DNA of 64,000 bases from a virus (Duplodnaviria; Caudoviricetes): the IMG/VR virus record IMGVR_UViG_3300049844_000087, positions 1-64,000 of that record; one strand, given 5' to 3'. A program made the position numbers and the translations under genes. A model generated the notes under the pieces. It ran no database searches and was not told where the DNA came from. It worked only from the letters and a program-made list of their open reading frames with translations. Positions 1 through 64,000 of the stretch are shown piece by piece (positions within the stretch are counted from its first letter, which is position 1; every line of letters begins with the position of its first letter).

Positions 1-566
1 CAAAAACACATTGCTAACCATTCCCTAATACCAGCATCTATCAACGATGCTTGACCTACTCGCATTTGCACCAATCTGCTAGTATCCGTTGCTAAATTAG
101 TAATTGGGTTAAGTTGTAAAATCGCCGCATTAGGAGCGCCTGTCAAGCTGATCATGACATCGGCATAAACATTACCCTCTTGCCGATACCATTTTCCAGA
201 ATATGTAGTATTCGTACTCCACGTTCCAGTTGGAGTAAAGTCTACTGGCAGCGAATTTGGAGCGCCTTCTATGTTTACAAAGCTTCCCCACGCAGCGGGA
301 CCATTGCTGTAAAAAGCTCCCACCAAAATGGCGTCGGCAAAACTAGTTCTATATGTTGAAGGAACGGTAGTAGACGAAGTCAAAAATACCGATCCACCGT
401 TAATACGCATGTAAAGAAAATACAGAGTATTCGCAGACAGCCCTGAAAGTGTATGAGTATAAGTCACGCCGTTCACGACAGCAGTGATAATACCTCCGCT
501 GTGCGTAAGCGAAGTAGGAATCAAGTGTCTTTGTTTTGAAATATCTGCTCTAGGTACTAATGCCAT
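1..566 (-). CDS. Tail-fibre/virion structural protein, truncated by window edge; paralog of 568..1374
   Basis: ATG at 566, frame open to base 1 (hand-translated MALVPRADISKQRH...); shares SANTLY and LVGAFY.NG...GSFV.IEG.P with the neighbouring ORF. Confidence 0.65.
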   Translation of the reverse strand, partial: MALVPRADISKQRHLIPTSLTHSGGIITAVVNGVTYTHTLSGLSANTLYFLYMRINGGSVFLTSSTTVPSTYRTSFADAILVGAFYSNGPAAWGSFVNIEGAPNSLPVDFTPTGTWSTNTTYSGKWYRQEGNVYADVMISLTGAPNAAILQLNPITNLATDTSRLVQMRVGQASLIDAGIREWLAMCF

Positions 567-567
567 A

Positions 568-1374
568 TTATAAATCCTTCAGCGGGGTGTTAGTCCAACC
601 AGTAGGTATGAATTCGGCCCAGATATTACAACTGAACTGAGCAATAATATCTGACACGTTTACTCCACTGGAAGTTTGTGGTGCAGACCTTACTGGAGTC
701 ATGTCGGTGGCATTATAGATAAAATAAACCCCATCCATTCTTCCGGTATTTAAAGAAGCGCCGTCATATAAACCTGCATGGCCGACATAACTTCCAAAGT
801 TACCATCGCCAGTAGACGGACCATTAAAAGAAAGTCCAGACGGCATACTCAACAGCATTGCTCCGGCATTTCCAGTAGCAGCTCCGCCAGTGCCGTTTCT
901 AAAGTTACTGTGAAGGTGAATATTACTTCCACGCCTCATGTAACGACCTGATGGGTCTATCTTTGAAGTTGCGTTTAGTGTTATAGCTCCACCGCCAGTC
1001 GTATTCAAGGTAGGGATATAGTTTATATAATTTAAAGTAGTTGGTACGCCTTCTATAGTGACGAAACTACCAAAGGCCACCGGAGACATTCCATTTGCGT
1101 AAAAAGCTCCCACTAGTTTCCAATATGTGAACCCAGCAGGACCAACTGAGTTGACATTTGAGGAGTAGCGTAGTTCTACAACTCCACTGTTAAGTACAGC
1201 GTAGATCATGTAGAGGGTGTTTGCGGACATTGAAATATCACTTACGATAGTGCGGGATAAAGAGGAAGTAACATACTGTTGGCCACCAATAGTCAAGCGT
1301 GAGGCTGCCAATGAAATGGTGCCAGTGTTATGGCTAAGAGTTCCAATTTTATCTTCAAAAAGTTTTTGTGCCAT
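568..1374 (-). CDS. Tail-fibre/virion structural protein
   Basis: 268 aa, G/T/S/N-rich beta-type composition; lies in the distal tail block. Confidence 0.6.
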   Translation of the reverse strand: MAQKLFEDKIGTLSHNTGTISLAASRLTIGGQQYVTSSLSRTIVSDISMSANTLYMIYAVLNSGVVELRYSSNVNSVGPAGFTYWKLVGAFYANGMSPVAFGSFVTIEGVPTTLNYINYIPTLNTTGGGAITLNATSKIDPSGRYMRRGSNIHLHSNFRNGTGGAATGNAGAMLLSMPSGLSFNGPSTGDGNFGSYVGHAGLYDGASLNTGRMDGVYFIYNATDMTPVRSAPQTSSGVNVSDIIAQFSCNIWAEFIPTGWTNTPLKDL

Positions 1375-1383
1375 ATTTAATCC

Positions 1384-2487
1384 TTAGAGTTCTGCACTGG
1401 CAGTCCAGTGAAAAAACACAGTATAGAAATTAGTAGAGTAACCTCCAGGGGTGCTAGTTACATTAAAGCCAGTTGGCCCCTCTTGCTGGGGGGTACACGA
1501 TCCTGCCGCTAGAATACTTCCGCCGTCTCCTGCAAATCCAGTATTTTGAACTCCACTAGGAGACCAGCAAAAAGCAGTTGGAGTAGCTCGCTTCTGCACT
1601 CTAAAAAATATTTGTCCCAATCTCTGATACTGATTTACCACGTTGCTATTTCCAGTTCCAAATCCAACAACCCCAGCAGCCAAACCAATATTTTGACCTG
1701 GATAAACAGTTAAATCTGTATTCTTTTCATAATATCTCTGACAAGCGGCTAGCTCGCCTTCAGCATCTTCCCCAAACAATCTAAATGGAGCAGCAAAATC
1801 ACCTTCATTAAGCATTACACCAGTAATGCTAAAAGCAGTTGCGCCTGTATTAACTCCATTAACTTGATTCGCCGTTGCAAATGTAAAGTTATTTTGCCAA
1901 GAGTTTGCTGTAGTTTGATAAGTTGTTCCGGCAGCTATAGTCCATACAATTCTAAGACCTAGTCCGTTAGTTAAATTCCAAGATCCTACGGTATCAGTAG
2001 TAATAGTAATAGTCTTCTTTTCCCAAGTATTAGCGGCATTTATAGTGTACTCAGTTACATAAGACCTATTAGGAGTTCCGTTTACAAATCCAATACAGTA
2101 AATTCCTGGAAGTGTTGCTTTTACCCAAAATGAAAGAGTAATTGTTTTACCATGTAAGTTTGCATAATTAAAACCTTCTACTCTCTGCTGAATAGTGCAA
2201 TAATCTCCTGCCGCTAAAGATGTATCTGGTGTGGTAAGAGTGACCAGCAAACTATTCTTAAAAGCATAAGAAGCTTGAGCAAGCGTTGGCACATCAGAAC
2301 TTTGTGAAATAGTGTGAACCATTGCTCCGTTCTTATCGTATGCGTAGCGGTCTAAAGAGTAAGATCCACCTGCTATAGCTGGGAAAGAAGTTCCTCTTTG
2401 TGCTATATCCATGTCCGCATTGATTAAATAATTCTTCGCAAATTTAGCACTTGCTCCACCTTTGGGTGTAAATCCTGCTCTAGACAT
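1384..2487 (-). CDS. Tail fibre protein with carbohydrate-binding-like domain
   Basis: KNYLINADMDIAQRG, TITLSFWVKA, WEKKTITI and ELAACQRYYEK motifs typical of phage fibre proteins. Confidence 0.7.
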   Translation of the reverse strand: MSRAGFTPKGGASAKFAKNYLINADMDIAQRGTSFPAIAGGSYSLDRYAYDKNGAMVHTISQSSDVPTLAQASYAFKNSLLVTLTTPDTSLAAGDYCTIQQRVEGFNYANLHGKTITLSFWVKATLPGIYCIGFVNGTPNRSYVTEYTINAANTWEKKTITITTDTVGSWNLTNGLGLRIVWTIAAGTTYQTTANSWQNNFTFATANQVNGVNTGATAFSITGVMLNEGDFAAPFRLFGEDAEGELAACQRYYEKNTDLTVYPGQNIGLAAGVVGFGTGNSNVVNQYQRLGQIFFRVQKRATPTAFCWSPSGVQNTGFAGDGGSILAAGSCTPQQEGPTGFNVTSTPGGYSTNFYTVFFHWTASAEL

Positions 2488-4424
2488 TATGGTTTCTCCG
2501 CAATTTTAATATCATGAGTTACGCCATTCCATTCAAGATAAATCTCACAGAGTTTACCATTTGAGGAACGAAGTAACAAGCCTTCTCCAGCAACAGAGCG
2601 ATCAAGTGTTGCATCCTCAGAACCCAATCTATTCTCGGCAAGGAGGTTAGCATTGTCATCTGAATTATCAAAAGCTCCGCCTTCGTTTTGATCAAAGACG
2701 AGAGTTACGAGTTCTCCAGGGTTTAAAAACTGACCGCTTGAAAATACTACTTTGTTTCCGCTGATTGTAAATGCACCGTAGCGATAAACAAGACCAGAGT
2801 TAACGTCGTAGACTTTTAACAAGTCGGGATTAGGTTTGAATTTGGTAAGTGTAAATTCTGTAGTATTCAAATCTCCACTGAATTTAAAGGCTTCGATATT
2901 CTTAACGCCAGTTACAGTAGGAGGTTGGTATCCGTAGAAAATTCCAAAACCTGCAAGTTCTCGACTTGCAGCAGAAGAGGTAATTTCTACTTTCATACTT
3001 TGTGATCGACCTTCGAGAGTGTAGCGCAAAGCTTCACCAGTTACAGCCGACCAAGTAGTACCATTGTAGATTTTAGAATCAGTAGCACCAGAAGCCGTTA
3101 GAGTTCGTAATTGAATTTGTCGAACTCCGGCAGAGAAGTCTGTTTTATATGCTGCGGAAGTTTTAGCTACCAAGTGATAAGTTCCTGCCTTAAGAACTCC
3201 ACCGATTACTACATCAATGTTATTTGCGCCAGCAGTCAAATTAGCAATATTCACTACAGCAGAAGTGGCAATGACATCTCCAGGATTTCCTGCATTGTCT
3301 CTTGCGATTTCAAACCACAGGTCTCCAATGGAAGCTCCAGTTTTAGTTACGATAACGTTCAACAGTCTCTCAACTACTTGAGAAGAAGCCAGTACAAAAG
3401 ACTGAGCTAGTTGCTGAGCCGTAGTAGCATTCAATACTTCATCGGCATTCGAGCCTGTAGTATTTGTTGATACGTTAGTGTTTGCTTCTTCGTCGAAGAA
3501 CAATACGCCTCGGAAAGTATCAGTATCTCCGACTCTTTCCATATCAACTGTTTGATAATTTGTTCCGCCGTTTCTTGAAACTTTATAAGTGGCGCCAGTG
3601 TCGATTGCTCCAGCTTTCCAAAAAGCCATGAGTTCTACACGAGTGATTTCTCGCTCTTCAGTTAAGAAAGCGGAATCAAGCATTTCTACTGAAGTAAATT
3701 TTTCAGTAGAGTCTAGGACGTAAGTTTTATTCACTACGCTATAAGCACCAGTAGTGTTAACGCCGTCCGTCAGAGTTTCTTTATCATTTGCAAAAATTAC
3801 AGGAGTTACAAACTCCCAGCTAGAATCAGCAAAACGTTCTTTCAAACGCTCTAACAATTCATTAGCATTACCGCTTCCACCTGCTCCACCAACTCCTACG
3901 AATTGATAAATGCGTGCGTTAGTGACGTTTTGAATTACACCACCTACGTTTTGGATAACCAAATATCCAATCGCCAAAGTTCCGTCTGGTGCAGGTAGAG
4001 CATTGGCAGCAGCTTCAGAAGCAGCTTCCGTACCCATCAACAAATTCAGTTCGTTATTAGCGTCAAGATAAATTGTGGCTTTAATGTAATTGCCAGAAGC
4101 AACTGTCAAAACTTGATCAGCGCCAGGAGTTACTACGATAGTTCCACCACTAGCAGCAGGGAGTACGATTGTTCCAGAAGTAAAATTAGGAGTATCTGCA
4201 CCGATTGCGGCAACAGTTCTGTTTCTAGAAGTCAGAGGGTTTTGAACTTTACTAGAACCAACGTTCAAAGTCAAGTCAGCAGGACTACTAGGGTAAAGAT
4301 GAAATGGGGGTGTAGTTTCAGCATTTAACGAGCGAAGTAAATCGTCAAGCTCTGTATTAGTTGCAAGAGCTATTCGATTTAACGTGTCTCGTGAAATGGT
4401 CTGTCTAGCGTCAAACTTTTGCAT
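2487..4424 (-). CDS. Virion structural protein (tail/fibre-associated)
   Basis: 645 aa, beta-rich, stop/start overlaps with neighbours. Confidence 0.55.
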   Translation of the reverse strand: MQKFDARQTISRDTLNRIALATNTELDDLLRSLNAETTPPFHLYPSSPADLTLNVGSSKVQNPLTSRNRTVAAIGADTPNFTSGTIVLPAASGGTIVVTPGADQVLTVASGNYIKATIYLDANNELNLLMGTEAASEAAANALPAPDGTLAIGYLVIQNVGGVIQNVTNARIYQFVGVGGAGGSGNANELLERLKERFADSSWEFVTPVIFANDKETLTDGVNTTGAYSVVNKTYVLDSTEKFTSVEMLDSAFLTEEREITRVELMAFWKAGAIDTGATYKVSRNGGTNYQTVDMERVGDTDTFRGVLFFDEEANTNVSTNTTGSNADEVLNATTAQQLAQSFVLASSQVVERLLNVIVTKTGASIGDLWFEIARDNAGNPGDVIATSAVVNIANLTAGANNIDVVIGGVLKAGTYHLVAKTSAAYKTDFSAGVRQIQLRTLTASGATDSKIYNGTTWSAVTGEALRYTLEGRSQSMKVEITSSAASRELAGFGIFYGYQPPTVTGVKNIEAFKFSGDLNTTEFTLTKFKPNPDLLKVYDVNSGLVYRYGAFTISGNKVVFSSGQFLNPGELVTLVFDQNEGGAFDNSDDNANLLAENRLGSEDATLDRSVAGEGLLLRSSNGKLCEIYLEWNGVTHDIKIAEKP

Positions 4425-4426
4425 TA

Positions 4427-4726
4427 TTATGCTCCACGAATTTTTCTATATCTTATTCTATCACCAGGCTCTAGGTTAAAAGTAAACTGAACCTGAGTTC
4501 GAGGTGGAGACCCTACAAAAGTATAGTCTACCACATCGTCTAATACCTGACCATTAAAGTAGATTTCTAACTCTTGTCCATCGTAAGTTTCGCCTCCAGG
4601 AATAGTGATACTAGTCCCAGAGGTAATAGTCGAGTTGATGTCTACTGACTGATCGTAGATGGGCGTACTTGCCGCTTCATCTTGATGTCTTGGTATTCCG
4701 TTGACCAGTCTTAAAAATTTACCCAT
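4427..4726 (-). CDS. Small virion structural protein
   Basis: 99 aa; ELEIYFNGQVL...DYT motif recurs in the 704-aa protein (LAVYLNGQLLELGLDW). Confidence 0.55.
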   Translation of the reverse strand: MGKFLRLVNGIPRHQDEAASTPIYDQSVDINSTITSGTSITIPGGETYDGQELEIYFNGQVLDDVVDYTFVGSPPRTQVQFTFNLEPGDRIRYRKIRGA

Positions 4727-4763
4727 ATCACAACACTACCTCATGTCAGCTTAGGAGTCAACC

Positions 4764-6551
4764 TTAGTTGACGCCGTTAAGCTGCATTGGCATAATCATG
4801 ATGCTGCTAGTTGTTGCCACGATACCAACTCGAACTACTGCTGTGTTAGCGGCAGAAGGAGGAGTGATACTGAAAGCTCCAGCGGCAGTCAGGTACACAG
4901 GCTTTCCAAGATCAGCACCAGCGAAGGCACTGTCGTTTGAACCAAGTGTGTGGCTACCGAACATTACTACGTTAACGCTGTCACCAGCAGATACCGCAGA
5001 AGTTGCCAAAGCAATACCAACAACGTAAAAGTTATCAGCAGAAGTTGCATCATTATCAGCTTTGTAAATTCTACCTGCTGTCTCACCGTTCTTAGCCATT
5101 CGTACCAGGAAGCTAGTGTTAGCTGCCATTGACTCGCCAGCTACCATTGACTTTTGCATCAATGGAGAGTAAGCAACTGCAAGAGCCGAACCGTTACCAC
5201 CAGACAAACCTGCGCCAGCAACGTCACTTCCCAACTTAGCAGCAGTTACAGAAGTAGCTGCCAACTTAGCAGTGCTGATACCTAAATCTTTAACTCGGAG
5301 AGCATCAGTGTTGATTTCGATTGTGGAATCATCAACGTTAACTGCAAGTGCAGAACCGTTACCACCAGAAAGACCGTTACCTGCTACTGAAGCAGTGAGG
5401 TGCGTTTCGTCAATCGAGTTAGTTTTTACGATTGCTGTGATTGAAGGAGTACCATCGTCATAAGTAAAGTCGATAGTAGCGGAGTCAAGCAGAATCGAAC
5501 CGATAGCGTCTTGAGCACGCTCATCAGTGAAGTATAGATTTGCACCTTCTGCAATGTCATCGGTATCAAGAGATACTACGCCAGTCTGACCATTTACGGA
5601 AACAACTGAATCTGTAGTATCTGATTTTTCCCAAACAAGAGAAGAGTTAAGAATTACATAATCGCCTACATCAAACGTGATGTTACCAGAACCTAAGTTC
5701 TGAGTGCCAGCTACCGATACTCGGTAAACGGAACCAATATCACCAGCGCCATCAGCAAGAGCAGGAGAGTTCGTAGAGGCATTCCATACACCTTCATAAG
5801 TCATGATTGCGCTAGGCAATTGCGACAATGGAACTTTACCACCACCGTCTAGGGTAGCGATACCATTGTTTGCGCCAAGCATATCATAACGAAGAGCATC
5901 ACCGTTTCCAGTAGGAGCACCTAAGTTCGTGAGCTTGAAACCGCCCATTGACTGATTACCAGAAAATGCACGAGTACCTGCAACAAGAATATATTGAGTG
6001 TGATCGTCGTCGCCAAGTCCGCCGATTGATCCGTGATCAACTTTAGATTGGTCGAAGCGAATACGAAGTTCTTCGTTTGCACCTGGATTAAGGATCGACT
6101 CTTCGAGAGGATTCGTAGAGTTCGTACCGTTGTCAACAGTTACTTTTGCTGCCAGATAACCAGGAGTGGTATCCGCAGCAGAAATTCCAACTTTCTCATC
6201 GGCAACGTTCGCAAGAGCGGTGTCGATACCTGACAACGCACCTTTTACAGTTGCAGCAGCAGGAGTGAAGTTAGAGTAGGTATTGTCGTCACCTACTAGA
6301 TCAGAACCAGAAGAAGCAGAGCTTGATCCGATTTCAGACTCAGTAAAGTAACGTCCATCGTGATGATGCAGGGAAGCTGCAATATCACTACCGTTTTGTA
6401 GGGTGAGCAAATTGTCAAGAATTGCTTTGGTAAGCTCGGTAGGAGACACTGCTCCAACTTTCAAACTACCGACAACTAACGAGTTCTGTTGAAGATCGAC
6501 GTTTCTTTGAACACCGTTAATCAACCTACTCAATACGCTAATATCAGCCAT
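4764..6551 (-). CDS. Fibre/whisker-like structural protein with C-terminal DUF2190-like domain
   Basis: VVSVNGQTGVVSL motif, duplicated VAG.GLSGGNGSALAV, TAAKL repeats, C-terminal G..VYL...G.FS..PP. Confidence 0.6.
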   Translation of the reverse strand: MADISVLSRLINGVQRNVDLQQNSLVVGSLKVGAVSPTELTKAILDNLLTLQNGSDIAASLHHHDGRYFTESEIGSSSASSGSDLVGDDNTYSNFTPAAATVKGALSGIDTALANVADEKVGISAADTTPGYLAAKVTVDNGTNSTNPLEESILNPGANEELRIRFDQSKVDHGSIGGLGDDDHTQYILVAGTRAFSGNQSMGGFKLTNLGAPTGNGDALRYDMLGANNGIATLDGGGKVPLSQLPSAIMTYEGVWNASTNSPALADGAGDIGSVYRVSVAGTQNLGSGNITFDVGDYVILNSSLVWEKSDTTDSVVSVNGQTGVVSLDTDDIAEGANLYFTDERAQDAIGSILLDSATIDFTYDDGTPSITAIVKTNSIDETHLTASVAGNGLSGGNGSALAVNVDDSTIEINTDALRVKDLGISTAKLAATSVTAAKLGSDVAGAGLSGGNGSALAVAYSPLMQKSMVAGESMAANTSFLVRMAKNGETAGRIYKADNDATSADNFYVVGIALATSAVSAGDSVNVVMFGSHTLGSNDSAFAGADLGKPVYLTAAGAFSITPPSAANTAVVRVGIVATTSSIMIMPMQLNGVN

Positions 6552-6745
6552 TATTCTTTCTCCTCAAGTTTAATAATCTTGATTGATAGTTCAGCGGCCA
6601 TGCCGTAAACATTTAGAACTCGATTAAGCTTCTCTAAAGCATCCTTTTGAATTTGCACGACTTTATCTCCGATTTGACCGGACAACTCTTCGGCTCGTTC
6701 TGGGGACATCTTATTTACATCTACTTTCCGAACTCGTTCTTCCAT
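6551..6745 (-). CDS. Hypothetical protein
   Basis: 64 aa, GAAAGG RBS, stop overlaps the next start. Confidence 0.55.
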   Translation of the reverse strand: MEERVRKVDVNKMSPERAEELSGQIGDKVVQIQKDALEKLNRVLNVYGMAAELSIKIIKLEEKE

Positions 6746-6774
6746 AGTATAACCTTTCTTCTGTTGAAATTTTG

Positions 6775-7224
6775 CTACAACTGCCCGACTACTCTGACAT
6801 TTACCAAAAGGTCAGTTAGTAGCGGATTGTCTTGATTTTTAACCACGATCCCAATACACACGACAAAGTCACCCGCAACGAATCCATTGACTCCAATTGT
6901 AGGTTTTATATGTGTCAGGCCGCCAGTCTTTGACAAAAACATAGAATCGCCAAAAGTACCGGAAACCGTTACATCTGTCAAACGACCTTGAGTCACGATT
7001 CCTACCAAGGAACCATTCGATACCGAATCTTTTGCCACGCCGATGCACGCCAGAGCTTGCGATTCCACAGTGGGATCTACCTTCTGTACGACGCCAGAAG
7101 AATCCAATCGCACTGGATCGGTTCGGTTTAAAGAACCGCCACTTCCATTCGTGCGAGGGGGCAGTTCTGAACTGGTTGCCCCTGCTGTTATAACTGAGCC
7201 TTTCAGTCGTGGATTATAAGTCAT
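6775..7224 (-). CDS. DUF2190-like small structural protein
   Basis: 149 aa; CIGVAKD...GIVTQG...GDSMFLSKTGGLT resembles the C-terminus of the 595-aa protein. Confidence 0.5.
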   Translation of the reverse strand: MTYNPRLKGSVITAGATSSELPPRTNGSGGSLNRTDPVRLDSSGVVQKVDPTVESQALACIGVAKDSVSNGSLVGIVTQGRLTDVTVSGTFGDSMFLSKTGGLTHIKPTIGVNGFVAGDFVVCIGIVVKNQDNPLLTDLLVNVRVVGQL

Positions 7225-9338
7225 TATTGAATATCCCAGCCACTACCAACTGAAATGATAGAAATAGACTCGTACTGAACCAATAATTGTTGAAGCGTAA
7301 CTCCATCAATAAACTGTGCCAATACCGTGTTCACATTCACTGCATTTGCAGAAGCGTCTACTTTCTTTATAACGTATTTTTTACCCAGTACCGAAGATGC
7401 GTCTGGCAGGGTAAGATTTCGTACTCCTGTTCCGGCGTCAACTCGAATATGAGCATCAGTTCCTAAGACTGTGTAATCTGCTGAAACTTCAGTTACAGCG
7501 TCAACACCGCCACCACCACCGCCACCAGTTGAAGAAATTACAAGGGTATTAGCAGTCTGTGAAATGCTTACGTTACTTCCAGCAACGATAGTTCTAAACT
7601 CTAAGTCGATACCAGTCTTCTGTTTGAAGACCTCTCCGCCGCCACCTACGTTAGATCCAGTGTTAGCTTCTCCCGAAGAAGCGCCAACGTTAAATCCACC
7701 AAGAGAGCCAATACGGAAAATAAGCCTATCGTCAATTTCTAAGTCTTGAAGAATTTCAATTTCGTCACTTAAGTTTCCTATAGTGCCGACTTCATTCCAA
7801 TCTAGTCCTAACTCTAATAGTTGACCATTTAAGTAGACTGCTAGTAAACCAGCGCCGACTATGTATTGCTCTTGGACGTTAGAGTCACGAGAATCTAAAG
7901 GTAGAGTAATAATTGTATTCGCTGCTACTGGACCTGTGATTTCATTGTCGTCAGCAGGTGCGCCGGAAACAACGACCATCTTCTCGTCATAGACGTTAGT
8001 GTCAAGCATCAAGCCCAAGGCATTGATGTTTGCTGTGTTGGCTGAGATTGCCGTTACGAGAGACGAAGAAGTATTGAATACGTTACCGAATAACAAAGGA
8101 TTCGGAGTAGCAGTGTATGGAACTGATGTTGCGGTTTCAGGATCAAAACCTAAAAACTGTTCAAGAGCTTCAGGCACTTGATCGCTAATCTCTACGGATT
8201 CGCCTGGATCAAGTTCTCCCAAGCCTCTGACGTAAAGGCGAGAACCTTCTCGGTAAGCGAGCCAGTATGAGTTCTCGTTCAAAGGAACGGAACCAAGTGC
8301 AGAGACGTGGTAGTTAAATGCAGTCAAGCCTACGCCATCGTAGTTAACGTTGGCATAAGGATCTGGAATTTCTACCCAAAGAATTTCTTTGTCGTCGATT
8401 TGAATTGCGTTCACGCCAGACTGACGAGTAAGTGCTAGGTCAGCAGCAGATGAGAATATACGAATATATCCAATAGCATCCGTTTGAAGAGGTGACATTG
8501 CATCGTCAGAAATAGTAAGGAAAGCGCCGTCCCAAGCAAACTTGGCTGAGTCGGAACTACCTGAAATTACTGATAAAGCTGGGTTTGCGAAAGCACCAGG
8601 AAAAGAAACTGCTGGCTCTTCGTACCAATAAGTAGTACCTTTGATTTCTCGGATACCGTCCATCAAAGCATCTAAAAGTTGCTTAAGATTTACGATGTCT
8701 TTGTCAGCGCCAGAAAAAGAAGAACTGAGAGGTTCAGTCCTAGAGGACCAAGGGAAAGTATATCCAGGGTTGCCGTCACGACCAAGTCTGTAGAAAAGGT
8801 TTCTGTGATCGTCGATTGCCGTGATAATTCCGGCGTTGTTTACAGTTACAGTACAGATACGAAGCTTGTTGGCATCGCCTGTAAAGTTAGAAGTGTTGAT
8901 TGAAAAGGTGGCCTTTAAAAACGTATAAGTATCAACGATTTGGCTGAACTCTCCACCCGCTCCACCATTTGCAGTAGAGTCCCAGAAAGCACGAGAATCG
9001 GCTCCACCAGTATCTTTGTCAATAGTCAATTCAACGTAATTGATTGCGTTAGGAGTTAGAGCATCAGTAGAAAGGGCCGGAAGACTAGGAGCGCCGATGT
9101 ATAGTACGCCGTCGTCTTGACCGAGCATACAAGTAGAATTGGCAATGACCAACGAAAGAGTATCTGATCCAATGCTACCGCCAGTAGGTTGGAAACCAGA
9201 GATTACGAAATTGTTATTTGACCAAACATTTTTATGAATCGCCTTTAAATCAGCGCACATAAAGTCTTCGATATTCCTGTAATCAGGAAGGTCTAGACGC
9301 TGGTTAGGCAATATTCTGGTTTGCTGGAGTAGAGCCAT
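7224..9338 (-). CDS. Tail-fibre-proximal structural protein
   Basis: 704 aa; N-terminal RLDLPD...(baseplate/fibre anchor-like), poly-G linker, C-terminal LTLPDAS repeat. Confidence 0.55.
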   Translation of the reverse strand: MALLQQTRILPNQRLDLPDYRNIEDFMCADLKAIHKNVWSNNNFVISGFQPTGGSIGSDTLSLVIANSTCMLGQDDGVLYIGAPSLPALSTDALTPNAINYVELTIDKDTGGADSRAFWDSTANGGAGGEFSQIVDTYTFLKATFSINTSNFTGDANKLRICTVTVNNAGIITAIDDHRNLFYRLGRDGNPGYTFPWSSRTEPLSSSFSGADKDIVNLKQLLDALMDGIREIKGTTYWYEEPAVSFPGAFANPALSVISGSSDSAKFAWDGAFLTISDDAMSPLQTDAIGYIRIFSSAADLALTRQSGVNAIQIDDKEILWVEIPDPYANVNYDGVGLTAFNYHVSALGSVPLNENSYWLAYREGSRLYVRGLGELDPGESVEISDQVPEALEQFLGFDPETATSVPYTATPNPLLFGNVFNTSSSLVTAISANTANINALGLMLDTNVYDEKMVVVSGAPADDNEITGPVAANTIITLPLDSRDSNVQEQYIVGAGLLAVYLNGQLLELGLDWNEVGTIGNLSDEIEILQDLEIDDRLIFRIGSLGGFNVGASSGEANTGSNVGGGGEVFKQKTGIDLEFRTIVAGSNVSISQTANTLVISSTGGGGGGGVDAVTEVSADYTVLGTDAHIRVDAGTGVRNLTLPDASSVLGKKYVIKKVDASANAVNVNTVLAQFIDGVTLQQLLVQYESISIISVGSGWDIQ

Positions 9339-9403
9339 TCTGGTTCCTTATGCTGTTTTTTATTATCTACAGCAATTTTATCACGACCAAGTATCAGTTT
9401 ACG

Positions 9404-11299
9404 CTAAAACGTTAATGGTGGCAAGCCTGTACGACTTCCCACTTGGTCTGGGCTGTCACTAGGTCTGCACGATTGACACATACATTCAAAAAGCACTTCT
9501 GGAAACTCAATTATAAAGCGAACCACAACTCCCGCTGCGAGAAGCTTTTTAATCAATTCCTGAGCCGCATTTCTGGCTTCCTGAGTGCCTGTCACATACA
9601 CGGCATAATCATCCCCAGTAATCCTGGGTATGGTCGGCGTATTTGCAACGTAATTCACTTTGGTTCCAATAACATGTTCCTTTTGAAATATGTACGAAGC
9701 GTCGATTAGTAACGTTGAGTTATTTGGTCGGCTATTATAAGAGATTGGGCCTTCTTGGTCGTTGCGGCCAAAATTCAACAACAGAAGTCCAGGTTGATTT
9801 GGAAACGATGAGGCATTGTTCAACGATAATGTTGGACTAATGACTCCTTGATCTACTTGGGCAGTCAAGTCTGAAACATTCCCTGTGACTGTAAAAAGCT
9901 GACCTGTGGGGTCAAATATGTAAGCCGAAGGGTAATTCGCAACGATCATATCAGGATCTTGCTGGAGTGCCGTTGAGAACCCAAGTACGGTATTTGCCGT
10001 ACCTCCGGTCACTTGATACTCCATAGAGCCTTCAGTCGTGCGAAGACCTACTTTATTTCTTCCGGTAATGCCGTCAGAAAAAGCTTGTAGGTAAAGCAAT
10101 TGATTATTGATAACTTCTGCTACCTCTTCTGCTGTTGCAGCAGTTGCATCAGCAAAATCAGTCGCATGATTAAACGTAACTACATACGGCATAGAATCTA
10201 CAGTGAGATTCAAAGAGGATGAGCCGCCCAGAGAAGCGAAGTCATAAGTAGCTAAATTAGAAAACAGTTCAGTTTTAGTTTGCTTAGGGTGTGCTGATCC
10301 TTGCAATTTTCTACGCAACACTGGAACAGACGATGGAATTCGTACTACGATTTCGTTTGGATTGATTTCATAAACGGCAGCCTTCGCTTCAACCTGCTTT
10401 ACCAAAGAAAAATTCAAACGAGTAGGAGCATTTGCGTCTCCGCCAATGATTTGAATCGACCCTTGTAATCCAGGAGTATTAGTTCTAAGGTTCAGTTTAT
10501 TTCCGGCAAGCGGATCAATAAAACTAGATGCTGTTAAATTCTTGTTGTGCTCTGGATCAGAGTTGATGGCTTCTACTAGCTCAGCAATAGTGACTGCGGT
10601 GATGTCATCAAACGAAGACGGCTTAAAGCGAATCTTCCTTCGGTCATCTCCATTGTCAACTTCATATTCAAGTTCTCGAACGTCTGCAACGACTGCGGTA
10701 ACATTGACTTGAGTAGTCATGTCAGCAGGAACAGAGCTAAGAGCTAATAGTGTATCGCTGATGACAGCAGACACTTTGGCGTAAAGATAGCCAGATGAAG
10801 AGGCAGCTTTAATGTATTGTCCAGGTTGAACCTCAGACAAAAATAAAGTACCTGAACCTTTCACCAGCTTGTTGTCTTTCTCGAAAGTAACTAAACCAGT
10901 TAGCGTTGAAACAGGAGAAAAATCAAAAGGCTCGATATTTCCACTGTTGATATTGGGACGAGTAAAACCCGCTCCCCAAAATACGTCAAGAAGAGCAATG
11001 ATAGTTTGTCTAACTTGTTTTGGATAATATGAGAGGACTGGGATAAGATTTCTAAAGTCTTCATCTTCAATTCCTAATTCGGCTGTACGAGACACGCCGA
11101 CATTGTTTGCCAGATAATCTAGGTATCTATCTGATGCGTCCGTTTCAAAAATCTGCTTTTTAGTTTCTTTCAATTGCACGACAATATCATCATCGGAAAG
11201 TCCCCAAGCTTTAAGGAGACCTCCGATCATTGTATTGACCTCTGGCCTATAAAGACCAGGCATTGATTTAACTAAGCGTTTAAATTTTTCGTCAGCCAT
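9404..11299 (-). CDS. Baseplate wedge protein
   Basis: Directly follows baseplate J-like gene; YLDYLANNVGV.R and IKKLLAAGVVVRF motifs typical of wedge partner proteins. Confidence 0.6.
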   Translation of the reverse strand: MADEKFKRLVKSMPGLYRPEVNTMIGGLLKAWGLSDDDIVVQLKETKKQIFETDASDRYLDYLANNVGVSRTAELGIEDEDFRNLIPVLSYYPKQVRQTIIALLDVFWGAGFTRPNINSGNIEPFDFSPVSTLTGLVTFEKDNKLVKGSGTLFLSEVQPGQYIKAASSSGYLYAKVSAVISDTLLALSSVPADMTTQVNVTAVVADVRELEYEVDNGDDRRKIRFKPSSFDDITAVTIAELVEAINSDPEHNKNLTASSFIDPLAGNKLNLRTNTPGLQGSIQIIGGDANAPTRLNFSLVKQVEAKAAVYEINPNEIVVRIPSSVPVLRRKLQGSAHPKQTKTELFSNLATYDFASLGGSSSLNLTVDSMPYVVTFNHATDFADATAATAEEVAEVINNQLLYLQAFSDGITGRNKVGLRTTEGSMEYQVTGGTANTVLGFSTALQQDPDMIVANYPSAYIFDPTGQLFTVTGNVSDLTAQVDQGVISPTLSLNNASSFPNQPGLLLLNFGRNDQEGPISYNSRPNNSTLLIDASYIFQKEHVIGTKVNYVANTPTIPRITGDDYAVYVTGTQEARNAAQELIKKLLAAGVVVRFIIEFPEVLFECMCQSCRPSDSPDQVGSRTGLPPLTF

Positions 11300-14200
11300 T
11301 AGCCAATCACCAGATCCTCGTCAGCCAAGCGAGCAAGCTCACCATCAGCGACTACGATGTTACTAGTTTGGTTACTAATCTCTACGTCAAAGACTCCGCT
11401 AACAGACTGAGCCGCAGCAATAATTTCCGACAATACAACTTCTTGACCAACTTTTCTAGAGTTGACATAGCCAAGAACCGCACTTGAGATTTCGTTGAGA
11501 ACAGAAGCTAAGCTCACGCCTTCGTCTGTAGTTACGTTAAGAATCAAGCGAACATTAATAAGAACTGGAGGGATAACTTCAAACTGCGTACCAGCAGCTC
11601 CGATACCAGGGTAGTTTGATGGATCACGATCTAAACCGTCGATTGTCCACTGAGCAAGTTGAATCAGCCCTGTGTAGTTCTTGTAACCGTCAGTTCCTTC
11701 AACTTGAACTCTTGCGAAGTTCAGGCCGTTAAGATCAGCAATTGTTCCAAGACGTTCAGATGTATATCCAGACACGTCAATTGCTACGTCTGCTTCATCA
11801 TTTAGGCTAACAGTATATGGCGAAGTCGTACCAACGATGTCTACTACAAATGCAAGCCTATTGATAACAAAGCTATCTGTGGCAACAATTGGATTTGCAG
11901 TTCCATCTACCAGGACAAACTCACCAGTCACGTTGTTGTAAGACAAGATTTCTGATTTATGTCCTGCGTTTAAGCCAGAAGTAAATTCCAACTCAAGCCC
12001 ATTGAAGTAAGATGGCAACGCTGTAATGAACGGCGCAGAGGTGAAAGTATCAAAGGGAGCTACGTTATCGCCAACTGTGACATTGCCTCCGGCTCGCAGA
12101 TTAACAGGCAAACCTTTTGCAAGACCTGCTATAGAGTTAGTCGTTACGTCATTGACAGGAGAACCTGCGACAATGGTTTGAATCGCAATTTCAATTGCGT
12201 TTGCTGTTCCACCAGACACAAAAACTTTTCCAGAAGAACCAGGAGTTTTCGTTACCAGTTGCACGAAGTCTCCAGAAATTCCAGTGACCTCAGAATCAAT
12301 CGTTGTAGAAACTGTGGAGATATTCAAGTCAGTCAAATGTTTAGCAACATTCTCAGCAGTTCTAGGAACTATCGCAAAAGTATCTCCGACAGACGAAGCT
12401 CCGACAATGGAAGGGAATACATCAGAAGTCGTAAACACTCCAGTGACGGCGTTATATCCGGTAATCTTTTGCAAACTTCCTTCCAGAAGTCCGCTAGTCC
12501 AATACAACCAAAAGTCGTTAAAGTAACTAGACGTGGGATATTTAGTGATGAAATCAGAAGTCGTAAAAGTACCTGATCCGCCTACGCTGACAGTTCCTTC
12601 GATAGACATTGGGATGACGAAGGTTTTATTTACCACGTCGCCGTCTATGATTCCAACCAGCGATTGTCCAGGTCCGAGTGTGAATCCAAGTGAGTCTGCC
12701 AATCCATTTCGATCTGAGTTTTGAGAAAGAGAGAATGCCAAGTTTGTTTCTTGATTCTCTTGTAAATCTGTAGAAAAGTTCAAGACTCCATTTGCACTTC
12801 CGCCGACGACCTGAATTTTTCCATCAGAACTAAACGAAGTAGTCTGCAATCGAACAGAGTTATTTACCAAGTTGATCTTGGCAACACCGCCTAAAATAAG
12901 AGCGTTGATTGCGTCTACAACTTCAGACGCAAATACGTTTGAAGGATCGGCAAAGTCTACTGCGTGATTGAAGTTCAATACTTGCGACAATACAAATTTA
13001 TCGCCAACCAAGATAGGATTAGTTACGCCTGTTATGAGGGTAATCTGTCCAGTTGCAGGATTGTAAGTATTGATCAAATCGGTTTGTCCGATGTTGTTTC
13101 CGCTGGTGAACTCAATTTGAAAACCTGTGAAAAATCCAGCAGGATAATCTTTCAAGTTTTCAGACAGCATCAGATTGTATGGAGCGATACCATCACCTGT
13201 AGATACAGACCCAACAAAACCTCCGTCAATTCTAAGAATCAAAGTGGATGAAGGTCCAAGCGTGCTGAAGTTAAAAGTCTCTGGCAGAGAGTCTACAAAA
13301 GCTCTGGTATTGATAGAACCAATAGTGAGGGTGTCATCTGCCTCTAGTGGGGACATCAACTCGATCTGGCCATTAGACCTATTCAAGATATAGTCTCGAT
13401 CCGTTCCTTCTACTAAGTCGCCAAGATTCATTGCAGAAGCGGCAACGCCAGTTGCGTTAGCCCCTCGGTAGCCATCCTTAAGATAGAGAATTGTATTACT
13501 TTCAATAGTCTCTACTTGTGACCATGCGCCTTTTCCGTGTGCAGAAACCTTGATCCACTGTCCTTCGACAAGATCATTAAGGAATTGCGTTCCTGATCCG
13601 GTTACTAGAACGCTTCCACCATTGACTGAAATTGTTCCGGTCAAAGGGTACACTGTGCAAAATCCGAGTTCTGCCGCAGCTCCACCTCCGACAATTCGCA
13701 TAGAAGACTGAGAACTGTTTTCAATTTCAGAGATGATTTTTACACGAGTAGAGTTTACTGCCAATTCACTTCTGGATTGGTGTACCTCTTCTTGAAGTCT
13801 TGCCAAAACTTCAGAAGCAAGAGCCTGAGAAGGGTTAGCAAAATCGTTTGGCCCAAAGCTTACAAGTTCTGTATCGTCGGCTTCTCCGTTAGAAGCTACT
13901 TCCAATTGTGGAGAATTCCAAATAACGATATTACCTGAACCAGAGCCTCCGATTGGGTACGCCGTTTTTAGCAATACCTTTTGAGCACTAACTACAGTTT
14001 GTACCTTAGTGTAGAAAGTGTCAGGGTCTCCCGACAACTTCACATAATCACCAGGCTGTACTTGTTCAAGAATAGAATTTACACCTGATCCAATTGCGCT
14101 CTTAGTTAAGATCCTAGAGCCAGACGCCAGAGTAAAATCTCCATCAAGAGTAGTTACTACGTCCGTAGAAAGGTCAAAAGGTTGAGCATCACTAAGCACA

Positions 14201-15666
14201 GAGGCAGTTGTTCCATCTTTACTTAATAGTTGATCATTTTTGTAAAGCTTAGAAGTAAACACTCGTTTCGTGTTGAAGTTGAATGCTGGCTGTGCAGTTG
14301 ATACCGCAGAGATGGACATGTCTTCATTTTCACGAGCGATAGGCGTAATGATGATTTTTCTAGCGCCTGTGGAACTATCTGTAAGAGTTCGGGCCTCAAT
14401 AAGATTTGCACGCTTGTTGATAGCTTGAGAAACTTCGATAGCAGAAGCTTTTCCAGGAGTCCTGAAATCCGCAGCAGCAAAAGTAAAAGTTTCTTCTTCG
14501 TCACCAACAGAGACGATGATAGTTTCGCCACCAACTAAGTTGTATGGTTCAGACGACTGAGAGATAAGGTTAGCTTTTACGACAGGAAAGTTCTTCAATT
14601 GAAAGAACGACTCTCCACCATTCGCTTTAGAAATTAGAACTTCCAAGCCAATAGGAGCAAGTTCGGGCTCAAGGCCACGACCATTGTCGATGTAAACTTT
14701 CGTAGGACCATCTGCAAGAATAACAGGAGGAATAATGTTGGCAGATACGATACGGCTGTTTGAATTAGGATCTACTAGACCTGTGATTCGAGTTCTAACC
14801 GAGTCCTTAGTTCCACGAGAAAGAGATTGAATTGTATCTCTAATACGGTCTCTAAGCTCCTGATCGCTTTCTTGGTCTCGACCATTTACGAAAGGAAGAG
14901 GGTTAGTTACTGCGGCAGCAGAGAAAGGCTCGTTTACGAACTCAGTAATGGAATCAGAAGGTACGGAAAATCCGCCAGATTCAAGGGCAGTTACGAGAAC
15001 GTTATCAATACGATTTTCACCGTCAAGCAATGTTACAGATTGATTAAGTTCAAACAATACAGCTTCAGAAAAATCATTAGGTGGAATACGAACTTCTGTT
15101 CCAGCCGTAACAGTTCTGTCTCCAAATTGAGCCAGAATAGCTGTTTCATCTGTACCGTGATCTTTTAAAAGATTGGTGTCAAGTGTAATAGTCCAGTACG
15201 AACCGTTATTCACTGGAGCGGCAGAATAAGAAATAATACTCTCAGCATTCTGAGTTCCACGTCCTACATAAATAGAACCGCTGGCAGGAAAAGCAGAGGC
15301 ATCATCTACGTTGATAGTATTTGAGTTTGCTGTCGGTCCTGGAAGACCAGCGTAGATTTTACTAGAGATTTTGTTGAATCGAGTATCAATTACAGAAACG
15401 TAACCACTATGAGGTTGAGCGTCCAGTCTTGTTAGTCCGAACTCTTTAGCTCGTTTATCAAGGTCTTCTCCACTTGTAGTATCCAGGTTGTAAGCCAGGA
15501 TGATTTCAAGCATAGCAACGTACTGTTGAAAGTCTTCTTGCGCAGCAGCTTCAAGTAACGTTAAAATTACTGAGCCAGGATTGAAGTCGTTAATTGGCGT
15601 CTCGGCAGAGACTTTTGCCGCCATGCTCGCAACTATTTCTGAATGTGATTTTGGACTAAATGCCAT
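11299..15666 (-). CDS. Baseplate J-like wedge protein, greatly expanded
   Basis: N-terminal INDFNPGSVILTLLEA, GEDLDKRA, GRDQESDQELRDRI; C-terminal YVNSRKVGQEVVLSEII...VSGVFDV. Confidence 0.8.
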   Translation of the reverse strand: MAFSPKSHSEIVASMAAKVSAETPINDFNPGSVILTLLEAAAQEDFQQYVAMLEIILAYNLDTTSGEDLDKRAKEFGLTRLDAQPHSGYVSVIDTRFNKISSKIYAGLPGPTANSNTINVDDASAFPASGSIYVGRGTQNAESIISYSAAPVNNGSYWTITLDTNLLKDHGTDETAILAQFGDRTVTAGTEVRIPPNDFSEAVLFELNQSVTLLDGENRIDNVLVTALESGGFSVPSDSITEFVNEPFSAAAVTNPLPFVNGRDQESDQELRDRIRDTIQSLSRGTKDSVRTRITGLVDPNSNSRIVSANIIPPVILADGPTKVYIDNGRGLEPELAPIGLEVLISKANGGESFFQLKNFPVVKANLISQSSEPYNLVGGETIIVSVGDEEETFTFAAADFRTPGKASAIEVSQAINKRANLIEARTLTDSSTGARKIIITPIARENEDMSISAVSTAQPAFNFNTKRVFTSKLYKNDQLLSKDGTTASVLSDAQPFDLSTDVVTTLDGDFTLASGSRILTKSAIGSGVNSILEQVQPGDYVKLSGDPDTFYTKVQTVVSAQKVLLKTAYPIGGSGSGNIVIWNSPQLEVASNGEADDTELVSFGPNDFANPSQALASEVLARLQEEVHQSRSELAVNSTRVKIISEIENSSQSSMRIVGGGAAAELGFCTVYPLTGTISVNGGSVLVTGSGTQFLNDLVEGQWIKVSAHGKGAWSQVETIESNTILYLKDGYRGANATGVAASAMNLGDLVEGTDRDYILNRSNGQIELMSPLEADDTLTIGSINTRAFVDSLPETFNFSTLGPSSTLILRIDGGFVGSVSTGDGIAPYNLMLSENLKDYPAGFFTGFQIEFTSGNNIGQTDLINTYNPATGQITLITGVTNPILVGDKFVLSQVLNFNHAVDFADPSNVFASEVVDAINALILGGVAKINLVNNSVRLQTTSFSSDGKIQVVGGSANGVLNFSTDLQENQETNLAFSLSQNSDRNGLADSLGFTLGPGQSLVGIIDGDVVNKTFVIPMSIEGTVSVGGSGTFTTSDFITKYPTSSYFNDFWLYWTSGLLEGSLQKITGYNAVTGVFTTSDVFPSIVGASSVGDTFAIVPRTAENVAKHLTDLNISTVSTTIDSEVTGISGDFVQLVTKTPGSSGKVFVSGGTANAIEIAIQTIVAGSPVNDVTTNSIAGLAKGLPVNLRAGGNVTVGDNVAPFDTFTSAPFITALPSYFNGLELEFTSGLNAGHKSEILSYNNVTGEFVLVDGTANPIVATDSFVINRLAFVVDIVGTTSPYTVSLNDEADVAIDVSGYTSERLGTIADLNGLNFARVQVEGTDGYKNYTGLIQLAQWTIDGLDRDPSNYPGIGAAGTQFEVIPPVLINVRLILNVTTDEGVSLASVLNEISSAVLGYVNSRKVGQEVVLSEIIAAAQSVSGVFDVEISNQTSNIVVADGELARLADEDLVIG

Positions 15667-15667
15667 G

Positions 15668-16087
15668 TTACTCCACCAACGCTAATTGAAGCGGGACCTC
15701 TTGATCAGTATTCTTCAAAGTGACAAAGATGTCAAGGATATACGAACTACCTTGGACAGTTACATTCACTCTGGCACTGATAAATCTGGGGTCCAATAAA
15801 ATTGAATTTAAAACTGAAGTCTTAACTGCAAACGCATCTTTAGTCTTTTCACCTATTTGCAATTGAGTTCCAATGCTAGGGTGATACGGAAGACTGCCGC
15901 TTTCTACTTCCAACTTTAATCTTAAAGCTTGAGCCGCATTATTTACTCCGGCAACTAACTTCAAATCTTTCAAGTTACTCATTTCCAAATCGCCATCAGC
16001 ATTGATCTTTAAATCAACTCCCATGTCCTTTTCTGTCTGCGACATGCCTTTGGTGATGTTGTACTGTTTATTACGAATAACTGACAT
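15668..16087 (-). CDS. Baseplate wedge subunit (gp25/DUF2634-like)
   Basis: 139 aa; DL.LVAGVNNAAQALRLKL..E.G.LPYHP.IG and ILLDPRF motifs; immediately upstream of baseplate J. Confidence 0.7.
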   Translation of the reverse strand: MSVIRNKQYNITKGMSQTEKDMGVDLKINADGDLEMSNLKDLKLVAGVNNAAQALRLKLEVESGSLPYHPSIGTQLQIGEKTKDAFAVKTSVLNSILLDPRFISARVNVTVQGSSYILDIFVTLKNTDQEVPLQLALVE

Positions 16088-16089
16088 TT

Positions 16090-17889
16090 TTAGTTACCTA
16101 CCATTAATTTATCACCATACGCCTTAACCCCATCAGCTTTAGTTTGGGCAATATATGGATATTTTAAACTGTTCAATACTGCCAAATCTACCCAACGAGT
16201 AACTGTTCCGTATTCTCTAAGTGAAATTCTTTCAAGCGTGTCACCTTGCATGATGACGATTTCTTTTACCGAAGCTGGAGATTGTAGCTCAACGATATTC
16301 TGTAAAAGCTCTTGATCGTTTTCAAACGTTGATTCAGTGTCGGTTAAGAACATGCTGTTCGTAGCCAATACCTGATTTAAAGCAGAAATAACTTTGATCG
16401 TAGCACCCAACAACAAGAACTCATTAGAAGTGGCTTGTCGTAATGGATTTGCAATGATGGTTGGAGTTCTATTCTGAATTACATCATAATCTTCATTTCC
16501 AAGATTCACGGCATCAGCAATATCATCAGCAAGTTTTTGAGCTTCATCTCTCAATGATTGCACAAAAGACTTAGGAAGTGGTTCTCTTGAAGAACTCTCT
16601 AAAGCTGAGATTGTAGAAGTTACATAACTGTCCGCTTTAGCTTGATTCAGTAAATTGGTAGAAGTCAGGGGATCTGCTGAACCACGAGTGGAAATCTTTC
16701 CAATTGACGAGGGATTGTTTGCAGAAGCGCCGGAGACAGCAGTTGTGGCGATAAAACCAGAAGCCAGCAAATCAGTAGCCAAATCTTTAGCAGGTTTGGT
16801 AAAACGATTTTCTTGAATAGTCAAAATCGACTCATTCAAGTTTCTTCGCAAAATGGCTGGCACCGCAAGAATATTATCTCGGGCATCAGCAAGGTCGTTA
16901 AGAGCAGTTCCAAGAAGTCTGAGAGGTTGGATGAACGTCTTATCAATCTCTTGAGAAACGCTCTGCACCAATCTGTTTGTCGCTCCTACCGCAGCTCTGA
17001 ACTGATTGATAGCAGCAACGGTATTTCGTGAAATATTTACAATGTTATTTAGAATTCCGCCGACATCGGGAGCGCCGTTTCTCTCAGAAGAGAACACAGC
17101 ATCCAAAGTGGTAATGCACTTAAGTACAATCCTGTACTGATATTGCATAGGATTCTTAGAGCTTCGTTCCATGTTGAACTCTAAGGGCTCTACAACAAGG
17201 GCCTGTTGATCTTTTTCGTTAATGAAAACTAGAAACTTTGAACCTTTGTTTTGGATCTTGCTTTGTGCATACTTCAAAAAGAAAGCTCTAAGAGCCATGA
17301 ACTCTGCATAGCCAGAGATTACTGTGGAACTCTTAGAAGTTCCGTTTTCAGCAACACCGCCAGCCTTTGTAGGAGGTTTGGTGAAGTCTTTAAAGTTGGC
17401 CTGGTTTCCGCCAAAGTTATCACGAGCGCCTGGAAATACGCCTGTAGTTCCGGCAATTACGATGTCTTTAAACACGACGCCTTCAGACTCAACCACAACC
17501 CCTCTGCGTGTTGCAGTGATGTTTGTGGCGAAGACTTCCTTTTGCGTAATAGCTTGGGGAGGGATGTCTAAGTAATAGGTGGCGACTGTAGATTGACTCG
17601 AAGAGCCCAAGCCTAAGTTTGTTCCGAAATCCTTCAGGTCTATGATCTTGAAACCATATCTTAGGCGCTTTTCGCCTTTGCGATTGGTATTACCTGTCCA
17701 TCTAGTTGGATCAAAGTCTGCGGTGTCCGCAGTAAGACCTGTATCTCCAGAGCCTTCAGGACGCACCAAGTCACCTGCCAAACCAAGTTTGCCAGAACCG
17801 CCAGTGGTTCCTAAACCAAAGATATTATTTAGAGATTTTGTAAAGTCCTCAACAATGCTATTGAACGGACCTAGACTTGGAAAAGCCAT
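16090..17889 (-). CDS. Baseplate/tube-initiator protein with C-terminal LysM-like domain
   Basis: C-terminal IVIMQGDTLERISLREYG...W..LA.LN. Confidence 0.6.
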   Translation of the reverse strand: MAFPSLGPFNSIVEDFTKSLNNIFGLGTTGGSGKLGLAGDLVRPEGSGDTGLTADTADFDPTRWTGNTNRKGEKRLRYGFKIIDLKDFGTNLGLGSSSQSTVATYYLDIPPQAITQKEVFATNITATRRGVVVESEGVVFKDIVIAGTTGVFPGARDNFGGNQANFKDFTKPPTKAGGVAENGTSKSSTVISGYAEFMALRAFFLKYAQSKIQNKGSKFLVFINEKDQQALVVEPLEFNMERSSKNPMQYQYRIVLKCITTLDAVFSSERNGAPDVGGILNNIVNISRNTVAAINQFRAAVGATNRLVQSVSQEIDKTFIQPLRLLGTALNDLADARDNILAVPAILRRNLNESILTIQENRFTKPAKDLATDLLASGFIATTAVSGASANNPSSIGKISTRGSADPLTSTNLLNQAKADSYVTSTISALESSSREPLPKSFVQSLRDEAQKLADDIADAVNLGNEDYDVIQNRTPTIIANPLRQATSNEFLLLGATIKVISALNQVLATNSMFLTDTESTFENDQELLQNIVELQSPASVKEIVIMQGDTLERISLREYGTVTRWVDLAVLNSLKYPYIAQTKADGVKAYGDKLMVGN

Positions 17890-17936
17890 TCTTATATCCT
17901 ATTTATTTTATTCTCTGTTCATTATAACAGAGCCTA

Positions 17937-19151
17937 TTATGGAATTATACTACCCAATGCAGCGTTTGCACCTGCTAAACCTGCGGCCAAACCTTGAAGC
18001 GTAGTTTTCACGCTTTTAGCGTTCTCCACTGCCCTAAGAGTTCCTCTTTGAGTGTTGCCCCTATTGTTAGCCGTCTGGTATCGTTGTTCGTAATAATCCT
18101 CAGTTTGTCCTGTGTAATTAGCTAGAATCTCACCCAAGCGAATAGTCAGAAACGTTGACCTAAGTCCTCGTTCTGAAGCTAGGCTTGAAATTCCAGTATT
18201 TGAAATGTCGGTCGTTAGCAGATAGTTCGTTAAGTAGTTTTTACTATTGTTTGCATTCGTAGTGGCAGTCGTAATTTGAGCTGCACCGTCTGCGTCTTCA
18301 TTTCCTGCTAAGGCCGTCAATTGTTCATTTAGTCTACTAATTCTGTCATTTATTCTAGCTTCCAATTCGCCTATCAAATAGTCCATGAGCGGTTGGTAGT
18401 CAGGGTCCGTTGCAGTTTTAATAGTCCGTTCTGGATTGGTAAAACCAGTAAAGGAATCTAAAGTAGTTCCGACAGGGATGGTTCCTGTAGGCGGGACTAT
18501 GAGTTCAATGTCTAGATTTAGTTTGTACGGCGGTGGCGTGCCTGGGGGTACTGTGGTGTTTGTAACTTTTACAACGGCTAAATCACCGCCATCAATAAGC
18601 AAGAAGATAGTGCCTACCGTTATTCCAGTAATCGCAACAGAGGCATCTTCTAGTTCCAAAGTCGTACTGCTAGGAGTCAGTGCCGTGAACGTTTCTAAAG
18701 TTGGCGGATAAGTTCCTGGACCATAGCCATTCACGAGCACGTCTTCAACGTCGGCTTGATCAGCGATGTGAAGCTGTTCATAATTAGGAGCGATAGATGT
18801 ATAAGCGCCGTCATCAAACTCAGGGATTCGTACTATGTCGTTAGCTGGGGGCGTGGGCACAAGACGGCCAGTTGGAGGGTTGCTTCCTACTCCGAGAATG
18901 TCAGCCTCGACTACAGGGCTCGCAACGAACTCACCATTAATAGCTTTGCGCTCTGCGTCATAAAACCCTATTACGTTGGTATTGTAATACTCAAACAAAT
19001 CTTTGAAAGCATCATCAACTTGTTGCTTTTGCGCAATAATAGGATCTTGCAAAGGAACTGACTCTGTCAACGCCGCAGCTTGTGCAGCGTTACCTGCCAT
19101 TTCCGCATTGATTGCTTCTGTCTGTTCGGGTGTTGGAGTTGGTTTTGCCAT
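17937..19151 (-). CDS. Baseplate-region structural protein
   Basis: 404 aa, between spike and LysM-like gene. Confidence 0.5.
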   Translation of the reverse strand: MAKPTPTPEQTEAINAEMAGNAAQAAALTESVPLQDPIIAQKQQVDDAFKDLFEYYNTNVIGFYDAERKAINGEFVASPVVEADILGVGSNPPTGRLVPTPPANDIVRIPEFDDGAYTSIAPNYEQLHIADQADVEDVLVNGYGPGTYPPTLETFTALTPSSTTLELEDASVAITGITVGTIFLLIDGGDLAVVKVTNTTVPPGTPPPYKLNLDIELIVPPTGTIPVGTTLDSFTGFTNPERTIKTATDPDYQPLMDYLIGELEARINDRISRLNEQLTALAGNEDADGAAQITTATTNANNSKNYLTNYLLTTDISNTGISSLASERGLRSTFLTIRLGEILANYTGQTEDYYEQRYQTANNRGNTQRGTLRAVENAKSVKTTLQGLAAGLAGANAALGSIIP

Positions 19152-19152
19152 A

Positions 19153-20136
19153 TTAGTCTTTCAATTTAACAGACTTACTGAGTAAAGTCGAGGGTGGAGG
19201 TACTAATGGTGGCGATGTTGGTGCGGGTACTGGTCCGCCATCTCCCATGTGCGTGTGCGAAGAAAGCCACGCAATAAGCTGTGGACCTAGAGCGGCCAAA
19301 GCCGAAGCACCAGTTCCTACATCTACAAGGTCTCCTTTAAGTTCAATTTTTCCAGAGTTTCCATCGACAACGATTTCAGTAGAGCCAGCTTTAACAGTAA
19401 TGGTTTTAGAACCATCGACAGTAACTTCGGCTCCGCCTTTCGTGACTACAGTTACCTTATCACCTTTGCCATCAAATGTAACTTTCAAGCCAGACTTGTA
19501 AATGAACTCTGTTTTCTCAGCATCTACGTCATGAGTTTGCTTGATCGTATCCTTTTTCAAGGATATAAGCATACTTCCCTTTTTATCTAACTTGATAAAA
19601 CTTGGGCCTGTGGCTTCTGCTGTAAGTTTTCCATCAGGTCCATAAGGAGACTGATATGTGATAGTCCACTCACCATCTTTATTGATTTCTGTCTTCAAAC
19701 CTCTAACAACTCGGACATAAGAAATGCCATCGGCTTTTTTACGTCTTTGCTCTTTAGGGTGTGAAAATGCGCCAATGATTATTGGCCTTTGGAAGTTGTT
19801 GCCAAAGAATGCTACAGCTACCAGAGAACCATTTCGATTCTTAAAAGTATTAGTGTTGTCGTTCTTTCCAGTGGAAGCTGCTTCCGCAGGTTCAAATACA
19901 AATTCCTCATAATCATTTCCGCCGCCAAAACTAGTCAGCGATGGAACATTCTTAAACGTGGACATACCAGAAGACATCTCAACTAGGACTTCGTACTCTA
20001 CGTCGATCTTTGACAGACTCTCTGGATCATCTGGATAAATGATCTTTTGGACTTGTGCCTTATAGATGGCAGAGCCTAAGTTGTAAACATTACCTGAATC
20101 TGGAGATACTGGTTTGAAATATGAACTTACTCTCAT
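19153..20136 (-). CDS. Central baseplate spike (gpV/gp5-like)
   Basis: N-terminal OB-fold-like region, V.V/T-rich beta-helix repeats, apex HTH (His-x-His) motif SHTHMGDGG. Confidence 0.75.
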   Translation of the reverse strand: MRVSSYFKPVSPDSGNVYNLGSAIYKAQVQKIIYPDDPESLSKIDVEYEVLVEMSSGMSTFKNVPSLTSFGGGNDYEEFVFEPAEAASTGKNDNTNTFKNRNGSLVAVAFFGNNFQRPIIIGAFSHPKEQRRKKADGISYVRVVRGLKTEINKDGEWTITYQSPYGPDGKLTAEATGPSFIKLDKKGSMLISLKKDTIKQTHDVDAEKTEFIYKSGLKVTFDGKGDKVTVVTKGGAEVTVDGSKTITVKAGSTEIVVDGNSGKIELKGDLVDVGTGASALAALGPQLIAWLSSHTHMGDGGPVPAPTSPPLVPPPSTLLSKSVKLKD

Positions 20137-21749
20137 AATTTTCTCCCAGGTATATTCTCTAGAACTGATTTAACTACTGTGGTTGACTGCATAGTGTCAA
20201 TTGCGTTCAGCACATTGTTGGCTTCATAGCAACCACGAATGACTGAAAAATCTGAAACAAAGCTTATGTTACCGCTTGCGAACTGTTCGTAGGTGTGAGT
20301 GTACCCTTCTACATGAAACAACTGTTTGATGTCTGAGATATAAATATTAGACCCAACAGAGACATGCTCATCTAAACCTTCAACAGAAACTACGCCGTTG
20401 TAATATCTCTCAGAATTAAAAAACCATTCTGAAAGAAGATCCACACACAAATTACAGTAAGCTACGAAAGCTTCAGACTTGTTTGCAGCATAGGGAGTTT
20501 CCACTACTAGGGATCGTAGACCATGTCGTTGAACGCTAGGAGGATTGATCGCTGATTTGTACGCCTCTGGATAAGGCGTTTCAATTCTAGGAACTACAAC
20601 TATGTGATTGATGCGTTCTGCATCAGTCATAGATAGACTTTTTCGTTTGATTATCGAAGAGTCGAATGATGTTCTACGAAGAGCGTGTAAAAATGATCGC
20701 TTCTCAGCGGGAACAGATGTTGATATTTTCAAATTGCCACTGGACACAGAGTAAGGTAATTGCCTAAAGATTAGAGAAGGTTTCAAACCTTTTGGAGTAA
20801 AATCCAAATCGCAAAACAACTCATTTAATGCTGCGTTTGAATAATAAGAGAGAACTTGCCAAATGCTTCCCGAAGCTGGCAAATTTTGAATGATGACATT
20901 TCCAGGAAGTTTGCCTTTGCTAATTCCTTGTCCGCCAGCTAAACCTACAAAAGTCGTGTAGTCAAAGATGTCGATAAATGATGGTTTAGTTTTAGTTTGT
21001 ATGTCAACTCCAAAGTACGCTGCCAAAGAAGGCGGAATGTACCAGAGTTCGTGCTCAGTGTTCTTTTTAGAGAATAGACCACCGTAGTAAAAACTGACCA
21101 AAGCTTTAATTACTTCATCAGGAGTTGGAGTAGCTGACGCACCTACAATCTTTAAAGAGTCTGATAAAAAGTCCGCACCAAAATAAGTAGCCGCTTGTTC
21201 TGCATTCATTACAGGATTATGAAAAATCTGAGTCTCAAACACTTTTCCAAAATCTTTTCCGGTAATGGAAAAGTATTGTGAAGGAACTCCTGTTTGTGGA
21301 TTATCGACTTCTTCTATAGTTACTTTTTCCACAATCCCTAACATCTTTATGTTTTTCTTTCCAACTTTAGTGTCGGTTTTGGACATGTAGATTATTACCC
21401 AATCACCAGGAGAAACTTTCTCGATGTAATTGATCATAGGTTTCGTGCTGTACTCGTCGGTATCTTTTCCAACTTTACCCGCTTTGAGTAGCATAGAAAA
21501 TGATCCGGCATGACTGCCTTTGTCCTTGTTGACTGAGCACCGAACGATGTCGTTATTAACAACCATCACAGGTCGTTCTTTGTTACTTGCTTCAAAATCT
21601 CCACCAATCTTATTATTGGCATCAAGCTTTACAACTTGTGGAGTAGCTCTATCCCAACGGTAAAAATGAGCCTCACACGTTGGACGTGCTGCGTTCAATA
21701 ACGCTGTAGTTCCTGGTACTGCTGGACGACGTAAAGGAGTATTCTTCAT
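20133..21749 (-). CDS. Baseplate hub protein (gp27-like)
   Basis: 538 aa, between tape measure and spike; ITGKDFGK motif. Confidence 0.6.
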   Translation of the reverse strand: MKNTPLRRPAVPGTTALLNAARPTCEAHFYRWDRATPQVVKLDANNKIGGDFEASNKERPVMVVNNDIVRCSVNKDKGSHAGSFSMLLKAGKVGKDTDEYSTKPMINYIEKVSPGDWVIIYMSKTDTKVGKKNIKMLGIVEKVTIEEVDNPQTGVPSQYFSITGKDFGKVFETQIFHNPVMNAEQAATYFGADFLSDSLKIVGASATPTPDEVIKALVSFYYGGLFSKKNTEHELWYIPPSLAAYFGVDIQTKTKPSFIDIFDYTTFVGLAGGQGISKGKLPGNVIIQNLPASGSIWQVLSYYSNAALNELFCDLDFTPKGLKPSLIFRQLPYSVSSGNLKISTSVPAEKRSFLHALRRTSFDSSIIKRKSLSMTDAERINHIVVVPRIETPYPEAYKSAINPPSVQRHGLRSLVVETPYAANKSEAFVAYCNLCVDLLSEWFFNSERYYNGVVSVEGLDEHVSVGSNIYISDIKQLFHVEGYTHTYEQFASGNISFVSDFSVIRGCYEANNVLNAIDTMQSTTVVKSVLENIPGRKL

Positions 21750-24082
21750 TATTGTCCTTTAGATCGACCACTACCTGAGTATGTGGGATTTTGAATCTGT
21801 TGCATGTTCATATCCTTCAGTACCTCATTAAATACTTTGACTGCATCTGAGAAAGCAGTCTTCAAGCGGTCCAAGTCTTTAGCAGTATTTTCGATAGCTG
21901 TTTTAAACGTGGTTCGACCTAAGTCAACCTCCGCTTTAGCTAACTGCGCATTTCGCACAGCCATGCCTTGCTCTTGACTTCCAGCTACTTCTTGATTAGT
22001 CATGTCTACGCCAGCCTTCAAAGTTCCAGCTTTAGTTTTCTCTAGGAAAGCTAGATTTTGTTCAGTTGGCAAGCCCGATGACTGCGACATTAAAAGTGCA
22101 GTAGGAGTGCCTAAGAGTTCTTGAGCTTTCTGACTATTCTGTGCTTTGTTCTGAATAAGCTCAGACAAGAATTCTTTTGCTTTTGGATTCGCTGCTAATT
22201 CTGGAGATACCGCTTTCATGGCGTCTTCTACAGTTGCATTTTGACTTAACCTAGACAAGTTTCCGAAATCTAGGCCGCCCAAATTAATACCGTATTTTTT
22301 GCTGGTATCTTGTAAATTTAAAATGTTACCTAAGCCGCCGAGTCCACCTTTACCAAAACTTGCTTGGTATTGTTGGTCCATTGCTGTCTTAGCTTGCTGC
22401 ATTGAAGTGTCATCAATACGACCTTCACCAAAAGCTGATGCCAGTGAAGTAAACCTATCAGTTATAGTTCCAGTGTTGGTTTTTGCATACAGCGTACTGC
22501 CCTGCAATACACTTGAAGTTTCTTGTAAGAATTTAGAAGTTTTACTGCGATCTAGTCCATTAGCCATTGCACGAGAGATAACCATCTCAGTGCCCATAGC
22601 ATTTACACCATAAGCTTGACGATTAGCACCAGTTAAAGACTGGATCATCTGTCCAGTATCTCCAACACTTGCTCCAGTGTTTAAATTGATTCTTCGAGCA
22701 GTATTAATAGAAGACGCAGCACCTTCGTTACCTAGCATATCCTGCAAGGTTCCGTATTGCTGAGCAGCTTCTCCAGGACTAAATCCCATAGCCGCAGCTT
22801 GAGCTTCATTGAGATTCAACAGGGCAGATGAACCACCACGCTTAATCATGTCAAGACGTTGACCATTCAAAGCCATTGCTGCATTAGTAGCATCTTGAAG
22901 AGGTTGTGTTTCTTTTTGGAATCTTGCTGCTCGTTTCTCTGACATTCCCATGTAAGAGTCGATGCCTTTATAAATGGCTCCACCAAGACCGCCGATCAAG
23001 GCTCCTACTGCTGTACCCAAACCAGGAATGATTGATCCCAATGCTGCGCCTGTCAAGGCTCCAGCACCAGCACCCATAACGGCTCCGCCAGCAGCGGCTC
23101 CAACATGGCTCATGCTAAATTGACGACCGCTGTCCCTACTGTATTGAGATACAAACTGTCCACCTAAAAGGTTGGAAGTTGATTCGTGTCTTCGACTTGC
23201 TTGAAGCATTTTATAATCTTCAAACGCATTGGCTGCACCCATCATAGCGCCGCCAGCGGCCATCAAGCCGCCAGTACGTCCAAGCATTCTAAGAAGACCG
23301 CCGCCACGACCGCCCATGCCGCCCACGGACTCTGCTAAAGCACGAGCCTTATCATCAGACACGCCCATTGTTCTAGCAATCCTAGCAGTCACGGATCTAT
23401 CTAATTGCGATTTACGAACCTGATCCTCAAGGTGTTTTTTCTTTAGGAATTCAAAACGTTCTGCAATTGACTTTTTCTCGGAGTTTAAATCCTTCTGGCG
23501 CTGCGCCTCTTGACGTTGAATCTCTTTCTGTTCTATCTTAAGCTTCTGAGCTTGCTCACGCTGTTGCTTAACTTCTGCTCGTTTCGATTCTTGTTGCTCT
23601 CGTCGTACTTTTTGTTGTTCTTCTTTTTGCTTTTGAGATTCAACTCGTTTCGCTTCTTTTTGCTCAGCTTTAATCTTTTGAGCCTGTTCTTTCTCAATTA
23701 GAGTTTCGTTTTGCTTGATTTCTTTTTCAGTAGTCTTCTGTATCCGCTGCTCTTCTTTTTTAGCTTCTTCTTGCTTTCGAGCAGCCATCTTGCTCAGTTC
23801 ACGAGTAGCCTTCTCTTGCTCACGAGTAACTTCTTTCTGACGTTGTGCAAATGCCTTCTCAGTCTGATCTTGTTCTTTCTGACGCTGCCTATAAGCGAGG
23901 TTAATTTGCTTTGCTTTTTCCAAATCAGCAGCAACACCACTCTTTTTAGTAGCTTGTGTTCCTGGAGCACCTGTGACACCACGGCCAACGCTCTCTAGGT
24001 CTTTCTTTAAACCCGCAATTTCAGATTTGAGTTTTTGAGTGCCGAGGCTTACCTCTAGCACTAACTGTTTTTTAATGTCCAT
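21749..24082 (-). CDS. Tape measure protein
   Basis: 777 aa; helical K/E/Q N-terminal half, G/A-rich hydrophobic GAAAGGAVMGAGAGALTG...IPGLGTAVGALIGG segment; follows tube and chaperone genes. Confidence 0.8.
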   Translation of the reverse strand: MDIKKQLVLEVSLGTQKLKSEIAGLKKDLESVGRGVTGAPGTQATKKSGVAADLEKAKQINLAYRQRQKEQDQTEKAFAQRQKEVTREQEKATRELSKMAARKQEEAKKEEQRIQKTTEKEIKQNETLIEKEQAQKIKAEQKEAKRVESQKQKEEQQKVRREQQESKRAEVKQQREQAQKLKIEQKEIQRQEAQRQKDLNSEKKSIAERFEFLKKKHLEDQVRKSQLDRSVTARIARTMGVSDDKARALAESVGGMGGRGGGLLRMLGRTGGLMAAGGAMMGAANAFEDYKMLQASRRHESTSNLLGGQFVSQYSRDSGRQFSMSHVGAAAGGAVMGAGAGALTGAALGSIIPGLGTAVGALIGGLGGAIYKGIDSYMGMSEKRAARFQKETQPLQDATNAAMALNGQRLDMIKRGGSSALLNLNEAQAAAMGFSPGEAAQQYGTLQDMLGNEGAASSINTARRINLNTGASVGDTGQMIQSLTGANRQAYGVNAMGTEMVISRAMANGLDRSKTSKFLQETSSVLQGSTLYAKTNTGTITDRFTSLASAFGEGRIDDTSMQQAKTAMDQQYQASFGKGGLGGLGNILNLQDTSKKYGINLGGLDFGNLSRLSQNATVEDAMKAVSPELAANPKAKEFLSELIQNKAQNSQKAQELLGTPTALLMSQSSGLPTEQNLAFLEKTKAGTLKAGVDMTNQEVAGSQEQGMAVRNAQLAKAEVDLGRTTFKTAIENTAKDLDRLKTAFSDAVKVFNEVLKDMNMQQIQNPTYSGSGRSKGQ

Positions 24083-24630
24083 TAAAATCTATTTCCCTTT
24101 TTGCAATTATCGGATTTAGAAAGATATTGAAGATTTGTTTCAATGTGTAGTCCACAAATATTTTTACCCTTTAAAGGGATAACGTGATCTACTTCCATAC
24201 CGATAGGACAGTTTAAATAAATCTGCTCTATTTTTTGTAAATCTGCCCATTTAGGCGTTGCCTTTAAAAGTCGAGCACGTCTTGCCGCTTGAATTTTTCT
24301 GTGCTGTTCAGGATTAAGTCTTCTCCAATTATCTTTTATTAAATTACTTTGCTTTCGATTAGCTTTGGCCCATTTTTTATTTTTTTCATCTAAACGATCT
24401 TTGTGAGTTTGGTAGTAACGTTTTGCATATTCTGGGTCATTGAATTTTTCTGCGTTTTCCTGTCTATACTGTTTATTATAATTTTGTCTTTTAGGATTAG
24501 ATTTCGTCCAAGCTTTAAAAAGTTCAGCTCTACAGCATTTACATTCATTTCTATAGCCATCTTTATAAGCCTTAGACTTGGCCATTTCTTCTAACGGTTT
24601 TTGTCTGTTGCAACGTTTACAAAGCTTCAT
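24082..24630 (-). mobile_element. HNH homing endonuclease
   Basis: N-terminal CKRC...CKCC; C-terminal EVDHVIPLKGKNICGLHIETNLQ; inserted between chaperone and tape measure genes. Confidence 0.8.
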
Positions 24631-25079
24631 TCTTCATCCTGCGAGTCAAACGTACTCAGCTTAGGAAATTCTGTAGTAATTCGGTCAGGTAGCTCTCTTA
24701 ACTTAGCCCGAAGTTCTTGGTCTTTGTTACGACGCTTATCCTTTTGACTTTCTTCATATTGTAGCATTCCTTGGACCATCTCTTCGTCGGTAACGTACTC
24801 CTCTTCCATTTCTTCTCGGAGCCAACGTTCGTAATCATCCTCGCCATCGGTGATCAATCGTTCTATAGTTTGCGGATCGTCTTGCAACTTGTGCATGTAA
24901 TAGAACGTAACCAACTCTTCAAGAGTCAGTTCTTGTAAACGTTCATCATTGGGAGTAGTCTCAAACTTCGTACAAAACCAAGCTATCAAATACCGCTCCA
25001 GACCTTCCATCGAAGCAGTATTGGCATTCACCATTTCGTGAGCCGCTTTTACAAAGTTGAGAACGCCGAGCTTCGACAT
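24627..25079 (-). CDS. Putative tail assembly chaperone (second)
   Basis: 150 aa, acidic and helical, AGAGGT RBS, expected position upstream of tape measure. Confidence 0.5.
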   Translation of the reverse strand: MSKLGVLNFVKAAHEMVNANTASMEGLERYLIAWFCTKFETTPNDERLQELTLEELVTFYYMHKLQDDPQTIERLITDGEDDYERWLREEMEEEYVTDEEMVQGMLQYEESQKDKRRNKDQELRAKLRELPDRITTEFPKLSTFDSQDEE

Positions 25080-25092
25080 CCAAAACCTCTAA

Positions 25093-25512
25093 TTACTTGG
25101 CTTTACTAGCTTTGTCAGCCTTTACGCTTTCTTTAAGCTCTTCTTTAGCTTGCTCTTGATTTCCCCAGACCTTTTCAGTCCACTCGTTTTCAAAATCAAC
25201 ACAAGCCTTATAAACGTCAAAGATAACGTTTGTATCATAAAGATCCAACCCAAAGTCGGCTTTCTGCCACCAATCAGGTGTCTGCGACAGGGAATAGCGA
25301 AGATTTGCCAAAACATCATGGATGAACTTAGTGTCATCATCAAGATTCTTGAGGTCTTCGTTTAGGCGTGCTGCGAGCTTAGCAGCATTAGATTTTGCTC
25401 GTAAATTAGGACGTTTATAGGTGAACGTGCCTTGAAACTGCTGTCCTGTGTCGGACCCTTTCACGTCGATTGTGAAAGTCTTCTCCATAGAGGGGAGGGT
25501 AGTGATACTCAT
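25093..25512 (-). CDS. Putative tail assembly chaperone
   Basis: 139 aa, AAAGGAG RBS, position after the tail tube gene. Confidence 0.55.
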   Translation of the reverse strand: MSITTLPSMEKTFTIDVKGSDTGQQFQGTFTYKRPNLRAKSNAAKLAARLNEDLKNLDDDTKFIHDVLANLRYSLSQTPDWWQKADFGLDLYDTNVIFDVYKACVDFENEWTEKVWGNQEQAKEELKESVKADKASKAK

Positions 25513-25584
25513 AAATGCTCCTTTATTATATTATTGCCAGTTACCTGACTTCTTCATCATATCACATGATAAAGCTAGGAGCAC

Positions 25585-25618
25585 AAAAAGTAAAGGGCTA
25601 GACCTAAGTCTAACCCTT
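25585..25618 (-). terminator. Intrinsic terminator after tail tube gene
   Basis: AAGGGTTAGAC-TTAG-GTCTAGCCCTT followed by TACTTTTT. Confidence 0.85.
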
Positions 25619-25757
25619 GTAAAATGCTGGTTCTGTCTATTCAACCCTTCCGGTCAGGCTGTCAGCAAGTTGTTTTACGTTTTACCCCATTCCTGGGCAC
25701 TAGAGGTAAGATTTTCGTGTGCCGTCAGGTTAGAACCTATAAGCCTATCGTTTCAGC

Positions 25758-26171
25758 TTAGAGAGAGCCCTCGTCATCTTGTTTAATTCCAACAAATGAC
25801 AAAGTAGTTTGACCCAATGAACGAGCGTCTACGTTGAAATCCTCTTGAGTACATTTTACTCGTTGGATCAACATTAGAGTGGCTCCAGTGATTCGATCTA
25901 CCAATTCAGCAGTCAATTCAGGTTGTGTCAGGATGTCTTGCAGTCTAGGACGCAAGCCAAGAGCCATAGCAGACTGATTTGAAACTCGAAATTGAGTTGC
26001 ACTGAAATTCACTGTGTAACCAGTCTCGGCGTACTCAGCGGGTTCCAATTGATCGAGAACATCTACAGGTTGGTGTGCGTGAGCGACTGTGTAATTCAAA
26101 GAATTAGCAAAAGCAATCTTTTGCCCATTTACTCTAAATACAATCCTTGCACCAGTTGAAGTTTGACTCAT
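25758..26171 (-). CDS. Tail tube protein
   Basis: 137 aa, beta-rich (TGARIVFRVNGQKIAFA...), follows sheath, has its own strong terminator. Confidence 0.8.
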   Translation of the reverse strand: MSQTSTGARIVFRVNGQKIAFANSLNYTVAHAHQPVDVLDQLEPAEYAETGYTVNFSATQFRVSNQSAMALGLRPRLQDILTQPELTAELVDRITGATLMLIQRVKCTQEDFNVDARSLGQTTLSFVGIKQDDEGSL

Positions 26172-26183
26172 TTTATTCTCCTA

Positions 26184-26465
26184 TTACGACTCAATCTCAG
26201 CTTCTAGTGCATCACCAGCTTCTTGCGAAGCCATTGCAACATCTAGAACTTCTTCGTTTTGTTTACTGACTTGTCCACCAGCGGCTTCGATCTGAGCCTT
26301 AACATCGGCGGCAAGTTCTTTACTTGCCAGACCGCTTGCCAAAATTCTCTCAGTACGTTTAGAAAGGGTAGCATCGCTAAGCATAGCTGCTTCCATTTCT
26401 TTTGCGGCTTTCTTGTCGCAAAGCATGATTTCCAATTCTCGTCTTTGTTTTTTAGTCAATGCCAT
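26184..26465 (-). CDS. Hypothetical helical repeat protein
   Basis: 93 aa with three ~29-aa pseudo-repeats; GGTAGGG RBS. Confidence 0.55.
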   Translation of the reverse strand: MALTKKQRRELEIMLCDKKAAKEMEAAMLSDATLSKRTERILASGLASKELAADVKAQIEAAGGQVSKQNEEVLDVAMASQEAGDALEAEIES

Positions 26466-26478
26466 CTTGCCCTACCTT

Positions 26479-28290
26479 TTACGCACTCTGACGAATATTG
26501 TCAAGAGTGATTCGGTTAAGGATGAAGTCAACACCTTGAACTGGAGTGATTGTGATGTCGATTACAGCAGTGTTGCCGTTGATCGTTACCAACAAGTTCT
26601 TAAATCCAAGATTATCATTTGTGTCGTCTCCGACAATGATATTTGCTCTAAGGAATGAATCCATGATAGAGATGACTGTGTTCTTGATTGCTTGAGCAGT
26701 TCCAGTTGCAGCCTTATTTCCGATGAAGATAGCTTCCAACTGTTGTCTTAGGTTATAAGCAACATAGTCAGCAGCTTCAATAACAGAAACTCGGTTCCAA
26801 ACAAAATTCGCATCAATTCCGTAAGTAGTGTTGTGAACTACTACTCGGAAACCGCCGCTGTCAGCTTCTTCCAAAGGCAACAATCCGGCATCAATAGCCA
26901 AGTCAATTTGAGTCTTAGAGTTGTAATCTTGGTGCTTAATAGCGTTGGCGTTTACAAACTTGAACGTAGCAGGAGTTCCTACTTCTGTTCCAGCCTGGAT
27001 ACCAGCTACCATACAAGCAGCTCCCCAAGGATCAACAAACTTCAAGTTGCCATCTGCACCCAAGACTTGAACATCTTGGAACAACATTGACGCACGTTCG
27101 TGATTCAATGCTTGTGAAGCAGTTTGCATAGCCGCAAAAGCACCTTTCTTAGAAACGTAACAGTTTCTTTCAGATCGGTTTTTAGTATTTGAAGCGGTAA
27201 TGCAATGTGTCAAAGCTTGCAAGTTTACAGCGTCAACAGTGAAAGTAGAAGCGGGATCAGTGTCTCCACTTGCGATCAATGCTGAAGCGTCTTGAGAAAT
27301 CAAAGGAACAACTTCATTACAACGAACTGCCAACAAAGCATCGAAAGCTGCCTGGAAGTTTGAATTCGCAGAAGCTCCTCGTACAGCGCCAGACAAGAAG
27401 ACAGGTCCTACGTTTGCAGGAAGTCCTTCGGCATTCGCCACTTGAGACATAGTAACCAATTGTGATTGGCTATTAACGATGTCAAGCAACTCTTGTTGTG
27501 CTCTTCGCAGAGTTTTCGCAGAAGTCTTTACATCCAAAGCTGTGCTGATAAAGTCAAGAGAAGAAGCAGAAGTAGACTTTGCGTTTTGGAATGAGGTTGA
27601 TGCTGAGTATGAAGCATTTGAATCAATAATGTCAACCAAATCCTGTACTGATTTTCCAGGAAGTGAAATGCTCAAATTGTCAGCAGGAGTAGAAGATGTG
27701 GTTGCTACCAACGTCTTTACACCGCTCAAATTTTGAATAGTGATTGTGCAGCTTGCATCTGCGCCAGTGTATTGCATTTGCATTACAGCAGCATAAGCAT
27801 TTTCAGTAAGAGTCTCGGTAACACCGTTCTTCTTAATAGTGAATACTTTGTTATTTGCAGACGAACCGTTTGCTACTTGAATGTTGATCAAATTCTCATC
27901 TTCGCCAAAGTTAGCAGAAGTGAGAGTGAACAAATTCGCAGGAGCAGAATTCTGTAGAATTTTAGACGCTTGCGTAGAAGCATTGGTCTTGTAGACTCGG
28001 ATCATCGAAGCGCCGTTTGGAACTCGATTGTCACGAGCAGGTGCTACTAGCAATCTAGCTGCATCTACGATAGGACCGGATTTATATTTTGCGATCAACG
28101 AAGCAATATCTTCGCTGGTAAACGTTTGCACGCCATCGCTCGATCCAGGCGCACCACCGAGAGCTTCACCAACAATGGCTACAACACCAGTCGCAGACAG
28201 TGGAAAACCGCCGGACAGGTTGACTCTGGTTTGAGAGTATGCGCCAGGTTTAGCGATACTTGCTCCGTTAAAATTAACTCTAATTGCCAT
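26479..28290 (-). CDS. Contractile tail sheath protein
   Basis: 603 aa; KPGAYSQT, AIVGEALGG, RVSVIEAADYV, QQLEAIFIG, ITITPVQGVDFI motifs. Confidence 0.9.
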   Translation of the reverse strand: MAIRVNFNGASIAKPGAYSQTRVNLSGGFPLSATGVVAIVGEALGGAPGSSDGVQTFTSEDIASLIAKYKSGPIVDAARLLVAPARDNRVPNGASMIRVYKTNASTQASKILQNSAPANLFTLTSANFGEDENLINIQVANGSSANNKVFTIKKNGVTETLTENAYAAVMQMQYTGADASCTITIQNLSGVKTLVATTSSTPADNLSISLPGKSVQDLVDIIDSNASYSASTSFQNAKSTSASSLDFISTALDVKTSAKTLRRAQQELLDIVNSQSQLVTMSQVANAEGLPANVGPVFLSGAVRGASANSNFQAAFDALLAVRCNEVVPLISQDASALIASGDTDPASTFTVDAVNLQALTHCITASNTKNRSERNCYVSKKGAFAAMQTASQALNHERASMLFQDVQVLGADGNLKFVDPWGAACMVAGIQAGTEVGTPATFKFVNANAIKHQDYNSKTQIDLAIDAGLLPLEEADSGGFRVVVHNTTYGIDANFVWNRVSVIEAADYVAYNLRQQLEAIFIGNKAATGTAQAIKNTVISIMDSFLRANIIVGDDTNDNLGFKNLLVTINGNTAVIDITITPVQGVDFILNRITLDNIRQSA

Positions 28291-28306
28291 TTTTTACTCC
28301 CTCTTA

Positions 28307-28519
28307 TCAGTAAGACTTGAAGAGTTCATCAAACTCTGTTCGGGTTGCACTCGACATTCCGTTAGCTTCAGCGTGCTGTCGCATGGGCGGTTTGTGGTGA
28401 GCTAAAACCTTTCGTTCCTTCAAAAGAACCTGAAAGTACACGTCAAACGTCATTTCCTCAGACTCTTCCATTAGATTATCAGCTTCTAGTTCTACTTTTT
28501 TGAGTTTCTTATCCTTCAT
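28307..28519 (-). CDS. Hypothetical protein
   Basis: 70 aa, AGGGG RBS, upstream extended -10. Confidence 0.55.
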   Translation of the reverse strand: MKDKKLKKVELEADNLMEESEEMTFDVYFQVLLKERKVLAHHKPPMRQHAEANGMSSATRTEFDELFKSY

Positions 28520-28562
28520 TGTTACCCCTGTATTTTAGCACAGTCTTTTGGCCGTTTTCAGG

Positions 28563-29489
28563 CTACTCATCCTTGGGCTTGACCACTGTCGTGGATGTTG
28601 GTGTTATGCCGTCTGGCGCTCTAATAGTCAGATCAAAGTTATCAATCAGACTTACCTGCTCCTGATTCCAATCGAATTCGGTTATGCAGTTGACTTCCAT
28701 AAAACGGCTAAAAACATTTTCGCCTTGATACTCATCGGCCCTATCAAAAATACCGCCGACTCCAAAGTCCAGGTGAATGCCACGTTCAATTAAAGAGTCC
28801 ATTCTGGACTTTAAAATGTAAGTGAGTAAATAATACAGGTACTTTGCAATATGCACATCATTGCGAGCATGAACGCCTAAAGAGATAGTCTCTTCCAGTC
28901 TGATCATACGTCTAGCTATCCGTTGAACCCTGATACTACTAATAATCTCACCTGGGTCTACCAAATTGGGGGTATTGCCACCTTTACCAATATTGATATA
29001 TTTATTCCCAGCTAAGTTACTGTTTCCACTACCAATTGTAAATTCTACACCGTCTGCGTCAACAAAGATCATTCCAGGAAATACAGGGCCTAAATTGACA
29101 CTGGGGTCTATTTGAAGTTTTCCTGTGACCGGATCATACGATAAAGGCTGAACATTGGCCACTCGCACTATAGGGTCAATTTCCGTATCCACTTCTTCAA
29201 AGTCATTACTGAATTGTTGAAGTCTTGGTGTCTCAGAACTCTTAGTTATTTGAATTGAGATACAGGGCGTATTGGTAGGTACTTGAGCAAAAGAGTGGAC
29301 TATTTTTACTTGATTCTGTTGGATAAAGGTTTTAAGCTTGGTGATGTGCGGATCGCCGTATTGGGTATTAAACCAAGTTGCGGTGAACTTGCTAAAGATG
29401 TCATCTAAAACAGTAGGATTGGCTCGGAGAAATCCGATACCATCTCTGATAACTGTTTCGATCACAAATTCAGTAAGTGGGGCACCCAT
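28563..29489 (-). CDS. Putative tail terminator/neck protein
   Basis: 308 aa, position between head-closure genes and sheath. Confidence 0.5.
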   Translation of the reverse strand: MGAPLTEFVIETVIRDGIGFLRANPTVLDDIFSKFTATWFNTQYGDPHITKLKTFIQQNQVKIVHSFAQVPTNTPCISIQITKSSETPRLQQFSNDFEEVDTEIDPIVRVANVQPLSYDPVTGKLQIDPSVNLGPVFPGMIFVDADGVEFTIGSGNSNLAGNKYINIGKGGNTPNLVDPGEIISSIRVQRIARRMIRLEETISLGVHARNDVHIAKYLYYLLTYILKSRMDSLIERGIHLDFGVGGIFDRADEYQGENVFSRFMEVNCITEFDWNQEQVSLIDNFDLTIRAPDGITPTSTTVVKPKDE

Positions 29490-29492
29490 TTA

Positions 29493-30197
29493 TTATCTCC
29501 CTAAGAAACTATCTATCATAGTAGCAAACAATTGCTCAACTTCCAAGTCCAACCTATCTAGCACTTTTTGGCCAGAATAAGGGCTCGAAGGCCACACGGA
29601 ATTCTCTCCAACTCGTCGGATAGTCATATAAGCTACGGAACTATCTTTTTCGTTCTGTGACTTAATTAACCCCTCGACCTTCTTAGCCCTGGCTACCATT
29701 CGCTCTTCTTGCTCTACAGCTTTACCTCGGGAAAACTTTACTTGTTTTCGTTCCGGCTGGGAAAACTGCTTTCGTAATTCGTCGGCATTCTTAAATGATT
29801 GAACCTGAAATTTCTGTCCTTGAATAGATACGTTACCTGCGGAATCAGCATCCTTGTGCATTGGTACATCAACGTAATTTTTACCCTCTGCCTTATTGTG
29901 CTGAGCCCTGTTGCCTTGCATGATCATGCGAGAAATCTCGCCAGTCTGAATGCCGTCTTCCATCATATTGGCTAGTTTGCCTTCTACAGATATGATGTAT
30001 AAACCGTCTTCGACTTTTGCAAACTTATAGCCTTTAGACCAATTCTTAAATCCACTAGCGCCAAACGATTGACGAGCGTATTCTAGACCTTTCATATAAA
30101 GGGCATTAGCTGTCGCTGCTCCAGCAGCTTTCACTTTTGGCTCTAGATCAGCAGTAATGTCATCGACATTCAAATTTAATTTAGCTTTTATTCTCAT
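29493..30197 (-). CDS. Putative neck/tail completion protein
   Basis: 234 aa, position in head-tail joining block. Confidence 0.45.
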   Translation of the reverse strand: MRIKAKLNLNVDDITADLEPKVKAAGAATANALYMKGLEYARQSFGASGFKNWSKGYKFAKVEDGLYIISVEGKLANMMEDGIQTGEISRMIMQGNRAQHNKAEGKNYVDVPMHKDADSAGNVSIQGQKFQVQSFKNADELRKQFSQPERKQVKFSRGKAVEQEERMVARAKKVEGLIKSQNEKDSSVAYMTIRRVGENSVWPSSPYSGQKVLDRLDLEVEQLFATMIDSFLGR

Positions 30198-30991
30198 GCT
30201 TCATTTGGATCATAATACTCATTCGGCTGAAGCTTTGTAGGAGTATTTTGAGTCGCATCCTTTCGGTCTAATAGATAGTCTCTGCGAAGAACCCAAGTCT
30301 CTGGCAACTTTACAAAAGTCCTTCCATTCACAGTCTTTATTGCGGACTGTGGAATCTTTGATGCGGCCAAATCACGCAAGTCATTGTATTGCGAAAAACG
30401 GTCTCTGTGTACGGCTTTAGTGACACGATATACCGGATGATATAAATAATAAACAGAGTAAATCTCTCTGTCGTTGGGACGATGTGCTCCAGTCCAAACA
30501 ATTGAACCATTCGTATCTAGCGTAAAGTCTGTTCCATAGTGGAATCGAACTTTGGCCCCACTACGAATAACAAAGGCCGCAGTAACCTCACAGGCAGGAT
30601 ACTTTAGTTTGTCGATGTTCGTGGTGATCTGATCTTGTTTCTGAATCAGCTCATAAAACTCTTCTTTAAAGTCTAGAATTTCAACTTTTGCAAATGTTTG
30701 CAAACTTGAACCTACTTTAAACGTGGCCAAAACTTCGTCGATACTAAACGTACCGTGAACTTTAAACTGCTCTACCAAATCCTGCTGTTGAAACATCGCA
30801 GTAGTCTCGTAACAATCAAAGTCGATCATGTTATTGCTGCACACTGCGCAGTTAGGGTCATGATCCATAGACTCAATAGAAGTCATGTTAGGGCAAGTCG
30901 TGGATTTCCACACTCTCACCCTAACTCCTAAATCTTCGACCAACTGATCGAGATTGACTACATTGATGCCACGAGTTAACTGTTTTGCCAT
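30194..30991 (-). CDS. Putative head-closure (stopper) protein
   Basis: 265 aa; LGVRVRVWKSTTCP...CAVC pattern seen in SPO1-like neck proteins. Confidence 0.55.
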   Translation of the reverse strand: MAKQLTRGINVVNLDQLVEDLGVRVRVWKSTTCPNMTSIESMDHDPNCAVCSNNMIDFDCYETTAMFQQQDLVEQFKVHGTFSIDEVLATFKVGSSLQTFAKVEILDFKEEFYELIQKQDQITTNIDKLKYPACEVTAAFVIRSGAKVRFHYGTDFTLDTNGSIVWTGAHRPNDREIYSVYYLYHPVYRVTKAVHRDRFSQYNDLRDLAASKIPQSAIKTVNGRTFVKLPETWVLRRDYLLDRKDATQNTPTKLQPNEYYDPNEA

Positions 30992-31557
30992 TATTTTTTC
31001 TGAGTAAGCTCAGCCTTCAATTGATCTTCGGTGTACGCTTGGTTTTTAGTTTTTCCAGCAGTTTGCACATAGTCTTGTGGACTCTTTCGTGCGTTATCAA
31101 GAACAGAACCAGAAGGGCTGTTTTTGATTACGGAACCAACTCGGAAATCTTGAAACAAATTGCCAGAGAACTTTACTTCTTTTGTGGCGGTAGGATCTGC
31201 AATCTCTTGCGTTCCTGCTGCAATGGCTACTTGCTCTGCGGGAGTTTGAGGTTCTTCGCTCTTTTCTAGTTGTACTGCTTTAAGCATTACGTCTACTGAG
31301 ATAAGCTCTTGCTCTTCTTGTGTCAATTCTTTGTCACTAAAACTTTTAGCAAGGCGATCTGCAACTTGCTTTTTCAGTTCTTGTGACTTCTGCATTGGCA
31401 TGTCTTTCATGATCAGAGCCAGTTGCTTTTTTCGCTTCTGTGCTTCTTCCATGCAAAGTTTCATGTGCTCTTTATCTTGCTTAGCTTGCGCTGCACGCAT
31501 CATAGCATATAAAGAACTGTCAACATCATACTGCCCTAGTTTCGGTTGATTATCCAT
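30991..31557 (-). CDS. Putative internal head protein
   Basis: 188 aa, charged, several hydrophobic-x-K-S/A motifs. Confidence 0.4.
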   Translation of the reverse strand: MDNQPKLGQYDVDSSLYAMMRAAQAKQDKEHMKLCMEEAQKRKKQLALIMKDMPMQKSQELKKQVADRLAKSFSDKELTQEEQELISVDVMLKAVQLEKSEEPQTPAEQVAIAAGTQEIADPTATKEVKFSGNLFQDFRVGSVIKNSPSGSVLDNARKSPQDYVQTAGKTKNQAYTEDQLKAELTQKK

Positions 31558-32119
31558 TTTTCTTACTCCTAAAGTTTGTTACAAACTGTTGGTATTTATT
31601 TTCTGATTCAATAAAAGCCTCAAGAGACTTTTTAACTTTACCTGCATATTTTCGTTTGCCGCCGCTAGTTTGGATATATTGACCACCCTTGGGTCCTACC
31701 ATAACTTGCTTCTTTGCTCGCTTAGGTTGAGACGCACTTTCTTGTTTTTTGTGCTTCTGTTCCTTAACCTCTCCCTTGGCCCTCTTGTGCGGCTTTGTCA
31801 CGCCTGTAATAGAAACTTGTCCCAAAAGCTTCTTCTTCTTTCGCTTTAGTTTGCGAATTACACTCTTAATCTTGTCACGCTTGATTGAACTCTCAGCAGC
31901 GGGGTCTAAAGCTTTAGTTAAAGACTTTTCAACCTCTTTAAGCTTGTCGTAATACTTTGGATCTTCAGTTAAATGATCCATAGCAATTTCCTGAGCTACT
32001 TTTTTATCGTCAGTGTGTTCCATTTCAATCTTTACTCCCTGAGCCAAAGCTTTCTTATCGAAATCTTCAGGCGACTTTTTGTCAGCTTTTCCGCCAGGAA
32101 TCTTGTCTTTGTGCTTCAT
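31550..32119 (-). CDS. DUF5661-like putative internal head protein
   Basis: GVKIEMEHTDDKKVAQEIAMDHLTEDPKYY motif; GPKGG motif. Confidence 0.6.
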   Translation of the reverse strand: MKHKDKIPGGKADKKSPEDFDKKALAQGVKIEMEHTDDKKVAQEIAMDHLTEDPKYYDKLKEVEKSLTKALDPAAESSIKRDKIKSVIRKLKRKKKKLLGQVSITGVTKPHKRAKGEVKEQKHKKQESASQPKRAKKQVMVGPKGGQYIQTSGGKRKYAGKVKKSLEAFIESENKYQQFVTNFRSKKNG

Positions 32120-32886
32120 TAGAAGTTCTCCTTCTTTCTGCGCTCTACCGATGCCTTGATGTCGGTTTTAAACTGCTCAAAAGCTTTTTTATATTCGTCT
32201 TGCATCGCAAAAACTTTTTTACGAGTCAGTTGTCCTTCAGGTAACTTCTGACGATCATCTTGATGAGCCATGTCTAGCATATTCATAGCCTTCTGTTTTA
32301 ATAGCATAAGGTCTTTCATTTGACGTTGCAACTTCATCTTATCACCAGGATGCACGTTGTTCTTAGCGGTCTCAAAGAATGAGTCGCCTTGTGCTTGTGC
32401 TTCTGGACTTAACTCTTGAGCATCGTGTGTATTATGTTCACTGTGCGCTTCGCCTGTTGCAATATTTACCCACATAGTCTTGCCTGTGCGCTTACTGACT
32501 ACTTTTTTACGGCCATTTCTCACGGTGCCCACTGGATCTGTGGGTTTTGCTGTCGAGGCTTTGCCGCCAGCACTTGCCGAAGGTTTTGCATTCTGCCCAA
32601 TCTCGCCAACTAGGGTTTTAGGCTTGGCTCCATAATGTTCTGCTTTTTCCACAGATTCACCAGATGTTTTACTTAACATCTTGGTAATTGCGTCACGAGC
32701 ATAAGCGATCTTATTAGAACGATTATCTTCGAGTATGACGATCTTTGAGTCAGGCTTTGTTAACACTTTATAGTCATTATTGAAAAGCGTAATAAAAGAA
32801 CCTTGTTCTGGAATTTTTCCTTCCACAACCGACTTCTTAAAAGCAGCAGCTTTTCTAGAAATGATAAAGTCCTTAAACTTCGACAT
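32119..32886 (-). CDS. Putative internal head protein
   Basis: 255 aa, basic; PVGTVRNGRKKV motif. Confidence 0.4.
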   Translation of the reverse strand: MSKFKDFIISRKAAAFKKSVVEGKIPEQGSFITLFNNDYKVLTKPDSKIVILEDNRSNKIAYARDAITKMLSKTSGESVEKAEHYGAKPKTLVGEIGQNAKPSASAGGKASTAKPTDPVGTVRNGRKKVVSKRTGKTMWVNIATGEAHSEHNTHDAQELSPEAQAQGDSFFETAKNNVHPGDKMKLQRQMKDLMLLKQKAMNMLDMAHQDDRQKLPEGQLTRKKVFAMQDEYKKAFEQFKTDIKASVERRKKENF

Positions 32887-33551
32887 TACTTCCTCGATAT
32901 TTGGCGAATAGCAAATAATGTCTGACTAAAGCTTTCTCGGTGAGCTTCCCAATTAGCGATAATAGCTTGAGCAGCTTCTCTATCAGACTCGAAACGAGAA
33001 AATTGTTGAGAGCGTCTCCAAGAACGAATAGCCTTTCTTAAGATTTCCTCGTCTTCTGTTTTTCCTTTTTTAAAGTCGTCCACGAATCTACGAATAGATT
33101 TTCGTAACTGTATTTCAACATCACCAAATTTAATAGTAACTTGTGGAGAATTTGCTACTGAAGCTACAGGAGCAACTGGTGCTTGAGGTTCGTAATCCTC
33201 ACCTTCACCGTATAAATCAAAATCCGTAACTCTACCTTTAACTATCAAAGTCTTAGCAACTATCTCAAGAGTGTGTGCTTCAAACTTCTCTACAATTTGA
33301 CCTTCACCATCGGTGAAAAACCCACTATACAAATTTGAGTCTTTATTGGCTAAGGTTAACAATCCCTTTTGAAGTTGAATCTTGTGGACTGTGTCTCCCT
33401 TTTTAATCTGACTGCGAAGCTTTTCTATAAAAGCCGAAGGAGTTCCCTCTTCAGCCGCCTGTTGATCTTTAGCATCAATGGTGGTCAAAGTGTCAGGATA
33501 GTCGTAGGACTTCTTAAAATGCTGTGCAAATGACTTGGGGTCTCTCTTCAT
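32886..33551 (-). CDS. Putative internal head protein
   Basis: 221 aa, tightly coupled, K-S/K-A motifs. Confidence 0.4.
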   Translation of the reverse strand: MKRDPKSFAQHFKKSYDYPDTLTTIDAKDQQAAEEGTPSAFIEKLRSQIKKGDTVHKIQLQKGLLTLANKDSNLYSGFFTDGEGQIVEKFEAHTLEIVAKTLIVKGRVTDFDLYGEGEDYEPQAPVAPVASVANSPQVTIKFGDVEIQLRKSIRRFVDDFKKGKTEDEEILRKAIRSWRRSQQFSRFESDREAAQAIIANWEAHRESFSQTLFAIRQISRK

Positions 33552-33559
33552 AAAATTCC

Positions 33560-34339
33560 TTACGGCACTGTGAACGCAATTCCGTTATAGTATTTGTGCG
33601 CCACTTTCAAATACTCATCTAGCTTTTTCTGGTAAGAATCAATTCTGGCTCCAAAAGGTCCAGTAGCTCCAAGTTGTCTTCCTGTAGCTGCACCATCAAT
33701 ACTAGTGTTCTCGCCAGAGACAGGTCCAAAAACTGTATCTCGTAAAATATGAAACATAGAAATGGCGGCTTGTAGTCCGATCATTTCATTCAAAATTACA
33801 GGTATTTGATCATCACAAAAGCCAGCAGTGTAAGATACCTCAAACATGTGCGGCCAAGAGTCCTTAGTTCCAAACAACAAAGGAACGTAAGATCCACCAT
33901 TAGTAATAATCAATCCATTAAAAGTTCCCTCAATAGGAGCAAGCTGCAATTGCGCTGCTTCTTTTTCTATAACAAACCACTCTTTTGGAAAATCCACAAG
34001 AACTCGGTTATTTGGAAACTTAGCTTTTAATTCGGTAACTTCCATTACCGGACGTTTTTTTAATTGCAGAAAATTGAATTCCTGGTAGTCAACTTGACGC
34101 ATGTCGTGCTTGTCTACGATCTTAGTTGGGAAAATAATGATGTCAAGCTTGTGCTCAATATAAGAGACTGCGGCATTTATCTGATGCTGTAAGACTTCTG
34201 GAGGAATTTCTTTTCCATGACGATCAGTCATGTCCACGCCAAAGAAATAGCGTTGCTTTAACTGCTCTGGTGTGATAATAGCTTCCCCTCTGGTAAAACC
34301 AGCGGAAGAAACTGAATTTGGAGGAAATTGAAATCCCAT
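33560..34339 (-). CDS. Head-tail adaptor protein
   Basis: 259 aa; ITPEQLKQRYFFG, AAVSYIEHKLDI, VSYTAGF motifs of adaptor-type proteins. Confidence 0.65.
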   Translation of the reverse strand: MGFQFPPNSVSSAGFTRGEAIITPEQLKQRYFFGVDMTDRHGKEIPPEVLQHQINAAVSYIEHKLDIIIFPTKIVDKHDMRQVDYQEFNFLQLKKRPVMEVTELKAKFPNNRVLVDFPKEWFVIEKEAAQLQLAPIEGTFNGLIITNGGSYVPLLFGTKDSWPHMFEVSYTAGFCDDQIPVILNEMIGLQAAISMFHILRDTVFGPVSGENTSIDGAATGRQLGATGPFGARIDSYQKKLDEYLKVAHKYYNGIAFTVP

Positions 34340-34346
34340 TTATACC

Positions 34347-34607
34347 TCAAACATGAAAAAATGGATCTGCTTGCGTGTTGCAATAGATCATCTTATGAGG
34401 ATTCTCTTCTGCAATTTTCTCGATCACATACGTTGGATTGTGTTCCAACATTCTGTCAAAAAGCGCAGACTTAAGAGCCGTCTTAGTCTCGCTGTTTGCG
34501 TTTTTGTAGCGTTCTACCATTTTAGCAAAAAACACTTCGTCGTTCGGATTGTTCCTTGCGTATTCTAAGTCCTCTTCAAGTTGTTGAAGATTTGCATAAG
34601 CATTCAT
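34347..34607 (-). CDS. Hypothetical protein
   Basis: 86 aa, in operon. Confidence 0.55.
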   Translation of the reverse strand: MNAYANLQQLEEDLEYARNNPNDEVFFAKMVERYKNANSETKTALKSALFDRMLEHNPTYVIEKIAEENPHKMIYCNTQADPFFHV

Positions 34608-34610
34608 AAC

Positions 34611-35033
34611 TCACTTCTTTGTGCGAAAGTCCCAGCGAGCTTTCACGCCTTTCTGCTGCAAGCTCCTGCTGTCAACGTGTGTGAAGGTGTCATATCTACC
34701 CAAACCATTAAAAATTGGTTCAGCTAAATCAGCAACTTGATCAGGAGTTAAGCCAAGAACTTGAATGTCAGAAGCGTATCCCAAAACGTGCTGTGAGTTA
34801 GAAACTCCGCCAACAGCTTTGTTGTGCTCTGGACACCTATAGCCACAAGTTTGCTTGATTGGCTTTCCTAGTTTATCCCTTAGCGTTTGCATATTTTTTA
34901 CATGATCTAGGTCAATAATAGTTTGTTTGCAAGAGGGCAATTTACAATTGCAATCGAATTCCGTAGAAGAAAAATTCTTCGTTAACGGAACATTTACACC
35001 TTTTACAAAAATCTTAACATTGGCCATTAACAA
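34611..35033 (-). CDS. Peptidase M15 (YcbK-like) endolysin
   Basis: TCGYRCPEHN..VGG..NSQH.LG.ASDI and HVDSR zinc-binding motifs. Confidence 0.85.
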   Translation of the reverse strand: MLMANVKIFVKGVNVPLTKNFSSTEFDCNCKLPSCKQTIIDLDHVKNMQTLRDKLGKPIKQTCGYRCPEHNKAVGGVSNSQHVLGYASDIQVLGLTPDQVADLAEPIFNGLGRYDTFTHVDSRSLQQKGVKARWDFRTKK

Positions 35034-35407
35034 TTACTTCCATCTGTAATAACTTTAGACAATCCGTACTGAAGCACAGCCAATTGCACATTGGCTCCTT
35101 CTTGAACTTTTACTATTAGATTTTGTCCAATGACATCAACCGTTTCTACAGCAGATAGATCAAATTCAATAATTGATCTGTCATCTGCGAACGTAAAGGC
35201 ACAAGTCTTAGTTAAGAGTGTACCATCAGACTTTTTTAAGTCAATGGTAATCGTAGCTGCTACATCTGGAATGTATCTGATATTCTTGTCCGGCTGCATC
35301 AAGCGCATTGTAACTTTTGCAGTCTCGCCAGAAGCAAAGGTAAATTGTTTACCGACCAGGAAAGAATTTAATTGTGGGTTTTTTGATAGGATTTCAAGTG
35401 TTAACAT
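35027..35407 (-). CDS. Hypothetical Ig-like protein
   Basis: 126 aa, alternating beta pattern. Confidence 0.45.
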   Translation of the reverse strand: MLTLEILSKNPQLNSFLVGKQFTFASGETAKVTMRLMQPDKNIRYIPDVAATITIDLKKSDGTLLTKTCAFTFADDRSIIEFDLSAVETVDVIGQNLIVKVQEGANVQLAVLQYGLSKVITDGSNC

Positions 35408-35408
35408 C

Positions 35409-35804
35409 TTAACTTCCTGAGAGCAATTTGATTAGCTCGACAATTCCCGCCACAGAAGCGGCTACGGCTGCTAACCACATAATGCCCTTTTTAGTGGTTA
35501 GAATCCATTTCCACGGCGTTTCTAACACCGAGATACGATTGTCTAATTGTTTCGTAGTTACAGTAAAGTCCTGTCTTAGTGCAGCTTCACGAAGTTTGTT
35601 ATCTAGCTCTAAACGATCACTTCGTTTTGCATGTTCTGCTAATAGTTCGTTTTGTTGATTGTCTAGTTTACGAATTGCGTCAAATTCTTGCTCTGTGCGC
35701 AAAGCGTGTAGGTCCAGCTTCTTATCTAGTGTTGTCACTACCTCATGCGTTTTATCTAACTTGTCCAGCATTCTGGAGATAAGTTGCTCGTCCAATTTAC
35801 TCAT
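35409..35804 (-). CDS. Holin-like membrane protein
   Basis: Coiled-coil N-terminus with one C-terminal TM (IMWLAAVAASVAGIVELI), adjacent to M15 peptidase. Confidence 0.5.
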   Translation of the reverse strand: MSKLDEQLISRMLDKLDKTHEVVTTLDKKLDLHALRTEQEFDAIRKLDNQQNELLAEHAKRSDRLELDNKLREAALRQDFTVTTKQLDNRISVLETPWKWILTTKKGIMWLAAVAASVAGIVELIKLLSGS

Positions 35805-36325
35805 AACGACAATTCCTCTACCCTTACTTCTTGTGCTTTAATTTGAGCTAGGCTATCTTCAATTTGATCCGGTCTGACCAGATGGGCAGGACGAGTAAAA
35901 ACTGCACCTAACCCTATCAGAAGCTCTGCTAAAAGCTCTGAACAGATATAACCTCTGCTATTCTCTACCATTTTACACTGAAAGCCAAGCAAATCACAGG
36001 TATCTTTTACTAGTATTTTGATCAGTTCGGCATATCCGTAATTTATGCCAGATAAATCAATGCACTTCTGTATCAAACTCTTATATTGTTCGTCCGTAAG
36101 CCAAATCTCATACAGTTTTACTATTTTGTTCTCTTCTAAGAAAAGCCCCGAAGAGCGAAAGTGTACTGAACCGTGGGCTGCGTGATAGAGTAATACTCTA
36201 CTAAATTGGTCACTTTTCCAAGCTACAAAAACATGTGAATAGGGCTTTTTGATCCACGCTTTAATTGCCTGGGCTCCTATCTTAAATGTTTTGGGAGTTG
36301 AGAATCCAATGTAGATTTTGTGCAT
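35801..36325 (-). CDS. Permuted papain-like amidase (YiiX/C92 family)
   Basis: YSHVFV, YHA, GINYG and late CSELLA (His before Cys). Confidence 0.75.
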   Translation of the reverse strand: MHKIYIGFSTPKTFKIGAQAIKAWIKKPYSHVFVAWKSDQFSRVLLYHAAHGSVHFRSSGLFLEENKIVKLYEIWLTDEQYKSLIQKCIDLSGINYGYAELIKILVKDTCDLLGFQCKMVENSRGYICSELLAELLIGLGAVFTRPAHLVRPDQIEDSLAQIKAQEVRVEELSL

Positions 36326-36332
36326 AAGCTTC

Positions 36333-36899
36333 CTAAACGGACAGAGGTAGTCCTAAGAACGTCTCTATGCTGTTTTTCATGCTCAGCAATCGACTGTCAG
36401 TGATGAACGGAGATAAGCCGTCGTATTCTGTAGGATTGTCTCTGACATGCTGGATTATTGATCTGGACACATACAGGCTTCCAGTATCAAAAGAAGCTTT
36501 TAAAGATACTGGCTTAGAAATTCCAGCTATGGTGTACTGCTTTTCAAACAAACCCAAAACATCTCCGGTTTTCCCAGCTTGGGTGATTCCCATAGAAATG
36601 TTCTCGGCAGCGAAAGTTCTGATCAAATTTTGAATAAAAGGGAAAACCTGAATATCTAGATAAGCTGAAAGTTGCTGTGCTGAAGTGGCACCAGTGTGCG
36701 CCGTTACAATGCCCTCTAAAGAGGTCTGTTCTTCGGAGGTCAATTCAATGTTGAAGTTTACAACAAGACTAGTACCCAGGGCAGAGGCGTTTGCGTACTT
36801 GGCTTTAAGGGCAGTGTTTGCTTGAATCTCAAGATTAAGTTGCTCTAAATAGACGGATTTTGTAAAATTATAAGAAAACATCTTAAATCTCTGGTCCAA
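36333..36899 (-). CDS. Hypothetical virion-associated protein
   Basis: 188 aa, in structural operon. Confidence 0.5.
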   Translation of the reverse strand: MDQRFKMFSYNFTKSVYLEQLNLEIQANTALKAKYANASALGTSLVVNFNIELTSEEQTSLEGIVTAHTGATSAQQLSAYLDIQVFPFIQNLIRTFAAENISMGITQAGKTGDVLGLFEKQYTIAGISKPVSLKASFDTGSLYVSRSIIQHVRDNPTEYDGLSPFITDSRLLSMKNSIETFLGLPLSV

Positions 36900-37674
36900 G
36901 ACGTATAAGTGTTAAGGATCTGTCGTAGACGGTCAAAGTTCCACCATCTCTACGAACTCGCATGTCAATAGCTTGTGTGCCATTGACAGAGATAACTGTT
37001 TGAGTCGGACAAGGAAAATCTGTACTTGCTGCTCCAAAACGAGCCCCTCTACGAGAGTCAGAGATTATACTTCCGCCTTTATACAAAGTCCAAAAATTTG
37101 TTGCCGAACCGTTAGAGTTCTGCATCCTGGCATTGCTCCAAACAGCATAGCGTCCAGCAACAGGAGTTACAGTAAATCCAGTTATTAAAGTGTCCGTTGC
37201 AGATGTAGTAGAAAAAGTTACAGAAGATGTAACGTTATAACTCAGAATTCCAGTTGCAAATCCAGATACGACGTATCCTGTCCATACTCCGGCAGAAGTT
37301 CCATTGGACTGAAGAAAAATAGTGGCTATGGATTCTGCCAATACTTCAAATAACTGAGTTCCAGTAAAATCATTTATATGTACGGCTGCCGAACTTTCAT
37401 TTACTACGATATAAAGTTGACCATTAAAAAGCGTAGTTGCGTTGGGAAGGGTTAAATCATGATTGATAGCTGAACCTGTAAAAAACTGCAACGTGCTACT
37501 TGTGGTGTCAAGTGGCGTATTTCCGTTCAGAGTAGTGACTGTATATTGAGGGTCGTAAACAGTTTGCTTTCTGAGTTCTTCAGCAACTTCCTGCAAATTA
37601 GTGCTTCTAATGCTGGTACTGACTGGGTCAAAGGGAGTGCCTCTGGCATGTTGAATAAAAGCGTCTCTAGACAT
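36883..37674 (-). CDS. Fibre-like structural protein
   Basis: 263 aa, T/S-rich, LTLPNA repeat shared with the 704-aa protein. Confidence 0.5.
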   Translation of the reverse strand: MSRDAFIQHARGTPFDPVSTSIRSTNLQEVAEELRKQTVYDPQYTVTTLNGNTPLDTTSSTLQFFTGSAINHDLTLPNATTLFNGQLYIVVNESSAAVHINDFTGTQLFEVLAESIATIFLQSNGTSAGVWTGYVVSGFATGILSYNVTSSVTFSTTSATDTLITGFTVTPVAGRYAVWSNARMQNSNGSATNFWTLYKGGSIISDSRRGARFGAASTDFPCPTQTVISVNGTQAIDMRVRRDGGTLTVYDRSLTLIRLGPEI

Positions 37675-37982
37675 TATGCCCTCTCCGCTACAACTACGTC
37701 AATCGTACCAGCGGCAGCTAAAACAAAAATTTTCTGCTTAGGCCCCGCTTCGTATGTCTCTTTAGTATTTTTATAGTGATCAAAGCCGTTTGCTAAAACT
37801 GTAGCAGCAGATGGAGTTTCGCCATCATTAGCAAAATAAACCTTCATATTTCCAGAAGGTTGCATAGAAACTACTTGACGATCAGTCAAGGGAGATGCGC
37901 CAGCTTTTGCTTCGACCGGAGTCGAAGTTCCGACGCTAGTTAATTTAGATTGTACTGATGGTCCATCTAGGGGTTGAAGCAT
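37674..37982 (-). CDS. Putative head decoration protein (small beta domain)
   Basis: 102 aa; pattern shared with neighbouring ORFs. Confidence 0.45.
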   Translation of the reverse strand: MLQPLDGPSVQSKLTSVGTSTPVEAKAGASPLTDRQVVSMQPSGNMKVYFANDGETPSAATVLANGFDHYKNTKETYEAGPKQKIFVLAAAGTIDVVVAERA

Positions 37983-38218
37983 TATTCACCTTGTTTTGCT
38001 GCGTCTTTATTTTCCGTAATCTTTTTTACTTCTAAAATGTTTGCGTCGATCTTAGGTATCAGCACTTGCTGCATAAAAGACAGAAGTTTAAAATAAGCGA
38101 TTACTTCACTAGTATTCAATTTAAAGTCGGCATTAGCAGCAACCATGTTCAAAAATTGAACTACTTTCTGTTTGTCTTCTTCCGTAAAATTCAAAGGTCC
38201 CATTACACCTGCCTCCAA
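37982..38218 (-). CDS. Hypothetical protein
   Basis: 78 aa; GGAGG RBS suggests true start at the second Met (MGPLNF). Confidence 0.5.
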   Translation of the reverse strand: MEAGVMGPLNFTEEDKQKVVQFLNMVAANADFKLNTSEVIAYFKLLSFMQQVLIPKIDANILEVKKITENKDAAKQGE

Positions 38219-38253
38219 AATAAAAATAGGGGTACACTATCAGCATACCCCTA
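38217..38253 (-). terminator. Intrinsic terminator
   Basis: TAGGGGTATGC-TGATA-GTGTACCCCTA followed by TTTTTATTTT. Confidence 0.8.
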
Positions 38254-38283
38254 CTAGATGGATTTTACAAGTTGTATTAGAGA

Positions 38284-39093
38284 TTAGCTCAACTCAAGAG
38301 TTCTAATTTCTGGGGTTTTTCCTGATTGTCCTACGAAGAAAGGAGAGATTGCAGGACCCGCTCGAAGTTCCATAACGGAACCAGGAGACAACGGAAATCC
38401 GTTTGCTGCTGTCACTCCAGACTGTCCGATAAACACCTTCGTGTTATCGTTGTTGTAGATCATCAGATATTTTCTATTTGCGAGTGCAGAGGCTTTAACT
38501 GCCTCCGCCGTGTCTGCAACGTTTAGAGGATTTGCTGCTGCTAAAATTGCTGTATTTGCCAAAGCTGCATCATTAACTGAGATGGTATTCGCAATATATA
38601 CGTCTAGAGCTTGTTTGCCGCCTTCCAGAGTAGAAGTTAAAGCAGTTCCAGCTCCATCGTGCATCCAAGACTCAACGCTATCCTGTGCGGCGCTAAGATC
38701 ACGAATATCGAGGTCAGTAGCACTAACGGTGATGTTTTCCAATGCGGCCAAAGTAGCAGAATCAAGAGAAACCTCAGATCCACTAACATCGACTTTATCA
38801 GTTGCAAAAGCAAGGTCACGAATGTCTAAATTTGTCGCCTGGACAGTAACAGCGTTTGTAATGCTGTCAATAGTCCATGTGCCGCCTTGATGAGCGGTTA
38901 CAGAGTCGTCTGCGAAGTTTAAATCAACTTCTACGTTGATACCTTCAGCTACACGAACGTCAAGGGCCTTTTTACCACCGACATCGGTATGCGTTAGAAG
39001 AGTACCATCTGCGGAACGTAGATACGCACCAACGCTATCGCTATCTGCAATACTTTGTGCGTCTGTGGTATCAAAAATTAACTGGTCTTTCAT
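38284..39093 (-). CDS. Putative head fibre/decoration protein
   Basis: 269 aa; internal duplications LDIRDL x2 and GGK.ALDV x2; C-terminal beta domain. Confidence 0.55.
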   Translation of the reverse strand: MKDQLIFDTTDAQSIADSDSVGAYLRSADGTLLTHTDVGGKKALDVRVAEGINVEVDLNFADDSVTAHQGGTWTIDSITNAVTVQATNLDIRDLAFATDKVDVSGSEVSLDSATLAALENITVSATDLDIRDLSAAQDSVESWMHDGAGTALTSTLEGGKQALDVYIANTISVNDAALANTAILAAANPLNVADTAEAVKASALANRKYLMIYNNDNTKVFIGQSGVTAANGFPLSPGSVMELRAGPAISPFFVGQSGKTPEIRTLELS

Positions 39094-39109
39094 GGTTCAA
39101 ACTCCTGAG

Positions 39110-39580
39110 CTACGCTCGCCATGTTTCAATTTCTACTGTAGTTCCGCCGAGTTCGATCTTGTTTAACTGAAAGTAAATAGATGTGGGCACGTCAAAACTA
39201 AGTCCAGATATTTTTCGGCTTGACCCTGGTCTAACCTGTATAAAGTTTACACCGGATTGGCCTACCTGGAAGCTATATCTTAGCACGATAGCTTTATTAC
39301 TTTTTACTCGAATAGTAAAAATTTCAGTCTTAGCGGGAAGAACTACTGAAAATTCAGTGTTCGCCGCTGTGACCAACGTATTGAATACGCCTTGGGTATC
39401 AGGTCTTGTGGCACTTAGATTTATTATGGCATCTGTGGGAAGAGGGTTATCCTGATTTACAGGATTTCCATTCTCGTCTACGAGAAGGACTCTTTTCGCA
39501 TCTGCTTTTTCCTCGTGCTCATTTTGATTTATGGTCCGAGGATCTGTGATCTGGTTGCCACGAATCCTTTGATTAGGCAT
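39110..39580 (-). CDS. Putative head decoration protein
   Basis: 156 aa, C-terminal beta domain, GGAG RBS. Confidence 0.45.
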   Translation of the reverse strand: MPNQRIRGNQITDPRTINQNEHEEKADAKRVLLVDENGNPVNQDNPLPTDAIINLSATRPDTQGVFNTLVTAANTEFSVVLPAKTEIFTIRVKSNKAIVLRYSFQVGQSGVNFIQVRPGSSRKISGLSFDVPTSIYFQLNKIELGGTTVEIETWRA

Positions 39581-39590
39581 CGTGACTCCA

Positions 39591-39989
39591 TTATGGACGC
39601 ATTACAATTACTTGAACACCTGCGTCAGAAGTTCTCAATTTAAGAGACTTCATTTCTGAACTTGCAATTCCAGTAAAGATCATCAATGTAGAATTAGGGG
39701 CAATTGCCATTCCAGTAGTTATATCAACGGTAGCTGGAACAGCATCATGATCTGTTACCGAAACATATTGCCAACTAGCAGTGGTATTTGCGATTCGTAC
39801 TGATCCTCGCTCTGGGACATTTGCTCCGGCAACAGCGGTGTGTTCAGCCGAAGGTACAATTCGCTCTACAGCGTGAATATCTCCATTCGCTGATCTACTT
39901 GTTCCTGAAGCATCATTGTGTTGATCATTTGCGATTGAAGAAGGGTTTCTAGAAGTCTTCTTCAAATTTAGGTTTTGATTGCTACTCAT
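39591..39989 (-). CDS. Putative head decoration protein
   Basis: 132 aa, C-terminal beta domain. Confidence 0.45.
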   Translation of the reverse strand: MSSNQNLNLKKTSRNPSSIANDQHNDASGTSRSANGDIHAVERIVPSAEHTAVAGANVPERGSVRIANTTASWQYVSVTDHDAVPATVDITTGMAIAPNSTLMIFTGIASSEMKSLKLRTSDAGVQVIVMRP

Positions 39990-40284
39990 TTTCTTCCTCT
40001 TCGTTTAGATCGGCTTCAACTGAAGAAGCTCTTTTCTTAATCAAACTTCTATTCACTTTCTCAATTTCATTTCTAAAAAAGAAAAGTAAATCTCTGTATC
40101 GTTTGTAATCTGATCGCATAAAGTCTAGTTGAAGATCCCTACCCTGCCCTAGAGAATCTTGAAAAACAAATAATACTGTAGGCTTGTCATGCTTACCTAC
40201 TGTAACTTCTGTCCTTAAAAATTTCAATCCATTCATTTCTAAAAATGGACATAGTGCAAGATTATCAGTCTTAAACTCTTTCAT
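39982..40284 (-). CDS. DUF5659-like protein
   Basis: FKTDNLALCPFL...G.KF...V.FVF pattern. Confidence 0.45.
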   Translation of the reverse strand: MKEFKTDNLALCPFLEMNGLKFLRTEVTVGKHDKPTVLFVFQDSLGQGRDLQLDFMRSDYKRYRDLLFFFRNEIEKVNRSLIKKRASSVEADLNEEEENE

Positions 40285-40330
40285 AGATTACAGACTATCT
40301 CAAGTTTAGCATAAAGGCAAGCCACTATTC

Positions 40331-40362
40331 AAAAAAAGGCCCCTGGCAGAACGCCAGAGGCC
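40331..40362 (-). terminator. Intrinsic terminator ending candidate sRNA
   Basis: GGCCTCTGGC-GTTCT-GCCAGGGGCC followed by T7. Confidence 0.9.
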
Positions 40363-40419
40363 AAGGAGGAGGAAGTAACTGAGGAGGGGATCTTTCAGTT
40401 ACAAGACCCTTGCGGTCCT
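40331..40419 (-). ncRNA. Candidate small RNA with two anti-Shine-Dalgarno tracts
   Basis: Own promoter, two hairpins, CCCCTCC loop, TTCCTCCTCCTT linker, own terminator; no ORF. Confidence 0.6.
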
Positions 40420-40425
40420 ATACTA

Positions 40426-40453
40426 AATATAACACTTTTCGTCTACTTTTCAA
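40426..40453 (-). promoter_or_regulatory. Sigma70-type promoter for candidate sRNA
   Basis: TTGAAA-16 nt-TATATT with TG extension; predicted +1 at A40419. Confidence 0.65.
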
Positions 40454-40459
40454 GCCCAG

Positions 40460-40492
40460 AAAAAGAAAAGGGCCGATCCTAAGACCAGCCCT
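40460..40492 (-). terminator. Intrinsic terminator after major capsid gene
   Basis: AGGGCTGGTC-TTAG-GATCGGCCCT followed by TTTCTTTTT; same TTAG loop as the tube terminator. Confidence 0.85.
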
Positions 40493-40521
40493 CTATTTGA
40501 GATTTAATTTCTCAGTTTGGA

Positions 40522-41982
40522 TTAAGCAGCTCGACCGATATTCTCAATCAAGAAGTTCTTGCGAGGAGCGTAAACAATCGGAGTTCCGTACAAGAGTTGC
40601 ATCCAGCGATAAGCAGTAGCAACAACTGCAAGGTCCATCTTCATCAGAGGAGCCAATTGTTTGAAGCGGAGAACCTCTGCATCCTTAGTCAACAGGTAAG
40701 CCTGTGAAAGACCAGGAAGCTTGTGGTTCAGGTCTCGCATAGTAGCGTTACCACCAACAGCCGCAGGAGCAATGTATCCAATGAACTCATGTCCAGTAGA
40801 AGCACCAAGCGGTGAGCGATAAACTGCATAAGCGATTGCACCAGCAACACCTACGATAGAAACTTCTACTCGCTGACCAGCAGCTACAGCTTGAGCCGCA
40901 GAAACAGGAGAGATAGGTCCTTCGCCGGATTCAGTGATGGCAGAAGCACGGTAAGTGTAGTTACCAGCATCAGCAGCAGTGAACTTTGAAAGAGCGTCCG
41001 CAGCAACAGCCAAAGTAGGAGCAGCAGGAGCAGCAATTCCAGCCAAAGGAGCAGCAGGAGTGCGCTTAGGTCGCATGAACACTGAACTCATGAGTTGGAA
41101 CTCACCAGCAGCAGCTACGAACGACTGAAGAACGAAACCAGCTTTACCTTGAGCGATACCCATTGGGTTAACACGCTCTTTAGGGAAGAACTGACGGCCA
41201 AGGTCAGAGTGAGCCTTAGTGTCCATCAACATGATTGAAGGAATACCGAAGTTTTCACCGACAACACGAGCAGCATCTTCAAGCAAGTCGCTATCCAAAA
41301 CATCACCACGGATGTCACGGATTACGTCTTCTTCAACACCGTAACCAGTGAAAGCCTTTGCTTTAGCAGACGCATCAGTGTTACCTTTGCGGATTTGCTT
41401 ATCAAGACCTTCCCAAGCAGTGTCATCATCAAGGATCGCAGCGTCCGAACCATCATGAACACCAGACGCAGAAGCGTAGTGACCACGACCGTCAACCAAT
41501 GCTCGCTCGACGATTTCGAGGATTCGCATAGTTCCGTTTCGGATTTCACGAGCGATTGCGTCGCCGTGAGCGTTACGAACCAACGTGTAAACGTGAGTCA
41601 ACTCACGAGTAACGCCGATGAAACGTACTCTTTGGATTTGACGAGTGTAGCTCGAATCCTCAGAGCGGGGAAGAGCGCCTTCCTTAATGAAGCCACGGCC
41701 TTGATCACCGTATGCGTCAGTTCGGTTGTACTCTTCGATTGTGTTGAACGCCTGATCTTTGTCGATCATAGGCCACAACTTCAGGTGTTTCATTTCATAG
41801 GTAACAGACTTCAAAGACGAATCAAGAGATTCAACTTGTAGTGCTCCGCCACCAGTTAGAGAAGAGGGGGCACCTGCGTAACCTGCACCTGCTTCCAAGG
41901 CTTTATTCAGTTCACCAACTTCCATTGCAGTGGTAGCACCGAATCCTTCGCCAAAATTTACGAAGTTATAATTTTGAGACAT
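40522..41982 (-). CDS. Major capsid protein (SPO1/Twort-like)
   Basis: 486 aa; GALQVESLD, TIEEY...YG..G..F..EG, R....VRFIG.T motifs; strong AAGGAG RBS and terminator. Confidence 0.9.
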   Translation of the reverse strand: MSQNYNFVNFGEGFGATTAMEVGELNKALEAGAGYAGAPSSLTGGGALQVESLDSSLKSVTYEMKHLKLWPMIDKDQAFNTIEEYNRTDAYGDQGRGFIKEGALPRSEDSSYTRQIQRVRFIGVTRELTHVYTLVRNAHGDAIAREIRNGTMRILEIVERALVDGRGHYASASGVHDGSDAAILDDDTAWEGLDKQIRKGNTDASAKAKAFTGYGVEEDVIRDIRGDVLDSDLLEDAARVVGENFGIPSIMLMDTKAHSDLGRQFFPKERVNPMGIAQGKAGFVLQSFVAAAGEFQLMSSVFMRPKRTPAAPLAGIAAPAAPTLAVAADALSKFTAADAGNYTYRASAITESGEGPISPVSAAQAVAAGQRVEVSIVGVAGAIAYAVYRSPLGASTGHEFIGYIAPAAVGGNATMRDLNHKLPGLSQAYLLTKDAEVLRFKQLAPLMKMDLAVVATAYRWMQLLYGTPIVYAPRKNFLIENIGRAA

Positions 41983-42005
41983 AGTTTCTCCTTAATAAGA
42001 ACTAT

Positions 42006-42923
42006 TTAGTTTGAAAAACGTTTTTTAGTTTCTTCCATTACAAGAGCTTTTACTTGAGGGTTACTTAAATTCTTAGTAGCCTCAAATTCAGCAATGTGTC
42101 GGCTGTTGATGCCTTTACCAGCTTTCTGAAGTTCCAACATAGTGTCTAGGACTTGAGATTTTGAAATAGTGACTTCGCTAGAACCACTCTTCTCGATTGT
42201 CTCAAGGCTATCAACTGATTGCCGACCATGAGCAGGTTGTGTAGAGAGTTTCTTGACTTCTACACTCAACGATTTGATCATATCATCCTTTTCGGACAAT
42301 TTTTGTTCAAAAGATTTTTTGATGTCTTCAAGTTGAGCACCTACTGCTTGAGCAACAGATTTTGCGATGTCAACAGAACTCTCTTGTTCTTCTGATTCAT
42401 CGTTCTCTTCTCTCCAAGCTTTGATTAACTCAAGCTCTTCAGCATCTACTCCAGCAGCAGCAAGTTCTTCGATAGATTTTTTCATCTTCTTGTTCTTGTG
42501 CATTTCTTTTTCGTGCTCATCAACTTCTTTGTCTGCTTCTTTATCAGCAATTTTCTTTGCTTCTTCTTTAGAAACAGCCTTTTTCAAGTCAGCTTCAGAC
42601 TGCGCAGACTTTTCAGATTTTTCATCATCCTCGTCTTCATCGTCTTCTTCTTTCTCTTTTTTAGCTTTGGCTTTTTTAGCAGCTTCAGCTTTTTGCTCTT
42701 CGCTCATAGGAGCGCCAGACTTAATTTTGTCTTCGCCACCATTAGCTTGCTTATTTTCGTCTTTTGACTCTTCAGACTTAGCAACGGTTTCAGTCGAAGC
42801 GGGTTTCTCAGAAACAACCTCTTCATCTTTCCCCATAGTCTCGTCGATGATTGCATCGAGCGACTTCAGAATTTCTTCTTCAGTCATTTTTTTCTTAGCT
42901 TCAGACATCTTTTTCTCCTTCAA
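42006..42923 (-). CDS. Capsid scaffolding protein
   Basis: 305 aa, highly charged E/K coiled coil between protease and capsid genes. Confidence 0.75.
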   Translation of the reverse strand: MKEKKMSEAKKKMTEEEILKSLDAIIDETMGKDEEVVSEKPASTETVAKSEESKDENKQANGGEDKIKSGAPMSEEQKAEAAKKAKAKKEKEEDDEDEDDEKSEKSAQSEADLKKAVSKEEAKKIADKEADKEVDEHEKEMHKNKKMKKSIEELAAAGVDAEELELIKAWREENDESEEQESSVDIAKSVAQAVGAQLEDIKKSFEQKLSEKDDMIKSLSVEVKKLSTQPAHGRQSVDSLETIEKSGSSEVTISKSQVLDTMLELQKAGKGINSRHIAEFEATKNLSNPQVKALVMEETKKRFSN

Positions 42924-43752
42924 TGCTCTTGAGCTTTGATGCGATCACCTTGAGCAAATCACGAGGATCTTCTTCAGGGTGCAGTTCGCACATGCGCTGC
43001 AAGATTGATTTTAACATTCGTTTTTGACTTTTTTTGTCTTTTTTGTTCATACGTTTGAGCTTAGACTCTAAAGACTCTTTAGAAAGTGCCTCTCCGCCTG
43101 TTCGCATAGCAGGAGCCAAAGCGGGGCCAGCACCAGCAGCTAGAGCTTTTGCAACTCCAACTTCAATAGCTTTTTCAAGTTCTGTTCTTTCCATAGTCAG
43201 ATAAGCTGGCTCTGGAATCTCTTCCATATTGCCAGAAGCTAGTGATTTAGATAGATCAGCATAGGTGTATGGGTTGACAGGGTCTAACGTCAACGCAACC
43301 TTATCAATTCGAGCATTTCTGATCACTGATTTATTAACAGTATCTCGCTGAAGAATCTTACCTTCGATACTCATGTGAACACGAGGCGCACTGCCTTTCT
43401 TCACTGATTTCATGATGTTATAGAATGCTTGCGCACGAGGTTGATGCTTAAAAAGATAACCTTTAACCATCAAAACTTTCTTACCATCTGACTTCACAAA
43501 TTCAGCATCTTCAATTTGACCAATGACGTTTTCTGGTCCTTTCTGATGATCGACATTAAACAATCCACGTCCGGCCTTTAAAGGAGATATATCCAGACCA
43601 TTTTGGTCAACTACTTCACCTTGAAGATCCTGATCTGGAGTCGAAGCGATACCCTTGACGATCCAAGTATCTTCGCCATCAGCGTCTTTTGATTTTTCAA
43701 GTTCCACAGGAACGTGGATTTGAAATGATTTTACGAGTTTTTCATCAGACAC
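42901..43752 (-). CDS. Prohead protease
   Basis: GIAST..QDLQGEVVDQNG, NVDHQ (His), HMSIEG (Ser), VALTLDPVN. Confidence 0.85.
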   Translation of the reverse strand: MSDEKLVKSFQIHVPVELEKSKDADGEDTWIVKGIASTPDQDLQGEVVDQNGLDISPLKAGRGLFNVDHQKGPENVIGQIEDAEFVKSDGKKVLMVKGYLFKHQPRAQAFYNIMKSVKKGSAPRVHMSIEGKILQRDTVNKSVIRNARIDKVALTLDPVNPYTYADLSKSLASGNMEEIPEPAYLTMERTELEKAIEVGVAKALAAGAGPALAPAMRTGGEALSKESLESKLKRMNKKDKKSQKRMLKSILQRMCELHPEEDPRDLLKVIASKLKSIEGEKDV

Positions 43753-43798
43753 GATTAATTCCTAGAATCCTGACTATGCAGGTTCAGCATTTAGATTA

Positions 43799-44053
43799 TC
43801 ACAAGCCCTTGAGCTTTTTTACTTTCTCAAGGTCTGCCATCTTTCGCTGGACCTTTGCCAAGGCTTTTTTCTCGATTGCGGTGACTGCTGCGATTGACAT
43901 TCCCAGTAACTTACCAATTTCGTTCAATGTGTGAGGTCGTGCATTATGACGCATGTATGTAAAAAAGCAATTATAGAACGCAGGAGCGTTTACACGCCAT
44001 TCCTCTGGGTTCTCATTGCACTTACAATTGTCACGGTGTACGATCTTACTCAT
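43799..44053 (-). CDS. Sigma70 region-4-like HTH regulator
   Basis: PHTLNEIGKLLGMSIAAVTAIEKKALAKV matches the region 4.2 HTH pattern. Confidence 0.7.
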   Translation of the reverse strand: MSKIVHRDNCKCNENPEEWRVNAPAFYNCFFTYMRHNARPHTLNEIGKLLGMSIAAVTAIEKKALAKVQRKMADLEKVKKLKGL

Positions 44054-44068
44054 GTCTCAAAGTTAGAC
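44054..44068. promoter_or_regulatory. Palindromic operator-like site GTCTCA-N3-TGAGAC
   Basis: GTCTCAAAGTTAGAC overlapping the -10 of the HTH gene; five more copies at 63250-63755. Confidence 0.55.
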
Positions 44069-44088
44069 GAGTAATGCTAAGTTGTCAA
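44060..44088 (-). promoter_or_regulatory. Sigma70 promoter of HTH gene (leaderless)
   Basis: TTGACA-17 nt-TAACTT; +1 falls on the ATG at 44053. Confidence 0.7.
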
Positions 44089-44102
44089 GTTCACTCATGT
44101 TT

Positions 44103-44117
44103 TAACGCACTGCGTCA
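44103..44117. promoter_or_regulatory. Palindromic operator-like site TGACGCA-N-TGCGTCA
   Basis: TAACGCACTGCGTCA; copies at 62837, 62959, 63097. Confidence 0.55.
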
Positions 44118-44139
44118 ACCTGTAATTGTTATATCGGAC

Positions 44140-44169
44140 TTGACAGTCGTTTAAAAAATCCTTTACTTT
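44140..44169 (+). promoter_or_regulatory. Rightward sigma70-type promoter
   Basis: TTGACA-18 nt-TACTTT, divergent from the HTH promoter. Confidence 0.5.
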
Positions 44170-44205
44170 GAGGGGTAGGGGAGTCTTATTCACCTATTGC
44201 TACTA

Positions 44206-44263
44206 AATACTCAGAACTTAAATAATACTCTGAATGTATAAGATCAGAGTATTAATACTCTGT
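44206..44263. repeat. Four-copy 10-bp repeat AATACTCTGA (direct, direct, inverted, direct)
   Basis: Copies at 44206, 44224, 44244 (inverted) and 44254; includes perfect palindrome CAGAGTATTAATACTCTG at 44245-44262. Confidence 0.8.
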
Positions 44264-44396
44264 TATCCATTTTCGCAGGAATTCGACATATTTCAAATTC
44301 CTAGCACCCAAAGGTTTGTTCCGCCGCTCGGCCATGTAAAATTTACCTATTTTATTTTTCTATTGACTAAAAACGAGAATCCGCAGAAGATAAGTT

Positions 44397-44571
44397 TGTG
44401 TGGCAGCGGAAGTTTAGCAGGATTCGGTTTGTTACCGAGGAGCGAGCCGCCCTGACCAGAAAGCTCGTAAAACCGCCTGTCTGCTAGTTCAGCAGGTTGA
44501 GTGAGTACACCTGATAGGGTTCGCTTAGGGTGTAAAAGCGGCAAGTCGGAGTATGCGTCCGACCCACACAC
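44397..44571 (+). ncRNA. Candidate structured RNA closed by a tRNA-like acceptor/T-arm
   Basis: TGTGTGG/CCACACA terminal stem stacked on GTCGGA-7 nt-TCCGAC, five internal helices; strand inferred. Confidence 0.45.
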
Positions 44572-44591
44572 TTTAGTTTGTTTTAAAATTA

Positions 44592-44669
44592 TGCGGGATG
44601 GACTGGAAGTAGTGCCAGCTTAGGCTCATAACCTAAACGATGTGAGTGCAAGTCTCACTCCCGCAACCA
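44592..44669 (+). tRNA. tRNA with CAT anticodon (Met/fMet-like, atypical D and T loops)
   Basis: TGCGGGA/TCCCGCA acceptor, A73-CCA, TTAGG-CTCATAA-CCTAA anticodon arm, GTGAG-TGCAAGT-CTCAC T arm. Confidence 0.85.
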
Positions 44670-44738
44670 GTCCACAACAGCCAGTGTTGGTCCGAGCTGG
44701 AGGAAGAGTGGGTTTCGGACCCCATTTTGAGGAGAGGT

Positions 44739-45653
44739 ATGGGAGCGGGATTTAAAGTTAGATCGAATAAACAGAAGCCCAAAGTCAAAGGGCAGTTTAG
44801 AGTTTGGGCAGATGGATCTATTTCTGCACAAAAAACTCCAATAGATAGTTTTAATTTTGTAATGCACTACGGTGCTCCTGCCGTATGGGAAGGAATTAGA
44901 AGTTATCGCAAAGCCGATGGGACAACGCACATTTGGCTTTTAAAGCAGCACATCGTTAGACTTTTCAATTCAGCAAAAATTCTTAATATCGAAATTCCTT
45001 ATTCAGTTGAACAGTTAGTCGAAGCTTGTAACGAAGTTGTAGAAGCTGCTGGTGGCGGAGATTTATATTTACGTCCGATTGCTTATGCCACACAAGACGC
45101 AGAATCCGTTCGTGCGCAGACAACGAGAATAGCTGTAGATATTTACTGTTTTCCAATTAATCCGCCTAACAGAGAAGCTGGAATAAAAGCAAGAATTTCA
45201 TCCACTCCTCGTGGGTATCCGAATTATCACATGCAAGCAAAAACTACTGCAAACTACGCTGTGCTACACAATTGTAAAAATGAGTTTCAAGGTGTAGACG
45301 AAGTTTTGTTTTGTGACAACGAGGGGTATGTGGTAGAAGCTTCGGTAGCAAATCTTTTCATAGTGAAACAAGGCGTAGTGTTTACGCCTCCACAAACAGG
45401 CTCGATTCTTTCTGGACTAACTCGACAATGGGTTGCACAAAAACTGGCCGAATTAAATATCCCAGTTATAGAACGACGATTAACTAGACCAGACGTTTTT
45501 ACAGCAGATGAAGTTTTTATTACTGGAACGTATGTTGAAACGGCTGGATTGATTGAAGTAGACGGTAGGGTAATAGGTTCGGGTGAACCTGGACAGATTT
45601 CACGAATGATTCGTTTTGAACTTTCAAAAGCAACAAGAGGAATTGAACGATGA
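44739..45653 (+). CDS. ilvE: Branched-chain amino-acid aminotransferase (PLP class IV)
   Basis: MHYG..VWEGIRSY, DLYLRP, AKTTANY (PLP Lys), EGYVVEASVANLF, ILSGLTR, EVFITGT; start moved to the ATG after GAGGAGAGGT. Confidence 0.9.
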   Translation: MGAGFKVRSNKQKPKVKGQFRVWADGSISAQKTPIDSFNFVMHYGAPAVWEGIRSYRKADGTTHIWLLKQHIVRLFNSAKILNIEIPYSVEQLVEACNEVVEAAGGGDLYLRPIAYATQDAESVRAQTTRIAVDIYCFPINPPNREAGIKARISSTPRGYPNYHMQAKTTANYAVLHNCKNEFQGVDEVLFCDNEGYVVEASVANLFIVKQGVVFTPPQTGSILSGLTRQWVAQKLAELNIPVIERRLTRPDVFTADEVFITGTYVETAGLIEVDGRVIGSGEPGQISRMIRFELSKATRGIER

Positions 45654-45931
45654 TAAATATTGAACTTGTGGATACAAACGAACAACCAAACTTAAAGACT
45701 ATCGCTTTGCGAGAATCTAACTTGTGGATGGAGCCGACGACCGTAAAAAGTGATATGGACTTTTGGGTTAAGCGGTTTAAAAGCGAAAAGATTCCATTCG
45801 TGCTAGTCAAATATGACACCGAATTGATGAATGAACGAAAAGAAAAAATGTATCGAAGAGTTTATGGATTATTTATTGATATGAAATCTTGGGAGAAGCA
45901 ACATGATGAATGTAAAACCAATAAGTCTTGA
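45650..45931 (+). CDS. Hypothetical protein
   Basis: 93 aa, ATGA overlap. Confidence 0.6.
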   Translation: MINIELVDTNEQPNLKTIALRESNLWMEPTTVKSDMDFWVKRFKSEKIPFVLVKYDTELMNERKEKMYRRVYGLFIDMKSWEKQHDECKTNKS

Positions 45932-46439
45932 AAGTAAAGAAACTTGGAAAACTAAGCTCACTGAGCTTTTTTGGCCAGTTGTGAGATTTTACAGAAAGGT
46001 AGCTAGGTCTTTGGCTTTTGCTAGAATCGGATGGAATAACTACGATTGGGATCATGCCTATCTTTTAAAACTCATGATTTTTAAAATGAAGCGTATGCAA
46101 AAGGCGTGCTTTGAGGAAGGGCATCATATTCCAGAAAAATTGCCACAGCAAAGTCTCAGGTTGTGTATAAAACTTGGAGAGAAGCTTCTAGAAGATGATT
46201 ACTTCTATTTCACAGGTTTGCATAACGAGAAGTGGGGTGACATTGAATTCATCGAGAAAGTGGACCAAGAAGGTCGCAAATACACTGGAATGGGAAGACC
46301 AGGAGTACCGCCGGAAAAAGAAGCAGAAGAACGAGCAGAGTTTGTGGAAGCATATAAAAAAGACGATTCAGTTAAAGCTCGGGACACTCGTTGGTTTTTT
46401 GGGATTATGGCGAAGTATCAAGAGTCATGGTGGGATTAA
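45903..46439 (+). CDS. Hypothetical protein
   Basis: 178 aa, Trp-rich (WNNYDWDHAYLL), GGGAG RBS. Confidence 0.65.
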   Translation: MMNVKPISLESKETWKTKLTELFWPVVRFYRKVARSLAFARIGWNNYDWDHAYLLKLMIFKMKRMQKACFEEGHHIPEKLPQQSLRLCIKLGEKLLEDDYFYFTGLHNEKWGDIEFIEKVDQEGRKYTGMGRPGVPPEKEAEERAEFVEAYKKDDSVKARDTRWFFGIMAKYQESWWD

Positions 46440-46449
46440 GGAGAAAAAT

Positions 46450-46638
46450 ATGAAGCAAAGAATTAAGAAATCAGAATTTGTTGGAAAGTGTATGGACCTT
46501 GCGGAGAAGCTTACTCGCAAAGAACATAACTTGCGAGAAGAATCACATCTAAGTCATCAGCACTGGTTGTTTAGAAATGGAGCTATGGCTATGGCGGTTG
46601 AATTGCTAAAAGAGCAATATGAAGTTGTAGAGGACTAA
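46450..46638 (+). CDS. Hypothetical protein
   Basis: 62 aa from the ATG after AAGGAG. Confidence 0.6.
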   Translation: MKQRIKKSEFVGKCMDLAEKLTRKEHNLREESHLSHQHWLFRNGAMAMAVELLKEQYEVVED

Positions 46639-46639
46639 A

Positions 46640-47314
46640 ATGAAAGTCAAGCTTATTGCTAAAACTATAATCTGTGACGAAGAAGTAAAAGCTGCTTTGA
46701 ACGGTTTTGATAACCCTGAGCAGTTGGTGATGTATTGCGCCAGAGTGTCAAATCCCAATAATCAGAATTCTGGTAAACCAGGACTTTTGAAGTATTGTCT
46801 GGAGCATGGCCACGTTTCTATTTTTGAAATGGGAAATATGGTTTTTGAGATTGAGACTTCTCGGGCAATTGCCGCCCAGATACTCAGACACCGTTCGTTC
46901 TCTTTTCAAGAGTTCAGTCAGCGTTATGCAGAAGCGCAGAACATCGAAGTTTACGAAGCTAGAAGCCAAGATCCTAAAAATCGTCAAAACTCTAAAGACG
47001 ACATGACTGATGAAGAAAAGGCTTGGTTTATTCACGCTCAGAAAAAGCACAATGAGAATTGCATAAAGCTTTACAAAGAAGCTCTTGCTAGGGGAGTAGC
47101 TAAGGAACAGGCGAGATTTTTGTTGCCGCTTTCTACTACGACGAAACTCTACATGAACGGTTCACTTCGCTCATGGATTCACTATCTAGCTCTGCGCACT
47201 GGAAACGGCACGCAAAAGGAGCACCAGGAAATAGCTTTAGCGATTCGGGAGATTTTTGTAAAAGAACTCCCTACTATTGGGGAGGCGCTCGGATGGACGA
47301 CCAAGGCGGAATAA
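46640..47314 (+). CDS. thyX: FAD-dependent thymidylate synthase ThyX
   Basis: QILRHRSFSFQEFSQRY signature; ARFLLP and GSLRSWIHY..LR motifs. Confidence 0.95.
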   Translation: MKVKLIAKTIICDEEVKAALNGFDNPEQLVMYCARVSNPNNQNSGKPGLLKYCLEHGHVSIFEMGNMVFEIETSRAIAAQILRHRSFSFQEFSQRYAEAQNIEVYEARSQDPKNRQNSKDDMTDEEKAWFIHAQKKHNENCIKLYKEALARGVAKEQARFLLPLSTTTKLYMNGSLRSWIHYLALRTGNGTQKEHQEIALAIREIFVKELPTIGEALGWTTKAE

Positions 47315-47502
47315 ACGATCCAAAGGTCATCATGACTAAAACAGACCTTGAAATGATTAGGTCTCAGGCCATTAGGCTCTATGTGGATCTTAATCCGCAA
47401 AAGCTAAAGATGGATGATTCTCAATTTAGGACATATTGTTATGTCCAAGCAGTACAGGCGTGGCTCAGAACGAGAGGGCTTTTAAAAATAATTATTGACT
47501 AA
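47293..47502 (+). CDS. Hypothetical protein
   Basis: GGAGG RBS before the ATG at 47293. Confidence 0.5.
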   Translation: MDDQGGINDPKVIMTKTDLEMIRSQAIRLYVDLNPQKLKMDDSQFRTYCYVQAVQAWLRTRGLLKIIID

Positions 47503-47539
47503 TTTTGTAGGCTATGACAGTATGGAAACAGGAGGACTC

Positions 47540-47785
47540 ATGAATAAATGGAAAACTTGCAACCATAACTGGAAAGCCGTAGCAGTGTACTCCGTGTACG
47601 GAACTGTCTACCAAGACGAATGCACTGAATGTGGGTGTATCGGGGTTCTAGCAGAGGAACCGGATGAGCATGGTTTTTATAAAATCGTAGCTCAACCTAT
47701 GGCAGACGTAATTGATTTAAACGAATATAGAAAGAGAAAGGAACAAAAGAATGTCCAACCAAGCAAAGAAACTGTCGGCGGCTGA
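47540..47785 (+). CDS. Hypothetical Zn-ribbon protein
   Basis: CNH...CTECG; GGAGG RBS before 47540. Confidence 0.55.
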   Translation: MNKWKTCNHNWKAVAVYSVYGTVYQDECTECGCIGVLAEEPDEHGFYKIVAQPMADVIDLNEYRKRKEQKNVQPSKETVGG

Positions 47786-48050
47786 TGCAATTGTTATAGC
47801 AAAGAAAAACTCGCTCGCTCGTAAGCAAAAAGTTGCCCGAGGGTTGAGACAACTTTGTTTTGAAAAAATCGGAGAAATGGTAGCTAATGGAGTAGTGAGT
47901 GTTTACGTTCCGATGAACGAAGAACAACACTTCTGGGGTTTGGCGATTATTCAGAAAGAACTAGAAGACCTTGGCTATAAAGTTATCTTGCACGAAGATG
48001 AAGAGAGCGAAACTCCTGATTTGGAACTCTCAATTGAACACTTGAAATGA
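47751..48050 (+). CDS. Hypothetical protein
   Basis: 99 aa, AAGGA RBS. Confidence 0.55.
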   Translation: MSNQAKKLSAADAIVIAKKNSLARKQKVARGLRQLCFEKIGEMVANGVVSVYVPMNEEQHFWGLAIIQKELEDLGYKVILHEDEESETPDLELSIEHLK

Positions 48051-48057
48051 GGACTAA

Positions 48058-48894
48058 ATGAATGTCGATTACGAATTCCTTGGTGGACAAAATTCTGACG
48101 AAACCGTAAGAGCCTATAAAACGGATCTTGAGCAGTTTCAAGTTATTGCTGGTGGAGAGTTGACTAGAGGCGGAGTCATCCTTTTTAGGGATGAGTTGCT
48201 CAAACAAGGACTGTCCCCTTCTACAGTTGCCCGAAAGATGTCTACAATTCGTAGTTACTGTGAATTCCTGCGAGGCCAAGGAAAACTTAGCATTGATCCC
48301 TTTGCTGGCGTCAAAGCACCTAAAGTGTCAGTGTCCGAGCCTACTCAAGCTTTTACCGACGATGAAGTTCGTAAAATGTTCAAAGTAGTAGAGAAGACGC
48401 AAAAACCAGTAGAGCGTGAGCGAGATAAGCTGGTATTGGGATTTTTGTTTTATGCAGGATTGCGCAGATCAGAGATTGCTAGTCTAAAATTCTCTGACAT
48501 CAAAGAACTTGAAGGCCAAATAGTTATTCGAGTATTTGGTAAAGGCGGAAAGTACAGAATGATTCCTGCGCACCCAAAGCTCGCCGAAATGCTGTTACCA
48601 CATTTGGTAAGCACTCCGTTGTGGCCTAAAGCATCCGATAGATCCCTTCTAGATATTAGCGGCGGAACAATTTACGCCATTGTAAAGAAATATGCAAAAA
48701 TGGTTGGAGTTACGAGAAGCGTGTCTCCTCACTCTTGCAGAGCAACGGCAATCTCTCAGTTGTTAGAAAACGGAGAATCGCCAAGAAACGTTGCAGATTT
48801 TGCAGGTCATGCCAGTGTCAATACGACTATTGGCTCTTATGACAAAAAACGAGATGGAATTAAAAACAGCGCAGCAATGAAGTTGCGATTTTAA
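48058..48894 (+). CDS. Tyrosine recombinase (XerD/integrase-like)
   Basis: TVARKMSTIRS core-binding domain; GLRRSE (R), GKGGK (K), HSCR (HxxR), GHAS (H), GSYD (Y). Confidence 0.9.
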   Translation: MNVDYEFLGGQNSDETVRAYKTDLEQFQVIAGGELTRGGVILFRDELLKQGLSPSTVARKMSTIRSYCEFLRGQGKLSIDPFAGVKAPKVSVSEPTQAFTDDEVRKMFKVVEKTQKPVERERDKLVLGFLFYAGLRRSEIASLKFSDIKELEGQIVIRVFGKGGKYRMIPAHPKLAEMLLPHLVSTPLWPKASDRSLLDISGGTIYAIVKKYAKMVGVTRSVSPHSCRATAISQLLENGESPRNVADFAGHASVNTTIGSYDKKRDGIKNSAAMKLRF

Positions 48895-48906
48895 GAAAGG
48901 CACAAA

Positions 48907-49476
48907 ATGAAATATCTAGTTTTGGATACGGAGACCGGAGGATTTGAAGGCACTTCGTTACTTACTGCTTATTTTTCCGTGCATGATGAAGTTTTCAACG
49001 AGTTAGATACTATGCTCTTGGAAATGAAGCCAGAAGACGGAAAATACATCGTTACCGCAGAAGCTCTAAGAATTAATGGAATTGATTTGAAATTGCACGA
49101 TCAAAGGGCAATTACTTATAAAGAGGCTGGAACTAGGCTCTACAACTTCTTAAACGGAAATTCTGTACTAGGCTCAGACAAACTCATTCCAGTTGGTCAC
49201 AACGTTCAGTTTGACATTCAAAAGTTGCTTGAGTTCTTGATGAGCAAGCAGACGTGGCAAAAGTTTGTTTCTTATAGAACTATGGACACCGGAGTGATTG
49301 CTAGAGCTTGTATTCAAGCAGGTCTATTGCCGTCTTCAATCTCTGGAAGTTTGGGTTCTATTGCTGAGCATTTTAAGATCGACACTACGCAAGCGCACAC
49401 GGCAGATCATGATGTTTTTATGACTGTTACAGTTCTTGAAAAAATGTTGGAGTTGATGCGCAATGGAAAACGATGA
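48907..49476 (+). CDS. DEDDh 3'-5' exonuclease (DnaQ-like)
   Basis: LDTETGG, GHNVQFDI, HTADHDV. Confidence 0.9.
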   Translation: MKYLVLDTETGGFEGTSLLTAYFSVHDEVFNELDTMLLEMKPEDGKYIVTAEALRINGIDLKLHDQRAITYKEAGTRLYNFLNGNSVLGSDKLIPVGHNVQFDIQKLLEFLMSKQTWQKFVSYRTMDTGVIARACIQAGLLPSSISGSLGSIAEHFKIDTTQAHTADHDVFMTVTVLEKMLELMRNGKR

Positions 49477-49912
49477 TCTGTATAAGTTAGTCCTACATCC
49501 TAACACTTCTCTGAAAGAAAAACTTTCAGAGGAGGTCCATTGGGTGACTGATGAACATAAAGCTATAGCAGAGAAGATGCTACGCACTATGTATGCAAAG
49601 AAGGGCTGTGGCCTTTCTACGCCGCAGGTAGGACTTAAGATCAGATTAATCGTGTACGATGCAGGAGACGGTCCTAAAGTTATGTTTAATCCCTTTATCA
49701 CCAATCGCTTACCTAAAAAGGAACGTGCGGGAGAGGGGTGTTTAAGTTTTCCAAAATTGGGCATTTTTGTTCAACGTTTCAAAACCATTCTAGTTCGTTA
49801 TAGAGGTTTAGATAATATTGTGCGAGAAGAACAATTTTCTGATTTTGAAGCTAGAATCATCCAGCATGAAATAGATCATCTCGATGGAATAACTTTCTTA
49901 CAAAGGAAATAA
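49463..49912 (+). CDS. def: Peptide deformylase
   Basis: GCGLSTPQVG, EGCLS, QHEIDHLDG motifs; short C-terminus. Confidence 0.92.
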   Translation: MENDDLYKLVLHPNTSLKEKLSEEVHWVTDEHKAIAEKMLRTMYAKKGCGLSTPQVGLKIRLIVYDAGDGPKVMFNPFITNRLPKKERAGEGCLSFPKLGIFVQRFKTILVRYRGLDNIVREEQFSDFEARIIQHEIDHLDGITFLQRK

Positions 49913-49913
49913 T

Positions 49914-50171
49914 ATGGCTGAGCAAGTTTTTGTAAAACCTACAGATGTACTTTCGGCACCAAAGCTTTTGAAGCTTTTGTCCGATACAGTAGAAAAACTT
50001 CGTAATCAAATCGTCACCGAGACTGATGAAACTAAGCGGTATGCTCTCGGCGGTGCAGCAGAAATGCTAGTTGATTTGCACAACGTAATTCTAGAAGATA
50101 TTAAAAAGCAAAGACTCACAGAAAGCTTCGATGACAATTCAGGCCGAGGCGATGGGCACTTTGATGCTTAA
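49914..50171 (+). CDS. Hypothetical protein
   Basis: 85 aa, AAGGA RBS. Confidence 0.55.
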   Translation: MAEQVFVKPTDVLSAPKLLKLLSDTVEKLRNQIVTETDETKRYALGGAAEMLVDLHNVILEDIKKQRLTESFDDNSGRGDGHFDA

Positions 50172-50529
50172 GCTTTTGTTGGTAGGCGACAAGCCATCAA
50201 AAAAGAACAAAGATCCAAACGTTGCGTTTGTTGGCACAGCTTCGCACAAGCGCATTCAAGAATGGCTCAATAAAATTCTGACTTCAAAAGCTAAGATTCT
50301 AATGGTCAATAGGGTAGATCCACAGTTTCATAGAACCCTTATTCACGCCACGCTTAATCAATATAAAATTGTAGCGTTGGGTAATGAGGCCGCTCAAGCT
50401 TTAGTTGAGTATGGCATTGTTAATTTTTTCAAATTACCCCATCCATCGGGTAAAAATAGAAAACTTAACAATAAAGCTTTTGTAGCTGCTGAGTTGGCTA
50501 ATTGCAAAACCTGGATAGAAGGGGATTAG
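50164..50529 (+). CDS. Uracil-DNA glycosylase-like protein
   Basis: LLLVGDKPS, IVALGNEA, KLPHPSGKN motifs. Confidence 0.65.
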   Translation: MLKLLLVGDKPSKKNKDPNVAFVGTASHKRIQEWLNKILTSKAKILMVNRVDPQFHRTLIHATLNQYKIVALGNEAAQALVEYGIVNFFKLPHPSGKNRKLNNKAFVAAELANCKTWIEGD

Positions 50530-50876
50530 AAATCTATGCGGAAGTTTACTGTAGTTTCTTTTTCGCCAACAGTCATTCGTATAGATGAGTTTTTAATGCT
50601 TGGGTTTGGAATGGCTATTGTGGCACTTCTTCTTGCAACTATTTGTGCGGTATATCCAGCTACGGCAGCCGCCATTTCGACTTCTGCTGAAGGATCTATG
50701 TACTGTATGACATCTCGTTCGGTTCTCTTGGCAACTCTTTCAAAAGCTCCAGCAAAACCACTTTGCGCCGCACCTTGTTCTAAGGCAGCTTTACAAGCGT
50801 CCGTGTATGTCGGACCTGTGTTTACGCATAATGCAACTATTAAAGGCGATAACGTCATAGTAAAAGGATACCACAA
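50526..50876 (-). CDS. Isolated antisense gene, putative secreted/membrane protein
   Basis: Fills the gap between two plus-strand genes exactly; hydrophobic N-terminus; C-terminal Phe. Confidence 0.5.
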   Translation of the reverse strand: MWYPFTMTLSPLIVALCVNTGPTYTDACKAALEQGAAQSGFAGAFERVAKRTERDVIQYIDPSAEVEMAAAVAGYTAQIVARRSATIAIPNPSIKNSSIRMTVGEKETTVNFRIDF

Positions 50877-51073
50877 TGAAAATTATTAGAAAAGCACTTT
50901 GGGGAATTGTTCTCATTTTGATATTAACGAATGTGTGTTTGGAGTTTTGGCATCGTGGCTTTGATTCTGGTTACAGTATGGCGATGTCCGATGTGTTGCT
51001 TCAAATTGAGACACCTGAAAATTATTTCATAAAAAAGTTTGACATACAGATACCTCGTAGAGTACAACAATAA
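50876..51073 (+). CDS. Small membrane protein
   Basis: N-terminal TM, AAGGA RBS. Confidence 0.55.
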   Translation: MKIIRKALWGIVLILILTNVCLEFWHRGFDSGYSMAMSDVLLQIETPENYFIKKFDIQIPRRVQQ

Positions 51074-51085
51074 CAGGAGGCGGAA

Positions 51086-51349
51086 GTGATTAAAGTAAAA
51101 GGAATAGAAGATTCAGAACTTGAGTGGAACTATACTTCTCCACCTAAGTTTTACAAGAAAATCAGCAAGACTCCAGACTCAGATGGAATCTTTAAAGTAG
51201 AAGTTTTTAAGCTGAAGAGTTTTAACGTTTTCACTAAGGAAGCTGTTTATGTGAAAGCAAAGAACGAGAAAATGCGTTCTACTCTTCCAGCAGAGCAACA
51301 GTTTAATTATGCTACGCCTAAGAAACGTGGCTATGATATTGAAGATTAA
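51086..51349 (+). CDS. Hypothetical protein
   Basis: GGAGG RBS, GTG start. Confidence 0.55.
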   Translation: MIKVKGIEDSELEWNYTSPPKFYKKISKTPDSDGIFKVEVFKLKSFNVFTKEAVYVKAKNEKMRSTLPAEQQFNYATPKKRGYDIED

Positions 51350-51374
51350 TAACCGAAGTAACATAGGAGGGAAA

Positions 51375-51884
51375 ATGTCTACTTCAAAAACGCAGAATAA
51401 TAAATTGGCCGTAACCGTAGCTGCTTCTAGCCGCTATAAAATCCAAAAGAACGGAGTTATTAAAAAACTCACGTCTAGTGGAAATTATCGTGCAATTGGC
51501 ACAGAAAGGCACGGATATAACGTTATATCTGTTGGCGGTAAAAAAATCGTCACAGCTCGAATCTTGGCAGCAAAGCAGTATTTACAACTTGGCTTTTCTC
51601 CTCAGTACGTTGTCGAGCTTTTGAATAAACGAGTGGTGGTTCGCAGAAATGGTAAAAGCCTTGACGACCGAAGAGTAAATCTTACGGCTGTAACTTCTAC
51701 AGCACTTGTTAGAAAAGAGACTACAAAACGTTTAACGCAAAAACAAATTGATCGAATGGTCGAATTGTTTTTCGATGGTTACTCTGTTGCAAAAATTGCT
51801 CGTCGATTTCGACGTAAAGTCTCTCGTTCTCACATCAGTCGCATTATTCGCAAAGAACTCGGTATTGAAACGGTAGGAGCATAA
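51375..51884 (+). CDS. Degenerate HNH-fold plus C-terminal HTH DNA-binding protein
   Basis: VVRRNGKSLDDRRVNL in place of the HNH motif; YSVAKIARRF..VSRSHISRIIR HTH; start after GGAGGG. Confidence 0.55.
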   Translation: MSTSKTQNNKLAVTVAASSRYKIQKNGVIKKLTSSGNYRAIGTERHGYNVISVGGKKIVTARILAAKQYLQLGFSPQYVVELLNKRVVVRRNGKSLDDRRVNLTAVTSTALVRKETTKRLTQKQIDRMVELFFDGYSVAKIARRFRRKVSRSHISRIIRKELGIETVGA

Positions 51885-51885
51885 A

Positions 51886-52197
51886 ATGAAAAGCGCAAAA
51901 GGCAAAAAGAAGTCAACAGAAGAAAAAGGCCCAAATCCTTACGATTTTTCTCTGAAACGTCAAACACGTTTAGATAAAGCTGCGGCCAATACTAAACCAG
52001 CTCGTCCTGAACTAATGGCGGCTGGAATGCTTAAGGCACACGGCTTGGAGAAAGCAAAGCGAATTGTAGAGCCTTTGACAGTTACGTCCTTCAAGGATAA
52101 AGATGGCAATCCAGTTGCTCCCAACGAGTCCGCAAATTATTGGAAGCACGTCCTGCAATACCTTAACAAAGGAAAAAGGAATGCAATCGCAAGTTAA
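51886..52197 (+). CDS. Hypothetical protein
   Basis: 103 aa, GGAG RBS. Confidence 0.6.
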   Translation: MKSAKGKKKSTEEKGPNPYDFSLKRQTRLDKAAANTKPARPELMAAGMLKAHGLEKAKRIVEPLTVTSFKDKDGNPVAPNESANYWKHVLQYLNKGKRNAIAS

Positions 52198-52402
52198 AAC
52201 TATTCAGTTCAGAATAACTACTAAAGATTTGATGGAAGTCAAGGACGCATACAATTTGTACGACACACGCTCGGCAATCAAATTTATGTTCGAGCAGCAA
52301 TTTCCACAGAAAGAAGTTATTCTTGAGCACGGATTTTGCTCAGACCCTTGTCCTGTAAACTCAGATGCGGTAGTAATTACCGTGAAAGCGAGAGATAAAT
52401 GA
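52181..52402 (+). CDS. Hypothetical protein
   Basis: Start at the ATG after AAGGA. Confidence 0.5.
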   Translation: MQSQVKTIQFRITTKDLMEVKDAYNLYDTRSAIKFMFEQQFPQKEVILEHGFCSDPCPVNSDAVVITVKARDK

Positions 52403-52818
52403 ATTTGATTTTTCATAATAGAGAACAACCAGATGCTTGGGATGGATCTTATGGACATCGCTCAACTGTGGTTCTAGAAAAGCCCGATGTTCGAGAGATT
52501 ATGCAAGAACTGCGAAAACAGTTCATCCCTTCTTGCATGAAGATTCCTAAAATCACAGTAAATGTTGGAGTTGCCAAAGTTCATCCAAAAGACTCATTTA
52601 ATAAGAAGCTCGGCAGAAAGCTTGCCGAATCTCGAATGAAGCCTATCGAGATGACTATCGGCATTCACGATATGTATCAGAACTCAGAAGAAGCTATTTG
52701 GCTAGTTCTTACTGGAATTGATTCTGAGAAACAGATTCATTACTCTTTGAACGTTAAAGTTTACAGAGACTCTGGAACAATGCGAGCACTCGCTTGTTAC
52801 ACGAGGAGTTGGCGATGA
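52399..52818 (+). CDS. Hypothetical protein
   Basis: 139 aa; HPKDSFNKKLGRKLA motif, which recurs in phage proteins. Confidence 0.6.
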   Translation: MNLIFHNREQPDAWDGSYGHRSTVVLEKPDVREIMQELRKQFIPSCMKIPKITVNVGVAKVHPKDSFNKKLGRKLAESRMKPIEMTIGIHDMYQNSEEAIWLVLTGIDSEKQIHYSLNVKVYRDSGTMRALACYTRSWR

Positions 52819-53015
52819 AAATCTACCTCGTTTACATGGGAGAAAGTTTTGAGTCTGCCGTAAAACGGCATGGTGATAACTTTTTTAAAAGTGTGAATGA
52901 AGCTGTAGATTTTGGAAAGCTAATGTTGGAGCCAGGGCAGCGATTTTGGGTTTGTGATGAAAACGGCGGAGTTTTGGTTATTAGCCAAGCTCCGAGAATT
53001 GTAGGTAAGGCGTGA
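52815..53015 (+). CDS. Hypothetical protein
   Basis: GAGGAG RBS, ATGA overlap. Confidence 0.55.
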   Translation: MKIYLVYMGESFESAVKRHGDNFFKSVNEAVDFGKLMLEPGQRFWVCDENGGVLVISQAPRIVGKA

Positions 53016-53281
53016 ACAAACGTCAACAAATAAACGCCGAAATATTAAAACAGCTAGAAGCAGCAAACTCTGCCCTACCTGATCAACGTTTTAGCCAGTT
53101 GCTTGTGAATGCGGGGATAACGCACGACGTATCTAAGAATTTAGAAGGATGGCAAGCTCCTGTTCACATGGTTTTTTATAACGAAGAGTCTGAAGTTACT
53201 TTGAAGCGTCTTCTAGAAACACTGGAAGACCTTTACGCAAAGATGTTGGAGGGATCTGATGTTGATCGTGAAGAAGTGTAA
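53012..53281 (+). CDS. Hypothetical protein
   Basis: PDQRFSQLL...FYNEES pattern; GTGA overlap. Confidence 0.55.
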   Translation: MNKRQQINAEILKQLEAANSALPDQRFSQLLVNAGITHDVSKNLEGWQAPVHMVFYNEESEVTLKRLLETLEDLYAKMLEGSDVDREEV

Positions 53282-53612
53282 ATACGGTAGGGGAGTTTTT
53301 ACTACTGCCAAAATAGAAGCTGGCGATGTTCTATTGGTGGATGATCTATTGCTGATTACTCCTGAAGATAGACTTGGAAGTCTTACCCTACGGCGTTATG
53401 ATTTTGCTTTTCACGATACTAAGGAAGCTGAGAGTGGAATTGCGTTAGGTCTGGCATCTTTGCTTAATCATTCTTCTAGGCCAAATGCTGAGTTCGATAC
53501 GGCGTATAATAGTAAAGGCTTGCCTGTAGTTTTTGTAACGGCGATCAAAGACATTAAAGCTGGCTCTCAAATTACTATTGATTACGGCTACGATCCTTTG
53601 GAGGTTACATGA
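53259..53612 (+). CDS. SET-domain methyltransferase
   Basis: GRGVFT, LLNHSSRPNA, AIKDIKAGSQITIDYG. Confidence 0.88.
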   Translation: MLIVKKCKYGRGVFTTAKIEAGDVLLVDDLLLITPEDRLGSLTLRRYDFAFHDTKEAESGIALGLASLLNHSSRPNAEFDTAYNSKGLPVVFVTAIKDIKAGSQITIDYGYDPLEVT

Positions 53613-53920
53613 GCGTACTTAATGAGATTGCGCAGCTTTGCGAACAAAAGACGCTAGAAACATTGCGAATTCCAGTATTGGCAAAAGTTCCTTCTAGCAA
53701 GTACAAAGAACTTATAGAACAGATGAAAGGTATTATGCGCCTACCGCCAATGGAGATGGTCCATGGTGAAAATGGATGGCGTATGGAAACTGCACAAGAG
53801 TATAGCGAGCGTATTAATAAACCGCCTACTTATGTGACTCTTACGTTAACAACTGGAACGCTGAGAATCGTACCGCATTCTGGAATTAACATCGAGGTGG
53901 AATTTGAAAAAGAAAATTAG
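53609..53920 (+). CDS. Hypothetical protein
   Basis: GGAGG RBS, ATGA overlap. Confidence 0.55.
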   Translation: MSVLNEIAQLCEQKTLETLRIPVLAKVPSSKYKELIEQMKGIMRLPPMEMVHGENGWRMETAQEYSERINKPPTYVTLTLTTGTLRIVPHSGINIEVEFEKEN

Positions 53921-54125
53921 TTTAATACTGCCGCTTGACACTGTTGACAGATTGCGCTCTATAGCAGAGCTTGCAGGAGTGACTTTTGACGACGTGATTG
54001 GTGTGGTACTTGCAACGAAAATTATAAAATTACGAGAGGAAGAAAATGGACGCTCAAAGAAAAGCTCAAATAAAAAAAGTAATGCTAGATCATCTTCAAA
54101 GTCTAGGCTGGCCAAACGTAAATGA
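53904..54125 (+). CDS. Putative ribbon-helix-helix DNA-binding protein
   Basis: KKISLILP-LDTVDRLRSIAELAG-VTFDDVI pattern; TTG start after GAGG. Confidence 0.4.
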   Translation: MKKKISLILPLDTVDRLRSIAELAGVTFDDVIGVVLATKIIKLREEENGRSKKSSNKKSNARSSSKSRLAKRK

Positions 54126-54279
54126 TCCAGAGACTTTTGCTTTCAATCAGTCGGAAGTCATGTTTAAATTACTTCTGCGTTTGAATCTCGTGAAATATGC
54201 AGATTGGGAATCTTACTACATGGCCGCTATTCAGCAGTACGAAAGAGCCCAAATGCGAAAAGCTGGATTTCCAGTATGA
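54046..54279 (+). CDS. Hypothetical protein
   Basis: GAGGA RBS. Confidence 0.55.
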   Translation: MDAQRKAQIKKVMLDHLQSLGWPNVNDPETFAFNQSEVMFKLLLRLNLVKYADWESYYMAAIQQYERAQMRKAGFPV

Positions 54280-54304
54280 ATCACGTTTTTAATGGAGGTA
54301 CTCT

Positions 54305-55183
54305 GTGAATATTGATAATTATAAACTCATTCAGTCCGGTGGCGACGGTGGAGACACTTGTCATAGAATGTTTACAGTCGCTTTGCGAATTCTCGTGAAC
54401 TTCAAGATGGTACTCAGCGATAGGCAACCTGTTCCAGACATCGTAAAGAATCCAGTATGGAGTGAAATTGCTTCTATCGAGAAGTCTTTCGAGTTGTTGG
54501 AAGATTCTCCTGGAATTTACAAACGTCACTGTGACCCTAACTTTTGGGGTTCTGATCCAAACAACTGCTCTCGTGATCAATTGACCCCAGTAATTTGTAC
54601 GCTTGCCTTTTTAGCGGCTCGTTCTGGAGATATTGGTAAAACTTATAGAGCTAAACTGACTGCCCTACTGAAGCAATCTCTTAAGCGTTTTATGTTTGCG
54701 CAGAACATTTACCCTAACTGGGTTGATGCTCGAAAAGACTCCACGGTCAAAAAGAAAACTCCTGACTTCTTGAATTTTGAGTTGTGGGGAGTTTTTGCTC
54801 GTGGATACTTGGGTACGATCTTCGCTCCTTTGGCTCTGCTGTTTGTCATCTTTGGCGATCTTGTTTTAGTGCTATCTGCACTATTTAAAGTTTTTGCCCC
54901 AATCACTAAGGATGGCACGCTGGAATTTCGTATGCCTACTCCTGACGACGTGGACGATGACAATATGAATAATGTGCTCATGGTAACTCAGCATGTTTTT
55001 CAAACTCCGCTTTCTTGGTTAGCTCGCAAGATTTACAAACGTTTTAGAGCTAAGAACTTCGGCAATACCGTTCTAGGAGAATCAGATCCTATAATGGGAG
55101 CATTGGCCTATTACCACAGGGCTGACGCACAAGGTAATCCAGAGATTGCCGAACTTGCTCGTCCCATTGTGAAACACTATTAA
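54305..55183 (+). CDS. Hypothetical helical enzyme-like protein
   Basis: 292 aa, GGAGG RBS; GDGGDT, YKRHCD, SRDQL, DDVDDD motifs. Confidence 0.6.
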   Translation: MNIDNYKLIQSGGDGGDTCHRMFTVALRILVNFKMVLSDRQPVPDIVKNPVWSEIASIEKSFELLEDSPGIYKRHCDPNFWGSDPNNCSRDQLTPVICTLAFLAARSGDIGKTYRAKLTALLKQSLKRFMFAQNIYPNWVDARKDSTVKKKTPDFLNFELWGVFARGYLGTIFAPLALLFVIFGDLVLVLSALFKVFAPITKDGTLEFRMPTPDDVDDDNMNNVLMVTQHVFQTPLSWLARKIYKRFRAKNFGNTVLGESDPIMGALAYYHRADAQGNPEIAELARPIVKHY

Positions 55184-55190
55184 ATAATCG

Positions 55191-55217
55191 TTGACTTTTT
55201 TAGTCAAATGCTACAGT
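55191..55217 (+). promoter_or_regulatory. Putative promoter
   Basis: TTGACT-15 nt-TACAGT with TG extension. Confidence 0.4.
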
Positions 55218-55236
55218 CTAGGTAAACGGAGGACGT

Positions 55237-55437
55237 ATGGATAAAAAAGTAAGCATAACAGTTGGACCTGGACTCGGTGGACTTTTAACAGTTCTATTCG
55301 TTGCCCTTAAGCTGACAAACCATATAGATTGGTCTTGGCTTTGGGTACTTAGCCCTTTATGGATTCCGTGGGCTATCATTTTTAGTATTTTCTTAGGCGC
55401 ACTGTTGGTTTCCTTCATTGCGGCATTATTGAAATAA
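55237..55437 (+). CDS. Two-TM membrane protein
   Basis: LTVLFVALKLTNHIDWSWLWVLSPLWIP, GGAGG RBS. Confidence 0.7.
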   Translation: MDKKVSITVGPGLGGLLTVLFVALKLTNHIDWSWLWVLSPLWIPWAIIFSIFLGALLVSFIAALLK

Positions 55438-55449
55438 AGAAAGGGTTTT

Positions 55450-56364
55450 ATGAAGAAGCGAGAAGTTAGTTACGACGGTTACTCAAGAGATAACGACAAA
55501 TATTACGTTTTGCCAAAAGCGGTGAATCGTGAATCAAAGATCCCAACTGGGATTTATCGTATGGATTTTAACCACGAAAGCAAGCGTGCTTATCTGTACG
55601 AGACTGAGTTGACACATGATGACATTTTGGATCTTCCTAGCGAAGAGTATGTCGAAGTCATGCGAACCATGTCTCGATTTCTTCTTCCAGAGGTTCGAGC
55701 GGGTTACGAGCGACTTGGATACTTGTATAAGCGTAACTTGCTTATGCACGGAGTTCCTGGCGCTGGAAAGACGATCTTGGTTAATCGAATCACTGAGTCT
55801 GCGGTTAAGAACCAAAATGCGATTTGTATTTTCGTAGATCGTAAAACTGCAACTGGAAACGTAGATGGCGTGCTTTTGTTGGAACTGGTCATGAATTGGT
55901 TTAAGGATACTAACCCAGATAGTTTGCTGGTTTTGATCTTGGAAGAAGTTGACGAGATGATTGCTCGAAGTGAGCACCAATTGCTCGTTTTCTTGGACGG
56001 TCAGATGCAGCGACCAAATACTATCGTGCTCGGGACTACAAACTACATTCACAAGATTCCACCTAGATTCTTGCGTCCTGGTCGATTCAGTCAGACTATC
56101 GAAGTTAAGTTGCCTTCGCTCAAAGCTCGTAAGCACTATTTGACTCACAAGCTTGGTAAAGATTTCGAGCATCTTGACACTTGGGCAAAAGAGACAAAAC
56201 AATTCTCTATTGATGATTTGAAAGAAGTTATTCAATCCTGTTACCTCATCGGCGAGCCGTTCAAGAAAGTTGTTGAACGTCTGCGTAAGACCAAAGGTCT
56301 GAGTGGTGATGAACCGGAGGATAATCAATGGGATGACACTGAGTCCTTCGAGGTTGTTGAGTAA
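55450..56364 (+). CDS. AAA+ ATPase
   Basis: Walker A HGVPGAGKT, Walker B LILEEVDE, SRH RPGRF. Confidence 0.9.
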   Translation: MKKREVSYDGYSRDNDKYYVLPKAVNRESKIPTGIYRMDFNHESKRAYLYETELTHDDILDLPSEEYVEVMRTMSRFLLPEVRAGYERLGYLYKRNLLMHGVPGAGKTILVNRITESAVKNQNAICIFVDRKTATGNVDGVLLLELVMNWFKDTNPDSLLVLILEEVDEMIARSEHQLLVFLDGQMQRPNTIVLGTTNYIHKIPPRFLRPGRFSQTIEVKLPSLKARKHYLTHKLGKDFEHLDTWAKETKQFSIDDLKEVIQSCYLIGEPFKKVVERLRKTKGLSGDEPEDNQWDDTESFEVVE

Positions 56365-56442
56365 AGGATTTGAATTGGAAGTTAAAGAAGTTATGCGCAA
56401 AATGGCGCAGTCTTTAGCAAAGTCATTTGAGGGAGGGAATAA

Positions 56443-56799
56443 ATGACGACTAGATTACAACTATCAGGAAAAGCATCAGATCAGTTTGCAATTATTGACT
56501 CGGAAGATTTTGAGAAGGTAAAAGGCTACAACTGGTATATCGGATCAAATGTGAAGAAGCGCAAGGACGGTACTGTAGGGTATCGTCGATATTACGTCTT
56601 TACTACTATTAATGGGAAAACCGTTCGATTGCACCGTTTACTTAAAGATGTCACAGACTCCTCTTTAGACGTAGACCACATTGACGACGATTTCCTAAAT
56701 AACACTAAAGCTAACTTGTGTGTCATGGATCACGTTTCGCACGCAAAGAAAAGCTGTATGCGTAGAAAAGAAATTCAGAAACTAAGGAAGAGTGCATGA
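56443..56799 (+). CDS. HNH endonuclease
   Basis: RLHRLL...VDHIDDDFLNNTKANL. Confidence 0.8.
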   Translation: MTTRLQLSGKASDQFAIIDSEDFEKVKGYNWYIGSNVKKRKDGTVGYRRYYVFTTINGKTVRLHRLLKDVTDSSLDVDHIDDDFLNNTKANLCVMDHVSHAKKSCMRRKEIQKLRKSA

Positions 56800-57524
56800 G
56801 ATGGTTCACTAGCGATATTCACTTCTGGCATCGCAATGTCATTCAGTATTGCAATAGACCTTGGTCTACTGTCGAAGAAATGAATCAAGGTATTATTGAT
56901 AATTTTAATGCTCTAGTTAAGCCTGAAGACTTGGTGTATTGCTTGGGTGATTTCAGCCTCAGTTATCAAGGTGCCGAGATGCGCAAGTATCTTAACGGTA
57001 CTTGGTTTCTAGTTCCTGGCAATCACGATAAGTGTCATCAAGTGTTTCACAAAAACAGAGAAGAGAAAAAAGCCAACTCAGAGAAGCGTTACGCAGATAT
57101 GGGTTTCATTATTCTGCCAGAACGCTACTCTACGATTTTGACTGATCAAGGTGAAGAGATTGCTGCACAGATTTGTCATTTCCCATTTCAAGAGGATCAT
57201 GGAAACTTCGAGCAACAACCTCGGTATCAGAAGCTAAGACCTTCTCCCACTTGTTTGACGCAAGTTCTTCTCAATGGTCATGTCCACAATGCGTGGAAGT
57301 CTCGAATGTTCAAGTTTGAAGAGGAAAATCGTTTTATTCCTCAGATCAATCTTGGAGTTGACGTTTGGGATTGGAAACCTGTATCCGAGCCTGAATTGTT
57401 TCAATTTGCGAAAAGCGAAATCATCAGGGCTGAAGAATTGACAAATTTGAGCAATTCGCTAATAAAGGTTGACTTGGGGCCTGATGCGAGTAAGAATTAT
57501 AAAAAAGACTTATTTGAGGATTAA
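56796..57524 (+). CDS. Calcineurin-like metallophosphoesterase
   Basis: FTSDIHFWH, LGDF, GNHD, CHFP, NGHVH. Confidence 0.9.
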   Translation: MRWFTSDIHFWHRNVIQYCNRPWSTVEEMNQGIIDNFNALVKPEDLVYCLGDFSLSYQGAEMRKYLNGTWFLVPGNHDKCHQVFHKNREEKKANSEKRYADMGFIILPERYSTILTDQGEEIAAQICHFPFQEDHGNFEQQPRYQKLRPSPTCLTQVLLNGHVHNAWKSRMFKFEEENRFIPQINLGVDVWDWKPVSEPELFQFAKSEIIRAEELTNLSNSLIKVDLGPDASKNYKKDLFED

Positions 57525-57526
57525 TT

Positions 57527-57859
57527 ATGAAAGTACACCAAATGATAGTAAACAACAAACCTGAACTAGTGGCCGACATCAGAGCTAATGCAATGCAGGT
57601 AGGATTAGACAAGCTGGACTATGAAGGCTTTTACACGTTGAAGAAACTCGGTGCCAAGAATGAATCTCCACTCGGGTATCCAAATCAGTACACAGTAATC
57701 AAAGGTTCGGTGTGCTTGATTGGTAATGAGGACTTCGTTGCGATTTATATGACTGGCATCAGTGAGTGGTTTAAGACTAGTCCGGTGATGTCGTGCAAGA
57801 AGACTAAGCAAGGTTTTAAGATCGAAACTGAAAATTCATTTTATCTACTGGAGAAGTAA
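57527..57859 (+). CDS. Hypothetical protein
   Basis: FKTSPV....IETENSFY motif; GAGG RBS. Confidence 0.55.
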   Translation: MKVHQMIVNNKPELVADIRANAMQVGLDKLDYEGFYTLKKLGAKNESPLGYPNQYTVIKGSVCLIGNEDFVAIYMTGISEWFKTSPVMSCKKTKQGFKIETENSFYLLEK

Positions 57860-58201
57860 ATGAGAATCGGACGATACGAGTTTGGATTAGTAGAGCCTTT
57901 GACGTTTAGGTGGAAGATGTGGAAAACTGCCGCTGAAAACCCTTGTGGCTGCACTATCTGGGAGTGGGGATTTTGGTACTTCACTATTTTGCGCTACGCT
58001 TGCGCAGGAGAACCAGATACTCGCTCTATTAGTAAATCTGAAATGAAACGCTTGAACGTGCTCAACAACCGTCCGATGATGGAAGGTATTTCGGAGCTAA
58101 AGCAATTGCCTCCAGATAAAATCAAAAAGGCACGCAAAGCTCTGAAAAGGCTTGATATGAAAATTAAACCGAAGCGTAAGCGTCGGAAGAAAAAGAACTA
58201 A
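57860..58201 (+). CDS. Hypothetical protein
   Basis: 113 aa, basic C-terminus. Confidence 0.55.
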   Translation: MRIGRYEFGLVEPLTFRWKMWKTAAENPCGCTIWEWGFWYFTILRYACAGEPDTRSISKSEMKRLNVLNNRPMMEGISELKQLPPDKIKKARKALKRLDMKIKPKRKRRKKKN

Positions 58202-58304
58202 GGGTGCAGTGGATGTGGTGGAGTTGGGTGGCATCGCTCTCGCTTGAAGCCGGAATATATGGCGAGAAACGTAATGACCAGACAAGACCAAGAGTTGCTG
58301 AGCC

Positions 58305-58372
58305 TGGGGTAAGGTAGTTGGGTAACTACACCGTAGCAACGGAGATTGGGAGTTCGAGTCTCTCTACCCCGA
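58305..58372 (+). ncRNA. tRNA-like cloverleaf lacking a canonical anticodon loop
   Basis: 7-bp acceptor, GGGAG-TTCGAGT-CTCTC T arm, 6-bp D-like arm, CCGT-AGCA-ACGG short arm. Confidence 0.55.
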
Positions 58373-58382
58373 ATTTTTTTAG

Positions 58383-58411
58383 TTGACAAAAACAGTTAAG
58401 TATTATAAGGT
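58383..58411 (+). promoter_or_regulatory. Sigma70 promoter (leaderless transcript)
   Basis: TTGACA-17 nt-TAAGGT; +1 falls on the ATG at 58418. Confidence 0.6.
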
Positions 58412-58417
58412 GGGTAC

Positions 58418-58639
58418 ATGAGTCAAATAATGATAAAGAAGAAAAAGCCTAAGAGGGTTTACAAAATGGAAGAACTAACTAAGAGTGACATTGAGTTGTT
58501 GATTCAAGCTGCTAGTACGCCACCAGAGTATTTTTTCTGCTTTGGGATGGCTTGGTACAAACTGTTCGCTTTGGGTTTGATTGATGAAGATACTCGGGTG
58601 ACTCAGGATGGGATTATGGCGATAAGGAGTTTTCAATGA
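58418..58639 (+). CDS. Hypothetical protein
   Basis: 73 aa, first gene after the promoter. Confidence 0.55.
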   Translation: MSQIMIKKKKPKRVYKMEELTKSDIELLIQAASTPPEYFFCFGMAWYKLFALGLIDEDTRVTQDGIMAIRSFQ

Positions 58640-58926
58640 AAAGGAAAGAGCGAATTCGTGTTTTAAAATATTTGGCGGTAGAGGGTCTGGCTCTTCTGGC
58701 AGCAATCTACCTAGTGCTTTCTATTGGTGCATTTCTAGGTGGGGCATCGGATTCTGGTTACACCAATAAGTATTCAAATGATTTGGATCAATGCTATGAC
58801 ACTCCTCTGCGAATAGAACAAGCTTTCCCATCTTACCGACTTGGTTGTTATATCTTTGGTCTGCAAGGCAAAAGTTATGACTATTGGTCTTTAAAGGAAG
58901 TTCAAAATGAACGCTCAGGAAATTAA
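58636..58926 (+). CDS. Membrane-anchored hypothetical protein
   Basis: N-terminal TM, AAGGAG RBS. Confidence 0.55.
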   Translation: MKRKERIRVLKYLAVEGLALLAAIYLVLSIGAFLGGASDSGYTNKYSNDLDQCYDTPLRIEQAFPSYRLGCYIFGLQGKSYDYWSLKEVQNERSGN

Positions 58927-59131
58927 GACCATTATCGAAGAGGTGATCAATCCTGCACTCGAAGGACACATGGGCTGCTGCGAATTCCAGTCTTTTGAAG
59001 CTGGCATTGTGACCGTAAAGATGGCTGGCTCTTGTCAGGCATGTCCTGGTAAGAAGCGAACATTTGAACAGGGCATCAAACCATTTTTGATGGAGCACTG
59101 CCCTGAAGTGAAGGATGTGGTGCTGGTGTGA
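58907..59131 (+). CDS. NifU/NfuA C-terminal domain protein
   Basis: INPALEGHMG..E......V.V.MAGSCQACP (CxxC). Confidence 0.85.
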   Translation: MNAQEIKTIIEEVINPALEGHMGCCEFQSFEAGIVTVKMAGSCQACPGKKRTFEQGIKPFLMEHCPEVKDVVLV

Positions 59132-59361
59132 ACAAATGGTCCAAACCCCACACTAAAGGCAAAGATTGTAAAATCTGCTGTTGCAGCGGACCTGAGAAAT
59201 GTAAAGAGCCAGGTTGTGACGGTTGGGTTCATCAAGACGTAGTTGACGAGATTGAGTACGAAGAAGGCGACTGGGCCTGGATGCACAACTACAAATGTGA
59301 CACTTGTGGCAAAACGGAATATTTTAACTCCGAAGAGGGGTATGAAGTGGAGATTGAATGA
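59128..59361 (+). CDS. Cys-rich Zn-binding hypothetical protein
   Basis: Multiple CxxC pairs. Confidence 0.55.
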   Translation: MNKWSKPHTKGKDCKICCCSGPEKCKEPGCDGWVHQDVVDEIEYEEGDWAWMHNYKCDTCGKTEYFNSEEGYEVEIE

Positions 59362-59684
59362 AAAATCTTGCAATTAGCTTAGGAGCTTTGTGCTTATTGA
59401 TTACGGTCATACTGCTTCTCTCTTTCAGAGAAAACGCCAATCTAAAGCGAGAACTTACGTTAGAACGAGGAGATGAAGTCGAAATCATTTACATGTCTGA
59501 ATCTGAACGTGAGAATCGTTTATTTGAGGGGTGCAGCGCACACTACATTACTGGCGTAGCCACTAGCGTAGGAAACGTGGTTCTGTTGACCCTTCGAGAC
59601 TGCGCTCATCCATTTTTTAAAGACAAGCCAGTTTATCCAGAATTACGAAACAGAGAGACTATCAGAAAGAAGTTGAATATATGA
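59358..59684 (+). CDS. Membrane-anchored hypothetical protein
   Basis: N-terminal TM, ATGA overlap. Confidence 0.55.
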   Translation: MKNLAISLGALCLLITVILLLSFRENANLKRELTLERGDEVEIIYMSESERENRLFEGCSAHYITGVATSVGNVVLLTLRDCAHPFFKDKPVYPELRNRETIRKKLNI

Positions 59685-59944
59685 GAGTCGGCTATCTTGG
59701 ACTTCAGATGTGTAATGGATTTTCGGACAGAATGCAAGAAGGTCCGATGCAACGCTTAGTGTTCACCATTGACTGTTGGATCGAAAAGAATACCGGACTC
59801 ATCTCGGAAATCACGGTCTCCCCGAAGTTCTACCACGCTCTGACCAAAGAAGTTGGTTATCCAGTCCTATTCGTAGAAACATTAGTCGGCGGCACCGAAA
59901 TAGTGGTTAAGCCCATGCAAGACACTGAAATCGAGGTTAGATGA
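59681..59944 (+). CDS. Hypothetical protein
   Basis: 87 aa, overlap coupling. Confidence 0.5.
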   Translation: MRVGYLGLQMCNGFSDRMQEGPMQRLVFTIDCWIEKNTGLISEITVSPKFYHALTKEVGYPVLFVETLVGGTEIVVKPMQDTEIEVR

Positions 59945-60588
59945 TGAGACAAGTAAAGTGCGTTAGACCTTTAGGCCATTTGACGAAAGACCGCATCTAC
60001 ACTGTGGTCGGTGAACCCGCTAAAGATGCCAAGTGGTTAACAGTGGTAGATGACCGAGGTGAATGCGCAACTTATGATGCTGCTAGGTTCGAGGCTCTTT
60101 TAGCACCGCAGGTCGCACCAAATTTTCGCCAGATGCAACAGATTGCAGATGAGGTAAAAATTACATGCCCTGTGGTTGAAGAAGCCGAGGCTCGCAAAGC
60201 GCAGCCCAAGACCATCATGCAAGAGTACACAGATAACCCCCAACTAGATACTTCAACTGTCCCGCTACCCGCTGCCTCAGACGTTCCATACGACGCTAAC
60301 GGTCACATAACCCTAAGTGCCGAAGACTTTGACAAACTAGTCGAAGACCTAGAATCCGACCTTCCTCCATCCCCTGCCCTGCTATCCGCTAGAATTCGAT
60401 TCCTATCATTAAAACTCCAAGATTCTAAAAAAGAAGTTGACAGATTGAATCAAGTATTACAAGATAAAGACTTAGAGATTGAGACCTTAAGACGGTATGG
60501 GAATAAGGACTGTACCGCTATGGCAGAGGAAGAATTAGAAAGAGTAAGGGAAGAGTGGAAGCAAAGAATACTGAGGGGTGGAGTTTGA
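59941..60588 (+). CDS. Mosaic hypothetical protein
   Basis: SH3-like N-terminus, DUF1778-like central motif, coiled-coil C-terminus. Confidence 0.55.
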   Translation: MMRQVKCVRPLGHLTKDRIYTVVGEPAKDAKWLTVVDDRGECATYDAARFEALLAPQVAPNFRQMQQIADEVKITCPVVEEAEARKAQPKTIMQEYTDNPQLDTSTVPLPAASDVPYDANGHITLSAEDFDKLVEDLESDLPPSPALLSARIRFLSLKLQDSKKEVDRLNQVLQDKDLEIETLRRYGNKDCTAMAEEELERVREEWKQRILRGGV

Positions 60589-60749
60589 GTTTGGTAAATC
60601 TTAAAAGCGAACTTTCTTCTATACGAACTTGGGGCATTAACTTTGTGTGGCGCAATTCGGAATGTTATCGGTATTTCAGGATTAACTTGTATATGGGCAG
60701 AAAGCATTATCAATGGGATTTCTTTCGTAAGGAGAAGTTTTTACAATGA
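60555..60749 (+). CDS. Hypothetical protein (start uncertain)
   Basis: Fills the gap; ATGA overlap downstream. Confidence 0.4.
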   Translation: MEAKNTEGWSLSLVNLKSELSSIRTWGINFVWRNSECYRYFRINLYMGRKHYQWDFFRKEKFLQ

Positions 60750-60952
60750 TCAAACTAGGTGGGACCATCTGCGACATGTGCCGTATCATCATCAGAGATG
60801 GAAATGCTATGTACGAGCGACACACTAAGAAAGGTCGAATAATGCACTTTTGTTCGGACAAGTGCAAAGACAAGGATACAACTCCTGGACTGCTTAAAGC
60901 TGATTTAGGTCCGAATGCTAGTAAGAATTATAAAAAGGATCTGTTTAAATGA
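60746..60952 (+). CDS. Small Zn-finger (YHS/TRASH-like) protein
   Basis: CDMC...HFCSDKC. Confidence 0.6.
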   Translation: MIKLGGTICDMCRIIIRDGNAMYERHTKKGRIMHFCSDKCKDKDTTPGLLKADLGPNASKNYKKDLFK

Positions 60953-61404
60953 ACATATTTGTCGTTAGCCCAGAACCGTGGAAATGTGCAAGCTACCTAG
61001 ACGATAAGAGGGTAGTGAAGATGGTATTGGAGACTGCTCAACTGTTAGCGACGGCAATCAATGTATCTGGCGGAAAAGCTTCGTATAGAACAACTCATGT
61101 GAATCACCCTTGCTCGATATGGGTCAGGCAGTCTAAAGGTAATTATCAGTGGACTTTGCAGCTATTTAAGGAATTGCTTCAGGAATATGAAAACCGATAC
61201 GGACGTATTCATAAGTGTAGAGATTACATGCTTGAGTTCTGTTCTGGTGTTGATTTGATGCCAGAGGGTGAAATGACGCCTTTTGTAAACTGTACTCCAT
61301 TTAAAGATGAGGCAGATGTTTTTGTTGCGTATAAAGCCTGTCTTCAAGAGAAATGGAAAAACGATAAACGGAAACCGACTTGGAAAGGTTTGAGTCATGG
61401 ATGA
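60949..61404 (+). CDS. Pyrimidine-dimer DNA glycosylase (DenV-like) family protein
   Basis: MNIF...LDDKRVVKMVLETAQLL...HVNHPCSIW. Confidence 0.75.
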   Translation: MNIFVVSPEPWKCASYLDDKRVVKMVLETAQLLATAINVSGGKASYRTTHVNHPCSIWVRQSKGNYQWTLQLFKELLQEYENRYGRIHKCRDYMLEFCSGVDLMPEGEMTPFVNCTPFKDEADVFVAYKACLQEKWKNDKRKPTWKGLSHG

Positions 61405-61594
61405 GGTAAAAACCGGATACATGTGCCAAACCGATTGGAACTGGGAATTGGGTGAAGCTTTAGGCGGAACCACGATTTACCCTACAATCGAGGATTTGAA
61501 AACGGAGCGCAAGTGTACGGATTCTTGTGGCGTTGTGAAAGTAAAGATTGAACTTATCGAAGTTGTCGAACCAGGCAAGGAGTGGGGAAAATGA
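61397..61594 (+). CDS. Hypothetical protein
   Basis: 65 aa, overlap coupling. Confidence 0.55.
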   Translation: MDEVKTGYMCQTDWNWELGEALGGTTIYPTIEDLKTERKCTDSCGVVKVKIELIEVVEPGKEWGK

Positions 61595-61761
61595 AAAACG
61601 AGAAGAGTGACAATTATTTCCTAAATAAAATTAGGGACTTTTATGAGAATGGTGGAGGCAAAGAACTAGAACAATTGCCAGACAACGTCTCATTTCTAAG
61701 AGATGAAGACGTAGAGCACTTTGTAGAACAAGTGCGAAAGGAAAAAGATGAAGCGAAGTGA
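61591..61761 (+). CDS. Hypothetical protein (56 aa, not in ORF track)
   Basis: GGAGTGGGG RBS, ATGA overlap; hand-translated. Confidence 0.5.
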   Translation: MKNEKSDNYFLNKIRDFYENGGGKELEQLPDNVSFLRDEDVEHFVEQVRKEKDEAK

Positions 61762-62050
61762 GGCTCTAAAACTCATAGCAAACCAATTGGATTTCCTAAA
61801 TGGACGTTTTCATGGATTGCGTGTAAATTTTACAGAACAAGAATTGAAGAGTGCTGATGTCATCTTGACCACGCTCGAACAAGCCGGAATGCAACCGCCA
61901 GTTAGATACGTTCATTTTGCAGATGGACAAAAAGTTCCTGGAAGTTACGAGTATGGAGTGGCCGATTACACTTGGGAACCTGAAGATGGCGCTCAACAAG
62001 ATCAGCGAGCTTTTTGGGATGATGACAATCGTGGTAGTGGTGCGGTATGA
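61748..62050 (+). CDS. Hypothetical protein
   Basis: MKRSE...GMQPP...WEPED pattern. Confidence 0.6.
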   Translation: MKRSEALKLIANQLDFLNGRFHGLRVNFTEQELKSADVILTTLEQAGMQPPVRYVHFADGQKVPGSYEYGVADYTWEPEDGAQQDQRAFWDDDNRGSGAV

Positions 62051-62208
62051 GCAAGAACGTAATGAAAGCCATTTTGATCAACGTTTGCTTATTGTTGGGA
62101 GCTTTGTCCGAAACGCCAGAGCGAAAAGCAGTCGCAATGTACTTTGTACTGGTGGCAGCTCTAGTTGCTGCTGATCATGTAAAAAATATACTAAACGATG
62201 AAAACTAA
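62047..62208 (+). CDS. Small two-TM protein (53 aa, not in ORF track)
   Basis: ATGA overlap; two hydrophobic segments. Confidence 0.5.
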   Translation: MSKNVMKAILINVCLLLGALSETPERKAVAMYFVLVAALVAADHVKNILNDEN

Positions 62209-62365
62209 AGACTACGTTGCCGAGAGATTGAAAATCTGTAAAGCCTGTCCTGCTAACCGTGGTTTTCGTTGTTCGGTGTGTAAATGTTTCATAGAGGTCA
62301 AGGTGAGAGTGAAATGGGCTTCGTGCCCAAAGGGGAAATGGGGAGAGTACCGTGAGTCACGATAA
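62198..62365 (+). CDS. DUF6171-like Cys-rich protein (55 aa, not in ORF track)
   Basis: ERLKICKACP...CSVCKCFI..K....CPKGKW. Confidence 0.6.
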   Translation: MKTKDYVAERLKICKACPANRGFRCSVCKCFIEVKVRVKWASCPKGKWGEYRESR

Positions 62366-62597
62366 TTTGCTTATTCAGGTAGAAAACACCAAATTTGCTA
62401 TTTGTCTAATAACGGACAACCATAAGCAGCATGTGCTGGCTCATTTGCGTTATGCCTACAAGCCTCGTATCATGAGACATATACTTGACCATTTGTATCT
62501 GTGGTTTAGAGCTAGACGAATGGGAATTCCAAATATCAGCCTCGAAGAAGTTTTGTCCAGCGTTCGAGGATTGCAGAAAGAAAAGGGGAATAAGTGA
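62352..62597 (+). CDS. Hypothetical protein
   Basis: GGGAG RBS, GTG start. Confidence 0.5.
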   Translation: MSHDNLLIQVENTKFAICLITDNHKQHVLAHLRYAYKPRIMRHILDHLYLWFRARRMGIPNISLEEVLSSVRGLQKEKGNK

Positions 62598-62740
62598 TGT
62601 ACGAAAGTTTCGCAGCCCGACTATTAGCATTTTGGATACCAGTCATAGCATCCTTGATTTTAGGATACCTGCTGGGAATGAATACCGGACACGTTCAAGT
62701 GATCAAAGATGATGGGACGATCTGTGCGGAAATTAAGTGA
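62597..62740 (+). CDS. Small TM protein (47 aa, not in ORF track)
   Basis: AGGGG RBS, TGATG overlap. Confidence 0.45.
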   Translation: MYESFAARLLAFWIPVIASLILGYLLGMNTGHVQVIKDDGTICAEIK

Positions 62741-62951
62741 CCGACTCGAAACCGCAGTTTTCTGGACGTGCTTAATCGGAACTTCGATTGCCGTCCTGAC
62801 GATCCTATTCTTTAAAGGTGCCACCAAAGAAACCGTTAACGCAGTGCGTCAGAAGATACGTCCTACTTGTAGCAAACGTTCCTGCCCACTTCCACCGGAG
62901 TTCGGAATTCCTTCCGATGAGCCCTCCGAACCCGAAGATTTACGCAAATAG
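62709..62951 (+). CDS. Membrane-anchored hypothetical protein
   Basis: TM segment; last gene of the block. Confidence 0.45.
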   Translation: MMGRSVRKLSDRLETAVFWTCLIGTSIAVLTILFFKGATKETVNAVRQKIRPTCSKRSCPLPPEFGIPSDEPSEPEDLRK

Positions 62952-63111
62952 TAATTTATGACACCATGCGTCATTTAGGTGTGCAAAAATTACAAAAAGT
63001 AGTAGAACTATCAAGAACTTATTACACACTATAAAAAAAATTTTTCAATCAGAATTTTGACCCGATGGAACCAAACTTTCGGGGCGGTTGAAATCTTGAC
63101 GCAGTGCGTCA
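62837..63111. repeat. Three copies of the TGACGCA-N-TGCGTCA palindrome
   Basis: 62837-62851, 62959-62973, 63097-63111 (perfect). Confidence 0.75.
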
Positions 63112-63124
63112 TCTAATATAATAC
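63096..63124 (+). promoter_or_regulatory. Putative promoter overlapped by the palindrome
   Basis: TTGACG followed by TATAAT (15-nt spacer) or TAATAC (17-nt spacer). Confidence 0.45.
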
Positions 63125-63249
63125 AAAAAAATTTTGTGACAGACTACTAGGCACAGGTATTGGGCTCGGCACTGCAAGGCAGCTATCCCCCCGTAACCAC
63201 TAGGGAATCCCATATTGATACATTGATGATAATGTATATTATCGTCAGA

Positions 63250-63755
63250 GTCTCATTTTGAGACGCTCATTTTGTTTTTTCTTTTTTATCTTATAAGGTC
63301 TTGAAAGTTTAGGATTGAAAGCCTTATGCGCTCGACTAGATACTGTCTAGACGGCTTTCGTCTGTCTTGCAAGCCGTTGACTTTCGTCTTGAAACCGCTG
63401 TCAGTCTCATTCTGAGAATTTATTTTTGATTTTTTTGCTTTCAAGCCTTAAGTCCTGTCAATTGACGCCGATAAGTATAAGGTCAAGACAAGCAAGTCTT
63501 GCAAAACAAAGGAGTATCAAAATGAAACGAAATTCAATCAACGGACATCTTGTTTCAATATGGAACGAAATCGTTGACCAACTAAGTCTGTCTCAATATG
63601 AGTCAACTATGGGTGGCGACATGTCTTATAAGTCTAAGGCGGAAAGGGCAATGCAAGTGTCTCGAAATAAGACGGTTCATGCCTTATGTCTCGAATTGAT
63701 AAACGTCTATGATTCTCATTTCGGGACAAGTGCCTTAACTGTCTCAAATAGAGAC
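63250..63755. repeat. Five copies of the GTCTCA-N3-TGAGAC palindrome
   Basis: 63250 (perfect), 63404, 63590, 63659, 63741. Confidence 0.75.
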
Positions 63756-63773
63756 TTTTCTGATTTTGAGTGA
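63522..63773 (+). CDS. Hypothetical early protein
   Basis: AAGGAG RBS before the ATG at 63522; followed by a terminator. Confidence 0.65.
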   Translation: MKRNSINGHLVSIWNEIVDQLSLSQYESTMGGDMSYKSKAERAMQVSRNKTVHALCLELINVYDSHFGTSALTVSNRDFSDFE

Positions 63774-63809
63774 TTTTCACGGTCTGTCAATATAAGGCTT
63801 TCGTCAAGG

Positions 63810-63839
63810 CGGCGGTTTCAAGACCGCCGTTTTATTTTT
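63810..63839 (+). terminator. Intrinsic terminator
   Basis: CGGCGGT-TTCAAG-ACCGCCG followed by TTTTATTTTT. Confidence 0.8.
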
Positions 63840-64000
63840 GCTTATCCTTATCAGTCCTGAAAGCCGTTGACCTGTCTTGTCTGTCCTTATGCCTTTCGGT
63901 CTGTCTTATCCTGTCTTGTCCTTATGTTTCCTTATACGGTCTTAAGACTTTCAATTTATTTTTTGCTGTCTAAGGCATTGAATTCAAGGTCGAATCTCAT

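Follow-up and report, generated by a model that had tools for sequence, protein, structure and literature searches.

Between the major capsid gene of a large uncultured phage and the next gene of its structural block lies a short intergenic segment, and the question that this locus raises is whether the segment encodes an RNA of its own and, if so, what such an RNA could do for the phage. The DNA examined was a window of 64,000 nucleotides (the whole stretch analysed) within a 78.4-kb IMG/VR virus record that is estimated to be 67% complete. The locus is contained in the minus-strand structural block of a myovirus, where a sequence-only reading had proposed a small RNA (sRNA) gene. Promoter, transcription start (+1), two hairpins, single-stranded tract, terminator and the lack of an ORF were all recovered on the minus strand where that reading had placed them, and the RNA folded as it described. 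The features of the block, in the direction of transcription, are as follows.

42901-43752, minus strand: prohead protease
42006-42923, minus strand: putative scaffold, a 305-aa ORF
40522-41982, minus strand: major capsid protein (phrog_752, E 5e-70)
40494-40467, minus strand: intrinsic terminator of the capsid gene, with a 12-bp stem and a T-rich tail, immediately upstream of the sRNA promoter
40453-40426, minus strand: predicted sRNA promoter, with -35 TTGAAA (40453-40448), a 16-nt spacer ending in TGT and -10 TATATT (40431-40426)
40419-40403, minus strand: hairpin 1, with a 6-bp stem and loop GCAA+N, beginning at the inferred +1, A40419
40402-40375, minus strand: hairpin 2, with an 8-bp stem and a 12-nt C-rich loop at 40394-40383 (AAGAUCCCCUCC)
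40374-40363, minus strand: open single-stranded tract UUCCUCCUCCUU, containing CCUCCUU, between hairpin 2 and the terminator
40362-40331, minus strand: predicted intrinsic terminator of the sRNA, with a 10-bp GC-rich stem (hairpin 40362-40338), loop GUUCU and a U7 tail
40320-40284, minus strand: promoter-like region of the DUF5659-like gene, with TTGCCT (40320-40315), a 17-nt spacer, TAGTCT (40297-40292), 7 nt and the ATG at 40284
39982-40284, minus strand: DUF5659-like gene adjoining the sRNA (DUF5659 E 0.002, below the Pfam cut-off)
about 40 kb downstream of the capsid gene, minus strand: head-completion and tail genes (sheath at 26479-28290)

Within the tail block, a 245-nt gene-free gap (25513-25757, minus strand) carries a terminator hairpin together with a promoter of the extended -10 type (TG-A-TATGAT) and is GC-richer than its flanks; it could represent another small transcript or a leader.

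The promoter assigned to the sRNA scores 10/12 and has an extended -10; few others in the 78-kb record come as close to the housekeeping consensus. Hairpin 1 opens with A40419, 7 nt past the -10. An RNA of 89 nt that would start there has a predicted folding energy of -37.6 kcal/mol (z = -4.46), and none of 200 shuffled sequences was as stable. No sense ORF of at least 20 aa occurs within the unit, and neither a 69-aa antisense ORF nor the small ORFs of relatives were conserved when coding potential was considered on both strands. With its predicted promoter, intrinsic terminator and non-coding character, the segment has, at the level of sequence, the make-up of an independent transcription unit. 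CCTCC is depleted in the genome as a whole (31 and 19 copies per strand versus approximately 46 expected), and the sRNA is the only spot in 78 kb with at least two copies inside 45 nt, of which it has three.

Relatives were gathered via the capsid protein, by searching viral and metagenomic contigs for a specific DNA pattern, and from MAG contigs. Two scans of viral contigs with short or degenerate patterns returned only noise, whereas the more specific pattern succeeded; the locus had no match in the cultured-phage collection (INPHARED, blastn). Nine distinct homologues, all from the same locus of related metagenomic phages, were aligned (alignment A3), and covariation among them supported all three helices: 99% of cells were paired, compensatory double changes occurred in 9 of 22 pairs and were distributed over all three helices, and the covariation score exceeded that of every one of 500 column shuffles. 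As a control, sliding the pairing partners by 1–3 columns left only 30–55% of cells paired. Hairpin 1 had double changes in three of its six pairs around an invariant GCAA loop and hairpin 2 in four of six, while the terminator helix was paired in 100% of cells, with double changes at two pairs and an invariant GUUCU loop. The -35 and extended -10 elements were likewise kept across the nine homologues, with a spacer that varies in sequence. In CM searches for paralogues the sRNA was single-copy in each of four genomes, and a CM search in relatives with 33–74% capsid identity found no sRNA. We consider the gene very probably genuine, with its own transcription unit of about 89 nt, and the conservation of promoter, helices and terminator, with covariation, bears out the earlier proposal of an independent structured non-coding RNA gene. 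Alternatively, the site could be a passive second terminator or insulator that, together with a fortuitous promoter, separates two late units and yields an RNA without function, as might be expected of a position between two transcription units and beside an insertion hot spot for a mobile ORF. However, hairpins 1 and 2 carry compensatory changes although termination has no need of these hairpins, the core of the open tract does not vary and the promoter is conserved, all of which make a functionless site hardly credible.

The neighbourhood of the unit differs among relatives. In three of them (L201, L203 and L221), the capsid terminator and the sRNA promoter are separated by an inserted mobile ORF of the homing-endonuclease type, and the promoter-to-terminator unit remains intact and still adjoins the downstream gene. 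The mobile ORF (Cys-rich N-terminus, MxYDEILKxEGSxRKAA...) lies at L201:~4560-5850, in L203, at L221:~985-1973, at L015:4551-5960, in L240 and in L251, and as it is present in some and absent from others of otherwise near-identical phages, the interval from the capsid terminator to the sRNA or DUF5659 gene is a hot spot for insertion; the C-terminal half of the L221 capsid protein is 100% identical to that of the window. A further relative with a 74% identical capsid protein (L015) is without the sRNA and keeps the DUF5659-like gene with its promoter-like region, as do L240–L243. Since relatives without the sRNA retain the downstream gene and its promoter region, the downstream genes appear to be independent of the sRNA unit. 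Judged by this distribution, the predicted sRNA is an accessory gene confined to some lineages.

The same comparisons bear on a reading of the unit as a terminated leader or antitermination module similar to lambda pR'-tR' (6S RNA) or the nut/put sites. A strong promoter would then feed the approximately 40 kb of head and tail genes, the 89-nt RNA would be released in the absence of a phage antiterminator, and a boxB-like hairpin 1 (GNRA-like pentaloop GCAAN) and the pyrimidine tract would be elements recognised by a factor or by the polymerase. Such a role would suit a unit that lies directly upstream of the long late block in the same orientation, behind a capsid terminator that leaves the downstream genes in need of fresh transcription, and that stays with the downstream gene, not the capsid gene, after insertion of the mobile ORF; the invariant GCAA loop of hairpin 1 would also be consistent with it. 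However, the downstream gene's own promoter-like region persists in the relatives that are without the unit, the terminator is strong (10-bp GC-rich stem plus U7), and covariation backs only the three hairpins, with no alternative antiterminator pairing. A leader function would, in addition, leave unexplained both the anti-SD-like exposure of the RNA and the C-rich loops of a differently built analogue at the same locus (L246, below), and we regard it as unlikely.

In the window's clade, the DUF5659-like gene is among very few in the genome without a clear Shine–Dalgarno (SD) sequence, and because the -10 of its promoter-like region also ends 7 nt before the ATG, its mRNA may be leaderless. 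The motif of this promoter region was not shared elsewhere in the window. An 84-aa sigma-region-4-like HTH gene (43799-44053, minus strand), which heads the late block, is similarly preceded by TTGACA, a 17-nt spacer, TAACTT and 6 nt before its ATG, has no SD and looks leaderless.

Conservation was found to extend beyond the stems to the two C-rich segments that they leave exposed. The core of the open tract, UCCUCCU, was invariant in all nine homologues and the full UUCCUCCUCCUU was kept in six, the other three departing from it by an added U, by an added C or a G substitution, or by the loss of one CCU repeat; tract length ranges from 9 to 13 nt, and the tract was predicted to be unpaired in every homologue (P(unpaired) 0.85–1.00). 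Within it lies CCUCCUU, the sequence of the 16S rRNA anti-SD core. The loop of hairpin 2 differs in both sequence and length among the homologues but was C-rich in 9/9 (P(unpaired) at least 0.89), with variants such as CCCCUCC, CCCCCUCC, CCUCCC, CCCCUUC and CCCCCC; in one relative the loop is CCCCCCAAAAACA, without CCUCC. The sequence-only reading had pointed to a match at 10 of 11 positions between this loop and the 16S tail GAUCACCUCCU. The match is present in the window genome but is not conserved, the relatives having other C-rich loops, and to judge from the alignment the loop is not a conserved 16S mimic, the conserved property being its C-richness. Selection on the exposed C/U-rich, anti-SD-like sequences is thus supported at the level of sequence comparison, and the outcome that the sequence-only reading had named as refuting it, stems that persist while the C-rich tracts vary, did not occur.

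More distant copies were found by searching through the neighbouring DUF5659-like gene. Two homologues, in L244 (37 bits, E 3e-6; open tract CUCCCUACCCUUA) and L251 (32 bits, E 2e-5; open tract UUCCUUUCCUAAA), retain GCAA in their 5' hairpin and GUUCU as the loop of the terminator; the hairpin-2 loop of L244 is not C-rich, and CCUCC is absent from the L244 loop and the L251 tract. At the same position in L246 (861-986, plus strand) lies an analogous 126-nt RNA with another architecture (z = -6.8) and its own consensus promoter. It displays two C-rich loops, one with CCCCUCC and the other with CCCCC, and carries ACCUCCUUUC just before the terminator, a 10-nt identity with the 16S 3' tail. Two tiny zinc-ribbon ORFs lie between this RNA and the DUF5659 gene. 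A conserved C-rich motif that is predicted to be unpaired and is complementary to SD sequences is present in the window's RNA and also in L244, L246 and L251, and the property of the locus that recurs across lineages is, on these predicted structures, an exposed C/U-rich SD-complementary sequence; strict CCUCC is not universal.

An RNA that exposes such sequences might serve to bind protein, with tract and loop acting as a decoy that titrates an RNA-binding protein or an enzyme recognising the 16S 3' end, for example a host factor, a defence nuclease or a phage protein. The identity of CCUCCUU with the 16S anti-SD core, the longer likeness of L246 ACCUCCUUUC to the 16S tail, the lack of a conserved phage mRNA target (see below) and the invariant GCAA loop, which could serve as a protein site, would all be compatible with this role. 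However, no candidate protein partner is at hand, the 16S-like flanks (GAUCA...) vary among the homologues instead of being conserved, and the range of tract lengths, together with the loss of CCUCC in the distant homologues, would suit a loose pairing seed better. A decoy function consequently appears quite unlikely.

The reading we favour, with a probability of roughly 0.5, is that the RNA acts in trans as a C-rich anti-SD sRNA of the LhrC/csRNA/RsaE/cuckoo kind. Its layout, with a seed in a loop, a single-stranded seed and then a terminator, is common to experimentally characterised C-rich sRNAs, and it is on this ground that an SD-masking sRNA is favoured. The open tract, through CCUCCUU, would pair with the purine-rich SD regions (GGAGG/AGGAG) of mRNAs, the C-rich loop of hairpin 2 would provide a second, redundant seed, and pairing would occlude 30S binding and alter translation or mRNA stability. 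The targets would most likely be mRNAs of the host, possibly joined by a few from the phage whose SDs are unusually strong. Translational shut-off, as the sequence-only reading suggested, is a further inference; a generic anti-SD seed would confer little specificity, and stoichiometry argues against a global shut-off.

Translation in the phage is itself SD-led, with AGGAG, GAGG or GGAGG upstream of nearly all genes. The strong GGAGG-type SDs of the window genome all fall in the plus-strand middle block (47495-56800), the late genes using AGGAG, GAGG and AGGA. As a conserved mark of a target class, GGAGG SDs were considered and rejected: they precede 9 of 41 middle-block genes versus 1 of 48 late genes here, but 3 of 36 versus 2 of 50 in a complete related genome (G001).

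Phage mRNAs, including the phage's own early genes, had been put forward as possible targets. RNAduplex scans were run on about 100 translation initiation regions (TIRs) in each of four genomes, each set against its own sRNA, and this expectation was not upheld: no orthologue group was a consistently strong partner in the four genomes, and no conserved extended complementarity was found in phage mRNAs. As a class, the TIRs gave -8.6 versus -6.2 in background windows, a slight excess of the kind that any SD would give, and no extended complement of the tract beyond chance was found elsewhere in the window. The best site in the window genome is the TIR of an 87-aa gene (51086-51349, plus strand) at -20.3 kcal/mol (the 1% tail of the background lies at -14.5); its RBS and GUG start (window positions 51060-51090, AGGAGGCGGAAGUG) would pair with ACUUCCUCCUCCU over 6+6 bp. 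The RNA might, as a special case of SD masking, be a dedicated repressor of this gene, whose orthologues have, averaged over the four genomes, the best energy of any group and whose orthologue in G002 contains a perfect 10-nt complement (AAGGAGGAGG, -21.2 kcal/mol). However, the site is strong in only two of the four genomes, the orthologues in G001 (-10.9) and G003 (-8.3) having ordinary SDs although the sRNA is kept in both, and with about 100 TIRs ranked per genome chance alone should supply one strong site, making a dedicated repressor very unlikely. Because no phage target was consistent, host mRNAs are the more likely targets of an SD-masking sRNA.

Clues to the identity of that host conflict. 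Within the cultured-phage collection, the nearest capsid proteins belong to Herelleviridae-type myoviruses of Bacillus, Staphylococcus and Listeria; they are only about 35% identical to that of the window and point to phages of Bacillota, whereas an auxiliary gene and MAG bins point elsewhere: the look-alikes of a phage aminotransferase gene are mostly from Pseudomonadota, and three MAG contigs with the phage were in bins labelled Proteobacteria, Saccharibacteria and Chitinophaga. Those three bins are without the tail sheath gene, suggesting that the phage contigs were probably mis-binned. One complete relative (L201) measures 117,954 bp and has direct terminal repeats, and the carriers of the sRNA are a group of uncultured, apparently virulent myoviruses of about 118 kb.

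Late expression of the RNA, as had been proposed, is not supported. Promoters with the consensus of the housekeeping sigma factor normally fire on unmodified host polymerase, and the sRNA promoter has this consensus with an extended -10. As such a promoter needs no phage factor, transcription is probably early or constitutive, from the start of infection. The promoter differs from the repeated cassettes of the right-hand early region. These cassettes, at 63300-64000 of the window and on to approximately 68.4 kb of the record, lie ahead of at least six small plus-strand genes. Each combines a T-rich block with a CCGATAAG...TATAAG motif and an RBS that is nearly the same throughout (CAAAACAAAGGAGTATCAAA-ATG), and together they probably form one family of early promoters and leaders. 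A more elaborate version of SD masking is that the sRNA, by covering SDs in trans, would shift initiation towards SD-free mRNAs and so serve as a translational re-programming device. This reading of a switch from SD-led to SD-independent translation derives from the two genes that head late blocks (43799-44053 and 39982-40284), both of which look leaderless, with a -10 that ends 6–7 nt before the ATG and no SD; we see it as a long shot.

Comparison with known systems places the phage RNA near several groups of bacterial regulators and within none of them. LhrC, for example, blocks the SD of lapB through redundant CU-rich sites and independently of Hfq (PMC4132741). LhrC1-5 of Listeria monocytogenes and the phage RNA have much in common, being short, transcribed from their own promoter and built with a CU-rich hairpin loop and a CU-rich single strand before the terminator as redundant seeds. 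They differ in that there is no sequence or CM similarity (no Rfam match to LhrC at E <=10), that a UCCC/CU-rich terminator loop is a trait of LhrC whereas the terminator loop of the phage RNA (GUUCU) is not C-rich, and that the phage RNA has an extra 5' hairpin, is phage-encoded and is present in one copy per genome. Similarly, the streptococcal csRNAs are RNAs of about 90–150 nt with stem-loops around an unpaired region that carries a conserved CCUCCU anti-SD (PMC4438229). In contrast to the csRNAs, the phage promoter (TTGAAA-16-TGtTATATT) has no CiaR repeat (NTTAAG-N5-TTTAAG), and the anti-start codon is absent, since the tract is followed by the GG of the terminator with no CAU; here too there is no Rfam match.

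The staphylococcal and Bacillus C-rich sRNAs RsaE/RoxS, the hairpins of RNAIII and SprD/SprX resemble the phage RNA in exposing C-rich motifs, through which they pair with SD regions rich in G. Mobile or phage-derived DNA is the location of SprD and SprX. RNAIII, RsaE, SprD and FsrA are listed among the users of a UCCC motif (PMC4132741). Unlike these RNAs, to which it shows no homology, the phage RNA comes from a large myovirus and not from a chromosome, an island or a prophage.

Among Rfam 15 families none reached its gathering threshold (best PrrF, 28.5 versus 90; suhB, 19.9 versus 41; ar14, 16 versus 58.8), nor did any with the distant homologues and analogue in L244, L246 and L251. The best sub-threshold resemblance is to two alphaproteobacterial RNAs, alpha-r8 (RF00519, suhB/MmgR) and alpha-r14 (RF02344, cuckoo), which have a CCUCCUCC-type motif followed by the terminator (RF00519) or placed in hairpin loops (RF02344). 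The likeness extends to motif and terminator only, at 19.9 versus 41 and 16.0 versus 58.8 bits for the window's RNA and 23.2 versus 41 for L244. The lambda pR'-tR' 6S RNA and nut boxB modules also share features with the unit, namely a strong constitutive promoter, a short terminated RNA upstream of the late genes and a GNRA-like pentaloop, but here no antiterminator or alternative structure was found, the downstream gene has its own promoter and relatives dispense with the unit.

Very little has been charted of the regulatory RNAs that large virulent phages encode. The literature searched yielded no characterised sRNA with an anti-SD seed from such a phage, and in a Listeria Herelleviridae phage the non-coding regions with high transcription were explicitly noted to lack UCCC motifs (PMC12282133). 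For a call made by computation alone the support is unusually strong: the promoter is conserved, all three helices show covariation, the exposed seed does not vary, and lineage-specific analogues occupy the locus. By its CM scores and defining features, the predicted RNA is a member of none of the families compared, and we rate it a new RNA family whose proposed mechanism is of a known kind. If SD masking is indeed its function, the RNA would be a compact, portable repressor of SD-led translation, with which a phage turns the ribosome's own recognition sequence against mRNAs.
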